A stretch of 64,000 nucleotides of DNA. Origin: Vicinamibacteria bacterium (GTDB lineage Bacteria; Acidobacteriota; Vicinamibacteria; Marinacidobacterales; Marinacidobacteraceae). Under the pieces are notes generated by a model. That model worked only from the letters and a program-made list of their open reading frames with translations, did not search any database and had not been told where the DNA came from. The DNA lies in NCBI GenBank assembly GCA_965199715.1, contig OZ241322.1, positions 1,280,001 through 1,344,000 of the forward strand. The letters run 5' to 3'. The number at the start of each line of letters is the position of its first letter. Positions within the stretch are counted from its first letter, which is position 1. Both the position numbers and the translations under genes were made by a program. Positions 1 through 64,000 of the stretch are shown piece by piece.

Positions 1-2522
1 TAACTGCCCGCGAAGTTCACGACCCACGGCACGTCGGTGAACACGGCCCCGTCTTCGCGGTTCGTGAAGATGTTGGGGTTGTTCCAGTCGTTGCCGTCGT
101 ACGGAGTGTTGTGGTGGACGCCCCGGTGGCTCGAGAAGGTCGCGCCGCCGAGCATCTGCCAGCGGTTGGAAAACCGCTTCTGGAGCTCGAACGCCACGCC
201 GTTGTAGGTGCTCTGGAGCCGGTCGATGCTGGTGATGACCCGATCCTGCGTGCCGCGGAACTCGTCCTTCAGCACGTAGACCCCGTAGGTCGGCTGCGGC
301 GAGTTCGCCGGCGCGTCCATGGTCACGAGATCGTAGGCGGAAGCCGGACGGGCCTGGTTGAGCACGCCCAGCGCGTTCCGGTGGATGCGCCGGTGGTAGG
401 TGGCGCTGAACGAGACGTCCTGCATGAGCGTCATGTCCACGCCGATCGAGGCGTCGTCGCTGTAGGGGCGGTTCGAGTTGCGGTCATAGACCGTGGAGGA
501 GCCGCCGGTGAACCCCTCGAAGGCGCTCAGGTCCACCTCGGGGCTGTCCGCGACGGTGCCCGAAGGACCGACGTCCACAAGCTTGTCGCCGTCGATGTCG
601 TTCCAGCCGACCCAAGCGCTGGAGCCGCCGTTCGGGTTCGCGCCCGCCGAGAGCTGCGTCCCGATCTGCGAGTAGTACCGGCCCCAGCCGGCCTTCAGCG
701 CGGCCCGTCCGTCGCCGAACAGGTCGTACGCGGCGCTCAGGCGCGGGCCGATGTTCATGGGCCAGTCGGGCACGCCGGTGATTTCCTGCGACACGGTGAA
801 CGGGTCCACGCCGCCGCTGAGCTGGCGGGAGAGCTCCGCCCAGACGCCGTCCGGGCTCCTCTGCGCCGGGACGTATCCGTAGATGCCGTCGAGCCGAACG
901 CCGAGGTTCAGGGTCAGGCGGTTCCCGATCGTCCAGGCGTCCTGCGCGTAGGCCGCCCAAGTGTTCGTCCGTTCGATCTGCGACGTCGGAGTGTTCGCGA
1001 TGTTGATCCGGCTCGGCACTCCGTCGTTCAGCTCGCCGTAGGTGTCGCCGCTCTTGAAGATGTCCCGGTCCATGCCCTCGCGGGAGGCCTGGGCGCCGAC
1101 CTTGAAGTTGTGCGAACCGCTGGCGGTGTCGAGGAAGTAGGTCAGCGAACTGTTGAACTGGTTCCGGAAGTTCGGGTTCCAGTACTCGCCGCGCCGGTCG
1201 GCGTTGAACTGCTCCCTGCGGACCGGGTCCACGACCGAGATGTCGTTCTCGGTGCAGGGGCCGGCGTCCGGATACTGATCGACGGGGACGCCGCAGTAGT
1301 CGGTGTAGAGAATGTAGGGAGTCGTTCCCGCCATCCGTCCGACGCGCACGTCGAGGATGGCCGCGTCGCCGAGCACCCGGTTGTAGCTGCCGATGAAGTT
1401 GTCGGCCCACTGGTCCTGGAAGCGGGCCAGGTTGTCCGGGACGGCGGTGTACGGCGAGTCGCGGCGGTGGAAGCGCTGCTTCCAGTTCCGCTGCGCGGTG
1501 AAGGAGATGCGGTCGTTGTCGCTCGCCTGCCAGGTGATCTTGCCCATCAGGTTGCGGATCCGGTTGTCGTCGAGCGGAACCTCGCCCTCGAAGTCATCCG
1601 GAGTGCCGATGTACTGGTCATGGATCCAGTGCCGGTAGGCGCCGAAGAACCACGCCTGGTCGCGCACGATCGGACCGCCGAGGGTGCCGTTCGCGTCGAG
1701 CGCGAACTTGATCGGGTTGGCGCCCTGCTCCTCGGCGTCGCCCTGGAGCGATTCGTTCGTGTAGAACGCCACCGCGTCGCCGCTGAACTCGTTGCCGCCG
1801 GACTTCGTGACCATGTTCATGTACACGCCGGCCACGTCCGACTCGGCGGAGTGCGTCGAGGTCTGGAAGTTGAACTCCTCGTACATGCTGAACCCGTAGT
1901 ACTGCATGGTGAATCCACCGGAACCGCCCGGCCAGTTCACCTTGAGCCCGTCCACGAGGAAGCTCTGCTGCGAGGTGGACGACCCGAAGATCTCCATCCC
2001 GTACTGCTGCATGCCGTTGCTGCCGCCCACGTCGAGGCGCCCGGTCACCATGCCCGGCACCATGCCGGCCATGACCCACGGGTTGCGGCCCGTCGGCACT
2101 GCTTCGAGGAGCTCCCGCTCGATGTTGGTCGAGACGGTCGCGCTGCGGACGTCCACCACCGGAGCGTCGCCGGTGACGGTGACGGTCTCCTCGACTCCCG
2201 AGATCCCGAGAGCGACGTCGAGGGTGACGTTGCCGGCCACCCGGACGTTGACGCCCTCCTGGATGACCGTCTGGAAACCGGACAGCGAGAACGTGACGGA
2301 ATACTCGCCCGGCGGCAGCGCCGGAAGGCTGAACCCGCCGCCCGCGCCGGTCACCGCCGTGCGGGGGCCGATCAGCGCCGGACTCTCGAGCGTCACCGAG
2401 ACGCCCGGAAGGACGGCTCCCTGCTCGTCCGACACCGATCCGGTGATCGTGCCGGTCTGCTGGGCGAGAGCGGAGCCGCCAAGAAACGCGAGAGCTGCGA
2501 ACAGCGCTGCGACTTTGCGCAT
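1..2522 (-). CDS. TonB-dependent receptor, Oar-like, with N-terminal carboxypeptidase-regulatory-like domain (3' end runs off the window)
   Basis: Minus-strand translation MRKVAALFAALAFLGGSALAQQTGTITGSVSDEQGAVLPGVSVTLESPAL...LPPGEYSVTFSLSGF...EETVTVTGDAPVVD...NMVTKSGGNEFSG...GGPIVRDQAWFFGAY. It has a signal peptide and a GAGGAGG RBS upstream of the ATG at 2522. Absent from the ORF track because there is no stop codon in the window. Confidence 0.9.
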   Translation of the reverse strand, partial: MRKVAALFAALAFLGGSALAQQTGTITGSVSDEQGAVLPGVSVTLESPALIGPRTAVTGAGGGFSLPALPPGEYSVTFSLSGFQTVIQEGVNVRVAGNVTLDVALGISGVEETVTVTGDAPVVDVRSATVSTNIERELLEAVPTGRNPWVMAGMVPGMVTGRLDVGGSNGMQQYGMEIFGSSTSQQSFLVDGLKVNWPGGSGGFTMQYYGFSMYEEFNFQTSTHSAESDVAGVYMNMVTKSGGNEFSGDAVAFYTNESLQGDAEEQGANPIKFALDANGTLGGPIVRDQAWFFGAYRHWIHDQYIGTPDDFEGEVPLDDNRIRNLMGKITWQASDNDRISFTAQRNWKQRFHRRDSPYTAVPDNLARFQDQWADNFIGSYNRVLGDAAILDVRVGRMAGTTPYILYTDYCGVPVDQYPDAGPCTENDISVVDPVRREQFNADRRGEYWNPNFRNQFNSSLTYFLDTASGSHNFKVGAQASREGMDRDIFKSGDTYGELNDGVPSRINIANTPTSQIERTNTWAAYAQDAWTIGNRLTLNLGVRLDGIYGYVPAQRSPDGVWAELSRQLSGGVDPFTVSQEITGVPDWPMNIGPRLSAAYDLFGDGRAALKAGWGRYYSQIGTQLSAGANPNGGSSAWVGWNDIDGDKLVDVGPSGTVADSPEVDLSAFEGFTGGSSTVYDRNSNRPYSDDASIGVDMTLMQDVSFSATYHRRIHRNALGVLNQARPASAYDLVTMDAPANSPQPTYGVYVLKDEFRGTQDRVITSIDRLQSTYNGVAFELQKRFSNRWQMLGGATFSSHRGVHHNTPYDGNDWNNPNIFTNREDGAVFTDVPWVVNFAGS

Positions 2523-2635
2523 GAAAACCTCCTCACGAGGCATGTGTTTTTCTGACGACCGTGCGCGAAGAGAACCCCACCGCCCCGTGCTGGCGGGTCG
2601 CCGACGCATGACCATAGGTAACGGGGGATGATACC

Positions 2636-2649
2636 GCAACGAGCGTGCC
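2636..2649 (-). promoter_or_regulatory. Putative sigma-54 (-24/-12) promoter for the TonB-dependent receptor
   Basis: Minus strand GGCACG-CTCG-TTGC matches the TGGCACG-N4-TTGC consensus with correct GG/GC spacing, about 115 nt upstream of the start. Confidence 0.5.
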
Positions 2650-2759
2650 CGGCGGGGCGCCTTGGCCCCGCTGCGCGCCTGTCTTTCAAGTGAATCCATT
2701 TCATGGGCTTGCATAATCGCTCCCGCCGACGCCGGGCGACCGGTGCAGCTTCCCGGAGA

Positions 2760-3839
2760 ATGAGTCCAAGATTCCGTGCCGCGTTCCTCGCGCTGACGCT
2801 CCTCGCGGCGCAGCCGGCGCCGGTGGCGGAGCTGGTCCACGCCTTCCGGGACGATCCCGGCTCCGCCGAGGCGAACCGGCGCCTGTGGGACCTCGTCCGA
2901 ACGGCCCCGCCCGATCTCGCGGACGCGGTGGCCGAAGCGATGGACGAGCTCGGCCCCGACGGTCCGGTCGCGGCCGGCGCGCTGCTGCGGCGGGCGCTCC
3001 GGCCGCTCGAGGCGCTCGAGGCGTTCGACCGCGCTCCGGGGCGCCCGCGAGCCGGGATCGAGGCCGGATGGACGCTCGCGGAGCTCCGGCTGGACGAACG
3101 CGCGCTCGAACGGTTCCGGGACGCGCCCGGTCCGGCGGCGCGTTACGGCGCGGCGTTCGTCCTCGCCCGGCTGGGCCGCTCGGGCGAGGCGCTCGAGGAG
3201 CTTCGGGGCGCCGATCCGGCGAATCCCGCGGTCGCGCTGTTGCGCGCCGAGCTGCTCGACAGCGCCGGCCGGGAGGCGGAGGCCGTGGAGCTGCTCCGGC
3301 GGAGCCGCGCCGGAGGCCTCGGGGCGCTGCGGCTCGCCCGGCTCCTGACCCGGCAGGGAAATCACGCCGAGGCCGCCGGGATTCTCGAATCGCTCGTGGA
3401 CGCGGCGCCCGAACACGGCGAGGCGTGGCTCGCGCTCGCCCGGGTGCGCGAGGGCGCCGGTGCGGTCGAGGCGTTCGAGCGGGCGCTCGCGCATCGGCCC
3501 GACCTGAACGAGGCGCGGCTCGGGCTCGGACGCCTCCTCGCCCGGCGCGGCGAGCGGGAGGAGGCCGACCGGCTGCTCGACGAGTTCGAACGGCGGAAGG
3601 GCGTCGCCGACGAGTCGGCGCGCCTTCTCGGCGAGGCCGAGCTTCGCCCCGACGACGCGGCCGCGTGGTCCGCGTTCGTCGTCCACGCGCTCAAGACCGA
3701 CAATCCGGGGCTCGCGCTGCGGGCGGCGCAGCGGGCGCTCGCGCTCGAGCCGGAGGACCCGGACCGCCGCCGGTCGCTGGCGCGGGTCTGGCGGGAGCTC
3801 GGGCGCCCCGAGGAGGCGGAACGAGTGCTCGCGCGCTGA
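2760..3839 (+). CDS. Tetratricopeptide-repeat protein with signal peptide
   Basis: MSPRFRAAFLALTLLAAQ signal-like N-terminus and repeated TPR-like helices (PEHGEAWLALARV, PDLNEARLGLGRLL, PEDPDRRRSLARVW). Confidence 0.75.
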   Translation: MSPRFRAAFLALTLLAAQPAPVAELVHAFRDDPGSAEANRRLWDLVRTAPPDLADAVAEAMDELGPDGPVAAGALLRRALRPLEALEAFDRAPGRPRAGIEAGWTLAELRLDERALERFRDAPGPAARYGAAFVLARLGRSGEALEELRGADPANPAVALLRAELLDSAGREAEAVELLRRSRAGGLGALRLARLLTRQGNHAEAAGILESLVDAAPEHGEAWLALARVREGAGAVEAFERALAHRPDLNEARLGLGRLLARRGEREEADRLLDEFERRKGVADESARLLGEAELRPDDAAAWSAFVVHALKTDNPGLALRAAQRALALEPEDPDRRRSLARVWRELGRPEEAERVLAR

Positions 3840-3840
3840 G

Positions 3841-5205
3841 CTATCCGAGGGCCTGCTTCGCCGCCTCGATCTGGGCGCGGACGGCGAGCGGCGCGGTTCC
3901 GCCCCGCGACGCGCGGCGCGCGGCGGAGCGGGCGTAGTCCCAGACTTCGGCCACGTCCGGCCCGAAGGCGTCCGAGAAGCCGCGCAGCGTCGGGAGGTCG
4001 AGGTCCGGCGGCGCGATTCCCGACGCCTCGGAGTGGGCGAAGACTTCGCCGGCGACCCGGTGCGCGTCCCGGAAGGGCACGCCGCGCTCGACGAGGTACT
4101 CGGCGAGGTCGGTGGCCAGCAGATCCCACGAGAGCGCCGCACGCATCCGGTCGGGCCTGACCTTCAGCGTGCGGATCGCGCCGGCGGCCACCGGGAGCGC
4201 GAGGAGCAGCGTGTCCAGCGTGTCGAAGCAGGGTTCCTTGTCCTCCTGCAGGTCGCGCTGGTAGCCGCCCGCGAGGCCCTTCCCCACGGTCAGGAGCGCG
4301 ACGAGGTTGCCGGTGAGCCGCCCCGACTTGCCGCGGATCAGCTCGAAGCCGTCCGGATTGCGCTTTTGCGGCATGAGGCTGGATCCGGTGGACCAGGCGT
4401 CGTCGAGCCGCACGAACCCGAACTCGGCGGAGGACCAGAGCACCAGATCCTCGGCGAGGCGCGAGAGATGCACCCCGAGGATCGCGCCGGCGGCGAGGAA
4501 CTCCATCGCATAGTCGCGGGTTCCCACCGCGTCCACGCTGTTCTCGAGCACGTCGGGGAAGCCGAGCTCGCCCGCGATCGCGACCCGGTTCACCGGGTAC
4601 GGATTGCCGGCGAGCGCGCCCGCGCCCATCGGCGAGACCGCGGCCCGCGCGGCCGCTGCCACGAGGCGGTCGCGATCCCGGGTCAGCGGCCAGAAGTGGG
4701 CGAGCAGCAGGTGCCCGAAGACCACCGGCTGCGCGCGCTGGAGATGCGTGTAGCCGGGAACCAGCGTGGCGTGGGTCTCCTCGGCGCGGACGAGGAGCGC
4801 CTCCCGCAGGCCGTCGAGCGATTCGAGGAGCGATTCGACCGCGTCGGCGAGGTGGAGCCGGAATCCCGTCTGCGAGAGGTCGTTCCGGCTGCGCCCGGTG
4901 GGGAGCTTGCGCGCCAGCTCGCCGATCTCCTCGAGAAGCAGGCGCTCGACGGCGGTGTGGACGTCCTCGTCGGCGAGCTCGAGCGGCCGGTCGGCGGCGA
5001 GCCGCTCGCCCACCCGGTCGAGGCCGGCGAGCATGCGCTCGAGCTCGTTGTCCGACAACACCGAGACGTCGGCGAGCGCCCGCGCGTAGGCGCGGTTCAC
5101 GCGGATCTCCTCGGCGTGCAGGCGGCGGTCGAACCCGATCGAGACCCCGAGCCGGTCGAGGGCGTCCGCGGGAGGCGCGGCGAAGCGCCCGCCCCAGAGC
5201 TTCAC
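3841..5205 (-). CDS. argH: Argininosuccinate lyase
   Basis: KLWGGRF N-terminus, GRSRND, PGYTHLQRAQP and the GSSLMPQKRNPD signature. The GTG start overlaps the argG stop. Confidence 0.97.
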   Translation of the reverse strand: MKLWGGRFAAPPADALDRLGVSIGFDRRLHAEEIRVNRAYARALADVSVLSDNELERMLAGLDRVGERLAADRPLELADEDVHTAVERLLLEEIGELARKLPTGRSRNDLSQTGFRLHLADAVESLLESLDGLREALLVRAEETHATLVPGYTHLQRAQPVVFGHLLLAHFWPLTRDRDRLVAAAARAAVSPMGAGALAGNPYPVNRVAIAGELGFPDVLENSVDAVGTRDYAMEFLAAGAILGVHLSRLAEDLVLWSSAEFGFVRLDDAWSTGSSLMPQKRNPDGFELIRGKSGRLTGNLVALLTVGKGLAGGYQRDLQEDKEPCFDTLDTLLLALPVAAGAIRTLKVRPDRMRAALSWDLLATDLAEYLVERGVPFRDAHRVAGEVFAHSEASGIAPPDLDLPTLRGFSDAFGPDVAEVWDYARSAARRASRGGTAPLAVRAQIEAAKQALG

Positions 5206-6407
5206 GAGCCGTCCGGCGGCCGCGAGAGCGCGCGGATCCGCTCGGGCAGGCCGAACAACCGGATGAACCCCTCGGCGTCGGCCTGGCGGTACACCTCGTC
5301 TTCGCCGAACGTGGCGAAGTCCTCGCGGTACAGCGTCTTCGGGCTGCGGCGGCCAGTGGCGCGGGCGACGCCCCGAAAGAGCTCCACCCGCGCGTCGCCG
5401 GTGGTGTTCCGGTGCGCCTCGGCGAAAAACGCGTCGAGCGCCTCGCGCAGCGCCGAGAACCACTTGCCGTCATAGACCAGCTCGGCGTAGCGCAGCGCCG
5501 CCGAAGCGGCGAAGTGGGACGTGGCCCGGTCGAGGGTGATGCTCTGAAGCGCCGCTCGCGCCTCGTGGAGGATGGTTCCGCCGGGAGTCTCGTACACGCC
5601 GCGCGACTTCATGCCGACGAGGCGGTTCTCGACGATATCCACCCGCCCGACGCCGTGCCGGGCGCCGGCCTCGTTGAGGCGCTCGAGCAGCGCCGCCGGA
5701 GACAGGCGCTCGCCGTCCACCGAGACCGGAATCCCGGCCTCGAAGCCGACGACGACCGACTCCGCCTCCGGCTCGACCCGGTCCTGGTTGCGGGTGATCC
5801 GGTAGAGGCTGTCGGGCGGCGCGTTCCACGGATCCTCGAGATCCTCGCCCTCGTGGCTGAGGTGGAAGAGGTTCTGGTCGCGGCTGTAGAGGTCGCCCGT
5901 CTTCTGCTCCACCGGGACGCCGTGCTTGTGCGCGTATGCGAGGGCGTCCTCCCGCGAGCGGACGCCCCACATCCGCCACGGCGCGATGACCTCGAGGTCG
6001 GGAGCGAGCGCCGCGAACGCCAGCTCGAACCGGACCTGGTCGTTCCCCTTCCCGGTGCAGCCGTGGGCGACCGCGTCGGCCCCCTCGCGCCGCGCGATCT
6101 CCACCTGCCGCTTCGCGATGACCGGGCGGGCGAGCGACGTCCCGAGGAGATAGACGCCCTCATAGACGGCTCCGGCGCGGACCGCCGGATAGACGTAGTC
6201 GCGGACAAACTCGTCGCGGATGTCCTCCACGAAGACCGCCGACGCGCCCGACGCGATGGCCTTCGTGGAGGCGGCTTGCAGGTCTTCGTTCTGGCCGACG
6301 TCGGCGATGACGGCGAGGACTTCGGCGTCGTAGCGCTCCTTCAGCCAGGGGATGGCGCAGGACGTGTCCAGACCGCCGGAATACGCAAGGGCGATGCGGT
6401 GGGGCAT
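5202..6407 (-). CDS. argG: Argininosuccinate synthase
   Basis: LAYSGGLDTS, HGCTGKGNDQVRFE and ENRLVGMKSRGVYETPGG motifs. Confidence 0.98.
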   Translation of the reverse strand: MPHRIALAYSGGLDTSCAIPWLKERYDAEVLAVIADVGQNEDLQAASTKAIASGASAVFVEDIRDEFVRDYVYPAVRAGAVYEGVYLLGTSLARPVIAKRQVEIARREGADAVAHGCTGKGNDQVRFELAFAALAPDLEVIAPWRMWGVRSREDALAYAHKHGVPVEQKTGDLYSRDQNLFHLSHEGEDLEDPWNAPPDSLYRITRNQDRVEPEAESVVVGFEAGIPVSVDGERLSPAALLERLNEAGARHGVGRVDIVENRLVGMKSRGVYETPGGTILHEARAALQSITLDRATSHFAASAALRYAELVYDGKWFSALREALDAFFAEAHRNTTGDARVELFRGVARATGRRSPKTLYREDFATFGEDEVYRQADAEGFIRLFGLPERIRALSRPPDGS

Positions 6408-6430
6408 GGAGCGCGGAGAATAGCCGCCCC

Positions 6431-7168
6431 GTGCCCCTGGATTCCGAGCGCCCCGACGACGAGGCGGAGGACTTCCCCGAGTACGCGATGCTCCCCGAAA
6501 CCGGGGAGGAGCGCTTCCAGGATCCGATCTACGGGCGCCGCGTGATCGGGACCCTCCTGTCGCGAAAGCCCCGCGCCGGAGCGAGGGCCGCGGTCGGGTG
6601 GACGCTCGGGATCCTGCTCGGCGTGAGCCTTCTCTACTGGCACGGCCCGGCGGAGGTCGCGGCGCTGCTTCCGGCGAGCGGCGAGACGGTGCTGGAGCGG
6701 GGGGAGACCTGGCGCTTGCTGACGGCGCTGGGGGCGCACGCGGACTTCCTGCACTTCCTTTCCAACTCGGTGTTCCTGACGTGGCTCGTGTACGTGTCCT
6801 ACGGGGCGTTCGGCCCGAGCCTGTATCCGCTCGCCGTGGTTCCGGTCTCGGCGCTCGCGATGGCGATCACCATCGAGGGGTACGCCCCGGGGATCCGGCT
6901 CGTGGGCGCGTCGGGGATGGTGTACGCGCTCGCCGGAGCGTGGCTGACGCTGTTCGCGCTGGTGGAGCGACGGCTCGGCGTGGTCCAGCGGTTGATCCGG
7001 GCGGTCGGCTTCTTCTTGGTCGTGCTGGTGCCGACCTCGATCCGGCCCGAGGTGAGCTACCGCGCCCACGCGATCGGGTTCTTCCTCGGCGTCTGCCTCG
7101 CGCTTGCGTACTTCCTCGCCCGCCGGGACGCGATCCGCGGGGCGGAGCGTTGGGAGTGGGACTCCTGA
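6431..7168 (+). CDS. Rhomboid-family intramembrane serine protease
   Basis: WRLLTA, HADFLHFLSN, catalytic GASG and AHAIGF motifs, with multiple TM segments. Confidence 0.9.
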   Translation: MPLDSERPDDEAEDFPEYAMLPETGEERFQDPIYGRRVIGTLLSRKPRAGARAAVGWTLGILLGVSLLYWHGPAEVAALLPASGETVLERGETWRLLTALGAHADFLHFLSNSVFLTWLVYVSYGAFGPSLYPLAVVPVSALAMAITIEGYAPGIRLVGASGMVYALAGAWLTLFALVERRLGVVQRLIRAVGFFLVVLVPTSIRPEVSYRAHAIGFFLGVCLALAYFLARRDAIRGAERWEWDS

Positions 7169-7175
7169 GCGGCGT

Positions 7176-7829
7176 TCAGCCGGCCGCGATCCGGTTCAGC
7201 ACCGCAACCCGCTCGGACACCTTCCCGAAGAGGCGCGCGAGCCCCGCCCGGGCCACCCGCGTGTCGCGGAACGCGTCGGCCTGCTGGACCGCCGGGAGGA
7301 GGCCGCCGCCCGACGGCGCCGGCGCGAGCAGCGCCTCCAGCTCGGCGAGGCTCATGGAGCCCTCTCCGGCCGCCGCCCACGCGGTCTCGATGTGGGCCCG
7401 GACCCGGTCGGGGCTCCGGCCGCGGAAATGCAGCAGCGCGAGCGGATCGTCGGCGAAGCTGGCGGCGACGGCGCGGACCGCGGTGGCGGCCCCTTCCTCG
7501 TCGGCGGCCCGGGTCTCGACCGAGCGCGCCGGAGGCGCGAGGCGCACGCCTCGGGCCGCGAGCAGTTGCCGCCCGTCCCGGGGCAGGTAGCCGGCGAGAA
7601 GCGCCGCCGGGAGGAGCGCCTGCTCCTCGAGCAGGCGATAGAACGCGTCCCACTGGTCGTCCCGAAGCGCCGGCGCGCGCACCGTGGCGCGGGTCCGGCG
7701 GAAACCGCGACCCTCCACGTGGACCTCGGCGAGCCCCGGCTGGATCGTCACCGCGCCCCGCGAAGAACCGCCGGGGAGGGTGCGGGCCGCGCGCAGGAAG
7801 TCGTCCGCCCACCAGGGGAGGTCCGTCAT
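7176..7829 (-). CDS. SWIM-family-like partner of the SNF2 helicase, lacking the Cys/His zinc ligands
   Basis: MTDLPWWADDFL...VTIQPGLAEVHVEG...LPAALLAGYLP...FADDPLALLHFRG resembles the SWIM proteins that follow SNF2 genes. Its ATG overlaps the SNF2 stop (ATGA). Confidence 0.7.
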   Translation of the reverse strand: MTDLPWWADDFLRAARTLPGGSSRGAVTIQPGLAEVHVEGRGFRRTRATVRAPALRDDQWDAFYRLLEEQALLPAALLAGYLPRDGRQLLAARGVRLAPPARSVETRAADEEGAATAVRAVAASFADDPLALLHFRGRSPDRVRAHIETAWAAAGEGSMSLAELEALLAPAPSGGGLLPAVQQADAFRDTRVARAGLARLFGKVSERVAVLNRIAAG

Positions 7830-10735
7830 TCGCCCACCGCTTGGTCCCCGAGCGTCATGAGATCGCGGAAGGCGTCGGCCGAAAGCGACGCGAGCCAGCT
7901 CTCGCCGCCGCCGATGACCGAGTCGGCGAGCGCCGACTTGCGCTCCAGCATGTCGGCGATCCGCTCTTCGAGGGTGCCGACGCAGATGAATTTGTGGACG
8001 AGCACGGTCTGGCGCTGCCCGATGCGGAAGGCGCGGTCGGTGGCCTGGTTCTCGACGCCCGGATTCCACCAGCGGTCGTAGTGGATCACGTGGTTGGCGC
8101 GGGTCAGGTTCAGCCCGTAGCCGCCGGTGCGCAGCGAGACGACGAGCACTTCCGGCGGGTCGGGGGCCTCCTGGAACTCGGTCACGATGGCGTCCCGGTC
8201 GGCGGCCGACACGCCGCCGTGCAGCACGGGCGTCCGGGCGCCCCGGACTTCGGCGAGGTGGGACGCGAGCAGCTTCGCCATCTCGGCGAACTGGGTGAAC
8301 ACGAGCGCCCGCTCGCCGCGCTCGCGCACCTCGTCGAGGATTTCCAGAAGGCGCGCCAGCTTCCCCGAGCGGCCGCCGAGCGAGCCTCCGCGCTGCAGGA
8401 AGTTCTCGGGGTGGTTGCAGATCTGCTTCAGCCGGGTGAGCGTCCGCAGCACCTCGCCCCGCCGGGCGAAGCCGGCGCGCTTCTCGAAGCGCGCGAGGCT
8501 CTGGGTCATCTCGGCCCGGTACAGCGCCCCCTGCTCGGCGGTCAGGGTGCAATACACCCGCGCCTGGTGCCGTTCGGGAAGGTCCCGGATCACCGTGGGA
8601 TCCGTCTTGACCCGGCGGAGGATGAACGGACGCACCAGCCGCCGCAGCGTGGACGTGGACTCCGGGTCCTGATCTCCCTCGACGGCGACCGCGAACGTCC
8701 GGCGGAAACTGCGCTCCGGCCCGAGGAGGCCGGGGTTCAGGAATTCCATGATCGACCAGAGGTCGGTGAGCCGGTTCTCGAGCGGGGTTCCGGTGAGCGC
8801 GATCCGCACGGGGGCCTCGAGCCGCCGCACGGCCCGGGTCTGCTTCGCGGCCGGGTTCTTCAGGTTGTGCGCCTCGTCCACGACGACCCCGCCCCAGCGC
8901 ACTCCCTGGAGCATCTCGAGGTCGCGGTGGGCGATGCCGAACGAACAGAGCACGAGGTCGGCCCCAGCGGCCGCCTCGAGGAACGCCTCGCCCCGCAGGC
9001 GCCCCGGACCCTGGTGCGCGTGGAGGCGGAGCGAGGGGGCGAAGCGCTGCGACTCCTTGCGCCAGTTGGCGATGAGCGAGGAGGGGCACACCAGCAGGTA
9101 GGGCTGGTCGAGCCGCCCGGCTTCCTGCTCGCCGAGAAGGAAGGTGAGCGCCTGGCAGGTCTTGCCGAGGCCCATGTCGTCGGCGAGGCAGCTTCCCAGC
9201 CCGAAGTCGGCGAGAAGCCGCAGCCAGCGGTACCCCACGCGCTGGTACGGGCGGAGCTTGGTCTTGAGACCGGTCGGCGACTCGAGAAGGTCGAGCTGGC
9301 TCGCGCTGGCCTCCAGCGCCTCGAAGAGACGCTCGAGCCCGCCCTCGCCCTCGACCTGCGACCGCACCGACTCGGCGCCGTCGAAGAGCCCGGGCGCCGC
9401 GTGGCTCATGGCGAGCCGGGCGCGAAGGACGTCGCGCAGCTCGGGCTCCGACCCGGTCTGCTGGCGCCGGCGGGAAGCCTCGCGCAGCAGCTCGCTGACC
9501 GAGTCCGACTCGAGGTCCATCCACTCGTCGCGGATCCGGATGAGCCGGCGCTTTCCGCGCATGAGCCGCTGGAACTCGGCCAGGGTGATCCGCTCGTCCC
9601 CGATGGCGACGTGCCAGTCGCACGACATCAGGGAGTCCAGCGAAAGGGCGCGAGCGCCGCCGGCCGAGCCCGACGCCGCACGGGCGGTCATGACGAGGCG
9701 AGGTCTTCGGGGCGGCCCGGTCAGTTGGGTCGGCACCCGCACGTGGAAGCCGGCCGCCTCCAGCGCTTCCCGGTCCCGATGCAGGAAGCTGTAGGCCTCC
9801 GCCGGATCGAGGTCGGCGGCCCCGGGCGCCAGGGCCCCGAGGCCGCGCTCGAGCGGCGGGCAGATCCGCGCCGCGCGCCCGAGCTCGCGCAGCAGGAACA
9901 CGACCGGATTCGCCACGCCGAACCGCCACAGGTTCTCCGACGGGTCGGCCGAGTCCCAGACCTCCGCGAGCGGCGCCTCCTCACCCGCGGCGAAGGCCGA
10001 AAAGCGCACCGACCAGCGGGCTTCGTCGCCGCTCGGTTCGCCCAGCTCCAGCAGCAATCCGAGCGGCGGAGCGGCCGACGGCGCGTCCCCGGCGAGCCGG
10101 AAGGCCGCCCGGGCGCGCTCCGCCGAGCGGGCGTCGCGGCTCCGCGGCGTCTCCGGACGGTCGGCGAAAAGCGAGCGCAACACGTCCTCCACGGCGGCGG
10201 GCTGGACGCTGCGGCGGAAACTCCCCACGAGCGACGACCAGCCGAGCCGGCGGCCGGCGTCGCGGACCACGGCGTCGGTGACCGAGCCGAACCACGCCGG
10301 GATGGCCGCCTCGGGGTCGCCGCCCGCGAGCGCCCCCGGGGGAGCGGCGAGGCACAGCGCCTCCAGTTCGCGCCGGCAGGACTCCACGTCGGCGAGCCAC
10401 ATCGGCGCGACGCCGTTTCCGTAGGACGGGAAAAACCGGCCGCGCGCCAGAAGCCGCAGCAGGAACCGGTTGGCGAGCGTCCAGAAGCGCAGCGAATCGG
10501 CGATGTCGCCGTTGCCGGCCACGGCGGCGAGCGCGCCCGCGGCGGGAAGCGGCGCAAGGGTCACGCCTTCGACCGGCTCCTCGCCGACGGCGACGATCCG
10601 CGTCGCGGCGTCGGGATCGTCGGGCCACTTGCCGCCGGTCCAGAAGCGGATGCGCGCGCCGACCTCCGACGCCGGGATCCCGGGCGCCCAGAAATGCATG
10701 GCGGCGGGCGGAACGAGAGTGGCGCGGAGCTGCAC
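7826..10735 (-). CDS. SNF2/Swi2-family ATP-dependent helicase
   Basis: LRPYQ, LADDMGLGKT, VDEAHNLKN, LTGTPLENRL, RLKQICNHP, GLNLTRANHVIHYDRWWNP and ATDRAFRIGQ motifs. Confidence 0.96.
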   Translation of the reverse strand: MQLRATLVPPAAMHFWAPGIPASEVGARIRFWTGGKWPDDPDAATRIVAVGEEPVEGVTLAPLPAAGALAAVAGNGDIADSLRFWTLANRFLLRLLARGRFFPSYGNGVAPMWLADVESCRRELEALCLAAPPGALAGGDPEAAIPAWFGSVTDAVVRDAGRRLGWSSLVGSFRRSVQPAAVEDVLRSLFADRPETPRSRDARSAERARAAFRLAGDAPSAAPPLGLLLELGEPSGDEARWSVRFSAFAAGEEAPLAEVWDSADPSENLWRFGVANPVVFLLRELGRAARICPPLERGLGALAPGAADLDPAEAYSFLHRDREALEAAGFHVRVPTQLTGPPRRPRLVMTARAASGSAGGARALSLDSLMSCDWHVAIGDERITLAEFQRLMRGKRRLIRIRDEWMDLESDSVSELLREASRRRQQTGSEPELRDVLRARLAMSHAAPGLFDGAESVRSQVEGEGGLERLFEALEASASQLDLLESPTGLKTKLRPYQRVGYRWLRLLADFGLGSCLADDMGLGKTCQALTFLLGEQEAGRLDQPYLLVCPSSLIANWRKESQRFAPSLRLHAHQGPGRLRGEAFLEAAAGADLVLCSFGIAHRDLEMLQGVRWGGVVVDEAHNLKNPAAKQTRAVRRLEAPVRIALTGTPLENRLTDLWSIMEFLNPGLLGPERSFRRTFAVAVEGDQDPESTSTLRRLVRPFILRRVKTDPTVIRDLPERHQARVYCTLTAEQGALYRAEMTQSLARFEKRAGFARRGEVLRTLTRLKQICNHPENFLQRGGSLGGRSGKLARLLEILDEVRERGERALVFTQFAEMAKLLASHLAEVRGARTPVLHGGVSAADRDAIVTEFQEAPDPPEVLVVSLRTGGYGLNLTRANHVIHYDRWWNPGVENQATDRAFRIGQRQTVLVHKFICVGTLEERIADMLERKSALADSVIGGGESWLASLSADAFRDLMTLGDQAVGE

Positions 10736-10798
10736 GGGAAGCCGGGGGACGAACCGGCCAGTTTACGGCAGCCCGGAGCCGACGCGACGCGCGGAATT

Positions 10799-11677
10799 TC
10801 AGGGCCGGAAGCGGAAGGTCCCCACGATCGGGCAGTGGTCCGAGAGCGTGTCCGCGAATTCGGGCGGCGCGCCGAAGAGCACCTCCACGACCGGACCGGC
10901 CTCGGCGCGGCCGCCGGGCGGCGCGAACGCCACGAGGTGGTCGATGTGCCACGGGAAGCGGCTGTCCCAGCACGAGGGCTTGCTGCCCGGAGGAGGGACG
11001 ATCACGGGGTCGAAGGGCAGCCCCGCCGCGACCTCGTCCTCCGGACGCGAGATGCGCCGATTCCAGTCCCCGGCGACGACCAGGGGGACTCCCTCGGCCA
11101 TGCGCTCGTGGAGCCATCCCGTCAGGATCGCGATCTGCATCCGCAGGAAGCCGCAGCGGTTGCCGCCGCTCGAGAGCGGACGGTCGTTGCAGCCCGACTG
11201 GAAGTGGACCCCGAGGACGCGCACCCGCTCCTCGCCCCGGGTCAGGGTCAGGTCCACGCCGTGGCGGTCGCGCCCCTGGGGCGACCACTCCACCACGTCC
11301 GGGTGGCGCTCGGCGGACCAGCCGCTGTCGCGCCGGACGACGATCGCGGTGCTCTGGGCCCACGCCGGGACGGTGTCGCGGGTCGAGAAGTGGAGATCCC
11401 AGTCCTCCGCCGGGAAGAGCAGCCGGGCGGCGGCCTCGTTCTCGATCTCCTGCAGGCTCACGACCTCCACTTCGAGCGCGGCGAGCTGCGCGACCACGGC
11501 GCGCAGGCGGCCGAACTCCTCCTCGCCGCGCAAATGCCGCCCATCGTCGTTGCCGGTGAGGGCCCGGTCGCCGACGCCGTCGCCGAACCAGGCGATGTTC
11601 CACGTCGCCGCGACGAGGCTGGTCCCGGCCGCCGCGGGCGCCGCGAATGCGATGGCGGCGATGAGGATTCGGGGCAT
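10799..11677 (-). CDS. Secreted endonuclease/exonuclease/phosphatase (EEP) family protein
   Basis: Signal peptide plus ATWNI, SLQEI, AGDWN, IDH and SDHCP motifs. Start placed at the ATG at 11677, 7 nt after a TAGCAT -10; the alternative start is 11683. Confidence 0.9.
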   Translation of the reverse strand: MPRILIAAIAFAAPAAAGTSLVAATWNIAWFGDGVGDRALTGNDDGRHLRGEEEFGRLRAVVAQLAALEVEVVSLQEIENEAAARLLFPAEDWDLHFSTRDTVPAWAQSTAIVVRRDSGWSAERHPDVVEWSPQGRDRHGVDLTLTRGEERVRVLGVHFQSGCNDRPLSSGGNRCGFLRMQIAILTGWLHERMAEGVPLVVAGDWNRRISRPEDEVAAGLPFDPVIVPPPGSKPSCWDSRFPWHIDHLVAFAPPGGRAEAGPVVEVLFGAPPEFADTLSDHCPIVGTFRFRP

Positions 11678-11772
11678 CTTCATGATGCTAGCCGGGCGGG
11701 GCGACAGATTCAGACGCGCCCGGGGGGGGCCGGGCGGGAGGCGCCCCGCAGACTGGTAGCATCCCGAAACTC

Positions 11773-12522
11773 GTGTCGGGACACAGCAAGTGGCATTCGA
11801 TCCGCCACAAGAAGGCCATCGTGGACGCGAAACGCGGCAAGGCCTTCACCCGGCTGCTCAAGGAAGTCACCATGGCGGCGCGGCTCCACGGGCGGGACCT
11901 CCAGTTCAACCCGCGGCTGCGGCTCGCGGTCGACAAGGCCAAGGCGGGCAACGTCCCCCGCGACAGCATCGAGCGGGCGATCAAGAAGGGAACCGGCGAG
12001 CTGGAGGGCTTCCAGCTCGAGGACGCGAACTACGAGGGCTACGGGCCGGCGGGCGTCGCGGTCTTCGTGGAGGCCGCCACCGACAACCGGAACCGGACCG
12101 TGAGCGACGTGCGCCACCTGTTCTCCAAGTACGGGGGGAACCTCGGCGAGTCGGGGTCGGTGGGGTGGATGTTCGTGAAGGCCGGGCAGTTTCTCGTGGC
12201 CAAGGAGGACGTGGACGAGGACGAGCTGATCGAGCTGGCGCTCGCCCACGGCGCCGACGACGTGCTGGACGACGACGCGCACTGGGACGTGCGCACGCCG
12301 CCCGAGGCGTTCGAGGCGGTGCGCTCGGCGCTGGGCGAGCAGGGCGTCGCGTGCGCCCACGCGGGGGTCGAGCTCATTCCGAACCAGCACGTGCGCGTCG
12401 CGGGCGCCGACGCCCGGCGCGTCCTGCGGCTGATGGAGGCGCTGGAGGATCAGGAGGACGTGACCCAGGTCTGGGCCAACTTCGAGCTGGACGACGAGGA
12501 GCTCGAGGCCGCCGCCCGGTGA
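11773..12522 (+). CDS. yebC: YebC/PmpR family protein
   Basis: SGHSKWHSIRHKK, YEGYGPAG and TDNRNRT motifs, in the canonical position upstream of ruvC. Confidence 0.97.
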   Translation: MSGHSKWHSIRHKKAIVDAKRGKAFTRLLKEVTMAARLHGRDLQFNPRLRLAVDKAKAGNVPRDSIERAIKKGTGELEGFQLEDANYEGYGPAGVAVFVEAATDNRNRTVSDVRHLFSKYGGNLGESGSVGWMFVKAGQFLVAKEDVDEDELIELALAHGADDVLDDDAHWDVRTPPEAFEAVRSALGEQGVACAHAGVELIPNQHVRVAGADARRVLRLMEALEDQEDVTQVWANFELDDEELEAAAR

Positions 12523-13043
12523 CCGGCGGTCACCTGGTGCTCGGGCTGGACCCGGGTTCGCGCGTGACCGGCTGGGGGGCGGTTTCCGACCATGACGGGA
12601 GGCTCGAAGTCCGGGGGCACGGGGCGGTGCGGCTTCCGGCGAACGCGCCGCTGCCGCTGCGGATGAGCCGGCTCCACGGCGAGGTCCGGGCGCTGGCCGA
12701 GCGGCTCGAGCCCGACGAGGTCGCGGTGGAGGCGGTGTTCGCGGCGAGGAACGCGCGCACCGCGCTGGTCCTCGGGCACGCGCGGGGCGCGCTTCTGGCC
12801 GCCGTCGGCGAGCGCCCCTGCCACGAGTACCCGGCCCGCTCGGTGAAGCAGGCGCTGACCGGCTTCGGCGGCGCCGAAAAGGATCCGGTCGGGGCGATGG
12901 TGGCCCGGCGGCTCGGCCTCGCCGAAATCCCCGAACCGCGGGACGCCACCGACGCCCTCGCGGTCGCGATCTGCCACCTCGACGCCCGCCGGGCGCGGGT
13001 GCGGCTGGACCGCGCCCGCACGCTCGCAGTCTCCGCGCCGTGA
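12519..13043 (+). CDS. ruvC: Holliday junction resolvase RuvC
   Basis: LGLDPG, VAVEAVF, LGHARG, VKQALTGFGGAEK and DATDALAVAICH motifs; GTGA overlap with yebC. Confidence 0.95.
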   Translation: MTGGHLVLGLDPGSRVTGWGAVSDHDGRLEVRGHGAVRLPANAPLPLRMSRLHGEVRALAERLEPDEVAVEAVFAARNARTALVLGHARGALLAAVGERPCHEYPARSVKQALTGFGGAEKDPVGAMVARRLGLAEIPEPRDATDALAVAICHLDARRARVRLDRARTLAVSAP

Positions 13044-13633
13044 TCGAGAGCCTTTCGGGGACCGTGCGCCGCGTCGCCGAGGGCGGGCTGTCGCTCGAGG
13101 TCGGCGGCGTGGGGTTCGCCCTGCGGGCGTCCGCGGCGACCGTCGCCGGGCTCCCGCCGGTGGGCAGCCCGGCGACGCTCGCCACCCGGCTGCTGACGCC
13201 CCGGGAGGACGCCCCGGCGCTGTACGGCTTCGCCACCGAGGAGGAGGCCGGGCTGTTCGACCAGATCCGCTCGATCAGCGGCGTGGGTCCCGCGGTCGCG
13301 CTCCAGCTTCTCGCCATCGGGGCCTCCACCCTGCGCGAGGGGGTCCGGTCGCGGGACGTGAAGCTGCTGTGCGCGGCGCGGGGCGTCGGGCCGAAGCTGG
13401 CCCGCCGGCTCATCGCCGAGCTGGCCGACGCGCTGCCGGAACCGGACGAGGCGCCCGCGGGCAAGGCGGCCGATCCCGAGCGCGAACGGCTCGTGTCGGC
13501 GTTCCTGAACCTCCAGTTCGCCGACCGGCGCCGGGTGGAGGCGGTGGCCGACGAGATCGTCGCCGCGATGCCGGACGCGGACCTCGCCTCCAGGCTCCGG
13601 GTCGGTCTCTCCAAGCTGACCGGACGCGGCTGA
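13040..13633 (+). CDS. ruvA: Holliday junction DNA-binding protein RuvA
   Basis: LEVGGVGF, REDAPALYGF and the HhH motifs SGVGP and RGVGPKLARR. Confidence 0.94.
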   Translation: MIESLSGTVRRVAEGGLSLEVGGVGFALRASAATVAGLPPVGSPATLATRLLTPREDAPALYGFATEEEAGLFDQIRSISGVGPAVALQLLAIGASTLREGVRSRDVKLLCAARGVGPKLARRLIAELADALPEPDEAPAGKAADPERERLVSAFLNLQFADRRRVEAVADEIVAAMPDADLASRLRVGLSKLTGRG

Positions 13634-15687
13634 TGGTCTCCGCCAACACCGTCCTCGACCGGATTCGCGGCCGTCTGGACCGGACGGAGGCGGTGATGCG
13701 GCGGGTGACGTGGATCTCGCGGCTTCGCATCGCGGTCGCCGCCGCGGGCGCGCTCGTGGTCGCCGCCGCGTTCGATGGGAACCTCGCGGCGGAGTGGATC
13801 GCGGCTCCCGTCCTCGTCTTCGTCGTTCTCGCGATCCTCCACGAGCGGTACATCCAGCAGGCGCTCCGCAACCAGCGGGTGGTGCGGTTCCACCGGCGCA
13901 CGCTCGAGCGCATGGAGGCGGACGTCTCGGGCGACCAGGAGCGGCCCCGCTCTCCGGGGGCGGCGCTGCGCCGGAAGGGGGTCCCGGGACGGGAGGACCT
14001 CGAAGAGGCGGAGCTGCTGGCGGCGCGGCGGGACCGGGTCGGCGAGATTGGCGGCGGCCGGATCGCGGGCGCGCGGCTGGACGAGCACCTCGGGCTCTTC
14101 GGAAGCGCGGAGCTCTTCGACCGGGTGGGCGACCATCGCACCGACGCCGGGGGCGAGACGCTCGCGTCGTGGATGCTGCGTCCCGCCGACCCTCGCGAGT
14201 GCCGGCTGCGGCAGGAGGCGATCCAGGAACTCTCCCCCCGGATGGACCTCCGCGAGGCGGTCGCCGCGACCGGGAGCCAGTCCCGGTGGCCGGCCCGGAG
14301 CGGAGCGCTGTCGCTGTGGACCCGCCATTCCGCGGGCGCTCCCGACTGCGGCGAGGCACGGGCGTGGCGGGAGGCGGAGGAGACCGGAACGGTCGGTCCG
14401 GTCGCCGAGGCCGAAGGGGAGCCGGCGGACCCGCCCCGGACGATCCCGCAGATCCCGTCGCCGGGCCATGCCCGGACGATCGGCGCGCTGATCGGCGCGC
14501 TCGGCCTCGGCAACGCGCTCGGGGTCACGGCGTGGGTCGCCGGAATCGCCGGCCCCTCGCCGCTCGCGCTCAGCCTCATGCTCTCGGTGCTGGCCGGGCT
14601 TCTGACGCGGCGGCTGGTGCGGGACACCGACGTGACGCTCGGCAGCCTCGTCATGGAGGGAGACGGCCTGCGGCGGATGGCCGCGATCCTCCGCGAGGGC
14701 GAGTTCGAGTCCGAGCTGCTCGCCCGGCTGCGGGAGGACATCCGCGACGCCGCCGGACCGCTGCGCCGGCTGGAGCGCATCCGGTCGCTGTTCGCGGTGC
14801 GGCGGAACCTGATGTTCGCGCCGGTCGCGGCCCCGCTGTTCTGGGGGACGTGCTTCGCGCTCGCGCTCGCGGGCTGGCGCCGCCGCTTCGAGCCCGAGCT
14901 GGCGCGCTGGAGCGCCGCGTCGGGCGCGTTCGACGCGCTGCTGGGACTGGCCCAGTACGCCGACGAGCGGCCCGGGGACGAATACGCCGAATACGACGAG
15001 GAGCCGGGGCTGGCCGCGGTGAACCTCGGCCACCCGCTGGTCCCGCGCGAGCGGCTCGCCCGCAACTCGATCACGCTGGGGCGCGGGGACGCGGACTTCC
15101 TGATCGTGACCGGCTCCAACATGTCGGGCAAGAGCACCCTGCTGCGCGCCATCGGCGCCAACTTCGTGCTCGCCCGGCTCGGGGCGCCGGTGACCGCGTC
15201 GCGCTTCCGGATCGGCCGCCTCGCACTCGGGCCGTCGATCTCCAGTCGGGACTCGTTGCGCGACGGCGTGTCCCGATTCCTCGCCGAGCTGTTCGCGCTG
15301 CGGGCGGTGCTGGACGCGGGGGCCGCCGACGCGCCGCTGCTGTGCCTGCTGGACGAGGTGCTCGAGGGCACGAATTCCTCGGACCGGCGGGTCGCCGTGC
15401 GGGCGCTGCTCGAGGAGCTGGGCCGGCGCGGCGCCGTCGGCGTCCTGACCACGCACGACGTCTCGCTGACCGAACTCGCCCGGGAGCTGCCGGGGCGCAT
15501 CCGGAACATGCACTTCACCGAGGAGATCCGCGACGGCTCCATGCGGTTCGACTTCCGGCTGCGCGACGGGGTGCTCCCGAGGGGGAACGCGCTCGAACTC
15601 ATGAAGATGCTGAATCTCCCGGCGCCGGGGAACGAGGGCGCCGACTACACCGCGCTTCCCGATTCGGTGTCCGGCAAGGAGAACTGA
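13633..15687 (+). CDS. Membrane-anchored MutS-family (domain V) ATPase
   Basis: Hydrophobic N-terminal and central segments. GHPL, Walker A TGSNMSGKSTLLR, DSLRDGVSRFLAEL, Walker B LLDEVLEGTNS and TTHD motifs. No mismatch-binding domain I is recognisable. Confidence 0.88.
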   Translation: MVSANTVLDRIRGRLDRTEAVMRRVTWISRLRIAVAAAGALVVAAAFDGNLAAEWIAAPVLVFVVLAILHERYIQQALRNQRVVRFHRRTLERMEADVSGDQERPRSPGAALRRKGVPGREDLEEAELLAARRDRVGEIGGGRIAGARLDEHLGLFGSAELFDRVGDHRTDAGGETLASWMLRPADPRECRLRQEAIQELSPRMDLREAVAATGSQSRWPARSGALSLWTRHSAGAPDCGEARAWREAEETGTVGPVAEAEGEPADPPRTIPQIPSPGHARTIGALIGALGLGNALGVTAWVAGIAGPSPLALSLMLSVLAGLLTRRLVRDTDVTLGSLVMEGDGLRRMAAILREGEFESELLARLREDIRDAAGPLRRLERIRSLFAVRRNLMFAPVAAPLFWGTCFALALAGWRRRFEPELARWSAASGAFDALLGLAQYADERPGDEYAEYDEEPGLAAVNLGHPLVPRERLARNSITLGRGDADFLIVTGSNMSGKSTLLRAIGANFVLARLGAPVTASRFRIGRLALGPSISSRDSLRDGVSRFLAELFALRAVLDAGAADAPLLCLLDEVLEGTNSSDRRVAVRALLEELGRRGAVGVLTTHDVSLTELARELPGRIRNMHFTEEIRDGSMRFDFRLRDGVLPRGNALELMKMLNLPAPGNEGADYTALPDSVSGKEN

Positions 15688-16661
15688 TGGGCCCCCGGCC
15701 GGACGAGGAGTTTCACCGAACCCTTCGTCCGGTCTCGTTCGCCGACTACGTCGGGCAGCGCGCCGTCCTCGACCAGTTGGAGATCAGCGTCCGCGCGGCG
15801 ACCGGACGCGACGAGCCGATGGACCACGTGCTGCTCCACGGGCCGCCCGGACTCGGGAAGACCTCGCTCGGAGCGGTGCTCGCCCACGAGCTGGGGGCCC
15901 GGATGCACTCGTCCTCGGGGCCGCTCATTCCCCGGACCGGGGACATGGTCGCGCTGCTGAACGTCCAGCAGCCGGGCGACATCCTCTTCGTGGACGAGAT
16001 CCACCGGCTGGGGCCGGCGGTCGCCGAGGTGCTCTATCCGGCGATGGAGGACCGGTTCGTGGACGTCATGGTCGGCGAGAAGCTCGCGGCCCAGTCGCTG
16101 CGGCTGAACCTCGCGCCGTTCACGCTGGTCGGGGCGACCACCCGGCCGGACCTGCTTCCGGGGCCGCTGCGCGACCGGTTTCCGCTGGTCCACCAGCTTG
16201 AGTTCTACGCGAACGAGGAGATCGAGCGGGTGCTGCGGCGGTCCGCCGGCGTGCTGGGCGCCGATCTCCGGGAGGGCGCGGTCCGCGAGATCGCCGCCCG
16301 CTCCCGGGGCACGCCGAGGGTCGCGAACAACCTGCTCCGCCAGGTGCGCGACTTCGCCGAGGTGCGCGGCGAGGGGGTCATCGACCGCAACGCGGCGCAA
16401 GGCGCGCTGGAGCTCGCCCGGATCGACGACCGGGGCCTCGATCGGTTCGATCGGAAGATCCTCGAGAGCCTTTGCGACAACTTCGCCGGCGGGCCGGTCG
16501 GCGTCGCGAGCCTCGCCGCCACGCTTGGAATGGACCCGAGGACGCTCGAGGAGGTGCGCGAGCCGTTCCTGATCTATCGCGGATTCATGCAGCGCACCGC
16601 GAGAGGGCGGGTGGCGACGGAACGGGGGCGCCGGCACGTGGGGAGAACCGCGCCCATCTGA
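15687..16661 (+). CDS. ruvB: Holliday junction branch-migration ATPase RuvB
   Basis: LRPVSFADYVGQ, GPPGLGKT, FVDEIHRL, LYPAMED, GATTR, LRDRF, RSRGTPR and GGPVG motifs. Confidence 0.96.
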   Translation: MGPRPDEEFHRTLRPVSFADYVGQRAVLDQLEISVRAATGRDEPMDHVLLHGPPGLGKTSLGAVLAHELGARMHSSSGPLIPRTGDMVALLNVQQPGDILFVDEIHRLGPAVAEVLYPAMEDRFVDVMVGEKLAAQSLRLNLAPFTLVGATTRPDLLPGPLRDRFPLVHQLEFYANEEIERVLRRSAGVLGADLREGAVREIAARSRGTPRVANNLLRQVRDFAEVRGEGVIDRNAAQGALELARIDDRGLDRFDRKILESLCDNFAGGPVGVASLAATLGMDPRTLEEVREPFLIYRGFMQRTARGRVATERGRRHVGRTAPI

Positions 16662-16663
16662 AC

Positions 16664-17662
16664 GTGCGGACCTCGGACTTTCGCTTCGAGCTGCCCGACG
16701 AGCTGATCGCGCAGCGTCCGGCCCAAAGGCGCGACGGCTCGCGCCTCCTCCACCTGCGCTCCGACGGGAGCGTCGAGCACCGCCGTTTCGCCGACCTGCC
16801 GGCGCTGCTGCGCCCCGGAGACCTGCTGGTCCGCAACGACACGCGGGTCTTTCCCGCCCGGATGCGGCTGCGCAAACCTACCGGGGGCCGGGTGGAGCTG
16901 CTCGCGCTCCCGGGCGGACGGACGTTCGAGGCGCTGGTCCGCCCGGCGGCGCGCCCCGGACTCCGGCTCGAGGCGCCGGGGGTCCGGCTGGAGGTGGAGG
17001 CGCGGGACGGCCCGCGCCATCGAATCCGCATCCTCGAGGGAGCCGAGGACGTCTTCGGGCTCGCCGAGCGCATGGGCGAAACCCCGCTGCCGCCCTACAT
17101 CCGCCGCCCCGCTGGCGAGGCGGACGGGGATCGGGAGCGCTACCAGACGGTGTACGCCCGGCAAGAGGGATCGGTGGCGGCCCCGACCGCGGGACTCCAC
17201 TTCTCGAAACCGCTGTTCGGGCGGCTCCGGGAGCGGGGCGTCGGAGTCGCCGACCTGACGCTGCACGTCGGCTACGGAACCTTCGCGCCGGTCCGCACCG
17301 AAGATCCTCGTGAGCACAAGCTGGACCCCGAGCTCTACGAGGTTCCCCCACCGACCCGCCAGGCGCTCGCCGGAGCCGGGCGGGTCGTCGCGGTCGGAAC
17401 CACCTCGGCGCGCGTCTTGGAGACGCTCGGAGCCGGCGGCCCCGACTCCGGGATGGCGGACCTGCTCATCCTGCCCGGGCACGAGTTTCGGGTCGTGGAC
17501 GCGCTGGTCACGAACTTCCACCTTCCCGAGAGTTCGCTTCTGATGCTGGTTTCGGCATTCGCGGGCCGGGAGGCGGTACTTCGCGCCTACCGGGAGGCGG
17601 TCCGCGCGCGCTATCGATTCCACTCCTACGGGGACGCGATGCTCGTCGAGCAGACGCGTTGA
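16664..17662 (+). CDS. queA: S-adenosylmethionine:tRNA ribosyltransferase-isomerase
   Basis: DFRFELPDELIAQRP, NDTRVFPAR, PLPPYI, RYQTVYA, AAPTAGLHF, TNFHLPES and SYGDAM motifs. Confidence 0.97.
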   Translation: MRTSDFRFELPDELIAQRPAQRRDGSRLLHLRSDGSVEHRRFADLPALLRPGDLLVRNDTRVFPARMRLRKPTGGRVELLALPGGRTFEALVRPAARPGLRLEAPGVRLEVEARDGPRHRIRILEGAEDVFGLAERMGETPLPPYIRRPAGEADGDRERYQTVYARQEGSVAAPTAGLHFSKPLFGRLRERGVGVADLTLHVGYGTFAPVRTEDPREHKLDPELYEVPPPTRQALAGAGRVVAVGTTSARVLETLGAGGPDSGMADLLILPGHEFRVVDALVTNFHLPESSLLMLVSAFAGREAVLRAYREAVRARYRFHSYGDAMLVEQTR

Positions 17663-17749
17663 GTCATCGCTCGAACTCCACGCCTCGAGTGGACACGAGA
17701 CAAAGCGTGCGGGAACAGGGCAGGCGTGCGTAAACGTTCGCTGTCTCCA

Positions 17750-18694
17750 TCACGGTGAAGAGGACGGCTGCCCGACAAGACGAATTGACGCCGTCCTGCC
17801 CACCTCGGGATCGACGTACACGATTTGGGCGATCATGCCGGCCTCGATGGGCGACCGCTCGGAGAGCACCCGCGCCTTCGAGAACCGCGCTTCGGCGCTC
17901 GTGACCGCGATTCGGGCGACGAGCTCCTCCTCGCTGCCGAGGAACTCGCCGGTGGCGGGATCGGTGAAGGACTCGCCCTCGGAGTGCACGTGGAGCGTGT
18001 CGCCGTCGAGGAGCAGCCCGTCGCCGTAGTTCAGGATGATCTCGCCGGCGCCGGTCCGCGCCGCGACCCGGATCGGATAGACGCTGGAGACCACCATGAA
18101 GGTGATGTCGCGGGCGGCCATCCGCATGACGTTGCCGAGAAGCTGCGCGACGTCGTGCTTCACCCGCGCCCCGACGCCCTCGAGCGCGAAGCCCCGCGAG
18201 CCGTCCGCCTCGACGGCGACGCTCTCGGCGATGGCGGTCGTGCCGTTCTCGGCGTCGAGGATGCGGATATCGACCGCCATGTTCGCCTTCTTCTTCGCGG
18301 CTCCGAAGCCGCCGAATCCGGCGACCTCCGCGGTCATGCCGTACTGGGTGATCGCGCCGATCACGACGTGGCCGAGCCCGGAGAGGTGGAGGTTCGAGGA
18401 TCCGTCGGTGAGGCCGAAGCCGCCCATGCCCTGTTCGCCGAGGATCGCCTCCATGCGGTCGCGCTCGATCACGCGGAACTTCTGCGTCTTCACGAGCGCG
18501 GTAGTGAGCATGTCGATGAACGCTCTCGTGTCCTCCCGGAGGCCCCGTCCGAAGGCCGAGAACGCCTTGTCCCGGTCCGAATCGGGGGCGAGGTACTCGA
18601 TGTCCCCGACGCCGATGCGGATCCGCTCGGGGGCCGCGTCCTGCGCCAGGGCCAGTCCGGGGACCAGCACCAACGTTGCGATGAGTGGTTTCAT
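17750..18694 (-). CDS. CsgG/HfaB-family exported protein with a probable FlgT-like C-terminal domain
   Basis: Signal peptide; LTTALVKTQKFRVIERDRMEAILGEQ, GAITQYG and AVDIRILDAENG (CsgG-like); C-terminal DPATGEFLGSEE. Confidence 0.75.
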   Translation of the reverse strand: MKPLIATLVLVPGLALAQDAAPERIRIGVGDIEYLAPDSDRDKAFSAFGRGLREDTRAFIDMLTTALVKTQKFRVIERDRMEAILGEQGMGGFGLTDGSSNLHLSGLGHVVIGAITQYGMTAEVAGFGGFGAAKKKANMAVDIRILDAENGTTAIAESVAVEADGSRGFALEGVGARVKHDVAQLLGNVMRMAARDITFMVVSSVYPIRVAARTGAGEIILNYGDGLLLDGDTLHVHSEGESFTDPATGEFLGSEEELVARIAVTSAEARFSKARVLSERSPIEAGMIAQIVYVDPEVGRTASIRLVGQPSSSP

Positions 18695-18798
18695 GGGTCT
18701 CTCCCTGAATCGGGGCCCGTCGGGGCCGTTCGGTTTCGAGGGGAACCCAGGGGCGCAAGGCGTCACTTCCGGTCCCGACCGGCCCTAAAATCGACCCG

Positions 18799-19179
18799 AT
18801 GCGAAGAAGGGTGGACAGCGGGGTCGCGTGGGAGGCGGAGTACGCCTACAGCCGCGCCGTCCGGGTCGGGGACCGCATCCTCGTGTCCGGCACCACCGCG
18901 ACCGGCGCGGACGGTCCGGTCGCGCTCGGGGACGCGGCCGGACAGACCGACTTCGCGCTCGGGAAGATCCGCGACGCGCTCGCCGCGCTCGGCGGCTCGC
19001 TCGGGGACGTGGTGCGCACCCGGGTCCACGTCAAGCCGGGAGCGGACTGGCGGGCGGTCGCCGAGGTCCACGGGAAGTGGTTCCGCGACGTCCGGCCCGC
19101 GTGCACGCTGACCTTCGCCGAGCTGGTGGGCGAGGAGTACCTCGTGGAGATCGAGGTCGAGGCGGTGGTCTCGGCGTGA
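18799..19179 (+). CDS. Rid (YjgF/YER057c/UK114) family protein
   Basis: YSRAVRVGDRILVSGT, DVVRTRV, RPACT and LVEIEVEA motifs. Confidence 0.92.
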   Translation: MRRRVDSGVAWEAEYAYSRAVRVGDRILVSGTTATGADGPVALGDAAGQTDFALGKIRDALAALGGSLGDVVRTRVHVKPGADWRAVAEVHGKWFRDVRPACTLTFAELVGEEYLVEIEVEAVVSA

Positions 19180-22100
19180 TCGCGCTCGTCCTGCTGGCGC
19201 TGGCGCAGGGGCCGGTCGAGCGCGCCGCCTGGCCCGACGGGTTCCCGGTTCCTGAGGAGGTCGCGGACGGCTTCGGGATGCGGATGGTCGGGCCGTCCCG
19301 GGGCGGGCGGGTCACCACCGTGACCGGCGTGCTCTCGAAGCCGCACACGTTCTACATGGGTTCGACCGGCGGCGGGGTCTGGCGCACCGAGAACGCCGGC
19401 CGGTCGTGGACGAACCTCACCGACGACGCCTTCGCGGTGGGCTCCATCGGCGCGGTCGCGGTGGCCCCGTCGGATCCGAACGTGATCTGGGTCGGAACCG
19501 GCTCGGCGAGCCCCCGGGGAAACATCTCGGTCGGCAACGGGGTGTATCGGAGCACCGACGAGGGGCGGACGTGGACGCACGTCGGGCTACCCGGGGCGGG
19601 CCTGATCGGCCGGATCGCCGTGGACCCGGACGACCCCGACCGCGCCTTCGTCGCGGCGCTGGGCCAGATCTTCGGGCGGTCGCCCGACCGCGGCGTGTAT
19701 CGCACGGGCGACGCGGGCGAGACCTGGGAGCCGGTTCTCCAAATCTCCGACGCGGTGGGCGCGGTGGACCTCGCGATGAGTCCGGCCAACCCGAGAGTGC
19801 TGTTCGCGGCGATGTGGCAGGCGGAACGCAAGCCGTGGGACCTCGTGGACGGCGGCCCCGACGGCGGGCTCTACCGGACCGCCGACGGCGGCGACACGTG
19901 GGAGCTTCTCGGCCGCGGGCTTCCCGAGGCCTCGGAGGAGCGGCCCCTCGGCCGGATCGGGGTCTCCATCGCCGCCTCCCGGCCGTCGCGGGTCTATGCG
20001 CTCGTGACCGCCGCCGAGCAACGGGGCGGCCTCTATCGGAGCGAGGACGGGGGCGACTCGTGGACGCGGATCAACGGCGACCGCCGGCTACGGACCCGGG
20101 GCTGGTACTACAGCCACGTCGCAGCCGATCCCAACGACGCCGACACGATCTATGTGATGAACGCGCCGTTCCTGAAGTCGGTGGACGCGGGGGTCTCGTT
20201 CGAGGTCAAGCCCACCCCGCACGGCGACAACCACGACCTGTGGATCCGTCCCGGCGACTCCCGGATCATGGTGGAGGCCAACGACGGGGGCGCGAACGTG
20301 ACGCTCGACGGCGGGAAGACTTGGTCCTCGATCCACAACCAGCCCACGGCCGAGTTCTACCGGCTGACGGTGGACGACGGCTTCCCGCGCCGGCTCTACG
20401 GCGCCCAGCAGGACAACTCGACGATCAGCGTGCCGGCGTGGACCGACGGCGGCCTCTCCCCCGAGGCGCACTGGCTCGACGTGGCCGGCGGCGAGAGCGG
20501 CCACATCGCGGTGACGCCGGGGAACCCCGAGCTCTCCTACGCCGGCAACTACATCGGCCAGATCGACCGGCTGGACCAGAACGGGGCCGGAGCGCGCAAC
20601 GTCATCGCGTACCCGCAGCTCGCTGACGGCGTGGCCCCGAAGGATCTCCGGTATCGGTTCCAGTGGAACGCGCCCATCCTCGTCTCCCGCCACGACCCGG
20701 ACGTCGTGCTCCACGCCTCGAACCACGTCCACCGCACGACCGACGGCGGGCTCACCTGGGAGACGATCTCGCCCGACCTGACCGTCAACGACGCCGAGCG
20801 GCAGCTTCTGCCGGGCCGCCCGGTCCAGCACGACCACACCGGCGTGGAGGTGTACGGAACGGTGTTCGCGCTGGCCGAGTCGCCGGGGCTTCCCGGCCTG
20901 CTCTGGGCCGGCTCCGACGACGGGCGCGTCCACCTGACGCGGGACTCCGGCGCGACGTGGATCGAGGTCACGCCGCCGGGCATGCCCTCGGGCGGCACCG
21001 TGAACAGCGTGGACGCCTCGTTCCACGAAAACGGGGGCGCGCTCGTCACCGTGCACCGCTACCGCGAGAACGACTTCGCGCCGTATCTCTTCCGGACCGC
21101 CGACTTCGGCGCGACGTGGACCCGGATCGAGAGCCTGCCGCCCGGCCACCCGGTGCGGGCGGCGCGGCAGGATCCGGTGGATCCCGACCTGCTCTTCGTC
21201 GGGACCGAGTTCGGCCTCTTCGCGAGCTTCGACGGCGGCGAGCGGTTCGTCCCGTTCGGCGGAATCCCCGCCACGCCCATCACCGACATCCAGATCGCGG
21301 GCGACGAGCTGCTGGTCGCGACCCAGGGGCGCTCGTTCTGGGTCTTCGACGACCTGACGCCGCTGCGCGGGATCATGGGGCGCGACTGGAGCGCGCCGGC
21401 GCTGCTGCCTTCGGGCGCGGCGGTGCGGCTCGCGACCGGCGGCGGGCGCGGATTCCGGGGCCCCGGGGCGCCGGAGAACCGGCCGCCGGGGGCGCTGCTC
21501 CACTACTTCCTGCCCGAAGAAGTCGAGGGGCCGCTCAGCCTGACGATCCGCGACGCGGCCGGCGAGGTCGCGCGGCGCTTCGTGCGCAAGCCGGACGAGG
21601 ACGCCGAGGGCCCGCCCGAGCCGGACGCGACCCTCGAGGCCGACGAAGGATTCCACCGGGTCGTCTGGGATCTGAAGGAGCCGCGGCCGAAGCTGCAGCC
21701 GGACACGTTCATGTCCATCTCGTACACCGGCGGCGCCTTCGTTCCGCCGGGCGGATACGCGGCGGTCCTCGAAGCCGGAGACGTGACTTCGGAGATCGCC
21801 TTCGACGTGCGCCCCGATCCGCGCTCGCCCTGGACCGAGGCGGACCTCGCCGAGCAGCACCGGGTCGCGCGGGCCGCCCGCGACCTTCTCGAGACCATCC
21901 ACGACCGGATCGGAGCCATCCGGGAGGTCCGGGAGCAGGTCGAGGCGGCGCGCGAACGCGTTCCGGAAGGGGAGGCGCGGGAGCTCGCCGACGCGCTTCT
22001 CGCCGACCTCGAGATGATCGAGGAAACGCTCATCCAGACCAGGAACGAGTCCGGGCAGGACCCGATCAACTTCCCGCCGAAGCTGGACAACCAGGTCGCC

Positions 22101-22325
22101 TACCTCTACGGCCACGTCGCCCGGAATTACGGGCGTCCCACCGAAGGGTCGCGGGAGCGGCTCGCCGACCTCCAGCGGGAAGCCGGAACGGTGCTGGACC
22201 GGCTCCGCGAACGGCTCGGGGCGGGCCTCGACGCCCTGAACGAGGCGTTCGCCGAGGCCGGGATCACCGGCGCGGTGGGTCAGGAGTCGTCGGGCGGCAG
22301 AGCCGCCAGAATTCCCTCCCGATAG
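19176..22325 (+). CDS. VPS10/BNR-repeat beta-propeller glycosyl hydrolase-like protein
   Basis: Repeated Asp-box motifs (RTENAGRSW, RSTDEGRTW, RTADGGDTW, RSEDGGDSW, TLDGGKTW, RTTDGGLTW), GPSRGGR and HGDNHDLWI, with a C-terminal helical region. Confidence 0.88.
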   Translation: MIALVLLALAQGPVERAAWPDGFPVPEEVADGFGMRMVGPSRGGRVTTVTGVLSKPHTFYMGSTGGGVWRTENAGRSWTNLTDDAFAVGSIGAVAVAPSDPNVIWVGTGSASPRGNISVGNGVYRSTDEGRTWTHVGLPGAGLIGRIAVDPDDPDRAFVAALGQIFGRSPDRGVYRTGDAGETWEPVLQISDAVGAVDLAMSPANPRVLFAAMWQAERKPWDLVDGGPDGGLYRTADGGDTWELLGRGLPEASEERPLGRIGVSIAASRPSRVYALVTAAEQRGGLYRSEDGGDSWTRINGDRRLRTRGWYYSHVAADPNDADTIYVMNAPFLKSVDAGVSFEVKPTPHGDNHDLWIRPGDSRIMVEANDGGANVTLDGGKTWSSIHNQPTAEFYRLTVDDGFPRRLYGAQQDNSTISVPAWTDGGLSPEAHWLDVAGGESGHIAVTPGNPELSYAGNYIGQIDRLDQNGAGARNVIAYPQLADGVAPKDLRYRFQWNAPILVSRHDPDVVLHASNHVHRTTDGGLTWETISPDLTVNDAERQLLPGRPVQHDHTGVEVYGTVFALAESPGLPGLLWAGSDDGRVHLTRDSGATWIEVTPPGMPSGGTVNSVDASFHENGGALVTVHRYRENDFAPYLFRTADFGATWTRIESLPPGHPVRAARQDPVDPDLLFVGTEFGLFASFDGGERFVPFGGIPATPITDIQIAGDELLVATQGRSFWVFDDLTPLRGIMGRDWSAPALLPSGAAVRLATGGGRGFRGPGAPENRPPGALLHYFLPEEVEGPLSLTIRDAAGEVARRFVRKPDEDAEGPPEPDATLEADEGFHRVVWDLKEPRPKLQPDTFMSISYTGGAFVPPGGYAAVLEAGDVTSEIAFDVRPDPRSPWTEADLAEQHRVARAARDLLETIHDRIGAIREVREQVEAARERVPEGEARELADALLADLEMIEETLIQTRNESGQDPINFPPKLDNQVAYLYGHVARNYGRPTEGSRERLADLQREAGTVLDRLRERLGAGLDALNEAFAEAGITGAVGQESSGGRAARIPSR

Positions 22326-23334
22326 GGGAACAGGCCCGGCGAACCGCCGGTGCACAGGAAGACGACGTCGTCGCCGGAGCCGAACGCGCCCCGGCGGACC
22401 AGGTCGAGGAACCCGGCCATGCCCTTCCCGGAATAGACCGGGTCGAGGAAGATCCCCTCGGCCCGGGCCATCGTCGCGATGGCCTCCACGAGGGCTCGGT
22501 TTATGAACCCGTAGCCGGCGCCGATGTAGTCCTCGTTCACCTCCACGTCCTCGGGCCGGATCTCCACGTCGAGCTCCAGCGCGGCGACCGTCTCCCGCGC
22601 CAGCTTCAGGATGTTCGCCTCCGCGGCGGCCTTGCGGCGGCCCGTCCCGATTCCGAGAATCCGGACGTCGGGGGCGAGCGCCCGCGCCGCCGCGACGAGG
22701 CCGGCCTGGGTGCTTCCGGAGCCGGAGCCCAGGACGACGCAGGACGGGCGGACGCCGAGCTCGGTCGCCTGGCGGAGCAGCTCCCGAAACGCTTCGGCGT
22801 AGGAGATCGCCCCGAGCGGATTCGTGAGCGACCCGATCACCCCCGATCCGCCGACCGGAACCACGTAGGGCTTGCGGCCTCGTTCCGAAGCTCGTCGGCC
22901 CACGCCTCGGCCGCGGCCCGCGGGTCGTCGCCGACGGAGAGGATCCGGGTCTCGACCCCGAGGATCCGGTCCAGCAACAGGTTCCCGTCGGCGGGATCCA
23001 CCGCGGTCGGCGTCCGCCGCTCGAGGACCGCCGCCGTCCGCATCCCGAGCCGCCGGGCGCAGGCGCCGGTCATGCGCACCCAGTTCGACTGGACCGCCGC
23101 CCACGTCACGATCACGTCCGCGTCCCGGGCTTCGGCGTCCGCGAGGATGAAGCTCAGCTTGCGCGCCTTGTTGCCCCCGAGCGCATGCCCGGTGAGGTCG
23201 TCCCGCTTGCCGAGGATGCGCGGCCCGCCGAGCAGCCGCGTCAGCGCCGGAAGCTCCTCGAGCGGCGTGGGGAGAAGCGCGAGTTCCTGGCGGGGGAAGC
23301 GTGCGACGGCGCGGTCGAGAGCCTCGGGGTCCAT
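22280..23334 (-). pseudogene. D-cysteine desulfhydrase/ACC deaminase-family PLP enzyme, split by an apparent 1-nt deletion at about 22878 (true pseudogene or sequencing error)
   Basis: The N-terminal half ([30 protein letters not shown]) and the C-terminal half ([31 protein letters not shown]) lie in different frames. Confidence 0.85.
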
Positions 23335-24455
23335 CACTCGCCGAGGCCCTCGACGAGCCCTTCCCGGTAGGGGAACAGCGCCGGCGTGCCGCCGGTGTGG
23401 ACGAAGACCACCGTGTCCTCGGAAGTCAGGTCGCCGCGCGCGATCAGGTCCATGAGCCCGGCCATCGCCTTGCCGGTATAGACCGGATCGAGGAGCAGCC
23501 CCTCGGTGCGGGCCACCTGCGCGATCGCGCCGGTGACGTCGGCGTTGAGGATTCCGTAGCCCTCGCCCACCCAGTCGTCCATCACCACGACGTCCTCGGG
23601 CCGAACCTCCACGTCGAGGCCCATGGCGGTCACCGTCTCGCGGGCGAGCGCGAGCACGTTGGCCTCGCCCCGCTCCTTCGAGCCGCCGCTGGAGATCCCG
23701 ATCACGCGCACGTCGGGGGCGAGCGCCCGGGCCCCGACGACGAACCCGGCCTGGGTGCTGCCCGACCCCGAGGCGTGGATCACGTGGGTGGGCCTTGCGC
23801 CCATTCGGTCGGCCTGCGCGAGAAGTTCCCGGAACGCCTGCGCGTAGGCGACGGCCCCGAGCGGAATTTCCATCGAGTGGCCGGTGGCCGAGCCGCCGAC
23901 CGCGACGACGTAGGGCCGGCGGCCGGCGGCGATCTCCGCCTCGGCGATCTCGTCCACCGCCGACTCCCGGTCGTCCTCGGGTTCGAGGAGGCGCACGTCC
24001 GCCCCCAGCAGCCGGTCGAGAAGCAGGTTCCCGTCGGGCGGGGTCGTGCTCTGGTGCTCGCCGCGCTGGAGCACGAGGATGGGCTGCATGCCGAGGCGGC
24101 GCGCTCCGGCGGCGGTCATCCGCGCCCAGTTGGACTGGACCCCGGCCCAGGTGAGGACCATGTCGCTCTCCCGAGCGACCGCGTCGGCGAGGATGAATTC
24201 CAGCTTCCGCGCCTTGTTGCCGCCGAAGGCCAGCCCGGTCAGGTCCTCTCGCTTCACGAGCAACCGGGGGCCGCCCAGTTCGGCGGCGAGCGCGGGCATG
24301 TCCTCGAGCGCGGTCGGGAGCTGGGCGAGATCCACCTGCGCGAAGACCGCGACCGCCTCGTCGAAGCGGACCGTGGGGTCGTCCGGCGGCTCGGGCGGGG
24401 CGCCGCCGCAGTGCGCGAGCGCCGCGCCGAAGAGAAGAAGGCGGAGTCGGTCCAT
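23334..24455 (-). CDS. D-cysteine desulfhydrase-family PLP enzyme with an N-terminal lipoprotein-like signal
   Basis: [18 protein letters not shown] leader; [42 protein letters not shown] and HTGG motifs. Confidence 0.9.
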
Positions 24456-24507
24456 CGCTGCATGCAACCAGATCGGGGCGAACGGCGCACCCTCTAGAAT
24501 TCGGCCG

Positions 24508-26115
24508 TTGGCACGCATCCAGTCGCAGATTCGCACGGATTCCGAGGAATTCCTCGCGAATCGAGCGCACAACCTCGCGCTGTGCGAAGAACTGGATCGC
24601 CGCCGCGCCGAAGCCGCGGCCGGCGGCGGCGACCGCGCGCGGAAGCGCCACGTCGAACAGGGGAAGCTCCCGGTCCGGGAGCGGATCCGGCTGCTGACCG
24701 ATCCGGGGACCGATTTTCTCGAGATCGGCGCCCTCGCCGGCCTCGACTGCTACGACGCACCCACGCCGGCGGCCGGCCTCGTCGCCGGCGTGGGGGTCGT
24801 CTCGGGGCGGCTCGCGATGGTGGTGGCGAACGACGCCACGGTGAAGGGCGGGACCTACTTCCCGCTCACGGTCAAGAAGCACCTGCGGGCGCAGGAGATC
24901 GCCGAGGCGGCGCGGCTTCCGTGCATCTACCTCGTCGATAGCGGCGGCGCGTTCCTGCCGCTCCAGGCCGAGGTCTTCCCGGATCGCGACCACTTCGGGC
25001 GCATCTTCCGGAACCAGGCGGCGATGAGCGCCGCCGGAATCCCGCAGCTCGCCGCGGTCATGGGGATGTGCACCGCGGGCGGGGCCTACGTGCCCGCGAT
25101 GAGCGACGAGGCGGTCATCGTCGGGGGCGTCGGGACGATCTATCTCGGCGGGCCGCCGCTGGTGCGCGCGGCGACCGGCGAGGTGGTGACCCCCGAAGAG
25201 CTCGGCGGGGCGCGGGTGCACACCGAGACCTCCGGCGTGGCCGACCACTACGCCGAGGACGACCGCGACGCGCTCCGCATCCTGCGCCGCTCGGTCGCCC
25301 GGCTGGCGCCCGCCGGCGGCGCGGCGCTCCCCGACCGCCACGAGGAGCTTCCCGACTACCCCGAGGAGGAGATTCTCGGCCTCATGCCGAAGGATCGGCG
25401 GGTGCGGGTGGACGTCCGCGAGATCCTCGCCCGCCTGCTCGACTCCAGCCGGCTCGACGAGTTCAAGAAGCGCTACGGAACCACGCTGGTCACCGGGTTC
25501 GCGCACATCCACGGGATCGCGGTGGGGGTCGTCGCGAGCAACGGCGTGCTGTTCAGCGAGAGCGCGCTCAAGGGGGCGCACTTCATCCAGATCTGCGCCC
25601 GCGAGGGCCTGCCGCTGCTGTTCGTGCAGGACATCACCGGATTCATGGTCGGGGCGCGCTACGAGCACGGCGGCATCGCGAAGGACGGGGCCAAGATGGT
25701 CCACGCGGTGGCCACGGCCGGGACGCCGCGGATCACCCTGATCGCCGGGGGCAGCTTCGGCGCGGGCAACTACGCGATGTGCGGCCGGGCCTTCGACCCG
25801 CTCTTCGCGTGGTCGTGGCCCTCGAGCCGGATTTCGGTCATGGGCGGCGAGCAGGCGGCCTCGGTGCTCACGCAGGTGAAGCGCGACCAGCGGGAGCGCG
25901 CCGGCGAGGCGCTTTCGGACGCGGAGGCCGAGGCCATCGCCGCGCCGGTGCGCGAGAAGTACGAACGCGAGGGCAGCCCGTACTACGCGACGGCGCGGCT
26001 TTGGGACGACGGCGTGCAGGACATGCGGAACACCCGCCGGGCGCTCGCGCTCAGCCTCGCGGCGGCGCAGAACGCGGAGCCGCCCGAGCCGAAGCACGGG
26101 ATCTTCCGGATGTGA
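24508..26115 (+). CDS. Acyl-CoA carboxylase carboxyltransferase subunit (3-methylcrotonyl/geranyl-CoA carboxylase beta-like)
   Basis: [71 protein letters not shown] and a GIFRM end. Confidence 0.95.
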
Positions 26116-27908
26116 GCGACCTCGTCAGGATCGGGAACGCCGGCGGGTACTGGGGGGACGACCCCCGAGCGCTGGAGCGGCAAGTTCTGGGGCCCGAGCC
26201 GCCCGAATTCGTCACTTCGGACTTCCTCGCCGAGATCACGATGAGCATCCTGCGCAAGCAGCGCGATCGGAATCCGGAGGCCGGCTACGCCCGCGACTTC
26301 GTGACCCAGGTCGCGCCGCTGCTCGGCGCGCTCCGGGAGCGCGCGATCACCGTGATCACGAACGCCGGCGGCGTGAATCCGATGGGCTGCGCCCGCGCCG
26401 TGCTCGCCCGGGCGGACGCGGACGTGCGCATCGCGGTGGTCGATGGGGACGACTTGATGGACCAGGTTCCGGGTCTGGTCGCGTCGGGCTTCCGAAATCT
26501 GGAGACCGGCGCGGCCTTCGCCGGCGCGGCGGGGGACGTGGGGTCGGCGAACGCCTATCTGGGGGCGGAGCCGGTGGTTCGGGCGCTCGCTGGCGATCCG
26601 GCGATCGTGGTGACCGGGCGGGTGACCGACACCGGAATCACCCTCGCCGCGCTTCGCCATCGCTTCGGGTGGGCCGCCGACGACTGGGACAAGATCGCCC
26701 AGGGCGTCGTCGCCGGGCACCTGATCGAGTGCGGCGCGCAGGCGACCGGCGGCAATTTCACCGACTGGCGGCGGGTCCCGGGACTCGGGAACCTCGGATT
26801 CCCGATCGTCGAGGTGGAGCCGGACGGGGACTTCGTCGCCACCCTCCAGCCGGGCGAGGGCGGGCTCGTGAATCCGGCGGTAGTGCGCGAGCAGCTTCTG
26901 TACGAACTCGGCGATCCGGCCGCCTACCTCTGCCCCGACGCCACGGTGGACTTCTCGGGGCTGACCGCGGTCGCCGACGGGCCGAACCGGGTCCGGATCT
27001 CGGGAGCCCGCGGCGGCCCGCCGCCCCCCGACCTGAAGGTCAGCGCGACTGTCGCCGGCGGCTACGCGCTGCGGGGGAGCCTCGTGGTCGGCGGGCCGGA
27101 CGTGCGGGCGAAGACCGCCGCGTTGCGCGAGGCGGTCGCCGGGCGGCTCGCGGGCGACCCTCCGGACGAACTGAGGGTGGATCTCGCGGGCGACGACGCG
27201 GCGCAGCGCGGTTTCGCGAGCGGGGTCGAGCCTTCCGAGGGCCTCGTGCGGATCGCGGCGTGGAGCGAGCGCCGGGAGCCGCTGCTCGCGCTGCGGAAGC
27301 TGCTGCCGGCGCTCATTCTGAGCGGCCCCGCGGGCCTCGCGGTCACCGGCGGCGCGCCGCCCGTGTCCGAAGTGGCGGCGTACTGGCCGACGACGGTCCC
27401 CCGGTCATGGGTCACCGCGCGGGTGCGGGTCCTCGGGGGCGACGAACAGCTCGTCCCGACCTCCGGCCCCGCGGCGGCCCCCCGCCGGCGGGCGGCCGCT
27501 CCCGCCGCGACCCGGCCCTTCCCCCGGTCGGGGGTGCCGGCGCCGCTCGGCTCGATCGCCCACGCCCGCGCCGGCGACAAGGGCGACGCGGCGAACGTCG
27601 GGATCCTCGCCCGCAGCGAAGCCGCATGGGAGTACCTCGCGGCCCATCTGGACGCGGCGACCGTCGCCGGGTGGGCCGAGGGCGTCGCGAACGGACCGGT
27701 GGTCCGCTACGAGCTTCCGGGACTCCGGGCGCTCAATTTCGTCCTCGAAGGGGCGCTCGGGGGCGGCGGCACCCGGAGCCTCCTTCTCGATCCCCAGGGA
27801 AAGACGCTCGCGCAGGGAATCCTCCGCCGCCGGATCCCGGTGCCGCCGGCCGTGCTCGCGAGCGTTCCCGACGACGAGCGGCCCCTCTCCCCCGCCTGGC
27901 AGCCATGA
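26112..27908 (+). CDS. Acyclic terpene utilisation AtuA (DUF1446) family protein
   Basis: [54 protein letters not shown] and C-terminal HARAGDKGD...DPQGK. Confidence 0.92.
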
Positions 27909-28693
27909 AGAACCTTCGCCTCGACACGCGCGACGACGGGGTCGTCCGCCTGACGCTCGACCGGCCGGAAGCCCGCAACGCGCTGACCCCGGACATGGTG
28001 GCCGGGGTCCCCGAAGTTCTCCGGAGCCTCGAAGCGCTTCCACCAGCGGAGTGCCGGGCGCTCGTCCTCGGCGGCGCGGGACCCGTGTTTTGCGCCGGGG
28101 CCGACCTGAACGCGATGCGGGAATCGGGACAGGCGGACGAGGCGGCGAACCGGGAGGACGCCCGGCGCTTCGCCATCCTCTTCCGGTCGGTGGCGCGCTT
28201 TCCGGCGCCGGTGATCGCGGTGGTGCGGGGGGCGGCGCTCGGCGGCGGCCTCGGCCTCGCGGTCGCCGCGGACCACGTCGTCGCGAGCCCGGACGCCCGT
28301 TTCGGAACCCCGGAAGCGCACCTCGGCCTCGTCCCCGCGGTCATCTCGCCCTACGTCGTCCGCCGGCTCGGCCCGGGTCGCGCCGCGCCCTTCCTGCTCG
28401 GCGGCGAGGTCGTCCGGGGCGACGCGGCGATCCGCGCCGGCTTGGCCCACGAGTGTGCGGACGACCCGGAGGAGGCGGCGGAAGCGGTCGTCCGCCGCTA
28501 CCTCGAGAGCGCGCCGCTCGCGGCCCGGCGGACCAAGGCGCTGCTGCTGCGCGAGGCGCCGCTGCCGCCGGGGGACGTCGAGGAATTGACGATCCGCACC
28601 ATCGCCGCGGCGCGGGCCTCCGCCGAGGGACAGGCCGGGACCGCCGCGTTCTTCGAGCGGAAGCCGCCGCCGTGGTCGCCCCGGAGCCGGTGA
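27905..28693 (+). CDS. Enoyl-CoA hydratase (methylglutaconyl-CoA hydratase-like)
   Basis: LDRPEARNAL, FCAGADL, GAALGGGLGL, LGLVPAVISPYV and EGQAGTAAFFERK motifs. Confidence 0.93.
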   Translation: MKNLRLDTRDDGVVRLTLDRPEARNALTPDMVAGVPEVLRSLEALPPAECRALVLGGAGPVFCAGADLNAMRESGQADEAANREDARRFAILFRSVARFPAPVIAVVRGAALGGGLGLAVAADHVVASPDARFGTPEAHLGLVPAVISPYVVRRLGPGRAAPFLLGGEVVRGDAAIRAGLAHECADDPEEAAEAVVRRYLESAPLAARRTKALLLREAPLPPGDVEELTIRTIAAARASAEGQAGTAAFFERKPPPWSPRSR

Positions 28694-30432
28694 AGCTCGT
28701 CGTCGCCAACCGGGGAGAGATCGCCCGGCGGGTGCTCGCCGCCGGCCGCCGGCGCGGTTACGAGGTCGCCGTCGTCTCGACCCCGGCCGACGTCGGCGCG
28801 CCGGTGCGCCGCGAGGCGGACCGGGTGCTGGAAACGCCGGACTTCCTCGACGCCGCGGCGGTCGTCGAGGCGGCGCGAACCTGGGGCGCGGACCTCCTGC
28901 ATCCGGGTTACGGCTTCCTCTCCGAGAACGCCGATTTCGCGGCGCGGGTGGAGGCGGCGGGGATCGCGTTCGTGGGTCCGGACCCGGAATCCATGCGCCT
29001 GCTCGGAAACAAGGAAGCCGCCCGGAAGCTCGCGGTCGAGGTCGGCGTGCCGGTGCTGTCGGACGAGTTGCGGTTTCCGGTGGCGGTGAAGGCGGCGGCC
29101 GGCGGCGGGGGCATCGGCATCCGGGTCGTCCGCCGGCGGGAGGATCTCGAGGGCGCGCTCGAGGCGGCGGCGGCCCAGGCCCGGGCGGCCTTCGGGGACG
29201 GCGCCGTCTTCGTGGAGCGCTGGCTGGAGCGGCCCCGGCACGTCGAGATCCAGGTCTTCGGCGACGGCCGGGGCGGGGGCGCGCACTTCGGCGAGCGCGA
29301 ATGCTCGGTCCAGCGGCGACGGCAGAAGCTGCTGGAATGGGCGCCCGCCGCGATCGGCGCGGACTTGCGGTCGAGGATGGCGGCGGACGCGCTGAAGCTG
29401 GTCTCGGCCGCGCGCTACCGGGGCGCCGGCACCGTGGAGTTCCTCGTCGAGGGCGAGGAGCACTGGTTTCTCGAGGTGAACGCGCGGCTCCAAGTCGAGC
29501 ACCCGGTCACCGAGGCGATCGCCAAGGTCGATCTGGTGGACCTCCAGCTCGAACTCGCCGAGGGCGGCCGGCCGGCCCCGCAGTCGATGACGGAACCGCA
29601 AGGCGCCGCGATCGAGGCGCGGGTCCTCGCCGAATCTCCCGACGCGGGCTTCGCGCCCAGCCCGAAGCCGGTGCGGCGCTGGCGTCCGCCGGCGGGGGTC
29701 CGCTGCGACTCGGGGATCGAGGACGGCGCCCCGGTTCCTGCGGGGTTCGACTCGCTGCTCGCCAAGGTCATCGCGACCGGCGCGAGCTTCGAGGAGGCGC
29801 GCCGCGCGCTGGTCCGGGCGCTCGGCGACACGGTCCTCCACGGCCCGGAGACGAACCTCGGGTTCCTGCGGCGCGCGCTCGCGCACCCCGACTTCCGCGA
29901 GGGGCGGACACACACCGGCTGGGTGGAGGAGCGGCTCGACGAACTGACCGCGACCGAGCCGTCCCGGTTCCCGGACCGGGCCGCCGAGACGCTCCGGGAC
30001 GCGGCTTCGGGCCGCCGGCCGGACCCGGCGGCGGGGATCTTCCGCTCGCCCGGCGCGCCGGAGAACCGCCCCGGCGAGCGTCCGGGCGAGGTCCGCATCG
30101 GGGACGAACCGGCCGTCGTGACCGAGCTCCCGGACGGCGTGGCGGTCACCCGCGCCGGCGCGACCGAGGTGCTCCGGGAGTCCGGACCGGCGGCCGCCGG
30201 GCGCGCGGGCGGCGCGCGCGACGTGGAGGCCCCGCTGTCCGGGACGTTGCTCCGGGTGCGCGACGAGCCCGGCGTCGCGGTTCAGGAAGGCGAGGTCGTG
30301 GCGGTCGTCGAGTCCATGAAGATGCACTGGGAAGTGCGCGCGCCCGGGGCCGGCGTCCTCGAGGCGCCCGAGGCCCGCGCCGGCGATCAGGTGAGCGCCG
30401 GGACCGTGCTGGTCCGGCTCCGTCCCGCCTAG
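28690..30432 (+). CDS. Biotin carboxylase/biotin carrier subunit of an acyl-CoA carboxylase
   Basis: VANRGEIA, HPGYGFLSEN, KAAAGGGGIG, ERECSVQRR, FLEVNARLQVEHPVTE and the biotinyl motif ESMKM. Confidence 0.94.
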   Translation: MKLVVANRGEIARRVLAAGRRRGYEVAVVSTPADVGAPVRREADRVLETPDFLDAAAVVEAARTWGADLLHPGYGFLSENADFAARVEAAGIAFVGPDPESMRLLGNKEAARKLAVEVGVPVLSDELRFPVAVKAAAGGGGIGIRVVRRREDLEGALEAAAAQARAAFGDGAVFVERWLERPRHVEIQVFGDGRGGGAHFGERECSVQRRRQKLLEWAPAAIGADLRSRMAADALKLVSAARYRGAGTVEFLVEGEEHWFLEVNARLQVEHPVTEAIAKVDLVDLQLELAEGGRPAPQSMTEPQGAAIEARVLAESPDAGFAPSPKPVRRWRPPAGVRCDSGIEDGAPVPAGFDSLLAKVIATGASFEEARRALVRALGDTVLHGPETNLGFLRRALAHPDFREGRTHTGWVEERLDELTATEPSRFPDRAAETLRDAASGRRPDPAAGIFRSPGAPENRPGERPGEVRIGDEPAVVTELPDGVAVTRAGATEVLRESGPAAAGRAGGARDVEAPLSGTLLRVRDEPGVAVQEGEVVAVVESMKMHWEVRAPGAGVLEAPEARAGDQVSAGTVLVRLRPA

Positions 30433-31223
30433 TCGCGGCTCGCGACGAGGATCGCGCCGTTCATGGTGCGGATCCGGCAGGTTCCGCCCTCGCCCTCGCC
30501 GATCCGCACCTTCTTGACCCGCCGCGTCGGCGTCTCGAGATTCTCGGCGTCGGGGATGTCCAACCGGACGCTGCCGTTCATCGCCGCCGCGTCCACCTCG
30601 CCCCGGGCGTCCCGCCCGAGGGTGACCTCCACCGCCCCGTTCACGGTGCGGAACGTGTGCGACGCGCCCTCGCGAAAGTCCTCGAGTTCGCACTCGATGG
30701 GGCCGTTCACGGTCTTGGCGGTGACCTCGCCGCTCTGGTTCGCCATCAGGATCCGCCCGTTCACGGTCTGGGCCTCGACCCGGCCGTGGAACCCGGCGAC
30801 CTCCACCGGGCCGTTCACGGTCTCGACCCGCACTTCGGCCGAAGCTGGGAGCCGCACCTTGTAGTCCACCTTGCCCCGGCGCCGGCTCCAGCCGTCGCCG
30901 AACACGCGCTTGGCGTGGCGAGTGCGGACCCGCACGCCGTCGGCGGTCTGGCGCACCTCGACCGTCATGTCGCGCAGCGCCGCGGGGTTCGTCCCCACCT
31001 TGCGGGCGGTGATCTCGGCCCCGTCCTCGTCCCAACTGTCGATGCGAACCGTGCCGTTGATGTTGCGGAGGTCGAACACTTCGCCGTCCTCGAACGCCTC
31101 CTGGAAGACCCGGGTCTCCTCCGAGCCCGGATCGCCGGTGAAGGACGCGGAACACGCGGGAGCGGCGAGAAACGCGGCGGCGACCGCGGGGAGGACTCGG
31201 GGAGCGCTTCGGACGGGTCGCAT
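30429..31223 (-). CDS. DUF4097 (adhesin-like beta-strand repeat) exported protein
   Basis: Repeated TVNG/MNG units (ETVNGPV, QTVNGRI, KTVNGPI, RTVNGAV, RTMNGAI) and a signal-like N-terminus. Confidence 0.85.
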   Translation of the reverse strand: MRPVRSAPRVLPAVAAAFLAAPACSASFTGDPGSEETRVFQEAFEDGEVFDLRNINGTVRIDSWDEDGAEITARKVGTNPAALRDMTVEVRQTADGVRVRTRHAKRVFGDGWSRRRGKVDYKVRLPASAEVRVETVNGPVEVAGFHGRVEAQTVNGRILMANQSGEVTAKTVNGPIECELEDFREGASHTFRTVNGAVEVTLGRDARGEVDAAAMNGSVRLDIPDAENLETPTRRVKKVRIGEGEGGTCRIRTMNGAILVASRD

Positions 31224-31283
31224 GAAGGTCGGGTACGAACGGACGGGGCGAATGTTCCGCGCCCCTTGCGTATTCTTGCCCCC

Positions 31284-32453
31284 ATGCCCCTTCGCTTCTT
31301 CGTTCTCGGCCTCCCGGCCCTCGCGCTTTCGGTCGCCGCGCTCGCGCAGGAGCCGGCGGACCGTCCCCGCGCCCGCGACGTCGGCCTCTCCCCGGGGGTG
31401 CTCCCGACCGGGCCGCTGAACGCGATCACCGACGTGCCCGACGTCCGGGTCGGCCAGGTCACGCTGGTCGCGGGCGACGACGTGCGCACCGGCGTGACCG
31501 CGATCCTGCCGCACGGGGGCAACCTCTTCGAGGAGAAGGTGCCCGGCGCGATCCACGTGGGGAACGCCTTCGGCAAGCTGGTCGGCGCGACGCAGGTGAT
31601 CGAGCTGGGAACGATCGAGACCCCGGTCGTGCTCACGAACACGCTGTCGGTCTGGGACGCGGCGCGGGCGGTCGCGTCCTACACGCTCGGCATCGCCGGC
31701 AACGAGGACGTGCGCTCGGTGAATCCGGTCGTCGGCGAGACCAACGACGGCTTCCTGAACGACATCCGCGGCTTCCGCGTGGAGGAGGCGCACGTGCTGG
31801 AGGCGATCCGGAGCGCCGGCTCGGGACCGGTGGAGGAAGGATCGGTGGGCGCCGGAACCGGAACCTCGGCGTTCGGGTGGAAGGGCGGAATCGGCACCTC
31901 GTCGCGCCGGGTTCCGGAGAGCCTCGGCGGCTGGACGGTGGGGGCGCTGGTCCAGAGCAACTACGGCGGCGTGCTCACCATGGACGGGCTCCCGGTGGGC
32001 GAGGAGCTCGGGCGGCACTACCTCCGGGGCGCCCTCGACGAGGAGGAGAACCCGGACGGGTCGATCATGATGGTGGTCGCGACCGACGCCCCGATCCGGT
32101 CGCTCGGCCTGACCCGCCTCGCCCGCCGGGCGATGCTCGGGCTCGCCCGCACCGGGGCCACGTCCTCGCACGGAAGCGGCGACTTCGTGATCGCGTTCTC
32201 GACCGCGCCCGAACTGCGCAGCGGCTACCGGTCCGACGACCGGCTGGAGCGGGGCCGGACGCTGCGGGGCGACGCGCTCAGCCCGCTCTTCCAGGCCGCG
32301 ATCGAGGCCACCGAGGAAGCGGTGTACAACTCGATGCTCCGGGCGGCGACGGTGACCGGGCGCGACGGGAACACGCGGGAGGCGATCTCGATTTCCGACC
32401 TGCTCGCCGTGGGCCGCAAGTACAACCGCCTCCACCCGCCCGAGGACGACTGA
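31284..32453 (+). CDS. DmpA/P1 (peptidase S58) family aminopeptidase with signal peptide
   Basis: RPRARD, GPLNAITDV, VVGETND, VGAGTG, GWKGGIGTSSR, the autoproteolysis site DG-SI and HGSGD. Confidence 0.93.
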   Translation: MPLRFFVLGLPALALSVAALAQEPADRPRARDVGLSPGVLPTGPLNAITDVPDVRVGQVTLVAGDDVRTGVTAILPHGGNLFEEKVPGAIHVGNAFGKLVGATQVIELGTIETPVVLTNTLSVWDAARAVASYTLGIAGNEDVRSVNPVVGETNDGFLNDIRGFRVEEAHVLEAIRSAGSGPVEEGSVGAGTGTSAFGWKGGIGTSSRRVPESLGGWTVGALVQSNYGGVLTMDGLPVGEELGRHYLRGALDEEENPDGSIMMVVATDAPIRSLGLTRLARRAMLGLARTGATSSHGSGDFVIAFSTAPELRSGYRSDDRLERGRTLRGDALSPLFQAAIEATEEAVYNSMLRAATVTGRDGNTREAISISDLLAVGRKYNRLHPPEDD

Positions 32454-33814
32454 TGCCCTACCGGACGCTGGATCCCGCGACCGGGGAGCTCCTCGAGGAG
32501 TTCCCGACCGCTTCCGCCGACGACGTGGAGCGTGCGCTCGACCGGGCGGACGCCGCCTTCCGGGAGTGGTCGCGCCGCCCGTTCGCCGAACGCCGGGCGG
32601 TGAACGAGCGCCTCGCCGCGCTGCTCGAGGAGCGCGCCCCCGTGCTCGCCCGGCTGATGGCGCTCGAGATGGGGAAGCCGGTCGCCGAGGGCGCGGCGGA
32701 GGCGAAGAAGTGCGCCTGGGTCGCCCGGCACTACGCCGAGGTCGCCGAGGAGACGCTCCGGCCGCGCCCGCTGGCCTCGGACGGATCGAGGGCCTTCACC
32801 CGGCCCGAACCGGCGGGGCCGATCCTCGCGATCATGCCGTGGAACTTTCCGTTCTGGCAAGTCATCCGGGTCTCGGCGCCCAACTTCATGGTCGGGAACC
32901 CGATGCTGCTCAAGCACGCTCCCTCGACGCCCCGGTGCGCGCTCATGATCGAGCGCCTCTATCGGGAGGCCGGGGCCCCGGACGGGCTGCTCCAGAACCT
33001 GTTCCTGACGAACGGGCAGGCGGCCGACGTGATCCGGGACGACCGGGTGCGCGGGGTCACGCTCACCGGGAGCTCGCAGGCCGGAAGCGCGGTGGCCCGG
33101 GTCGCGGGGAGCGCGCTCAAGCCGATGGTGGCCGAGCTCGGGGGCAGCGATCCCTTCGTGGCGCTCGCCGACTGCGACCTCGACGAGGCCGTCGAGGCGG
33201 CGGCGACGGCTCGGCTCATCAACTCGGGCCAGAGCTGCATCGCCGCCAAGCGGTTTCTGGTGGACCGGCGGATTCGCGATCCCTTCGTGCAGGCGTTCGC
33301 CGAGCGCCTCGCCGCCGCCCGCGTCGGACATCCCACCGAAGTCGGCGTGGACGTGGGGCCGCTCGCGCGGGAGGACCTTCGCGACACGTTCGAATCGCAG
33401 GTCGAGGGATCGGTCCGCGCGGGCGCGGAGCTCGTGATGCGCGGCGACGCGCCGGACGGGGGCTTCTTCGCGGCGGCCGGACTCCTGCTCGCTCCTCCGC
33501 CGGACGCCCCGGCGTGGTCCGAGGAGCTGTTCGGACCGGTGGCGACCGTGCTCCCGTTCGAGGACGAAGCCGAGGCGATCCGGATCGCGAACGGCACCCG
33601 CTACGGGCTGGGAGCCTCGGTGTGGACCTCCGATCCGGGGCGGGCCGAACGCTTCGCCGGGGAGATCGAATCGGGCGCGGTCTTCGTGAACGGAATCACG
33701 AAGTCGGACCCGCGGATGCCGTTCGGCGGCTTCAAGGACAGCGGCTTCGGGCGCGAGCTCGGGGAGGACGGCCTCCTGTCGTTCACGAACCGGAAGACGG
33801 TGTGGATTCGCTGA
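32453..33814 (+). CDS. NAD(P)-dependent succinate-semialdehyde dehydrogenase (Sad-like ALDH)
   Basis: IMPWNFPFWQ, LKHA, TLTGS, ELGGSDP, NSGQSCIAAKRF, EELFGP and PFGGFKDSGFGRE motifs. Confidence 0.92.
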   Translation: MPYRTLDPATGELLEEFPTASADDVERALDRADAAFREWSRRPFAERRAVNERLAALLEERAPVLARLMALEMGKPVAEGAAEAKKCAWVARHYAEVAEETLRPRPLASDGSRAFTRPEPAGPILAIMPWNFPFWQVIRVSAPNFMVGNPMLLKHAPSTPRCALMIERLYREAGAPDGLLQNLFLTNGQAADVIRDDRVRGVTLTGSSQAGSAVARVAGSALKPMVAELGGSDPFVALADCDLDEAVEAAATARLINSGQSCIAAKRFLVDRRIRDPFVQAFAERLAAARVGHPTEVGVDVGPLAREDLRDTFESQVEGSVRAGAELVMRGDAPDGGFFAAAGLLLAPPPDAPAWSEELFGPVATVLPFEDEAEAIRIANGTRYGLGASVWTSDPGRAERFAGEIESGAVFVNGITKSDPRMPFGGFKDSGFGRELGEDGLLSFTNRKTVWIR

Positions 33815-34475
33815 CCGGCCACGCCTCCAGCCGCCACGCCATGTCCCAGAACATCCATTCGTAGCGCGACGTCAGATTGAAGTGCCGGGCCATGCGCGCC
33901 CGGTCGGCCTCGCCGAGTTCTTCGGCGGTGTCGTCGGCGACCTCCAGGATCCGCCGGACCACCGCGTCGAATTCCTCGCTCCCGTAGCTCTCGATCCAGC
34001 GGCGGTAGAGCGGATCCGGCGACGGCGGGCGGCGCAGGAGCTCCTTTCCGACCTCGGCGTAGATCCAGTAGCACGGCAGCACCGCCGCGAGGCCCTCGTG
34101 GAAGGGCCGGGCGTGCGCCTGCGCGAGGAGGTAACTCGTGTAGGCGAGGTTCGTGGGGGCGGGAATCCGGTCGAGGAGAGCTTCCCGGTCGCCGCCCAGT
34201 TCCTCGAGGAACCGCCCGAGCTCCTTGCGTTCGGCCTCGACGGCGGAGGCCGCGTCGCCGCACAGGATCGCGGTCAGGTCAGGGTGGGGGGTCTTGCCGC
34301 CGACGATCGCGAGCGCCCGCGCGTAGTCGCGCAGGTAGAGCGCGTCCTCGATCACGTAATGCCGGAACCGCTCCCGGTCGAGCGAACCCGCGGCGAGGCC
34401 GTTCAGGAACGGGTGCCGGAGGATCTCGGCCCAGACCGGCGCGATCCCGGCCCACAGACGGGACGTGAATCTCAC
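33783..34475 (-). CDS. tenA: Thiaminase II / aminopyrimidine aminohydrolase
   Basis: HPFLNGLAAGSL, YVIEDALYL, LPCYWIY (catalytic Cys), YRRWIESY and YEWMFWD motifs. Confidence 0.92.
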   Translation of the reverse strand: MRFTSRLWAGIAPVWAEILRHPFLNGLAAGSLDRERFRHYVIEDALYLRDYARALAIVGGKTPHPDLTAILCGDAASAVEAERKELGRFLEELGGDREALLDRIPAPTNLAYTSYLLAQAHARPFHEGLAAVLPCYWIYAEVGKELLRRPPSPDPLYRRWIESYGSEEFDAVVRRILEVADDTAEELGEADRARMARHFNLTSRYEWMFWDMAWRLEAWPVSESTPSSGS

Positions 34476-34479
34476 GCGG

Positions 34480-35934
34480 TCAGCCTCCGAAGACGACGGG
34501 AACCCAGAACACGGTGAACAGGCTCGCGAGCGTAGCCCCGATCAGGTTGGCGCCGATCCCGGCGCGGGTGAGTTGCGGGATCGTGAAATGGCCCGCGCCG
34601 AACACGATGGCGTTCGGCGGCGTGGCCGCCGGCAGCATGAAGGCGCAGGACGCGGCCACCGTCGCCGGAATCAGCAGCAGTAGCGGCGGAAGTCCGGCGC
34701 TCGCGGCCACCGCCGCGAGGATGGGCAGGATCATCGCGGTGGAGGCGAGGTTGGAGGCGAGCTCGGTCAGGACGATGACGAAGAGCACCACGAGGACGAC
34801 GAAGACCGGCGTCGGCAGGGACGCGGCGAGGGCGAGGCGGTCGCCGAGCACCCGGGAGAGCCCGCTCACCTCCAGCCCGTTCGCGAGCGCGAATCCGCCG
34901 CCGAAGAGCAGCAGCACGTCCCACGGAATCCGCGCGCCCCACTTCCAGGTCAGGATCGGCGTCCGTTCGCCCGGCGCGCCCGAGGGGATCACGAACGCGA
35001 GGATCGTGGCGGCCATGGCGACGGCCGAATCGGTGACGAGCTCTCCGTTGGCGAAGAGCGAAGTCCAGACCGGGCGGAACACCCACGCGAGCGCGGTCAG
35101 GCCGAACAGGAACGCGACCCGCCGCTCGGGCGCGGAAATCGGACCGAGCCGCCCGTACTCCGAGCGGATGAGCGCCGAACCTCCCGGAACCGGGACGCGG
35201 CTGACCGGAAACGCGAACCGGGTCAGCCACAGCCACACCGCCGGGATGAACAGCAAGGCCAGGGGGAGCGCGAAGAGCAGCCAGCGCAGGAACGAGATCC
35301 GGATCCCGAAGTTGGCGTCGAGGAATCCGACGAGGAAGACGTTCGGCGGCGTCCCGATGAGCGTGGCGAACCCGCCGATCGAGGCGGCGTAGGCGGTTCC
35401 GATCATGAGGCACACGGCGAACGGGAACCGGCCCGGCTCGGCGGCCGACCTCTCCTCGCCCATGACCCCGGCCATCTCTCGGATGACCGCGACGCCGATG
35501 GGCATCATCATGGCCGCGGTGGCGGTGTTGGACACCCACATCGAGAGCGCGGCGGCGGCGATCATGAAGCCGAGCACGATGCGCGAGGGGGAGCTGCCGA
35601 TCAGCATCACGACCCGCAGCGCGATCCGGCGATGCAGGTTCCAGCGCTGCATCGCCTGCGCCAGCATGAAGCCGCCGAGGAACAGATAGACCAGCTCGTT
35701 GGCGTAGGGCGCCGCCGCCTCCATCCCCGAAGCGATGCCGAGCGCCGGGAGCAGGACGATGGGCAGCAGCGCGGTCACGCCGAGCGGCGCGGCCTCGGCG
35801 ACCCACCACGTCGCCATGATCGCGGCAACCCCGAGCATGCGCCGGGCTTCGTCCGGAAACCCCGGAATCGGGATCAGGACGATCCCGAAGAAAAGCCCGA
35901 ATCCGAGAAAGAGTCCGATGCGGGTCCGCGTCAA
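34480..35934 (-). CDS. SLC13/DASS-family anion (di/tricarboxylate or sulfate):sodium symporter
   Basis: SMWVSNTAT, TLIGTPPN, LLLFGGG, TELASN and AFMLPAATPPNAIVF motifs. Confidence 0.94.
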   Translation of the reverse strand: MTRTRIGLFLGFGLFFGIVLIPIPGFPDEARRMLGVAAIMATWWVAEAAPLGVTALLPIVLLPALGIASGMEAAAPYANELVYLFLGGFMLAQAMQRWNLHRRIALRVVMLIGSSPSRIVLGFMIAAAALSMWVSNTATAAMMMPIGVAVIREMAGVMGEERSAAEPGRFPFAVCLMIGTAYAASIGGFATLIGTPPNVFLVGFLDANFGIRISFLRWLLFALPLALLFIPAVWLWLTRFAFPVSRVPVPGGSALIRSEYGRLGPISAPERRVAFLFGLTALAWVFRPVWTSLFANGELVTDSAVAMAATILAFVIPSGAPGERTPILTWKWGARIPWDVLLLFGGGFALANGLEVSGLSRVLGDRLALAASLPTPVFVVLVVLFVIVLTELASNLASTAMILPILAAVAASAGLPPLLLLIPATVAASCAFMLPAATPPNAIVFGAGHFTIPQLTRAGIGANLIGATLASLFTVFWVPVVFGG

Positions 35935-35956
35935 GGCGCGGGGGAGTATGCGTTAA

Positions 35957-38662
35957 CTACGGCTCGGTGGTCGGCTCCGGACGGTGGCCGAGGCTCAGCA
36001 GGTTTGCGAGCAGCCGGTACGCCCCCGGAGTCCCCTCGGGAAGCTGGCGCCAGAGACCGAGGCCGAGGTAGATCCAGCGGCCGTCGCCGTGGTGGGCCTC
36101 CACGAGCACGCCGCGCTTCTCGCCGGCGTTGTAGCGGAACGGATCCTCCGACGCGAGCAGGTCGGTGAAGGCCGGGTCGCCGCCCGGGGCGAGGAAATAG
36201 AGGCCGCGCTCCTGGACCCATCCCTCCCAGTCGGCGGGGCCGATCGGATTCGGCCCGAGGAACGCCGGGTGGTTCGGGAGGAGGACGCGCATCGGCGCGT
36301 TCTCGTCGGTGACCCGGCCTCGCCCCACCTGAATCTCGTAGGGCGCCCACGGGCCGGCGTTGAACTCGAACTTGTTGTACTGGACGATCAGCGTCCCGCC
36401 GCCGGCCACGTAGTCCAGCAGGCGCTGGTTGTGGGTGCGCAGGTCGGGACGGGCGAGGTAGGCGCGGACGCCGAGCACGATCGTGTCGAACCGGGACAGG
36501 TCGCCCTCGGCCAGATCGTCCTCCTCAAGGAACGTCAGCGGAACGCCGAGCTGGCCGATGGCCTCGGCCACCTCGTCCCCGACCCCCTCGACCCAGCCGA
36601 CCGAGACCGGCGCCACGCGGACGTCCAGCACCTGGGCGAGCGCGGTCGCCGGGCGGAAGCGGTAGCGGGTCTGGATGTGGTGGTAGGCGATGGTCTCGAC
36701 GGTCTCGTCGAAGACGGTTCCGTCGCTGTCGTCGATGACCCGGGCGGCTAGCGGAACCCCGCCGTCCGGCGCGCCCTCGGGGACGGTGGCCTCGAACTCC
36801 ACGCTCACCTCGCCGGGACCGGAGAACCGGACCGGAGCCGAGGCCGGCTCGACCTCCCAGCCGGGAGGCGCGTCCAGCCGCACCGTGAAGGCGGCCTCGC
36901 CGGCCCCGCGATGCGTCACCCGAGCCGCCAGCGCCCGGGTGCGCTGGCCCCTCGGGAACACGACGATCCCGGGGGTCAACCGCACCGCCGCGCGCGGGAG
37001 CACCGAGACCTCCTTCTGCTTCTCCGTCCCGACGAACGGCCCCTCGTACCGGTGCTCCACCGGCAGGATCACGCTCGCCGGCACCTCGTCGGTGAGGAAG
37101 TCCACTCGGGCGCGCACCTGCGGCGGAGGCGCGGCGACCCCGAAGTGGTCCGGATGGTCCGGGACGAAACGGTCGCGCCCGGGGACAGGCGCGAACACCT
37201 GCCGGCTCAGCCGGGCGTCCGCCGCCGCGGTCACCCGGAACGTCGTCCGGACGGCGGCCCCGTCGGCGAGCTCGACCGGGAATTCGGCGACCGCGCGCGC
37301 CGTGGAGCGGAACCGGCGGCCCTCGGGAGCCTCGACCGGTTCGTTCCGCCAGCCCTCGGGAACCTCCAGTTGGATCCCGGCGAGGACGACCGGGTCCGCG
37401 CCGCCGCCCTGCACAAACACCTCGGCTCCGAACGACCCGCCCGGAACCACCTCGCCGGCGTCGGCGACCGGATGGACCACGATCCCGTGGGCGAAGGCGA
37501 GCGCCTCCTGGAGCTGGATCTCCTTGGGCCGCACCCGGTGCGCGATCTCGAACGCCGCGTCCGGATCGAGGTCGGCGGAGACCTGGAGCACCCGCCGCGC
37601 GCTCAGCAGCGCGGCGCGGAGCGCGGAGATGGACTCCTGCGGGGCCGCGGTGGAGAAGGCCCACTCGGCTCCGCCCACGTTGCGCTCGAGGTCGTTCAGC
37701 GCGAGTTCGGTCGCGTCCACCGCATCCGGGTCGCCGTACACGAAGGCGCGGAGCCGCTCGAGCCCCTCGGGCACCCCGGCGAGGAGGCTTCCCGACTCGC
37801 CGGCGAGGTTGCGCATCTCGACGAGCGCGGCCGGTCCCGGCGCGGGGGCGCCCCGGACCTGGCCCATCCCCTGGCAAAGATGGGCGGAACGGGCTTCCTG
37901 CCCCATCTCGGCGTAGGTGCGGCCGAGAAGCGGATCCCAGACCGCGGTCTCCACCCGGATCACGTCCTCGGCGCCGGGCCCGCCGGCGCCGGGCCCGCCG
38001 CCGCCGACCCCGCCGACGAAGAGCTTCAGCGGCTGCCAGGGCCTGAGGCCCAGATCCGCGTGCTCGGGGAACCGGTCCGGGTCGGCGGCGATATCGAAGG
38101 CCTCGATGGTGAGCCTCCCGGTGGCCTGGTGGTGCTGGCCGCCGCCCTCGCCCTCGGGGGGCAGGGTGAGGATCACGTCGGGGCGCAGCGTCCGGATCAT
38201 GCGCACGATCTCGCCGAGCGTTTCCTCCTTCCCCCACTTCTCGAGGGTCTCCTCGACGCTGAACGAATACCCGAAGTCGGAGACCATTCCGAAGTACTGC
38301 TCCACCGCGTCCAGCCGGTGCGAGGCGAGCAGCTCCTCGGTCCGCAGGATGCGCAGGCCGTCGAAGAGCTCGGGGCCGATCTCGTTCTGGCCGCCGCCGC
38401 CCCGGGTGAGCGAGATCAGCGACACGCGCGCCCCCATGCCCCGGGAAAGGCGGGCGTGGAGCGCGTTGTTCTCGTCGTCCGGGTGGGCGACGATGGTCAG
38501 GAACGAGACACCGCTCGCCGCCTTCCGCAGCTTCAGGCCGAGCCCGACGGACCCCCGATCCTCGGCCAGCGGACGCAACTGGGCCGCAGCCATCGGCGCG
38601 GCGAGGGTCAGAACGGCAGCCGCTAGGATTGCGCCGATTCGGCGCGTGGAGGCTTCTGTCAT
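35957..38662 (-). CDS. Exported PIG-L family deacetylase with NEW3-like Ig segments and a C-terminal GATase-like domain
   Basis: Signal peptide; AHPDDE, TRGGGGQNEIG, DFGYS, QHHQA and RSAHLCQG; C-terminal GWVQERGLYF and RQLPEGTPGAYRLLANL. Confidence 0.9.
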   Translation of the reverse strand: MTEASTRRIGAILAAAVLTLAAPMAAAQLRPLAEDRGSVGLGLKLRKAASGVSFLTIVAHPDDENNALHARLSRGMGARVSLISLTRGGGGQNEIGPELFDGLRILRTEELLASHRLDAVEQYFGMVSDFGYSFSVEETLEKWGKEETLGEIVRMIRTLRPDVILTLPPEGEGGGQHHQATGRLTIEAFDIAADPDRFPEHADLGLRPWQPLKLFVGGVGGGGPGAGGPGAEDVIRVETAVWDPLLGRTYAEMGQEARSAHLCQGMGQVRGAPAPGPAALVEMRNLAGESGSLLAGVPEGLERLRAFVYGDPDAVDATELALNDLERNVGGAEWAFSTAAPQESISALRAALLSARRVLQVSADLDPDAAFEIAHRVRPKEIQLQEALAFAHGIVVHPVADAGEVVPGGSFGAEVFVQGGGADPVVLAGIQLEVPEGWRNEPVEAPEGRRFRSTARAVAEFPVELADGAAVRTTFRVTAAADARLSRQVFAPVPGRDRFVPDHPDHFGVAAPPPQVRARVDFLTDEVPASVILPVEHRYEGPFVGTEKQKEVSVLPRAAVRLTPGIVVFPRGQRTRALAARVTHRGAGEAAFTVRLDAPPGWEVEPASAPVRFSGPGEVSVEFEATVPEGAPDGGVPLAARVIDDSDGTVFDETVETIAYHHIQTRYRFRPATALAQVLDVRVAPVSVGWVEGVGDEVAEAIGQLGVPLTFLEEDDLAEGDLSRFDTIVLGVRAYLARPDLRTHNQRLLDYVAGGGTLIVQYNKFEFNAGPWAPYEIQVGRGRVTDENAPMRVLLPNHPAFLGPNPIGPADWEGWVQERGLYFLAPGGDPAFTDLLASEDPFRYNAGEKRGVLVEAHHGDGRWIYLGLGLWRQLPEGTPGAYRLLANLLSLGHRPEPTTEP

Positions 38663-38718
38663 GGCGTTCCCCTGGTCGTGACCGGCGGGGCTCCCCGAGC
38701 GCGTCCGCGACCGGTCCC

Positions 38719-38844
38719 ATGTTAGCCGTCCCCCCGACCCCGCCGGAGGACGGCGCCTTCGTCCGCTGGTACGTCGCGGCGGTCGTCGTCGAGCTCGTCT
38801 TCTGCCTGCTGCTCCTCGCGTTCTCGGGCGCGTTCGGCCCCTGA
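38719..38844 (+). CDS. Small single-TM protein upstream of the symporter
   Basis: MLAVPPTPPEDGAFVRWYVAAVVVELVFCLLLLAFSGAFGP; its stop lies 3 nt before the symporter ATG. Confidence 0.6.
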   Translation: MLAVPPTPPEDGAFVRWYVAAVVVELVFCLLLLAFSGAFGP

Positions 38845-38847
38845 CCG

Positions 38848-40533
38848 ATGCAGCTCCTCGACTGGCTCGTCGTCGCCGGCTACTTCGGGCTGATCGTCCA
38901 TGTCGGCTACCGCACCGGGCGCGGCAACCAGGGGCTCGAGGACTACTTCCTCGCCCGGCGCTCCATGCCGTGGTACGCGGTCGGGCTGTCGGTGATGGCC
39001 ACGCAGGCGAGCGCCATCACCCTCGTGGGCACCACCGGGCAGGCCTACGTGGACGGGATGCGGTTCCTCCAGATCTATCTGGGGCTGCCGATCGCCATGG
39101 TGATCCTGTGCGTCACGCTGGTGCCGCTGTTCTACCGGGCGCGGGTGTTCACCGCCTACGAGTACCTCGAGAAACGCTGCGGACCGAGGGCGCGGACGCT
39201 CACCAGCCTGCTCTTCCTGTTCGGGCGGGCGCTTTCGGGCGCGGTCGTCATCTACGCGCCGTCGGTCGTGCTCTCGGTGGTGTTCTCGCTCGACGAGACG
39301 TGGACCATCCTCCTCATCGGCGGCTTCGCCACCGTGTACACCGCGCTCGGCGGGATGCGGGCGGTGATGTGGGTCGAGACGTGGCAGATGCTCATCATCC
39401 TGCTCGGCATCCTCTTCTGCCTCGGCTCGGTGGTCTTCGGCATGCCCGCCGAGGTGAGCCTCGGCGACGCGCTGCGCCTCGCTGGCGCGACCGGCAGGCT
39501 CGAGACGCTCTCCTTCGACCCGGATCCCCGCCTCACCTACACGGTCTGGACCGGCATCCTCGGCGGGCTGTTCCTGATGCTGTCGTACTTCGGCTGCGAC
39601 CAGAGCCAGGTGCAGCGCTACCTGACCGGGCGGTCGCTGGCCGAGAGCCGTCGCTCGCTGCTGCTGAACGCCTTCGCCAAGCTGCCGGTGCAGTTCGTGA
39701 TCCTGCTCACCGGCGCGCTGCTGTTCGTCTTCTACCAGTTCGAGCGCCCGCCCATCCTCTTCGACCCGGCGATGCTGGACCGCGCCCGGATCGAGCGCCC
39801 GGCGCAGATGGAGGACGCCGAGGCCCGCTACGAGAGCGCGTTCGGGGATCGGAGGGCGGCGGCGCTCGCGTTCGCCGGGAGCGGGGCCGACCCGGAGCGG
39901 GACCGGTTCCTGGAGGCGAGCGCCCGCTTCGACGGAGTCCGCGCCGAGGCGGTGCGCACGGTCAGCGAGATCCGGGGCGAGCCGTGGAGCGACACGAACC
40001 ACGTCTTTCCGACGTTCGTGTTCACCACGCTCCCGGTCGGCCTCGTCGGGCTGATCCTCGTCGCGGTGCTCGCCGCCGCCATGTCCACGGTGGAGTCCGA
40101 ACTCTCGGCGCTCTCCACGGCGACGATCGTGGACTTCTACCGGCGCTTCCGCAAGAAACCCGCGTCCGAGCGCCACTTCCTGCGCGCCGGGAGGGTCGGC
40201 ATCCTGTTCTGGGGATCCGTCGCCACCGGGGCCGCGCTGTACATGGGACGGCTGGGCTCGGCCGTCGAGGCGGTGAACCGGGTGGGATCGTTCTTCTACG
40301 GCCCGATCCTCGGCGCCTTCGTGCTCGCCGCCGCCTTCCCCGAGCGGGGGGCCCGACGGGCGTTCCCCGCGGTGCTCGCCGGGATCGCCGCCGTGTGGGC
40401 GGCGGACCTCGTCCCGCGGGCGCTCGGCGTGGAGGGGATCTCCTACCTGTACTACAACCTCGTCGGCGCGGGCGTGACGGTGGCGGTCGGGCTTGGCCTC
40501 GGCGCCCTCGCTCCCAGGAAGGCGCGCGCGTGA
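38848..40533 (+). CDS. Sodium:solute symporter (SSS/SLC5) family
   Basis: DYFLA, SVMATQASAIT, TAYEYLEKR, GCDQSQVQRYL and AAAMST motifs. Confidence 0.95.
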   Translation: MQLLDWLVVAGYFGLIVHVGYRTGRGNQGLEDYFLARRSMPWYAVGLSVMATQASAITLVGTTGQAYVDGMRFLQIYLGLPIAMVILCVTLVPLFYRARVFTAYEYLEKRCGPRARTLTSLLFLFGRALSGAVVIYAPSVVLSVVFSLDETWTILLIGGFATVYTALGGMRAVMWVETWQMLIILLGILFCLGSVVFGMPAEVSLGDALRLAGATGRLETLSFDPDPRLTYTVWTGILGGLFLMLSYFGCDQSQVQRYLTGRSLAESRRSLLLNAFAKLPVQFVILLTGALLFVFYQFERPPILFDPAMLDRARIERPAQMEDAEARYESAFGDRRAAALAFAGSGADPERDRFLEASARFDGVRAEAVRTVSEIRGEPWSDTNHVFPTFVFTTLPVGLVGLILVAVLAAAMSTVESELSALSTATIVDFYRRFRKKPASERHFLRAGRVGILFWGSVATGAALYMGRLGSAVEAVNRVGSFFYGPILGAFVLAAAFPERGARRAFPAVLAGIAAVWAADLVPRALGVEGISYLYYNLVGAGVTVAVGLGLGALAPRKARA

Positions 40534-42266
40534 ACGCCGTCCGGCGCCGGCTGGCCCGCGTCGCCCAGGCGATCGCCGCCAGCGAATTCACGCTCCGGCC
40601 CGGCTTCTCGACCGCGCTCCATCTCGCCGTCGGCGCGGCGGTCGGCGGGGTCATCGTCTGCTTCATCCTCGTGACCGAGGCGCTCGCGGAGTTCGTCGTC
40701 CACGGCGAGAGCCTCGGAGTCCTGCGATACGGGGCTCCGATCGCGGGAACGCTCGTCGCCGGTTTCCTCCTCCACCGCTGGTTCGCCGAGGCGCGCGGCA
40801 GCGGCATCCCGCAAACCAAGGCGGCGCTTCTCGCCGGCGGCGGCCGGATCCCCCTGCGGGTGGCGATCGGGAAGTTCCTGTGCGGCGGGCTGACCATGGG
40901 CAGCGGCGTGCCGCTCGGGCGCGAGGGGCCGTCGGCGCAGATGGGCGCCGGGATCGCGTCGGCGTTCGGATCGCTGCTCGCGCTCAGCGCCGAGCGGCGG
41001 CAGCAGCTCGTGCCGGTGGGCACGGCGGCCGCGATCGCCGCCGCCTTCAACACCCCGATCGCGGCGATCCTGTTCTCGCTCGAGGAGATCGTGGGCAACC
41101 TGCACGCCCGCGTGCTCGGATCGGTCGTGCTCGGCGCGGTGGCGAGCTGGCTGGTGCTGCGCCTCTCGCTCGGCGACGAGCCCCTGTTCTCGGTGCCGGC
41201 GTACGAGCTCGGGCATCCGGCGGAGCTGCTCATCTACGGGGTGCTCGGGTTCCTCGGCGGCCTCATGTCGGTGGCCTTCGTGCGGATGCTGCTGCGGCTG
41301 CGCCGGGAGTTCCGCGCGCTGCCGGCCAGGACCGTCTGGCTGCAGCCGGCCATCGGCGGACTCGCGGTGACGTCGGCGTGGCTGCTCCTGCCCGGCTTCT
41401 TCGAGGTTGGCTACGGCCCGGTCGGGCAGGCGCTCGCGGGCGAGCTTCCGACGACGACGATGGCGATCCTGCTGCTGGTCCACCTCGCGCTGGTGGTCGT
41501 CGCCTACGCCTCGGGAAACGCGGGCGGCATCTTCGGCCCCAGCATCTTCCTCGGAGCGATGCTCGGCGGATGCGTCGGCGGCCTCGCGAACCTGTGGTTC
41601 GACTTCGCGAGCGGGCCGGGGGCCTACGCGCTGGTCGGGATGGGCGCGGCGTTCGCCGGTATCCTGCGGGCGCCGATGGCGTCGGTGTTCATGATCTTCG
41701 AGATCACCCAGAGCTACGAGGTGATCGTCCCGCTGATGATCGGGAACCTCGTGTCCTTCTTCGTGTCGCGGCGGCTCCAGCCGGTGACCGTGTACGAGGC
41801 GCTCGCGGCGCAGGACGGGATCAAGCTGCCCGCGGGCGACGAGGCGCACGAGCATCCGGTGGTGCAGGCGGCGATGCACCCGCCCCGCGAGGTGCTCGTT
41901 CCCGAGCTGACGGTCGAGGACGCGATCGAGCGGGTGGCGATGTCGGGCCGGCAGGCGTGGCCGGTCGCGCGGGGGTCGCGGCTCTTCGGCCTCGTGACGC
42001 TCGCCGAGCTGGAGCGGTCGCACGAATGGGGGCAGGACCAGGAGCGCCTCGGCGACCTGCTGCGGGGCCGGCCGGCGCCGCACGTGTTCGCCGACCAGAG
42101 CATCGACCACGCCCTGGCGCACATGGGACGCCTCGGGATCGAGTCCATTCCGGTGGTGAGCCGGGTGGACGCGCAGCGGCTCGAGGGCGTGGTCACGGTG
42201 GCGGACCTGATGCGCGCCTTCGGGCTTCCGAGCCAGGAGACTCCGCCGAGGGGGACGCCCGGGTGA
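40530..42266 (+). CDS. CLC chloride channel / Cl-:H+ antiporter with CBS domains
   Basis: GSGIP, GREGP (gating Glu), AAFNTP, SLEEI and GGIFGP motifs, with a C-terminal CBS pair. Confidence 0.94.
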   Translation: MNAVRRRLARVAQAIAASEFTLRPGFSTALHLAVGAAVGGVIVCFILVTEALAEFVVHGESLGVLRYGAPIAGTLVAGFLLHRWFAEARGSGIPQTKAALLAGGGRIPLRVAIGKFLCGGLTMGSGVPLGREGPSAQMGAGIASAFGSLLALSAERRQQLVPVGTAAAIAAAFNTPIAAILFSLEEIVGNLHARVLGSVVLGAVASWLVLRLSLGDEPLFSVPAYELGHPAELLIYGVLGFLGGLMSVAFVRMLLRLRREFRALPARTVWLQPAIGGLAVTSAWLLLPGFFEVGYGPVGQALAGELPTTTMAILLLVHLALVVVAYASGNAGGIFGPSIFLGAMLGGCVGGLANLWFDFASGPGAYALVGMGAAFAGILRAPMASVFMIFEITQSYEVIVPLMIGNLVSFFVSRRLQPVTVYEALAAQDGIKLPAGDEAHEHPVVQAAMHPPREVLVPELTVEDAIERVAMSGRQAWPVARGSRLFGLVTLAELERSHEWGQDQERLGDLLRGRPAPHVFADQSIDHALAHMGRLGIESIPVVSRVDAQRLEGVVTVADLMRAFGLPSQETPPRGTPG

Positions 42267-42273
42267 TCGCCCG

Positions 42274-42720
42274 ATGATCGCGGTCGTCCAGCGGGTGCGC
42301 GAGGCCGCCGTCGCGGTTTCCGGCGAGACCGTGTCCCGGATCGGCCCCGGCGCGCTCGTGCTGCTCGGCGTCGCTTCGGGGGACGCGCCCGCCGACGCGG
42401 ACTGGCTCGCCCGGAAGATCGCCGGGCTGCGGATGTTCGAGGGCCCGTCGCAGCCGAGCCTGCTCGAGACCGGCGAGGAGGCGCTCGTCGTGTCCCAGTT
42501 CACCCTGCTCGGCGATTGCCGAAAGGGCCGGCGCCCGTCGTTCACGCGCGCCGCCCCCGGCCCCGAGGCCGACGTGCTCTACGAGGAGTTCTGCGAGCGG
42601 CTCGCCGCCGCCGGCGTTCCGGTCAGGCGGGGAGTCTTCGGAGCGAGGATGGACGTGTCGCTGCGCAACGACGGCCCCTTCACCCTGCTGGTCGAGAGCC
42701 CCGCGAAACCGGTGAAGTAA
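42274..42720 (+). CDS. dtd: D-aminoacyl-tRNA deacylase
   Basis: AVVQRV, VSQFTL, KGRRPSF and NDGPFT motifs. Confidence 0.96.
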   Translation: MIAVVQRVREAAVAVSGETVSRIGPGALVLLGVASGDAPADADWLARKIAGLRMFEGPSQPSLLETGEEALVVSQFTLLGDCRKGRRPSFTRAAPGPEADVLYEEFCERLAAAGVPVRRGVFGARMDVSLRNDGPFTLLVESPAKPVK

Positions 42721-42770
42721 CCTTCCGCGTTTCCGGCGGAGCGACCGCCCAAACGCTCGAGGTGCTCCTC

Positions 42771-43865
42771 ATGTCGAAGATTCGCATCCGGCCGCCGCGG
42801 GCCGGCGCCCTGCTCCTCCTGCCGCTCGCGGCGTACGGCTGCGGCGCCGCGTCCGGTTCAGCCGGCCAGCAGGAGTGGGACGCGGACACGCTGGTGCCCC
42901 CGACGATCACGTCCGACGTGATCGGGGAGCTCGACGGGACGCAGATCACGATCGAGGATCTCTCGGGACGCGACCGGTTCCGGCTGGCCCAGCTCAAGAG
43001 CGAGTACTTCACCGAGGCCCACAAGGTGCTCGAGGACGCGGCTTTGGAGATCGCCCGCGAGCGGCTCATCGACGCCGCCGCCGTGGAGCTCGGACTCACC
43101 GTCAACGAGTACTACCGCGACGAGATCGGCATGCCCGAGCTCGGCGAGGAGCAGATCCGCCACCTCTACGACGCGAACGCGGGGCAGATGGGGGGGCGCT
43201 CGTTCGAGGAGATGGCGCCGGAGATTCGCCGGCAGGTGACGAACCAGATGCTCGGGCAGGCGATCACGCAGCGGGGCGACGCACTGCTCGGCGAAGCCGA
43301 CTGGACGCTCTCGGTGCCCGCGTACCGGGTTCACGTCGAGACCGAGGGCCACGCCGCCGCCGGCCCCGAGGACGCCCCGGTGACCGTGGTCGTCTTCTCC
43401 GACTTCGAGTGCCCCTACTGCCGCCGCTTCAACGGCGCGCTCGACCGGGTCCGCGAGGAGTACGGCGAGCGGATCCGGCTGGTCTTCCGGCACTACCCGC
43501 TGCGCACGATCCATCCGCTGGCGCAAAAGGCCAGCGAGGCGGCGGCGTGCGCGCAGGACCAGGGCAGGTTCTGGGAGTACCACGACGCCCTTTGGCGGGA
43601 GATGGACCTCGGCGCGGAGACGCTCGAGCAGCACGCCCGGCTCGTCGGCCTCGACTCCGACGAGTTCACCGAGTGCCTCAACTCGGGGCGGAACTACGCG
43701 CGGGTGCAGGAGGATCTCGAAGCGGCGATGGACCTCGGCCAAGGCGGGACTCCGGCCGTCTTCGTGAATGGACGAAAGGTCGGCGGAGCGATCGGCTACG
43801 CCCAATTCCGCGCCGAGATCGAGCGCGAGCTTCCGGACGAGGAGACGGTCGATGCCGAGAACTGA
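42771..43865 (+). CDS. DsbA/thioredoxin-fold lipoprotein
   Basis: LAAYGC lipobox-like signal; GPEDAPVTVVVFSDFECPYC, QGRFWEYHD and GTPAVFVNG motifs. Confidence 0.9.
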   Translation: MSKIRIRPPRAGALLLLPLAAYGCGAASGSAGQQEWDADTLVPPTITSDVIGELDGTQITIEDLSGRDRFRLAQLKSEYFTEAHKVLEDAALEIARERLIDAAAVELGLTVNEYYRDEIGMPELGEEQIRHLYDANAGQMGGRSFEEMAPEIRRQVTNQMLGQAITQRGDALLGEADWTLSVPAYRVHVETEGHAAAGPEDAPVTVVVFSDFECPYCRRFNGALDRVREEYGERIRLVFRHYPLRTIHPLAQKASEAAACAQDQGRFWEYHDALWREMDLGAETLEQHARLVGLDSDEFTECLNSGRNYARVQEDLEAAMDLGQGGTPAVFVNGRKVGGAIGYAQFRAEIERELPDEETVDAEN

Positions 43866-44256
43866 CGAACTGAGCCCGGAAATCCGGGATTTCCTCGCGG
43901 CGCGCACCTTCGCCCATCTGGCGACCCGGATGCCGGACGGCAGCCCGCAGGTCTCGCCGGTCTGGGTGGAGACCGACGACGACCTGATCGTGGTCAACTC
44001 GGCGGTGGGCCGGATCAAGGACCGGAACATCCGCGCCGACGCCCGCGTGGCGCTCTCGGCGATCCATCCGGAGGACCCCTACAGGGCGCTCATGATCCGG
44101 GGCCGGGTGGTCCGGATCACCGAGGAAGGCGGCGAGGAGGGGATCGACCGGCTGGCGCGGAAGTACGTCGGGACCGACCGCTACGAGTGGCGGCGGCCGG
44201 GCGAGGTCCGGGTGGTGTATTTCATCCAGCCGGAATCCGTCGCGACGATGGGTTGA
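43852..44256 (+). CDS. PPOX-class (putative F420-dependent) split-barrel oxidoreductase
   Basis: FAHLATRMPDGSPQVSPVW, KDRNIRADARVALS and DRLARKY motifs. Confidence 0.88.
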   Translation: MPRTDELSPEIRDFLAARTFAHLATRMPDGSPQVSPVWVETDDDLIVVNSAVGRIKDRNIRADARVALSAIHPEDPYRALMIRGRVVRITEEGGEEGIDRLARKYVGTDRYEWRRPGEVRVVYFIQPESVATMG

Positions 44257-44310
44257 TTCCCCGCCCGCCCCAAGGTTGATTCCCCGCCCGCCCCAGGGTT
44301 GATTCCCCGC
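44251..44310. repeat. 23-bp tandem repeat, about 2.6 copies (GGTTGATTCCCCGCCCGCCCCAR)
   Basis: Units at 44251-44273, 44274-44296 and a partial unit at 44297-44310, between convergent genes. Confidence 0.9.
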
Positions 44311-44315
44311 TCGCG

Positions 44316-46034
44316 CTACGGCGTGATCTCCCGGCCCCCGATGAAGGTGCGCTCCACCCGGAGCTCCCGGATCCGGTCGGGATCGATGGCGAGGACATCG
44401 CCCGACAGCACGATGAAGTCGGCGAGCATCCCCCCGGCGATGGCCCCCTTCTCGTCCTCCTCGAAGGTGAAGAAGGCGGGAGCGCGGGTGTGGAGGCGAA
44501 GCGCCTCCTCGATGCTCACCGCCTCCTCGGGACCGCGCACCTCGCCGTCGAAGCCGCGCCGGGTGACCGCGGTCCACAGGGTGATGAACGGGCCGTAGGG
44601 CGCCGAGTCGGAGCCGTGGGAGACCACCACCCCGGCCTCCTGCAGCGAGCGGGTCGGGTTCTGGGTGGCTTCCCGCAGCTTCGTCAGCGCTTCCTCGGCG
44701 TACGCGCCGAGCCCGACGGTGAAGGCCGGCTGGCTCGCGACCATGATCCCGCGCTCGGCCATGAGCGCCATCGTGTCGTCGGGCGGCTTGACCGCGACGT
44801 GGTGCATGTAGTGCCGGTGGTCGTCGCGCGGGCTCTCGTCGAGGATCCGGGCCATCTGCTCGGCCACCATCTTCACCGCGCCGTCGCCCATCGCGTGGAT
44901 GCCGAGCTGCCAGCCGAGGTCGTGCGCCCGCTTGGCCACCGGGTGGAAGAGTTCCGCCGGGATGCGGATCGCGCCGAAGAAGTCGGGGCGGCCCGGATAC
45001 GGCTCGAGCGACCAGAACACCGGGGCCGAGAGCCCGCCGTCGATGCTCATCTTGATCGCCCCGATCCGGAAGCGCTCGTCTCCGTCGCCGGTGACGAAAT
45101 CGAGCGCCTCGAGCGCCTCGATCTCGCGCCGGACTCCCTCCTCGCCGTCGTCCCAGGTGTCGTGGCCCGGGCTCAGCCGCACCTGCATCGTCGCCCTCGG
45201 AAGCTCGGGGCCGTACCGGTCGTAGAGGTCGCGGACCGTCGGAATCCCCGGCGGCCGGATCCCGGCGATGTTCACGCTGGTGATCCCGAGCGCGGCAAGC
45301 TCGCCGAGCGAGGCCCGCATCGTCTGGATCCCGTCCTCGTAGTCCACCGGCGGAAGCCCCGGCATGACCCGGTCCACGATGCGCCGGGCCGACTCGAGGA
45401 CCCGCCCGGTCGGCTCGCCGTTCACGTTCCGGAAGATCCAGCCGCCGCCCGGATCGGGCGTGTCGCGGTCGATTCCGGCGAGCTCCAGCGCCAGCGAGTT
45501 GAGGAGGTAGGTGTGGGGTCCTCGCGTGAGGACCACCGGGTTTTCCGGGGCCGCCTCGTCCAGCAGCCAGCGATCGGGGATCCGGTCGTTCGGCCAGTCC
45601 ATCCGCGTGAGGCCGCCCCGGATCCACTCGCCCGCCGGCGTCCGCCCGGCCTCCGCCTCGAGCGCGGCCAGGAGTTCGCCGGCCTCGGTCGCCTGCGCGG
45701 ACCACTCGGGCAACCCCGGCACGAGGCCGTCGCGCCACGGCTGCAGCGTCCGGCCCGGTCCGAGATGGATGTGGTTGTCGTGGAAGCCGGGCAGGACCGT
45801 CGCCCCGGCGAGATCCACTTCGACCTCCGCTCCGCCGGGAAAGGAGGCCCGGACATCCGCGTCCGACCCCACGGCGGCGAACCGGCCGGCGACCACTGCG
45901 AACGACTCCGCGATGCGGAAGTCGTCGTCCACGGTCACGACGTGCCCGTTGCGGTAGATCGCGTCCGCGGACGGACCGCCCCCGCACGCGGAGCCGAGGC
46001 TCGCGAGCAGGGGCAGCTCGACGCGCAGGCGCAT
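44316..46034 (-). CDS. Amidohydrolase family 3 (YtcJ-like) lipoprotein
   Basis: LGSAC lipobox; PGFHDNHIH, IKMSIDG, IHAMGD, GSDSAP and GMLADFIVLS motifs. Confidence 0.9.
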   Translation of the reverse strand: MRLRVELPLLASLGSACGGGPSADAIYRNGHVVTVDDDFRIAESFAVVAGRFAAVGSDADVRASFPGGAEVEVDLAGATVLPGFHDNHIHLGPGRTLQPWRDGLVPGLPEWSAQATEAGELLAALEAEAGRTPAGEWIRGGLTRMDWPNDRIPDRWLLDEAAPENPVVLTRGPHTYLLNSLALELAGIDRDTPDPGGGWIFRNVNGEPTGRVLESARRIVDRVMPGLPPVDYEDGIQTMRASLGELAALGITSVNIAGIRPPGIPTVRDLYDRYGPELPRATMQVRLSPGHDTWDDGEEGVRREIEALEALDFVTGDGDERFRIGAIKMSIDGGLSAPVFWSLEPYPGRPDFFGAIRIPAELFHPVAKRAHDLGWQLGIHAMGDGAVKMVAEQMARILDESPRDDHRHYMHHVAVKPPDDTMALMAERGIMVASQPAFTVGLGAYAEEALTKLREATQNPTRSLQEAGVVVSHGSDSAPYGPFITLWTAVTRRGFDGEVRGPEEAVSIEEALRLHTRAPAFFTFEEDEKGAIAGGMLADFIVLSGDVLAIDPDRIRELRVERTFIGGREITP

Positions 46035-46050
46035 CGGCCGAGGGATCCGG

Positions 46051-46551
46051 TCAGACGCCGATGAACTGCGCGTTCACTGTTCGGTCGCGCGGCCCGTCCA
46101 ATTCGGCGAACAGGATGCTCTGCCACTGGCCCATGTTGAGCTGGCCTTCCTGGATCGGGATCGTGACGTTGTTGCCGAGCAGCGTCGCGCGCAGGTGAGC
46201 GGCGGCGTTCTTGCGCTCGCAGTCCGACACGTCCTCCCAGTTGTGCAGGTATCCGGCGTCGCCTTCCACGAGCCTCTCGAGGAACTCGTTCAGATCGGCC
46301 ATCAGGGCGGCCTGGAACTCATTCAGGAAGATCGCGGTCGTCGTGTGGAGGGTCGAGAGCACGAGGAATCCGGCGCGGATGCCGGACGCCCGGGCGTGGT
46401 CGCGAACCCGCTCGCTGATGTTGTGAAGCTCCACCCGCGAGCCGGTCACGACCTTGAAGGTGCGGGCCATGACCTTCATCTGGCCTCGCGCCTCCACGGC
46501 GCCGCTCCCGGGCTTCTTGGCTGGCGCTATCGCTACGTTGGCCACGGACAT
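46051..46551 (-). CDS. yjbQ: YjbQ (UPF0047) family, secondary thiamine-phosphate synthase-like
   Basis: HTTTAIFLNE, NAAAHLRATLLG and GQWQSILFAELDGPR motifs. A GAGGAG RBS precedes the ATG at 46551; the alternative start is 46479. Confidence 0.9.
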   Translation of the reverse strand: MSVANVAIAPAKKPGSGAVEARGQMKVMARTFKVVTGSRVELHNISERVRDHARASGIRAGFLVLSTLHTTTAIFLNEFQAALMADLNEFLERLVEGDAGYLHNWEDVSDCERKNAAAHLRATLLGNNVTIPIQEGQLNMGQWQSILFAELDGPRDRTVNAQFIGV

Positions 46552-46565
46552 GGGTACACTCCTCA

Positions 46566-46620
46566 GCGTTTGTGTTTGTCGGCGGAAGGGACTTGCCTGC
46601 GAGTGTATCAACACAAACGC
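46566..46620. promoter_or_regulatory. 11-bp perfect inverted repeat in the divergent yjbQ/glcD intergenic region
   Basis: GCGTTTGTGTT (46566-46576) and AACACAAACGC (46610-46620), with a 33-nt spacer. Confidence 0.5.
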
Positions 46621-46643
46621 AACCGCGTGCGCAAGCGGCCCCG

Positions 46644-48058
<1,415 letters not shown>

Positions 48059-48068
<10 letters not shown>

Positions 48069-49159
48069 GCCGCGTCGTCCGGCCCGGCGACGAAGCCGGG
48101 GTCGCCGCCGCGCTCGCAGCCGGCGAGAAGACGCTGATCCAGGGGGGCGGAACGCGCTCCGGCCTCGGGGCGCCGGTCGATCGGGCCGACGTGCGACTCT
48201 CGATGACCGGACTCGCCGGGATCGTGGAGCACCACGCGAGCGACTTCACCGTCGAGGCGTGGGCGGGCACGACGGTGGCGGCGCTGAACCGGGAGCTCGC
48301 GGCGAGCGGACAGTTCCTGCCGCTGGATCCGCCCCTGCCGGAGCGAGCCACGCTCGGCGGCGCGATCGCGGCCGGCGAGACCGGCTACCGGAAGGCGCCC
48401 GGCGCGCGGGCGGCGGACCTCGTGCTCGGGCTGCGGGCCGTCCTCGGCGACGGAACCCCGATCCGCTCCGGCGGCCGGGTCGTCAAGAACGTCACCGGGT
48501 ATGACCTCGGGCGCCTCTTCACCGGGTCGCTCGGAACGCTGGGGGCACTGACCCGGGTCACGCTGCGGCTGCGCGCCCTGCCCGAGGCGTCGCGCACGGT
48601 CCTGCGGAAGCTCCCGCCCGACGATGCGTTGGAAACGTTCGTGGAGCGGGTCGTCGCGGCCATGGCCGAAGAACCCGAAGCGGTCGCCGTCGCGCCGGGT
48701 CAGGACGGCTTCGTCCTCGCGGTCCGCACCGAGGGCCTTCGGGAGGAAGCCGCCGCCGGGCTCCCCGGTCCGGGAATCGAGGACGAGGACGACTTCTGGG
48801 CGCGCGTGCGCGACTTCCCGGTCGAGGAGCCGCGCCGGTTGGGAGCGTTCGGACTGCGCGGCGCCGGCAGCCGCGTCGCCGTGCTCGAAACGGCGTGGCG
48901 CTGGGCCGAGTGGGGACCGGCGCTCGCGCTTCCCGCGGTTCCCCGGGCGTACGCGGCGATCCCTCCGGCCCATCTGGACGCCGCGCTGCGGGCGGCCTCG
49001 GTCCCGGTCGCGATCGAGAGCGCGGCGCCGGGAATGGCCCCGGAGAACCCGTTCCACCCGCCGCCGGCCGCTCCGGTCGCCGCGCTGATGCGCCGGATCC
49101 GGATCGCGCTCGACCCTCGGGATACGCTCGCGCCCGGACGATTCCCGTGGACCCGATGA
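48059..49159 (+). CDS. glcE: Glycolate oxidase subunit GlcE
   Basis: QFLPLDP, ATLGG, GGRVVKNVTGYDL and GSLGTLG motifs; lies between glcD and glcF. Confidence 0.88.
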
Positions 49160-50421
49160 ACCCCGAGCGCCAGAAGCTCTACGAGCAGACGCTCGCCTGC
49201 GTCCACTGCGGGCTGTGCCTCTCGGCGTGCCCCGCCTACGAGAACTCGCCCCGGGAGTCGCTCGCGCCCCGGGGCCAGGTGTTCAACGCCCGGGCGTTGC
49301 TCGAAGGCCGGCTGGAGCCGAGCGCCGGACTCGCCGACGAGCTCTACGAGTGCCTCGCCTGTCGGGGCTGCGAGACGGTCTGCCCCGCCGGCGTCCGGGT
49401 CGGGGCCATCGTGGAGGGCGCCCGCGGACTCCTCGCCGAGGAGGGCAGCGAGCCCCGGCTCACGCGGCTGATCCGCCGCCTTGCGCTCGGCCAGCTCGTG
49501 GCGCGTCCCGCCGCGCTGCGCCTCGCGATGGCCTCGCTGCGCCTCGCCGACCGCCTCGGCCTGCGAACGCTCGCCCGCCGGGTTCTCCCCGGGCGGCTCG
49601 CGTCCGGGGAGCGGCTGCTGCCGCGCATCCCCAAGCGGACGCCGCTGCCCCGAACCAGCGCGCCGGCGGGCGGGAGCCGGGGCCGGGTCGCGCTCTTCGC
49701 CGGCTGCGTCGCGCCGCACCTGCGGCCGAAGACCTCGCTCGCCGCGATCGAGGCGCTGACGCGCAACGGCTGGGAGGTTCTCGTCCCCAGGGGGCAGCAG
49801 TGCTGCGGGGCGCTCCACCTCCACGCCGGGCTTCCCGAAACGGCCCGGAAGCTGGCCCGGCGGAACCTCGCGGCGTTCCCGGCTGGGGTCCCGGTCGTGA
49901 CCACGGCGGCCGGGTGCGGCGCGGCGCTCGCCGAGACCGGCGAGCTTCTGGACGCTCCGGAGGCGCGCGCGTTCGGGGAGCGGGTGCGGGACGTCTCGGC
50001 GTTCCTGTGCGACGAGGGCTTCGAAGCTCCCGCGGCGCCCCCGAGGGACGGCCGGACGCGGGTCGTGTACGACGCGCCCTGCCACCTCTTCCACGCCCAG
50101 CGGGTGCGGGAGCAGCCGGTGAGGATCCTCGAGTCGCTCCCCGGCGTGGACCTCGTGCCGACCATGGACTCCGAGCGCTGCTGCGGCAGCGCCGGGATCT
50201 ACAACGTCACTCGTCCGGAGACCTCGATGGCGGTCTTGGACCGGAAGATGGCGGGGGTCGCCCCGGCGCGCCCGGACCTCATCGCCACCGGCAACATCGG
50301 ATGCCACCTGCAGCTTGCCGAGGGCGTCCGCCGCGCCGGGCTAGAGGCCGAGGTGGCCCATCCGGTGGAGCTGCTGGCGGACGCCTACCGCCGCTCAGGG
50401 CCTGAGAACGAGCTTCCCTGA
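49156..50421 (+). CDS. glcF: Glycolate oxidase iron-sulfur subunit GlcF
   Basis: CVHCGLCLSACP, CLACRGCETVCP and two CCG domains (QCCGALH, RCCGSAGIYN). Confidence 0.92.
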   Translation: MNPERQKLYEQTLACVHCGLCLSACPAYENSPRESLAPRGQVFNARALLEGRLEPSAGLADELYECLACRGCETVCPAGVRVGAIVEGARGLLAEEGSEPRLTRLIRRLALGQLVARPAALRLAMASLRLADRLGLRTLARRVLPGRLASGERLLPRIPKRTPLPRTSAPAGGSRGRVALFAGCVAPHLRPKTSLAAIEALTRNGWEVLVPRGQQCCGALHLHAGLPETARKLARRNLAAFPAGVPVVTTAAGCGAALAETGELLDAPEARAFGERVRDVSAFLCDEGFEAPAAPPRDGRTRVVYDAPCHLFHAQRVREQPVRILESLPGVDLVPTMDSERCCGSAGIYNVTRPETSMAVLDRKMAGVAPARPDLIATGNIGCHLQLAEGVRRAGLEAEVAHPVELLADAYRRSGPENELP

Positions 50422-51366
50422 GGTCGCGCGGCTCTCCAGCAGCCGGTGCGCCTCCGCCGCCTCGGCGAGCGGCAGCTCCCGGTCGATCGTGACCCGGAGC
50501 TTTCCCTGGGCGACGGCGCCGAACACTTCGCCCGCCCGCCATGCGATCTCGTCCGGCGTGCTCAGGTAGTGCGGGAGCGAGGGCCGGGTGAAGAACAAGG
50601 AACCCGACGAAGCCAGCAGCATCGGCTCCACCGCCGGGACCGGCCCCGACGACTGCCCGAAGCAGACGAGCATGCCGCGCGGACGCAGCAGCGCGAGGCT
50701 CTTCCTCCACGTGGTCTTGCCGACCGAGTCGTACACGACCGCGAGCCCGCCGTCGCCGAGCTTCTCCCGGATCGCCTCCTCGAAGTCCACCTCGGTGTAG
50801 CGGATCACGTGGTCGGCCCCGGCCGCCCGCGCCGCTTCGGCCTTGGCCTCGGTGGAGACGGTCGCGTACACCTCGGCGCCGAGCGTCCGGCACATCTGGC
50901 AGAGCAGGAGGCCGGTTCCGCCAGCGGCCGCGTGGATGAGCACCGGATCGCCGGACTGGACGCGGTACGTCGAGCGGACGAGGTAGTGCGCGGTCATGCC
51001 CTGGAGCATCACCGCCGCCACATGCACCGGGCTGGCTCCCGGGGGCAGCTTCATCACCACCGGCCGGGGGAGGACGGCGCGCTCGGCGTAGTTCCCGTGC
51101 ACCGTGAGGATGCCCACCCGGTCGCCGGGCGCGACATCCGCGACCCCGTCGCCGACCGACTCCACGATCCCCACGCCCTCGCCGCCGGGGGTGAAGGGCA
51201 GCGGCAGCGGGTAGAGGCCGGTCCGGTGGTACACGTCGATGAAGTTCACGCCGACGGCTTCCATCCGGACAGCTACGTGGCCGGGCCCCGGCGGCGGCGA
51301 CTCGACCTCCTCGAACGAGAGGACCTCGGGGCCGCCGCAGTTGTGGACGCGAATGGCCTTGTGCAT
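50395..51366 (-). CDS. qor: NADPH:quinone oxidoreductase (zeta-crystallin/Qor)
   Basis: GVNFIDVYHRTGLY, QGMTAHYL, HAAAGGTG, VYDSVG and GSLFFTRPSL motifs. Confidence 0.93.
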   Translation of the reverse strand: MHKAIRVHNCGGPEVLSFEEVESPPPGPGHVAVRMEAVGVNFIDVYHRTGLYPLPLPFTPGGEGVGIVESVGDGVADVAPGDRVGILTVHGNYAERAVLPRPVVMKLPPGASPVHVAAVMLQGMTAHYLVRSTYRVQSGDPVLIHAAAGGTGLLLCQMCRTLGAEVYATVSTEAKAEAARAAGADHVIRYTEVDFEEAIREKLGDGGLAVVYDSVGKTTWRKSLALLRPRGMLVCFGQSSGPVPAVEPMLLASSGSLFFTRPSLPHYLSTPDEIAWRAGEVFGAVAQGKLRVTIDRELPLAEAAEAHRLLESRATSGKLVLRP

Positions 51367-51373
51367 GGGGCGC

Positions 51374-51383
51374 ATCCTACAAT
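51374..51383. promoter_or_regulatory. Overlapping divergent -10 hexamers for qor (TAGGAT, minus) and uvrC (TACAAT, plus)
   Basis: ATCCTACAAT; the hexamers lie 7 nt and 8 nt from the respective start codons, and neither gene has a Shine-Dalgarno sequence. Confidence 0.6.
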
Positions 51384-51391
51384 TTCCGGCA

Positions 51392-53227
51392 GTGCCGAAC
51401 GCCGCGCTCGAAGCGAAGATCGCCCGGCTCCCGACCGGGCCCGGCGTGTACCTGTTCCTGTCGGCGGGCGGCGAGACGCTGTACGTCGGGAAGGCGCGCG
51501 GCGTGCGCGCCCGGGTGATGTCCCACTTCCGCGCTCCGGGCGCCGACGCCCGCCGGGAGCGGATGCTGGAGCGGATCGCGGACATCGAGGTCGTGGTCAC
51601 CGATTCGGACCGCGAGGCGCTGCTGCTCGAGAACAACCTCATCAAGACCCGGTCGCCCCGCTACAACGTCCTGCTGCGCGACGACAAGAACCCGCCGATG
51701 GTGCGGCTCACGATGCAGGAGACCTACCCCCGGGTCCACATCGTGAGGGGGGCGGGAAGCGACGGCGCGACCTACGCCGGGCCGTGGTACCCGGCGAGCC
51801 TCGCGCGGCGCAGCATGAGCCTCGTCCACCGGCTCTTCGGCATCCGGAACTGCCGCGAGCAGTTGAACGGGCGCCGGGCCCGCCCCTGCCTCCAGCACCA
51901 GATCCGCCGCTGCGTCGCGCCCTGCGTCGAGACGGTGACCACGCTCGAAGAGTACCGCCGGACCGCGGACGAGGCGCGCCTGTTCCTCCTCGGACGCACC
52001 GCCGAGCTGACCGCCTCGCTCACCCGGCGGATGCGCGACGAGGCCGAGGCCGAGCGCTTCGAGGAGGCGGCGCGCCTGCGGGACAGCCTGCGCATGCTCG
52101 CCGAGATCCACGACCGCCAGAAGATGGCCGGCGCCGACGGCCGGTCGCGCGACGTCTTCGGCTACCACCGGGAAGCCGACCGGGCGCACCTCCAGGTGTT
52201 CCTCGTCCGGGGCGGCAAGGTCGTGGACCGGGACAGCTTCGCGCTCTCGCGGCTCCTGGTTCCCGAGGACGAGGACCTGGTGCAGGCCGCGATCAAGCGC
52301 TTCTACGCCTCCGGCCGCACGCCGCCGGCGCGGATCGAGGCGCCGGTGGACTTTTCCGACCGCGAGCTGCTCGAGGAGTGGCTCTCGGAGCAGCACGGCG
52401 GGAAGGTCTCGATCCTCGTGCCGGTGAAGGGCGCGCGCCGCCGGATGGTGGATCTGGTGTGCCGCAACGCCCGGATCGCGTTCGACCTCGACTTTCGCGA
52501 GGCGGGCCGGCGCGGCCGGGCCCGCGTCGGAGCGCTGCAGGCGGCGCTGAGCCTCGCCGAACCGCCCCGCAGGATCGAGGCGTTCGACGTCTCGGGCTTC
52601 CACGGACGCGAGATCGTGGCCTCGATGGCGGTGTTCGAGCGGGGCGAGCCGCTCCCGTCCGCCTACCGGCGGTTCCGCATCCGCAGCGTGCGCGGCACGT
52701 CGGACGACTTCGCGTCGATGCGCGAGGCGGTGCTGCGCCGGTATCGCCGGGTGCTCACCGACGGGCAGGAGCTGCCCGACCTGATTCTCGTGGACGGAGG
52801 CCGGGGCCAGCTCTCCTCGGCGGCTTCCGCGCTCCACGATCTCGGCCTGACCCATATCCCCCACGTCGGCCTCGCGAAGCGCGAGGAGGAGATCTTCGTG
52901 CCGAACTCGCCGGATCCCTTGCGCCTCGAGCGGAGTTCGCCGGCGCTCCAGTTGCTCCAAGCGGCGCGGGACGAGGCGCACCGGTTCGCGGTCACCTTCC
53001 ACCGCAAGACCCGCAAGGAGTCCACGCTGCGCTCGGCGCTGGACGCGGTCGCCGGGATCGGCCCGAAGCGGCGCCAGGCGCTGCTGTCCCGGTTCGGGAG
53101 CCTCCGCCAGATCGCCGAAGCCCCGGAGGCCGACCTGGCCGGGCTCGTCGGACCGGCGCTCGCGAGCCGGCTGAAGAGCCGCTTCGGCGCGCCCGGACCC
53201 GAATCTGATAGGGGGTCCGCTCCCTAG
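51392..53227 (+). CDS. uvrC: Excinuclease ABC subunit C
   Basis: GIY-YIG (PGVY, LYVGKA, ALLLENNLIK, PRYNVLLRDDK), the Cys cluster, FEEAARLRD, RIEAFDVS, LVDGGRGQL, RDEAHRFA and HhH GIGPKR. Confidence 0.97.
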   Translation: MPNAALEAKIARLPTGPGVYLFLSAGGETLYVGKARGVRARVMSHFRAPGADARRERMLERIADIEVVVTDSDREALLLENNLIKTRSPRYNVLLRDDKNPPMVRLTMQETYPRVHIVRGAGSDGATYAGPWYPASLARRSMSLVHRLFGIRNCREQLNGRRARPCLQHQIRRCVAPCVETVTTLEEYRRTADEARLFLLGRTAELTASLTRRMRDEAEAERFEEAARLRDSLRMLAEIHDRQKMAGADGRSRDVFGYHREADRAHLQVFLVRGGKVVDRDSFALSRLLVPEDEDLVQAAIKRFYASGRTPPARIEAPVDFSDRELLEEWLSEQHGGKVSILVPVKGARRRMVDLVCRNARIAFDLDFREAGRRGRARVGALQAALSLAEPPRRIEAFDVSGFHGREIVASMAVFERGEPLPSAYRRFRIRSVRGTSDDFASMREAVLRRYRRVLTDGQELPDLILVDGGRGQLSSAASALHDLGLTHIPHVGLAKREEEIFVPNSPDPLRLERSSPALQLLQAARDEAHRFAVTFHRKTRKESTLRSALDAVAGIGPKRRQALLSRFGSLRQIAEAPEADLAGLVGPALASRLKSRFGAPGPESDRGSAP

Positions 53228-53240
53228 AATTCCGGGGAAG

Positions 53241-54236
53241 ATGGCGAGGCGACCGCGGCTCTTCTCCGGGATGCGGCCCACGGGGTCGTCGCACCTCGGC
53301 CACTTCGTCGGGGCGTACCGCAACTGGGTCGCGATGCAGGACGACTACGAGGCGTTCTACTGCATCGTGGACTGGCACGCCCTCACCACCGACTACCGGG
53401 ACACGTCGGAGCTCGACGCGAACGCGCTGGAGATCGCGACCGACTGGCTCGCGGTCGGCCTCGACCCGGACCGCAGCGCGCTGTTCGTGCAGTCCGCGGT
53501 GAAGGAGCACGCCGAGCTGCACCTGCTGCTGTCGATGGTCACGCCGATCCCGTGGCTGGAGCGGGTGCCCACCTACAAGGACCTGATGCGGGAGCTGAAG
53601 GACCGCGACATCCACACCTACGGATTCCTCGGCTATCCGGTGCTCCAGGCGGCGGACATCGCGCTCTACGACGCGGCGGTGGTGCCGGTGGGCGAGGACC
53701 AGAAACCCCACGTGGAGCTGACCCGCGAGATCGTCCGGCGGTTCAACTCGGTCTTCGGCGAGGTTCTCGTGGAGCCGCAGGTGCGCCTCACCGCGACGCC
53801 CCGGCTGCCCGGCACCGACGGACGGAAGATGTCGAAGAGCTTCGCGAACGTCATCGGGATCGCCGAGGAGGAGCCCGACCTCCGCCAGAAGCTGAAGACG
53901 ATGCAGACCGATCCGGCGCGGATGCGGCGCCGCGATCCGGGGAACCCGGACGTCTGCCCGGTGTTCGACCTCCATCGGATCTTCTCGGACGAGGAGACGC
54001 GGGCGTGGGCCGCGGAGGGCTGCCGGACCGCCGGGATCGGCTGCATCGAGTGCAAGAAGGCGCTCGCGGACCGGGTCGCCGTCGAGATGCGGCCCATCGC
54101 CGAGCGCCGCCGCCGTTACGAGGCCCGGCCCGACGACGTGCGGGACGTGCTCGTCGCCGGGCGGAAGACGGCCGCCGAGGCGGCCGCCAAGACCATGGAG
54201 CGGGTGCGCAGCGCCGTGAGGCTGCCGGCGGGATGA
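53241..54236 (+). CDS. trpS: Tryptophanyl-tRNA synthetase
   Basis: SGMRPTG, HLGH, YPVLQAADI, VPVGEDQ and KMSKS motifs. Confidence 0.97.
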   Translation: MARRPRLFSGMRPTGSSHLGHFVGAYRNWVAMQDDYEAFYCIVDWHALTTDYRDTSELDANALEIATDWLAVGLDPDRSALFVQSAVKEHAELHLLLSMVTPIPWLERVPTYKDLMRELKDRDIHTYGFLGYPVLQAADIALYDAAVVPVGEDQKPHVELTREIVRRFNSVFGEVLVEPQVRLTATPRLPGTDGRKMSKSFANVIGIAEEEPDLRQKLKTMQTDPARMRRRDPGNPDVCPVFDLHRIFSDEETRAWAAEGCRTAGIGCIECKKALADRVAVEMRPIAERRRRYEARPDDVRDVLVAGRKTAAEAAAKTMERVRSAVRLPAG

Positions 54237-55009
54237 CGCTCCTCTACCTCCCCGAGACGATCGCCGCCGCCCCCTTTCCGGGGTACCGCATCCGCATTCC
54301 GGGCCACGGCTTCGACGGCCCGCTCGACGTCCTTGTCCGCATGGTGCGCGAGGGCCGCGCCGATCCGCTCGAGATCCAGGTGGCCGCGATCACCCGGCAG
54401 TATCTCGAGACGATGCAAGTGATGGAGACGCTGGACCTCCAGGTCGGCTCCGAGTTCCTGCGGCTCGCGACGGTGCTGGTGCGAATCAAGGCGCGGCGGC
54501 TCCTGCCCCGGCCGTCGGGGGGAGACGCGCGCACGGAAGAGGAGCTGCTCGCCGACCTGAACGCGCGGCTCGCCGAGTACGCCCGCTACCGCGAGGCGGC
54601 GATCTCGCTCCGGCGAAGCCTCGAGACCCGCGGCGCCATGTGGGTCCGGCCCCGGACGGCGGACGTCGGCGCGCCGCCGCCTGCCGAGACCCTGGCCGAG
54701 GTGGACCTCTTCGCGGTCGTCGAAGCGTTCCGCCGGGTGGCCGAGCGGGCGCGGGCGCGGCCCCGGGTGCGCCCGCCCCGGGAGGCCATCTCGGTGGCGT
54801 TCGTCATGCGGCGCATCGAGGAAGCGGCGCCGCCCGGAGTCCGGCGCGACTTCGAGGACCTCTTGGAGGCGGTGCTCGCGGGCCAGGTGGAGCGGTCGGC
54901 GCTGATCGCGGCGTTTCTGGCGGTACTGGAGCTCGCCCGCCGCCGCCGCATCATGGTGGTGCAGGATCTTGACTTCGGACCCATCTGGATCGTCGGACGC
55001 GAGCCCTGA
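54233..55009 (+). CDS. scpA: Segregation and condensation protein A (kleisin)
   Basis: FDGPLDVL, IKARRLLP and FLAVLEL...QDLDFGPI motifs. Confidence 0.9.
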   Translation: MTLLYLPETIAAAPFPGYRIRIPGHGFDGPLDVLVRMVREGRADPLEIQVAAITRQYLETMQVMETLDLQVGSEFLRLATVLVRIKARRLLPRPSGGDARTEEELLADLNARLAEYARYREAAISLRRSLETRGAMWVRPRTADVGAPPPAETLAEVDLFAVVEAFRRVAERARARPRVRPPREAISVAFVMRRIEEAAPPGVRRDFEDLLEAVLAGQVERSALIAAFLAVLELARRRRIMVVQDLDFGPIWIVGREP

Positions 55010-55532
55010 GCTCGCCGCCGCCCTCGAGGCCCTGCTGTTCGCGCACGGCGCTCCCATCGCCGCGAAGGGGCTGGCGACGGCGCTCGACAAGGATCCCGAC
55101 GCGGTCCGCAAGGCGCTCGTCTGGCTGGAGGCGCGCTGCGACCTGCCCGGCTCCGGGCTGAGGCTGGTCCGCGTGGCGGGCGGCTACCAGTTGGTCACCC
55201 GCGCCGAGCATCGGGACGCGATCGCCCGGCTGCTCGCGCCCAAGAAGGAGGGGTCGCTGTCCCCGCAGGCGATGGAGACCCTGTCGGTGATCGCCTACCG
55301 TCAACCGATCACGATGCCCGAACTCAACGACCTGCGCGGGGTGCATTCGCAGGCGGTGGTGGGCACGCTGATGCGCGAGCGCCTCGTCGAATCGCGCGGG
55401 CGCAAGCCGGTGGTCGGGCGGCCGCTGCTCTACCGGACCACGCCCCTGTTTCTCGAGCGGTTCGGCCTCGACCGGATCGACGATCTGCCGCAGCTTCGGG
55501 AAGTGGGGGGCGAGGAGCCCGAGGAATCCTGA
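54969..55532 (+). CDS. scpB: Segregation and condensation protein B
   Basis: LEALLF, VAGGYQL, ETLSVIAYRQPIT and GRPLLYRTT..FLERFGL motifs. Confidence 0.95.
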   Translation: MTSDPSGSSDASPELAAALEALLFAHGAPIAAKGLATALDKDPDAVRKALVWLEARCDLPGSGLRLVRVAGGYQLVTRAEHRDAIARLLAPKKEGSLSPQAMETLSVIAYRQPITMPELNDLRGVHSQAVVGTLMRERLVESRGRKPVVGRPLLYRTTPLFLERFGLDRIDDLPQLREVGGEEPEES

Positions 55533-57001
55533 TGACGTCCGAACGGCTCCAGAAGCTGATCTCCGGTGCCGGCGTCGCTTCGCGCCGGGCCGCCGAGAGG
55601 CTCATCGCCGAGGGCCGGGTGACCGTGGACGGAGAGGTGGTCCGCGCTCGGGGCGTTCGGGCCGATCCCGAACGGAACGACATCCGGGTGGACGGGGCGC
55701 GAGTGCGGCCCGCCCGCAAATCGCGGCGCTACGTGGTCATGAACAAACCCATCGGCGTGCTCACGACGCGCTCGGATCCGTCGGGCCGCCCGACGGTGAC
55801 CGGGCTCCTGCCGCCGGGGCTGCGCTCGCTCTACCCGGTGGGGCGGCTGGACGGCGCGACTTCGGGGCTGCTGCTGCTGACCGACGACGGCGAACTCGCC
55901 GAGCGGGTCGCGCATCCGAGGTACGAGCTGCCCAAGATCTACTACGCGACCGTGCGCGGGCTACCCGAGGAGAGCGTGCTCGAGCGGGCGCAGAAGGGCG
56001 TGCGCGTGGACCGGCAGCCCCTGCGGCTCGACAAGGTGGAGGTGCTCGCCCGCTATCCGCACCGGGCGGAGAAGAAGAACCGCGCCCGGCTGCGGATCAC
56101 GCTGCGGGGCGGGCGCAACCGCGAGATCCGGCGGGTGCTCTCGGTGTTGGGACACCCGGTGATGGAGCTGCACCGGACCCGGATCGGAAGCCTCGCGGAC
56201 CGGGGCCTCGCTCCCGGCAAGTTCCGCAAGCTGGCGCTGGAGGAGGTCGAGGAACTGCGAAAGCAGCTCGGCTTCGTCCCTGCGCCGACGGCGGAGCCCG
56301 AGGCGGAACCCGCCCCCGCCGGGCCGCCGCCCTTCGTGATCGCGATCGACGGACCGGCCGGGTCGGGCAAGACCTCGCTCGCCCGGGCGGTCGCGGGGCG
56401 GGGCGGACTCGCGTGGTTCAACACCGGAGCCGCAGTGCGGGCGGTGGCGCTGCTCGGCCTGCGCCTCGGCATCCCGCTCGACGACCCCGACGCGCTCCGG
56501 CCCCTCGTCTGGCGGGTGTTCCTCGGGACCGACGGGACCGTGTTTCTGGACGGGGAGGACGTCTCGGCGGCGGTGCGCGAGCCGGAAGTGGGCCCGGCGG
56601 CGTCGCAAGTCGGCGTGCACCCCGAGCTGCGGGAGCTGTTCGTGGCCCGCTGGCGCGAGGCCGCCGCGGGCGGCGGGGTCGTGGAGGGGCGGGACATCGG
56701 AACCGTGGTGTTCCCCGAAGCGCCGGTGAAGGTCTTCCTCGAGGCGCGGCCCGACGTGCGCGCCCGGCGGCGCTCGAAGGACGAGGGCGGCGACGTGGCC
56801 GACGTTCAGGAGGATCTGAAGAAGCGGGACGCCGCCGACTCCGGCCGCGCCGCCGCCCCGCTCGCCCGGGCGAAGGACGCGCACCGACTGGACACGAGCG
56901 ACCTCACGCTGGAGGAGACCGCCGACCGGGTGCTGGCGCTCGTGGAGGCCGCCCGCGCTGTGCAGAATCGTGACAGAATGTCACGAACTCACCCAGAATG
57001 A
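55532..57001 (+). CDS. rluB-cmk: Fusion of pseudouridine synthase (RluB-like, with S4 domain) and cytidylate kinase (Cmk)
   Basis: ERLQKLI..GVASRR, NKP, VGRLD and GRNREIRR, then a Pro/Ala/Glu linker, then [23 protein letters not shown] and RDAADSGR, all in one frame. Confidence 0.9.
56968..56986. promoter_or_regulatory. Palindromic operator candidate upstream of the methyltransferase
   Basis: TCGTGACA-GAA-TGTCACGA, a perfect 8-3-8 inverted repeat ending 11 nt before the MTase ATG. Confidence 0.65.
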
Positions 57002-58257
57002 CGCGCGCTGGCAGCCACACCTACGTTCATGAGCTCGTAGCCCGGTGCGGCCTGCGTCTTGAGGAGGCATCCGAAGTGCTCGGCGTCAGCCCCCGCACCG
57101 TGCGCCGCTACATGAACGGCGAGACGGAGCGGGTCGATCCTCTGAAAATCGAGAGGCTGCGCGACTTCGCAGCGGTGCGGGGATTGGGCCCCGTGGGACG
57201 GCGCTTCCGATTCGTGGATCTCTTTGCCGGGATCGGCGGTCTGCGCCGCCCGTTCGAGGAGATCGGCGGACAGTGCGTCTTCAGCGCCGAGCGGGATCGG
57301 TTCGCACGCCAGACGTACGCGGCGAACTTCCCCGAGGCCCCCGGCAGCGAACACGCATTCGCGGAGGACATCCGTCCTTGGGCGGCGACGCCGGAGCGGA
57401 TTCCCTCCCACGACGTGCTGCTGGCCGGGTTTCCCTGCCAGCCGTTCTCAATCGCCGGCGTGTCCAAGAAGAACGCCCTCGGCCAGCCGCACGGGTTCCG
57501 CTGCGAAACGCAGGGAACGCTGTTCTACGACGTGGCCCGGATTCTGGAGCATCACCGGCCGGCGGCGTTCCTCCTCGAGAACGTTCGCAACCTCAAGCGG
57601 CATGATCGGGGCCGGACGTTCGCGACGATCATGGGAGTCCTGAGTCGCGAGCTTGGCTACAACGTCGTCACGCGGATTATCGACTCGTCCCCGTGGGTGC
57701 CCCAGAAGCGGGAAAGAATCTTCATCGTGGGCTTCCGGGACGTAACCCCGTTCGATTTCGACGCGCTGTCGTACCCGGCGGAGCCGCCGCCCGTGCTCGG
57801 AGACATTCTCGAGGCCGAGGTCGATCCCAAGTACACCCTGTCGGCCCACCTGTGGGAGTACCTCGTCGCGTACAAGGAACGCCATCGGCGGGCGGGCAAC
57901 GGCTTCGGCTACTCGCTGTTCGGTCCGGGGGACGTGGCGCGCACGCTGTCGGCGCGGTACCACAAGGACGGCTCCGAGATCCTCATCCGGCAGCAGGGAA
58001 CCCGCCCCCGCCGCCTGACGCCCCGCGAATGCGCCCGGCTCATGGGCTTCGAGGAGCGAGGGGCGCCGCGCTTCCGCATCCCGGTGTCGGACACCCAGGC
58101 GTACCGGCAATTCGGCAACGCCGTGGTCGTCCCGGTCGCACGTGCGGTGTCTCGCCTGATGGATTCCCACATGGGCCTTGATCGCAGCGGTTTCGCAGGT
58201 GATCGGCCAGCGAGGTACGTCGGCCCGCTCCTCAAGGGTCACGCGGCGAACTGGTGA
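56998..58257 (+). CDS. dcm: C5-cytosine DNA methyltransferase, Dcm/M.EcoRII-like, with an N-terminal HTH
   Basis: [21 protein letters not shown]; motifs [36 protein letters not shown] and YRQFGNAV; Dcm-type target region [15 protein letters not shown]. Confidence 0.95.
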
Positions 58258-58272
58258 TACAAGTGCGCCGTA

Positions 58273-58734
58273 GTGAACGTTTCCGCGCAGCGGAGCCGCA
58301 TGATGGCGAGCGTCCGGAGCGCCGACACGAGGCCCGAGCGAACCGTCCGGTCTGCGCTGCACCGGCAGGGGTTTCGATTCCGGCTGCATCGACGCGACCT
58401 TCCCGGCACGCCGGACCTGGTCTTTCCCAAGCACCGGGCCGTCCTGTTCGTGCACGGCTGCTTCTGGCACGGCCACGACTGTCACCTGTTCCGTTGGCCA
58501 CGCACGCGAGCTGACTTCTGGCGAACCAAGATCACTGCGAACATCGACCGCGACCGGCGCCAGATCACCGCACTCCGGCAAGCCGGATGGCGCGTGGGAA
58601 CCGTTTGGGAGTGCGCACTGAAGGGCCGGGAGCGGCTTCCGGAAGATCGGGTCGCGGAACAATGCGCGGAGTGGCTCCGGTCGGGCGAGGCGGGGATGGA
58701 GATCCAGTGCGGTGAAGCGTGGAACCCTGCGTGA
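58273..58734 (+). CDS. vsr: Very short patch repair endonuclease
   Basis: RSRMMASVRSADTRPE, LPGTPD, FVHGCFWHGH and GWRVGTVWEC motifs. Confidence 0.96.
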   Translation: MNVSAQRSRMMASVRSADTRPERTVRSALHRQGFRFRLHRRDLPGTPDLVFPKHRAVLFVHGCFWHGHDCHLFRWPRTRADFWRTKITANIDRDRRQITALRQAGWRVGTVWECALKGRERLPEDRVAEQCAEWLRSGEAGMEIQCGEAWNPA

Positions 58735-59920
58735 CCACTTCGCTCGCGTAGCGGTCAAGCGCCTCACGGCGCACGAGACCGACCCTTCCGTCTCGCACGG
58801 ACATGAGATCCAGGCCACGACCGAACTCAGGAGGCGAGTCCTCGGAGAGGTAGAGGGCAAACCGGCGACGGTCTATCTCTACCTCGGAGATGACGAGGAC
58901 GGCATTTCCGTCAGGGACACCGTGACGCTCTACGACGCACGCGCCGACGATCCAAAACGCGCCCCGGAGTGGCGTCTCTACTACAAGGACAACGCGGTCA
59001 CCGACGCGATGGCCGAGGGCGACTCGCTCTTCCTCGCGGCGGACAAGGATGGGTTGCTCTACTTCGTGGTCGCGGCCGCCGGGTCCACGAGCGAGCGCCA
59101 GTTGCGCTGGCTGTTCGACCTGCAGCCCGAGGGCCGCCGGTTCGTCACCAAGGACGTACCCGACAGCGGCCCGGAAATGGGCCTCGCGGCCCACTACGTC
59201 CTTGGCGAGCTCGGCATCGGAGTCAAGCACGCGGATCCGGAGTGGCTGGACCACATCATCAGGAATCTGGAGGAGTTTCCGAAGACCGCCGAATTCTCGA
59301 AGCTCGCACGCTCGACGCTCCCGAACGTGGACGCCAGGGAGGAGCCCGACCGTGCGCTCGAGGCTTGGCTGAAGCACGAGGAAGCGTTGTTTTTTCGGCT
59401 GGAACGAAGGCTCGTCGGCGACCGATTGAAGGCCGGTTTCACCACCGACGACGAGCCGGACGTGGAGGGCTTCATGAAGTTCTCCATGGGTCTCCACAAC
59501 CGGAGGAAGGCGCGGATGGGCTACGCGCTCGAAAACCACCTCGAGGCCGTGTTCCAGGCGCACGACGTCCAGTACACACGAGGTGCGATCACCGAACGGC
59601 GCCGCCGGCCGGACTTTCTCTTTCCGAGCGTCGAGGCGTACCGCGCCGGGGCTCCGGACCTGACCATGCTGGGCGCAAAGTCCTCATGCAAGGAGCGCTG
59701 GCGGCAGGTTCTCGCCGAGGCGGAGAAGATTCCGCACAAGCACCTGCTGACGCTCGAGCCGGGAATCACCGAGCCGCAGACGGCGGAGATGCAGGCGCAC
59801 GATCTGCAACTCGTCGTCCCGCTGGGGGTCCACCAAACCTATACGGACACGCAGGGGGCGTGGCTGTGGAACCTCGGCGACTTCATCCGGCATGTGAAGG
59901 GTAAGGCCTTTTCGCCGTAG
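58712..59920 (+). CDS. Type II restriction endonuclease, EcoRII C-terminal domain family
   Basis: NRRKARMGYALENHL, RPDFLFP, LGAKSSCKERWRQVLAEA and KHLLTLEPGI motifs. Confidence 0.9.
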   Translation: MKRGTLRDHFARVAVKRLTAHETDPSVSHGHEIQATTELRRRVLGEVEGKPATVYLYLGDDEDGISVRDTVTLYDARADDPKRAPEWRLYYKDNAVTDAMAEGDSLFLAADKDGLLYFVVAAAGSTSERQLRWLFDLQPEGRRFVTKDVPDSGPEMGLAAHYVLGELGIGVKHADPEWLDHIIRNLEEFPKTAEFSKLARSTLPNVDAREEPDRALEAWLKHEEALFFRLERRLVGDRLKAGFTTDDEPDVEGFMKFSMGLHNRRKARMGYALENHLEAVFQAHDVQYTRGAITERRRRPDFLFPSVEAYRAGAPDLTMLGAKSSCKERWRQVLAEAEKIPHKHLLTLEPGITEPQTAEMQAHDLQLVVPLGVHQTYTDTQGAWLWNLGDFIRHVKGKAFSP

Positions 59921-59942
59921 CGACCGGGGGGCTGGACAGGTC

Positions 59943-59951
59943 TGGTAGAAT
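59943..59951 (+). promoter_or_regulatory. Extended -10 promoter candidate for carD
   Basis: TGGTAGAAT (TGn + TAGAAT) about 50 nt upstream of the carD ATG. Confidence 0.5.
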
Positions 59952-60002
59952 GCTCCGTTGATCGTAATTCCGCGTAGTCGGAGGGGTTGAGCAGTACGCC
60001 AG

Positions 60003-60650
60003 ATGCAATCGTTCAAGACGGGTGACAAGGTCATTTACCCCAACCAGGGGATCGCGGTGGTCGAGAACATCGACAAGTCGGGGAAGGACGAGACCGCCAC
60101 GGTCTTCTACCGGCTGCGGCTGCTCGCCAAGTCCACGCTGGTGATGGTTCCGGTGACCAAGGCCGAGGAGGTCGGGCTGCGCCCGATCATGACCGAGGGC
60201 GAGGTCGAGAAGGTGTTCGACATCCTCGAGCGGGGTCCGGTGGACGAGCACGTCAACTGGAAGACCCGCTTCAAGGACAACTCCGACCGGATGAAGAGCG
60301 GCTCGCCGGTCGAGGTCGCCGGCGTGCTCAAGGGGCTCCACTTTCTCGACCAGAAGAAGAACCTCTCCTTCCGCGAGAAGCGGATGTTCGACCGGGCGCA
60401 CCAGCTCACCGTGACCGAGCTGGCCGAAGTCGCCGACGAGTCGCTGGAGGAGGTGGAGCGCAAGGTCAAGGAGGCGCTGGCGCGAAACCGCGGCGCGGAC
60501 GCCGACCAGGAGAATTCGACGCGGGGCGAGGAAGGGCGCGGCGCCACTCCGGTCAGCCACACGTTCCCCGACCGGCGCGGCCGCAGGCAGCCGGCGAGGG
60601 AGTCGGGCAGCCGGCGGCACGTCAAGATTTCGATCAACCGCTACTACTGA
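60003..60650 (+). CDS. carD: CarD/CdnL family RNA polymerase-binding regulator
   Basis: FKTGDKVIYPNQG, VMVPV...VGLRP, NWKTRF and LSFREKRMF motifs, plus an extra C-terminal tail. Confidence 0.92.
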   Translation: MQSFKTGDKVIYPNQGIAVVENIDKSGKDETATVFYRLRLLAKSTLVMVPVTKAEEVGLRPIMTEGEVEKVFDILERGPVDEHVNWKTRFKDNSDRMKSGSPVEVAGVLKGLHFLDQKKNLSFREKRMFDRAHQLTVTELAEVADESLEEVERKVKEALARNRGADADQENSTRGEEGRGATPVSHTFPDRRGRRQPARESGSRRHVKISINRYY

Positions 60651-60686
60651 CCCCGCCCGGGTAGCCAGAAAGCCGGATTCAGGCTG

Positions 60687-61418
60687 ATGCGCCGGCTGCG
60701 GGCGATCGTCGGGACGCTGGCGATCGCGGTCGTCCTGCCGACGATGCTGCTGGGCGGCCTCGTCATGATCCCGTTGGCCGACTGGTTCGGCGGGAAGCGG
60801 CGCCTCGGCTACGAGATCGGGCGGGCGATCATGGGCGCCAGCTTCCGGGTCGCCGGCGTGCGGGTGGTCGTCGAGGGACGCGAGCTGATCGAGCCCTGGG
60901 AGACGAGGGTGTACGTCCCGAACCACGCCTCGCTCATGGACATGCCCGCCGTCATGTACGTGATCCCCGGCGCCAACTCGACGCTCATCAAGCGCGAGGC
61001 GTACCGGGTGCCGCTCGTCGGGACCGCGTTCCGCCAAGTCGGGTTCCTGCCGGTGGAGCGGGCGCAGAAGGCTTCGGCGCGCAAGAGCCTCGACGAGGCC
61101 GTCCGCGTGGCCCGCGCCGGCCATTCGTTCATCATCGCCCCCGAGGGGACCCGAAGCCGCACCGGGAAGGTCGGGCCGTTCCGGTCCGGCGCGTTCCGCA
61201 TCGCCGCCGCGGCCGGGATTCCGGTGGTTCCGGTGAGCGTGACCGGCGCCGCCGGGCTCATGCCGCCCGGGTCGTGGCTGCTCTACTCCGGGGTCGTCCG
61301 GATCCGCTTCCACCGCCCGATTCCGACGACCGGCATGGACCGGGAGCGGCTCTCCGAGCTGCGGACGGAGGTCCGGCGGATGATCGTGGACGCGCTCGAG
61401 GAGGCCGAGAATGCCTGA
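60687..61418 (+). CDS. plsC: 1-acyl-sn-glycerol-3-phosphate acyltransferase (PlsC family)
   Basis: NHASLMD, APEGTRS and FRSGAF motifs, with an N-terminal TM segment. Confidence 0.88.
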   Translation: MRRLRAIVGTLAIAVVLPTMLLGGLVMIPLADWFGGKRRLGYEIGRAIMGASFRVAGVRVVVEGRELIEPWETRVYVPNHASLMDMPAVMYVIPGANSTLIKREAYRVPLVGTAFRQVGFLPVERAQKASARKSLDEAVRVARAGHSFIIAPEGTRSRTGKVGPFRSGAFRIAAAAGIPVVPVSVTGAAGLMPPGSWLLYSGVVRIRFHRPIPTTGMDRERLSELRTEVRRMIVDALEEAENA

Positions 61419-62154
61419 TTCGGGGACGCTCGTGCTGCTGCGTCACGGCGAGAGCGTCTGGAACCGCGAGAACCGTTTCACCGGCTGGCTGGACGCGCCA
61501 CTCTCCGACGCCGGGCGCGAGGAGGCCCGCCGCGCCGGGGCCCGGCTACGGGAAGCCGGGATCCTGCCGGCGGCCGCGCACGCGTCGGCGCTCCAGCGCG
61601 CCATCCACACCCTCTGGCTCGTCCTCGACGGGATCGAGGCGCCGTGGATCCCGACCCGCTGCTCGTGGCGGCTGAACGAGCGCCACTACGGCGCGCTGCA
61701 AGGAGCCGACAAGGCGGAGATCGCGAGCCGCCACGGAGAGGAAGCGACCATGCGCTGGCGGCGGAGCTTCGACGGCACGCCGCCGCCGCTGCCCGAAGAC
61801 CACCCCGACCACCCGCGCCGCGACCGAAGGTACCGGGACGTGCCGCCTGCGCTCCTGCCGGCCACGGAATCCCTCGCGGACGCCCAGCGGCGGGTGCTCG
61901 CCCACTTCGAGGAGTCCATCGTCCCCGATCTGCGGGAGGGGCCGGTGCTCGTCGTCGCCCACGGCAACAGCCTTCGCTCGCTCATCATGCGCCTCGACGA
62001 TCTCAGCCCCGCCGAGATCGCCGGACGGAACGTCCCGACCGGAATTCCGGTGATCTATCGGCTCGACCGGAACGGGCGGGCGACCGACAAGCGCTGGCTC
62101 GCGCCTCCCGACGAGCTGAGAAGCCGCGTGGCTCTCGCCGAGCGGCGACCGTAG
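61411..62154 (+). CDS. gpmA: 2,3-bisphosphoglycerate-dependent phosphoglycerate mutase
   Basis: LRHGESVWNRENRFTGW, RLNERHYGALQG, WRRS, VAHGNSLR and PTGIP motifs. Confidence 0.95.
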   Translation: MPDSGTLVLLRHGESVWNRENRFTGWLDAPLSDAGREEARRAGARLREAGILPAAAHASALQRAIHTLWLVLDGIEAPWIPTRCSWRLNERHYGALQGADKAEIASRHGEEATMRWRRSFDGTPPPLPEDHPDHPRRDRRYRDVPPALLPATESLADAQRRVLAHFEESIVPDLREGPVLVVAHGNSLRSLIMRLDDLSPAEIAGRNVPTGIPVIYRLDRNGRATDKRWLAPPDELRSRVALAERRP

Positions 62155-62175
62155 GGAGGCCGCCGACCGGGGCGC

Positions 62176-63471
62176 TCAGTGTCCCTTGTGGCCGAGCGGC
62201 CCCCGCGCGCCGGCCTTCTTGCCGGTGTCCGCGCTCTCCTTCGAGCCCTCGCCCGACAGGATCGCCGGCACGTCCACGCCGGTCGCGGTCTTGATCTGCT
62301 CGAGGAACGCCGCCACCGAGCCGGTGAGTCCGCGCACGTGCGTCGGGATGCCGTTCCCGTCGCCGTTGTCGACGACCGTGAGCCGCTCGACGTGCAGGTT
62401 GTCGTGGAGGACGTGAGTGACCTTGTCCACGAGCTGCGGGAGCATCTGGAAGAGCATGATCTCGCGGGCCGCGTCGTCCTCCCACTGCCCCTTGATGACC
62501 TCCATGGCGTCCGCCGTCGCGCGTCCGTCCTCGCGGATGCTCGCGGCCTTGCCCTCGGCCTTCCGGGCGGCGGCGGCGCTCGCGGCCTCCGCCGGGACGA
62601 CCGTGTTGGCCTTCTCCCTAAGCTCATTGCGCTCGACCCGGACGCTCTCCAACTCGCGCTCTTCCTTCACCCGGGCGATGCGGTTCGCGATCCCGGCCAC
62701 GGCCTCCGCCTCGTTGGCCTCCTTGTCGCGCTCCGCCCGACGCATCCGGACGGCGTGCTCGGCGTCCACGATCGCCGTCTCGGCGGCGGTCTCGGCGACG
62801 ACCGCATCGCGCTTCGAGCTCGCCGCCACGTCGCGCGCCTCCGCGTCGGCGCGGGCCTCTGCCACGAGGGCGTCCTTCCGCACCGTCGCGCTGCGCTTCC
62901 TCCCGATCGCCTCGAGGTAACCCTCGCCGTCGCCGAGGTGCTGGACCTGGAGGGTGTCGAGCACGAGCCCCAGCCGGTCGAAGTCCTCGCGGGCGGCCTT
63001 CGCGGCCTCGCCGGAGAGCTTCAGCCGCGAGGCGTTGGCCTCCTCGGGGCTCAGGTTCGCGAGGACGCCCCGCAGGCTTCCCTCGAGCGTCTGGCGGGCC
63101 ACGGTCCGGATCTCGTGGCTGCTCTTTCCGAGGAAACGCTCGACCGCGGCCCGCAGGCCAGCGGACGTATCGCCGGAGACCTTCACGGTCGCGATCGCGT
63201 CCACGCGCAACGGGATCATTCCCTTCGAGAGCGCCTTGCCGAGCGACACCTCGATGGGGATGGTGTTCAGCGAGATCCGGTGCACGGACTCGACGAGCGG
63301 GCGGCGGAAGCCCCGGCCGCCGCGGAGGATCCGCGAGCCGCGGCGACCGCCCGAGAAGATCACCGCCTCGTTCGGAGCGCACACCACGACGTGAGTGCGG
63401 ATGAACAGGATGATCGCGACGAAGGCGACGGCCCCGAGCGCGAGGACGATTCCGATGGTTCCTGGAGTCAT
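62176..63471 (-). CDS. Flotillin/SPFH domain membrane protein
   Basis: N-terminal TM, PNEAVIFSG, TLEGSLRGVL, GLVLDTLQVQ, GYLEAIG and an Ala/Glu-rich coiled coil. Confidence 0.9.
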   Translation of the reverse strand: MTPGTIGIVLALGAVAFVAIILFIRTHVVVCAPNEAVIFSGGRRGSRILRGGRGFRRPLVESVHRISLNTIPIEVSLGKALSKGMIPLRVDAIATVKVSGDTSAGLRAAVERFLGKSSHEIRTVARQTLEGSLRGVLANLSPEEANASRLKLSGEAAKAAREDFDRLGLVLDTLQVQHLGDGEGYLEAIGRKRSATVRKDALVAEARADAEARDVAASSKRDAVVAETAAETAIVDAEHAVRMRRAERDKEANEAEAVAGIANRIARVKEERELESVRVERNELREKANTVVPAEAASAAAARKAEGKAASIREDGRATADAMEVIKGQWEDDAAREIMLFQMLPQLVDKVTHVLHDNLHVERLTVVDNGDGNGIPTHVRGLTGSVAAFLEQIKTATGVDVPAILSGEGSKESADTGKKAGARGPLGHKGH

Positions 63472-63576
63472 GGAGAAGTCTCCCTGGGACGCTGACGGGT
63501 CGGGAACGGCGTGACCCGGGTCGGTGGCGTGCGGCGGGCGTTGCGTTCGTTCCCGCTCGCGCGGCGCAATCGGCTG

Positions 63577-64000
63577 CTAGACATCGTAGTAAAGCGCGAA
63601 CTCGGCGGGATGGGGGCGCTGGTCGATGTACGCGAGTTCCTGGGTGCGCTTGTAGCGGATCCAAGTCTCGATGACGTCTTGGGTGAAGACGTCGCCGCGC
63701 TTGAGGTACTCGTTGTCGTCCTCGAGCGAGAACAGCGCGCTCTTGAGGGTGGGGGGCGTGTCCTTGATCTTGCGCTGCTCGGCCTCGGGCATCGTGTAGA
63801 TGTCCCGGTCCACCGGGTCGGGCGGCTCCGTCTGGTCGAGGACGCCGTCCACGCCGGCCATCAGGATGGCCGCGAAGGCGAGGTACGGGTTCGCGCTCGG
63901 ATCGGGACACCGGAACTCGACGCGCTTCGCCGCCGGGCTCGCGGAATACATCGGGATGCGGACCGCAGCGGAGCGGTTCCGCTGCGAATAGACCAGCTTG
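63577..64000 (-). CDS. glnA: Glutamine synthetase type I (C-terminal part; start lies beyond the window)
   Basis: YSQRNRSAAVRIPMY, KRVEFRCPDPSANPYLAF, DIY (adenylylation-site Tyr region) and the PHPAEFALYYDV end. Confidence 0.96.
   Translation of the reverse strand, partial: KLVYSQRNRSAAVRIPMYSASPAAKRVEFRCPDPSANPYLAFAAILMAGVDGVLDQTEPPDPVDRDIYTMPEAEQRKIKDTPPTLKSALFSLEDDNEYLKRGDVFTQDVIETWIRYKRTQELAYIDQRPHPAEFALYYDV

Follow-up and report, generated by a model that had tools for sequence, protein, structure and literature searches.

Between ruvA and ruvB in the window, the 64,000-nt stretch of acidobacterial DNA analysed here, lies a MutS-like gene, termed X (positions 13633-15687), which is real and conserved and whose product is predicted to be an integral-membrane ATPase of the MutS family. 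The reading that best accounts for the evidence, and which we hold with moderate confidence, is that X encodes an autonomous, 'MutS3'-like membrane ATPase whose gene was inserted once and has been inherited within the ruv cluster, and that it is not an obligatory subunit of RuvAB. The original prediction, which saw in X a candidate for an undescribed system that may tether or gate RuvABC at the membrane, is partly supported overall: as it stated, X encodes a 684-aa membrane-anchored MutS-family ATPase with intact domain V motifs (Pfam, alignment and hydropathy). Because the family occurs elsewhere as a lone gene, a functional connection with RuvAB stays no more than a possibility.

Organisation of the cluster

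The genes yebC-ruvC-ruvA-X-ruvB-queA form one closely packed six-gene cluster on the + strand, which also carries every feature located below. The cluster opens with yebC (TACO1/YebC family; 11773-12522; Pfam PF01709 and PF20772), followed by ruvC (12519-13043; Pfam RuvC, E 3e-38), ruvA (13040-13633; 197 aa; Pfam RuvA_N and HHH_5, domains I and II; TIGR00084 118 bits against a cut-off of 85), X itself (P0001; a predicted membrane-anchored ATPase of MutS_III+V type by translation, Pfam MutS_V, AF2 model and fold match), ruvB (15687-16661; Pfam RuvB_N, AAA_lid_4 and RuvB_C) and queA (16664-17662; Pfam Queuosine_synth, E 4e-114). Both TGATG overlaps reported earlier are present in the sequence: at 13631-13635 the ruvA stop TGA (13631-13633) shares one base with the X start ATG (13633-13635), and at 15685-15689 the X stop TGA and the ruvB start ATG share an A. 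The proposed six-gene unit stands as a tight same-strand cluster, with its last start codon corrected: queA begins at GTG 16664, which leaves a 2-nt gap after the ruvB stop and no overlap (sequence 16640-16680). One-base overlaps are not a peculiarity of X, and every gene of the cluster, queA and yebC included, lies close against its neighbours; yebC and ruvC overlap by 4 nt (yebC stop TGA at 12520-12522, ruvC start GTG at 12519), as do ruvC and ruvA (GTGA at 13040-13043). The same close spacing ties in a tRNA-modification gene, queA, as well as yebC. Co-expression of X with ruvA and ruvB is likely; metatranscriptome contigs from two runs bridge ruvA/X and one bridges X/ruvB, which is weak evidence of expression given that DNA carry-over is possible.

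Architecture of the X protein

The ATPase of X corresponds to MutS domain V (residues ~460-664; 15010-15624), with a Pfam MutS_V match at residues 490-664 (79.9 bits against a cut-off of 30.2) and phmmer matches to MSH2, MutS and MutS2 chains at E ~1e-13. Walker A reads GSNMSGKST (residues 494-502; 15112-15138), of which G494, S495, N496, M497, G499, K500 and S501 do not vary among 64 sequences, and Walker B reads LLDE (residues 572-575; 15346-15357), with D574 and E575 equally invariant; S547/F549 and H608/D609 are likewise unchanged across the 64 relatives, and as judged from these residues the ATPase motifs are intact. The AF2 model (pLDDT 87.3, pTM 0.88) has a MutS-like fold from about residue 135 to 670. 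By fold comparison (VIA), its residues 137-667 match E. coli MutS 169-789 (1w7a_B) at Z 26.2 and rmsd 3.8 A over 402 residues, and residues 144-671 match the T. thermophilus MutS2 core, residues 1-488, at Z 23.9, the matches at that score including 7vuk_A and the B. subtilis MutS2-collided-disome complex 7qv3_w. As modelled, X has the MutS core and levers. The N-terminal part of the domain III-like core is placed at residues ~150-231 (14080-14325) by fold and by Pfam MutS_III in orthologues; G157, G173, L177, R193 and L200 are invariant in it, and MutS_III matches 18 of 34 X orthologues but not the window's own X.

Pfam found neither MutS domains I, II and IV nor any mismatch-binding, connector, Smr or KOW domain in X; the earlier statement that no mismatch-binding or Smr domain is recognisable holds to this extent, with the correction that a domain III-like core is present by fold. 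NCBIfam scores fall far under the MutS1, MutS2 and KamC cut-offs (94.7 and 82.6 bits for MutS1-type models against 480 and 641.7; 67.9 bits for MutS2 TIGR01069 against 400; a partial match of 69.6 bits to KamC, the lysine 5,6-aminomutase reactivase ATPase), and past the P-loop no ABC-transporter family matches X in Pfam or NCBIfam. The window's genome carries a separate full-length MutS1-type gene (G000:C1:318337-319842, within a 980-aa frame).

Several hydrophobic segments had been noted in X, and hydropathy finds five, centred on residues ~34-46, 55-66, 289-298, 304-321 and 401-407. Hydropathy, charge and model together point to a first TM helical hairpin (residues 28-47 and 55-70, with a 7-residue outer loop; 13714-13842), the hydropathy of which is kept over 64 family members, with K+R-rich flanks, a K+R-poor loop and long modelled helices at 4-47 and 53-98. 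A second hairpin (residues ~281-302 and 309-325, with a 6-residue outer loop; 14467-14607), predicted on the same grounds and modelled as helices 277-302 and 309-355, appears to occupy the position of clamp domain IV of MutS, as judged from the order of elements and not from residue-level superposition. Across the family, both hairpins keep their hydrophobicity and the positive-inside pattern of their flanks. A third hydrophobic element (residues 392-415; 14806-14877), with K/R on either flank and with F395, P397, W404, G405, T406, W415 and R416 conserved, starts the long lever helix 404-445 and is probably interfacial or re-entrant.

Like X, the MutS2 core (T. thermophilus 7vuf/7vuk; B. subtilis 7qv3) starts at domain III, has levers and a domain V ATPase, and is without mismatch-binding or connector domains (phmmer E 9e-14). 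MutS2 is soluble, whereas X is predicted to be membrane-bound, with an N-terminal TM hairpin and a second one where the clamp would be, and X is without the Smr nuclease and KOW domain. MutS1 and the eukaryotic MSH2/3/6 proteins share with X the ATPase motifs, core and levers, but X lacks their domains I (mismatch), II (connector) and IV (clamp) and their C-terminal tetramerisation region. In described architecture and distribution, though not by comparison of reference sequences, the X family resembles the 'MutS3' of Lin, Nei and Ma 2007 (PMC2190696). That paper describes bacterial MutS paralogues of function not known, with the ATPase domain near the C-terminus, some with a core domain, all without domains I, II and Smr, and patchily distributed over distant phyla (Myxococcus among those listed); neither membranes nor a ruv context is mentioned in it. 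To call X an undescribed system was an overstatement, as it is one member of a large family that has been catalogued before, although not characterised, and in which 2,808 clusters (50% identity) match at E<=1e-30.

Gene context within and outside the order

The ruvA-X-ruvB order is no accident of one genome, as the neighbourhood survey suggested at the outset confirmed: it was found in 33 of 33 other same-order genomes examined (19/19 plus 14/14 loci, in three families), and X orthologues occur in 41 of 41 genomes, the window's own included. At E<=1e-30, X is retained in 28 of 28 genomes of this order, compared with 33 of 53 from the remaining orders of its class. RuvB is ~51% identical at order-level divergence, and conserved synteny over such divergence has classically been taken as a sign of functional linkage. 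A single clade of the 34 ruv-embedded X proteins is not rejected by the AU test (p-AU 0.742; constrained tree 37.5 lnL better). Outside the order, ruv genes were found at X-family loci in 0 of 20 sister-order genomes and at 0 of 79 loci of other taxa; orthologues there sit in unrelated and variable contexts, yet the arrangement is order-wide. Of the 50 sister-order genomes having both genes, 49 place the ruvA and ruvB matches <=684 nt from each other, a count made by eye from two tables. Among 99 loci outside the order no conserved neighbour of the X-family gene was found, the commonest neighbour family, ECF sigma factors, occurring at only 10. MacB/FtsX permeases are among its neighbours at 7 of the 99, and a queuosine gene lies next to it at only 5, spread over two or three distinct branches of the tree (queG directly downstream in L051, L072 and L101 and upstream in L057; queA directly upstream in L083).

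The genomes examined in the order fall into three families, f1 (the window's own), f2 and f3. In f2/f3 the X-ruvB junction is loose (27-294 nt), with a 2.3-2.9 kb gap in 3 of 11 loci, and in one examined genome (L023) an unrelated feoB-like gene is inserted between X and ruvB. The ruv-embedded X of f2/f3 has a median length of 599 aa against 601 aa in relatives, these being protein-search matches of any gene context, at a mean identity of 44.9%; on length and motifs, X of these two of the three families is indistinguishable from its relatives.

The alignment of 23 f1 and 11 f2/f3 proteins sets f1 apart. Two low-complexity stretches had been described in the window's X. The first (residues ~97-150; 13921-14082) proved to be an f1-specific insert, conserved within f1, which replaces the usual W-G-G..H-YA motif stretch of the family and is partly helical in the model (helical at 123-140, pLDDT <50 at 101-117); the second (residues ~232-276; 14326-14460), also confined to f1, is as described, an acidic, Pro- and Gly-rich stretch that is variable and of lower confidence (pLDDT ~59-65). 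The C-terminal tail (residues 665-684; 15625-15684), disordered in the model (pLDDT <50 at 670-684), carries the motif LP.P...(D/E)(Y/F)T(A/S)LP in 23 of 23 f1 and 0 of 11 f2/f3 proteins. Domain III of RuvA is the RuvB-binding domain, and its Pfam model RuvA_C matches 11 of 34 RuvA orthologues (f1 0/23, f2/f3 11/11); domain III of the window's RuvA is, by this profile, too divergent for recognition. MutS2 was not found in f1 (0/25 against 16/16). With start codons picked by script, f1 spacings are -4 to +16 nt for ruvA-X and -1 to +17 nt for X-ruvB, each in 21 of 22 genomes. Genome sizes in f1 are 2.7-4.9 Mb against 3.3-9.2 Mb. The f1 insert and tail, the divergence of RuvA domain III and the absence of MutS2 keep a Ruv-linked role of X open.

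Possible roles of X

On the autonomous reading, X would be an integral-membrane member of the large uncharacterised family having MutS_III and MutS_V only ('MutS3'-like), a MutS2-core-like ABC-class ATPase with TM helical hairpins at its N-terminus and, putatively, at the clamp position. By analogy with MutS biology, X would form a dimer in which ATP draws the cytoplasmic ATPase heads together and the long lever helices move with them; with the lever tips fixed in the membrane, a cytoplasmic chamber lying on the inner membrane face would be opened and shut. That the ligand is DNA is a weak guess. A single insertion between ruvA and ruvB would have taken place in the ancestor of this acidobacterial order, and the gene would have been passed on since inside a rarely rearranging cluster, so that it would be co-transcribed with ruvA and ruvB and, in f1, start/stop-coupled to both, while its product would be the same kind of autonomous machine as in the stand-alone relatives. 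X may be tied to RuvAB physically or functionally, and its complete retention inside the order, compared with 33/53 elsewhere, might mean that it acquired a role once placed among the ruv genes. Full retention, tight f1 junctions, the coinciding f1 changes and the long-conserved synteny count against autonomy.

An alternative that we consider unlikely, a sharper form of the original prediction, is that in this order X is a working partner of RuvAB(C), a membrane MutS-type clamp that holds or recognises branched DNA or loads or limits RuvAB, and that in f1 it co-evolved with RuvA and took on anti-recombination duties after MutS2 loss. Such a partner fits the fixed arrangement and the retention inside the order, the f1 junctions, which overlap by one or four bases or leave few-base gaps on both sides, and the coincidence of the f1 insert and tail with RuvA domain III divergence and MutS2 absence. 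MutS2 and Msh4-Msh5 bind Holliday junctions, and as MutS-family ATPases that act on recombination intermediates without mismatch recognition they supply the analogy behind the idea; they are soluble, however, and retain the clamp, the DNA contact in MutS, which X is without, and junction binding by X is conjectural. Neither this partnership nor the putative tethering or gating first proposed sits well with the lack of ruv context in the family elsewhere, with sister-order ruvA and ruvB genes that abut without X, or with an ordinary f2/f3 X that shows no change attributable to the move, joins ruvB loosely and is parted from it by kilobases in some loci and by the feoB-like gene in L023. Small genomes evolve faster and lose genes, which may be all that lies behind the f1 oddities.

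It is improbable, in our view, that X is an ABC-type mechanotransducer acting in or on the membrane, on a lipid, a membrane protein or a channel-like gate, with MutS levers that would pass ATP-driven motion to an eight-helix membrane bundle in the dimer, no nucleic-acid ligand and an accidental ruv position. MacB/FtsEX-type mechanotransmission likewise works through an ABC-class dimer, long helices and a small helical membrane domain, and X, in which long helices connect the ATPase to four conserved TM helices in each chain, has lost the DNA clamp and mismatch domain, and belongs among MutS-type ATPases, some of which, such as KamC, have non-DNA roles. The likeness is one of working principle, as the X ATPase is MutS-type and fused in a single chain, with outer loops of 6-7 residues X lacks a periplasmic domain, and its similarity to ABC-transporter families in Pfam and NCBIfam stops at the P-loop; the MacB/FtsX neighbours may be chance, since these genomes abound in such permeases, as they do in sensor kinases and ECF sigma factors.

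Very improbable is a translation-linked, MutS2-like X that senses or splits stalled or collided ribosomes from the membrane, its meaningful link being to yebC and queA and not to ruv: the fold match to MutS2 on the collided disome, the queuosine-gene neighbours, the presence in the cluster of queA and of yebC, whose product relieves ribosome stalling, and the absence of MutS2 from f1 would suit it, but MutS1 likeness is equal or higher, KOW and Smr domains are lacking, queuosine-gene adjacency is rare, and ruvAB-queA linkage is common in bacteria without an X gene.

Cluster layout and architecture of the embedded ATPase

Six genes assigned through Pfam lie on the + strand within 11773-17662 of the window: yebC (11773-12522), ruvC (12519-13043), ruvA (13040-13633), the mutS-like gene referred to here as X (13633-15687, an ORF of 684 codons by translation, protein P0001), ruvB (15687-16661) and queA, for which the sequence gives a GTG start at 16664 and which runs to 17662. 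The TGATG overlaps through which X had been proposed to be translationally coupled to both neighbours, at 13631-13635 for ruvA/X and at 15685-15689 for X/ruvB, are exact in the sequence. The remaining junctions of the cluster are as tight as the two formed by X, with GTGA overlaps for yebC/ruvC (12519-22) and ruvC/ruvA (13040-43) and a queA GTG that begins 2 nt past the ruvB stop. A queA start at 16658 is ruled out by the codon there, which is CTG. Two minus-strand ORFs over X (13410-15602 and 11710-15513) are taken as high-GC shadows because the + frame holds the Pfam domain and all of the homologues. Upstream of and divergent from yebC, on the - strand, are genes for a 969-aa SNF2-family helicase with DUF3670 (7826-10735) and for a 294-aa endonuclease/exonuclease/phosphatase-family protein with a signal-like N-terminus (10799-11683); on the other side, a CsgG-like lipoprotein gene (17750-18766, -) is convergent with queA and is followed by a RidA/L-PSP family gene (18799-19179, +).

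The sole Pfam domain in the X protein of the window is MutS_V, at residues 490-664 (79.9 bits against a gathering score of 30.2), and this domain is matched in 34/34 orthologues. Walker A (G494-S501) and Walker B (D574/E575) are invariant in an alignment of 64 relatives, as are S547/F549 and H608/D609, which we take to be the conserved Ser-x-Phe and Thr-His motifs of MutS ATPases; given this invariance the ATPase is very probably active. A PDB sequence search matches the ATPase to MSH2, MutS and MutS2 (E ~1e-13). The AlphaFold2 model from the 64-relative alignment (pLDDT 87.3, pTM 0.88) has very long helical hairpins at 4-47/53-98 and 277-302/309-355, further helices, a 42-residue lever helix at 404-445 and finally an alpha/beta ATPase domain at 460-660. 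The top Foldseek matches to this model are all MutS/MSH chains (best E 4e-17), and VIA-align places its residues 137-667 on residues 169-789 of E. coli MutS (Z 26.2, rmsd 3.8 A, 402 residues) and, at Z 23.9, pairs it both with the MutS2 core of T. thermophilus (1-488) and with the B. subtilis MutS2 on collided ribosomes. On these alignments of the model, X from about residue 135 onward is therefore a core-lever-ATPase module of the MutS2-core type, with MutS domain III (the core plus lever fold) ahead of the ATPase. Pfam MutS_III matches 18/34 orthologues, the X of the window not being among them, and residues 1-130 have no counterpart among the MutS/MutS2 matches of VIA-align.

Hydropathy averaged over the family (Kyte-Doolittle, 19-residue window, 64-sequence alignment) exceeds 1.2 at 34-46, 55-66, 286-300 and 302-318, and four hydrophobic helices are conserved family-wide in the relatives of X, with a fifth, weaker element at ~402. 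The helices of X span ~16-22 residues, each pair being joined by a 6-7-residue loop, and lysine plus arginine number 3.1-4.3 per 15 residues in the hairpin flanks vs 0.4-0.5 in the loops. This positive-inside pattern leads us to expect two N-in transmembrane hairpins with all else cytoplasmic, and the order of elements (core, hairpin, lever, ATPase) suggests that the second hairpin occupies the position of MutS clamp domain IV. The case is solid that X is real and conserved, a probably active ATPase of the MutS type with two predicted hairpins as its membrane anchor. By extension from MutS biology, the ATPase heads would form a dimer that closes with ATP and drives levers held at their tips by the membrane.

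X departs from each of the established subfamilies. The mismatch-binding domain I and connector domain II of MutS1 are absent (no PF01624 or PF05188 match), the N-terminus is instead a predicted transmembrane hairpin, and the MutS1 equivalog scores are 94.7 for NF003810 (cut-off 480) and 82.6 for TIGR01070 (cut-off 641.7). Unlike MutS2 (endonuclease MutS2 / RqcU), X has no C-terminal Smr domain (no PF01713), its chain stopping 20 residues past the ATPase, and it scores 67.9 on TIGR01069 against a cut-off of 400; its NCBIfam score for KamC is also far under the equivalog cut-off. The MutS3 group of Lin, Nei and Ma 2007 (PMC2190696), defined by an ATPase domain with or without the core and by the lack of domains I, II and Smr, is the one that X fits in domain architecture. 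Membranes are not mentioned in that MutS3 account. The searchable literature assigns no function to the membrane family with MutS_III and MutS_V only and, with subscription-only papers outside its scope, reports neither a membrane-anchored MutS paralogue nor any gene lodged in the ruvA-ruvB interval; PMC8525777 and PMC2780311 contain the words 'between RuvA and RuvB' only within the title of a work they cite. An ESM Atlas search with X returned its own family only, labelled 'hypothetical protein' or 'MutS domain V protein'. A role in anti-phage defence was rejected, the PADLOC matches being at the level of the P-loop only (E 4e-4 to 9e-3, 28-41 residues).

Distribution and origin of the ruvA-X-ruvB arrangement

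An X orthologue is present in 41/41 genomes belonging to the same genus, the same family (f1) or the same order (two further families, f2 and f3) as the window, its own genome counted. In all 33 other genomes examined (19/19 and 14/14 loci; 33/40 relatives), ruvA, X and ruvB follow in the same order on one strand, and at nearly all of these 33 loci the trio is preceded by yebC and ruvC and followed by queA; match coordinates give the same ruvA-X-ruvB order for G025, a genome outside the locus set. Junction gaps were computed from ORF coordinates with starts chosen by script. Among the 22 other f1 genomes, the ruvA-X gap is -4 to +16 nt in 21 and the X-ruvB gap -1 to +17 nt in 21; among the 11 f2/f3 genomes, the former is -1 to +26 nt in 9 and the latter 27-294 nt in 8 and 2.3-2.9 kb in 3. 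At locus L023, one of the three with the wide gap, a gene for a 634-aa feoB-like GTPase/transporter (3853-5757, -) lies between the mutS-like gene and ruvB. Loci L024 and L027 have X-ruvB gaps similar in size to that of L023.

The family is large, with 2,808 clusters at 50% identity (E<=1e-30) in Acidobacteriota, Gemmatimonadota, Myxococcota, Planctomycetota and further groups. With the same E-value limit, the gene occurs in 28/28 genomes of the order vs 33/53 (62%) in other orders of the class, and in the 20 best-scoring of these 33 sister-order loci RuvA, RuvB, RuvC, YebC and QueA are absent within ~3.4-4 kb of it (0/20). Among the 80 top matches, out of at least 597, in the species-representative collection, ruv context is found at L035 alone, a locus of the window's own family, and is absent from the 79 others (about ten with short flanks), which were drawn from Acidobacteriota, Gemmatimonadota, Myxococcota, Planctomycetota, Binatia and others. 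The adjacency to ruvA/ruvB that a RuvABC component should show wherever its family occurs is found at 33/33 loci in the order and at 0/20 plus 0/79 elsewhere. Clustering of all flanking ORFs at 99 non-ruv loci yielded no conserved partner, the commonest neighbours being an ECF sigma factor (10), sensor kinases (8), MacB/FtsX permeases (7) and QueG (5). Almost everywhere the family is thus a lone gene with uninformative neighbours, and because of this the ruv embedding across the order is one of its few contextual handles, offering the testable hypothesis that the family is linked, genetically or physically, to the processing of Holliday junctions.

Queuosine genes adjoin the stand-alone gene in some other Acidobacteriota, which fall into two or three separate family-tree branches: queG lies immediately downstream at L051 (5473-6504), L072 (5662-6718) and L101 (about 5473-6504) and upstream at L057 (2438-3514), and queA lies immediately upstream at L083 (2762-3778). 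The queA of the window is one gene further away from X.

In the sister orders, 50 genomes have both ruvA and ruvB, and the two matches lie <=684 nt apart in 49 of them and <=207 nt apart in 47 (counted by eye); the ancestral state is therefore an adjacent ruvA-ruvB pair, and X is a derived insertion. The exception, G041 (G041:C29:3-6578; 72% complete), has ~5.2 kb between ruvA and ruvB and carries its mutS-like gene on another contig. Whether insertion occurred once or twice was addressed with a quick LG+G4 tree that took in 34 ruv-embedded proteins and 94 from non-ruv loci, 128 family members in all, and left out 5/99 non-ruv loci (L047, a 155-aa ORF, and four without a usable ORF). The free tree splits the ruv-embedded proteins, placing f1 (stem 0.75) with the non-ruv acidobacterial L062, L104 and L109 and away from f2/f3. 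Forcing the 34 ruv-embedded rows together gives a tree that is 37.5 lnL better, with an AU test p of 0.742, on which grounds the split is not taken as a sign of two insertions; long-branch attraction is likely to lie behind it. A single origin, which the AU test does not reject, is also the simpler explanation, the position being identical, and we regard as solid the conclusion that one insertion, in the order's ancestor, brought X into the ruvA-ruvB interval.

Family-specific changes and the possible relationship of X to RuvAB

Judged by length and identity, the ruv-embedded proteins of f2/f3 are ordinary family members, with a median of 599 aa vs 601 in relatives and a mean identity of 44.9% to the relatives from protein searches (of unspecified gene context). 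The f1 proteins, that of the window included, have a median of 669 aa and are 35-38% identical to everything else. Three additions are confined to f1: a conserved insert at ~97-150, which takes the place of a motif stretch usual in the family, an acidic insert at ~232-276 that varies, and a conserved C-terminal tail, LP.P...(D/E)(Y/F)T(A/S)LP. Of the 2,808 family clusters (E<=1e-30), no more than three or four are of this long type. RuvA_C, the RuvB-binding domain of RuvA, is matched by Pfam in 11/11 RuvA proteins of f2/f3 vs 0/23 of f1 (in the window 13040-13633, RuvA residues ~150-197; L002-L034), and the domain III motif reads NLQF.DRRR in f1 vs the usual NLG(Y/F) in f2/f3. Across the whole genomes G000-G040, MutS2 (TIGR01069 above cut-off) is present in 16/16 genomes of f2/f3 (15/15 without the unpublished G033) and in 0/25 of f1, where sub-threshold matches come from the MutS1-type gene only. 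These peculiarities of RuvA and MutS2 coincide with the f1 additions to X, and f1, in which X has an added insert and tail, RuvA domain III is altered and MutS2 is missing, offers a natural comparison.

The original prediction, that X may tether or gate RuvABC at the membrane, is supported in part: the architecture and the operon membership of X hold, and the tethering or gating stays a conjecture. The reading we prefer, and to which we give about an even chance, is that the position of X is inherited and its function autonomous. The stability of the ruvA-ruvB pair (49/50) implies that any gene landing inside it would likely be retained, and this weighs against a real partnership of X with Ruv, which we consider unlikely although the complete retention in the order vs 62% (33/53) outside, the coupling kept in f1 and the combination there of an elaborated X, a divergent RuvA domain III and MutS2 loss all speak for it. 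Also against a partnership are the autonomy of the relatives of X in all other settings, the unaltered f2/f3 proteins, the entry of an unrelated gene into this ruvA-ruvB interval and the equally tight junctions by which queA and yebC are tied into the cluster. A complex prediction for X with RuvA gave 'no answer' (score 0.00 in two runs), which counts neither way. If the Ruv link is real, recombination repair gains a membrane-bound player; if it is not, the cluster is a warning that conserved, translationally coupled synteny in a rearrangement-resistant operon can be purely historical.

There is a slim chance that X is a true third RuvAB component in the order, an ATP-gated clamp that would hold recombination intermediates at the inner membrane and that in f1 would have co-evolved with the remodelled RuvA domain III via its insert and tail, replacing the lost MutS2. 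The large TM-MutS ('MutS3'-like) family would then have its first assigned function, and Holliday-junction processing its first system tethered to the membrane. A membrane role of X that does not involve nucleic acids has a similarly slim chance, and a translation-linked, MutS2-like role, to which the adjacency of queG or queA at 5/99 loci could point, is the most improbable of the explanations named here; something else takes the remainder of the probability.

Occurrence in sequencing runs

The stretch 12900-16800 of the window is found in near-identical form in DNA runs that carry the label sponge metagenome, as well as in two metatranscriptomes (X6 and X7, labels distinct from that of gene X) from the same study, an occurrence that fits the sponge- or marine-associated relatives. 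Contigs from the RNA libraries bridge yebC/ruvC and ruvC/ruvA (X7 record 18; X6 record 9 bridges yebC/ruvC only), ruvA/X (X6 record 11, 13549-13836, and X7 record 19, 13289-13793) and X/ruvB (X6 record 14, 15065-16227). In run X7 the X/ruvB junction is hardly covered, the depth in 15519-15719 being 0.12. The contigs are compatible with one transcript, evidence that is weak because contigs cannot show a single molecule and because DNA carry-over may contribute. Inside X, a minority of contigs have an extra C behind position 14872 (depth 46.5/259.6 in DNA run X4), as does one RNA-library contig; loose contig ends also fall at 14872, and the source is probably a related strain or a contig of another organism.
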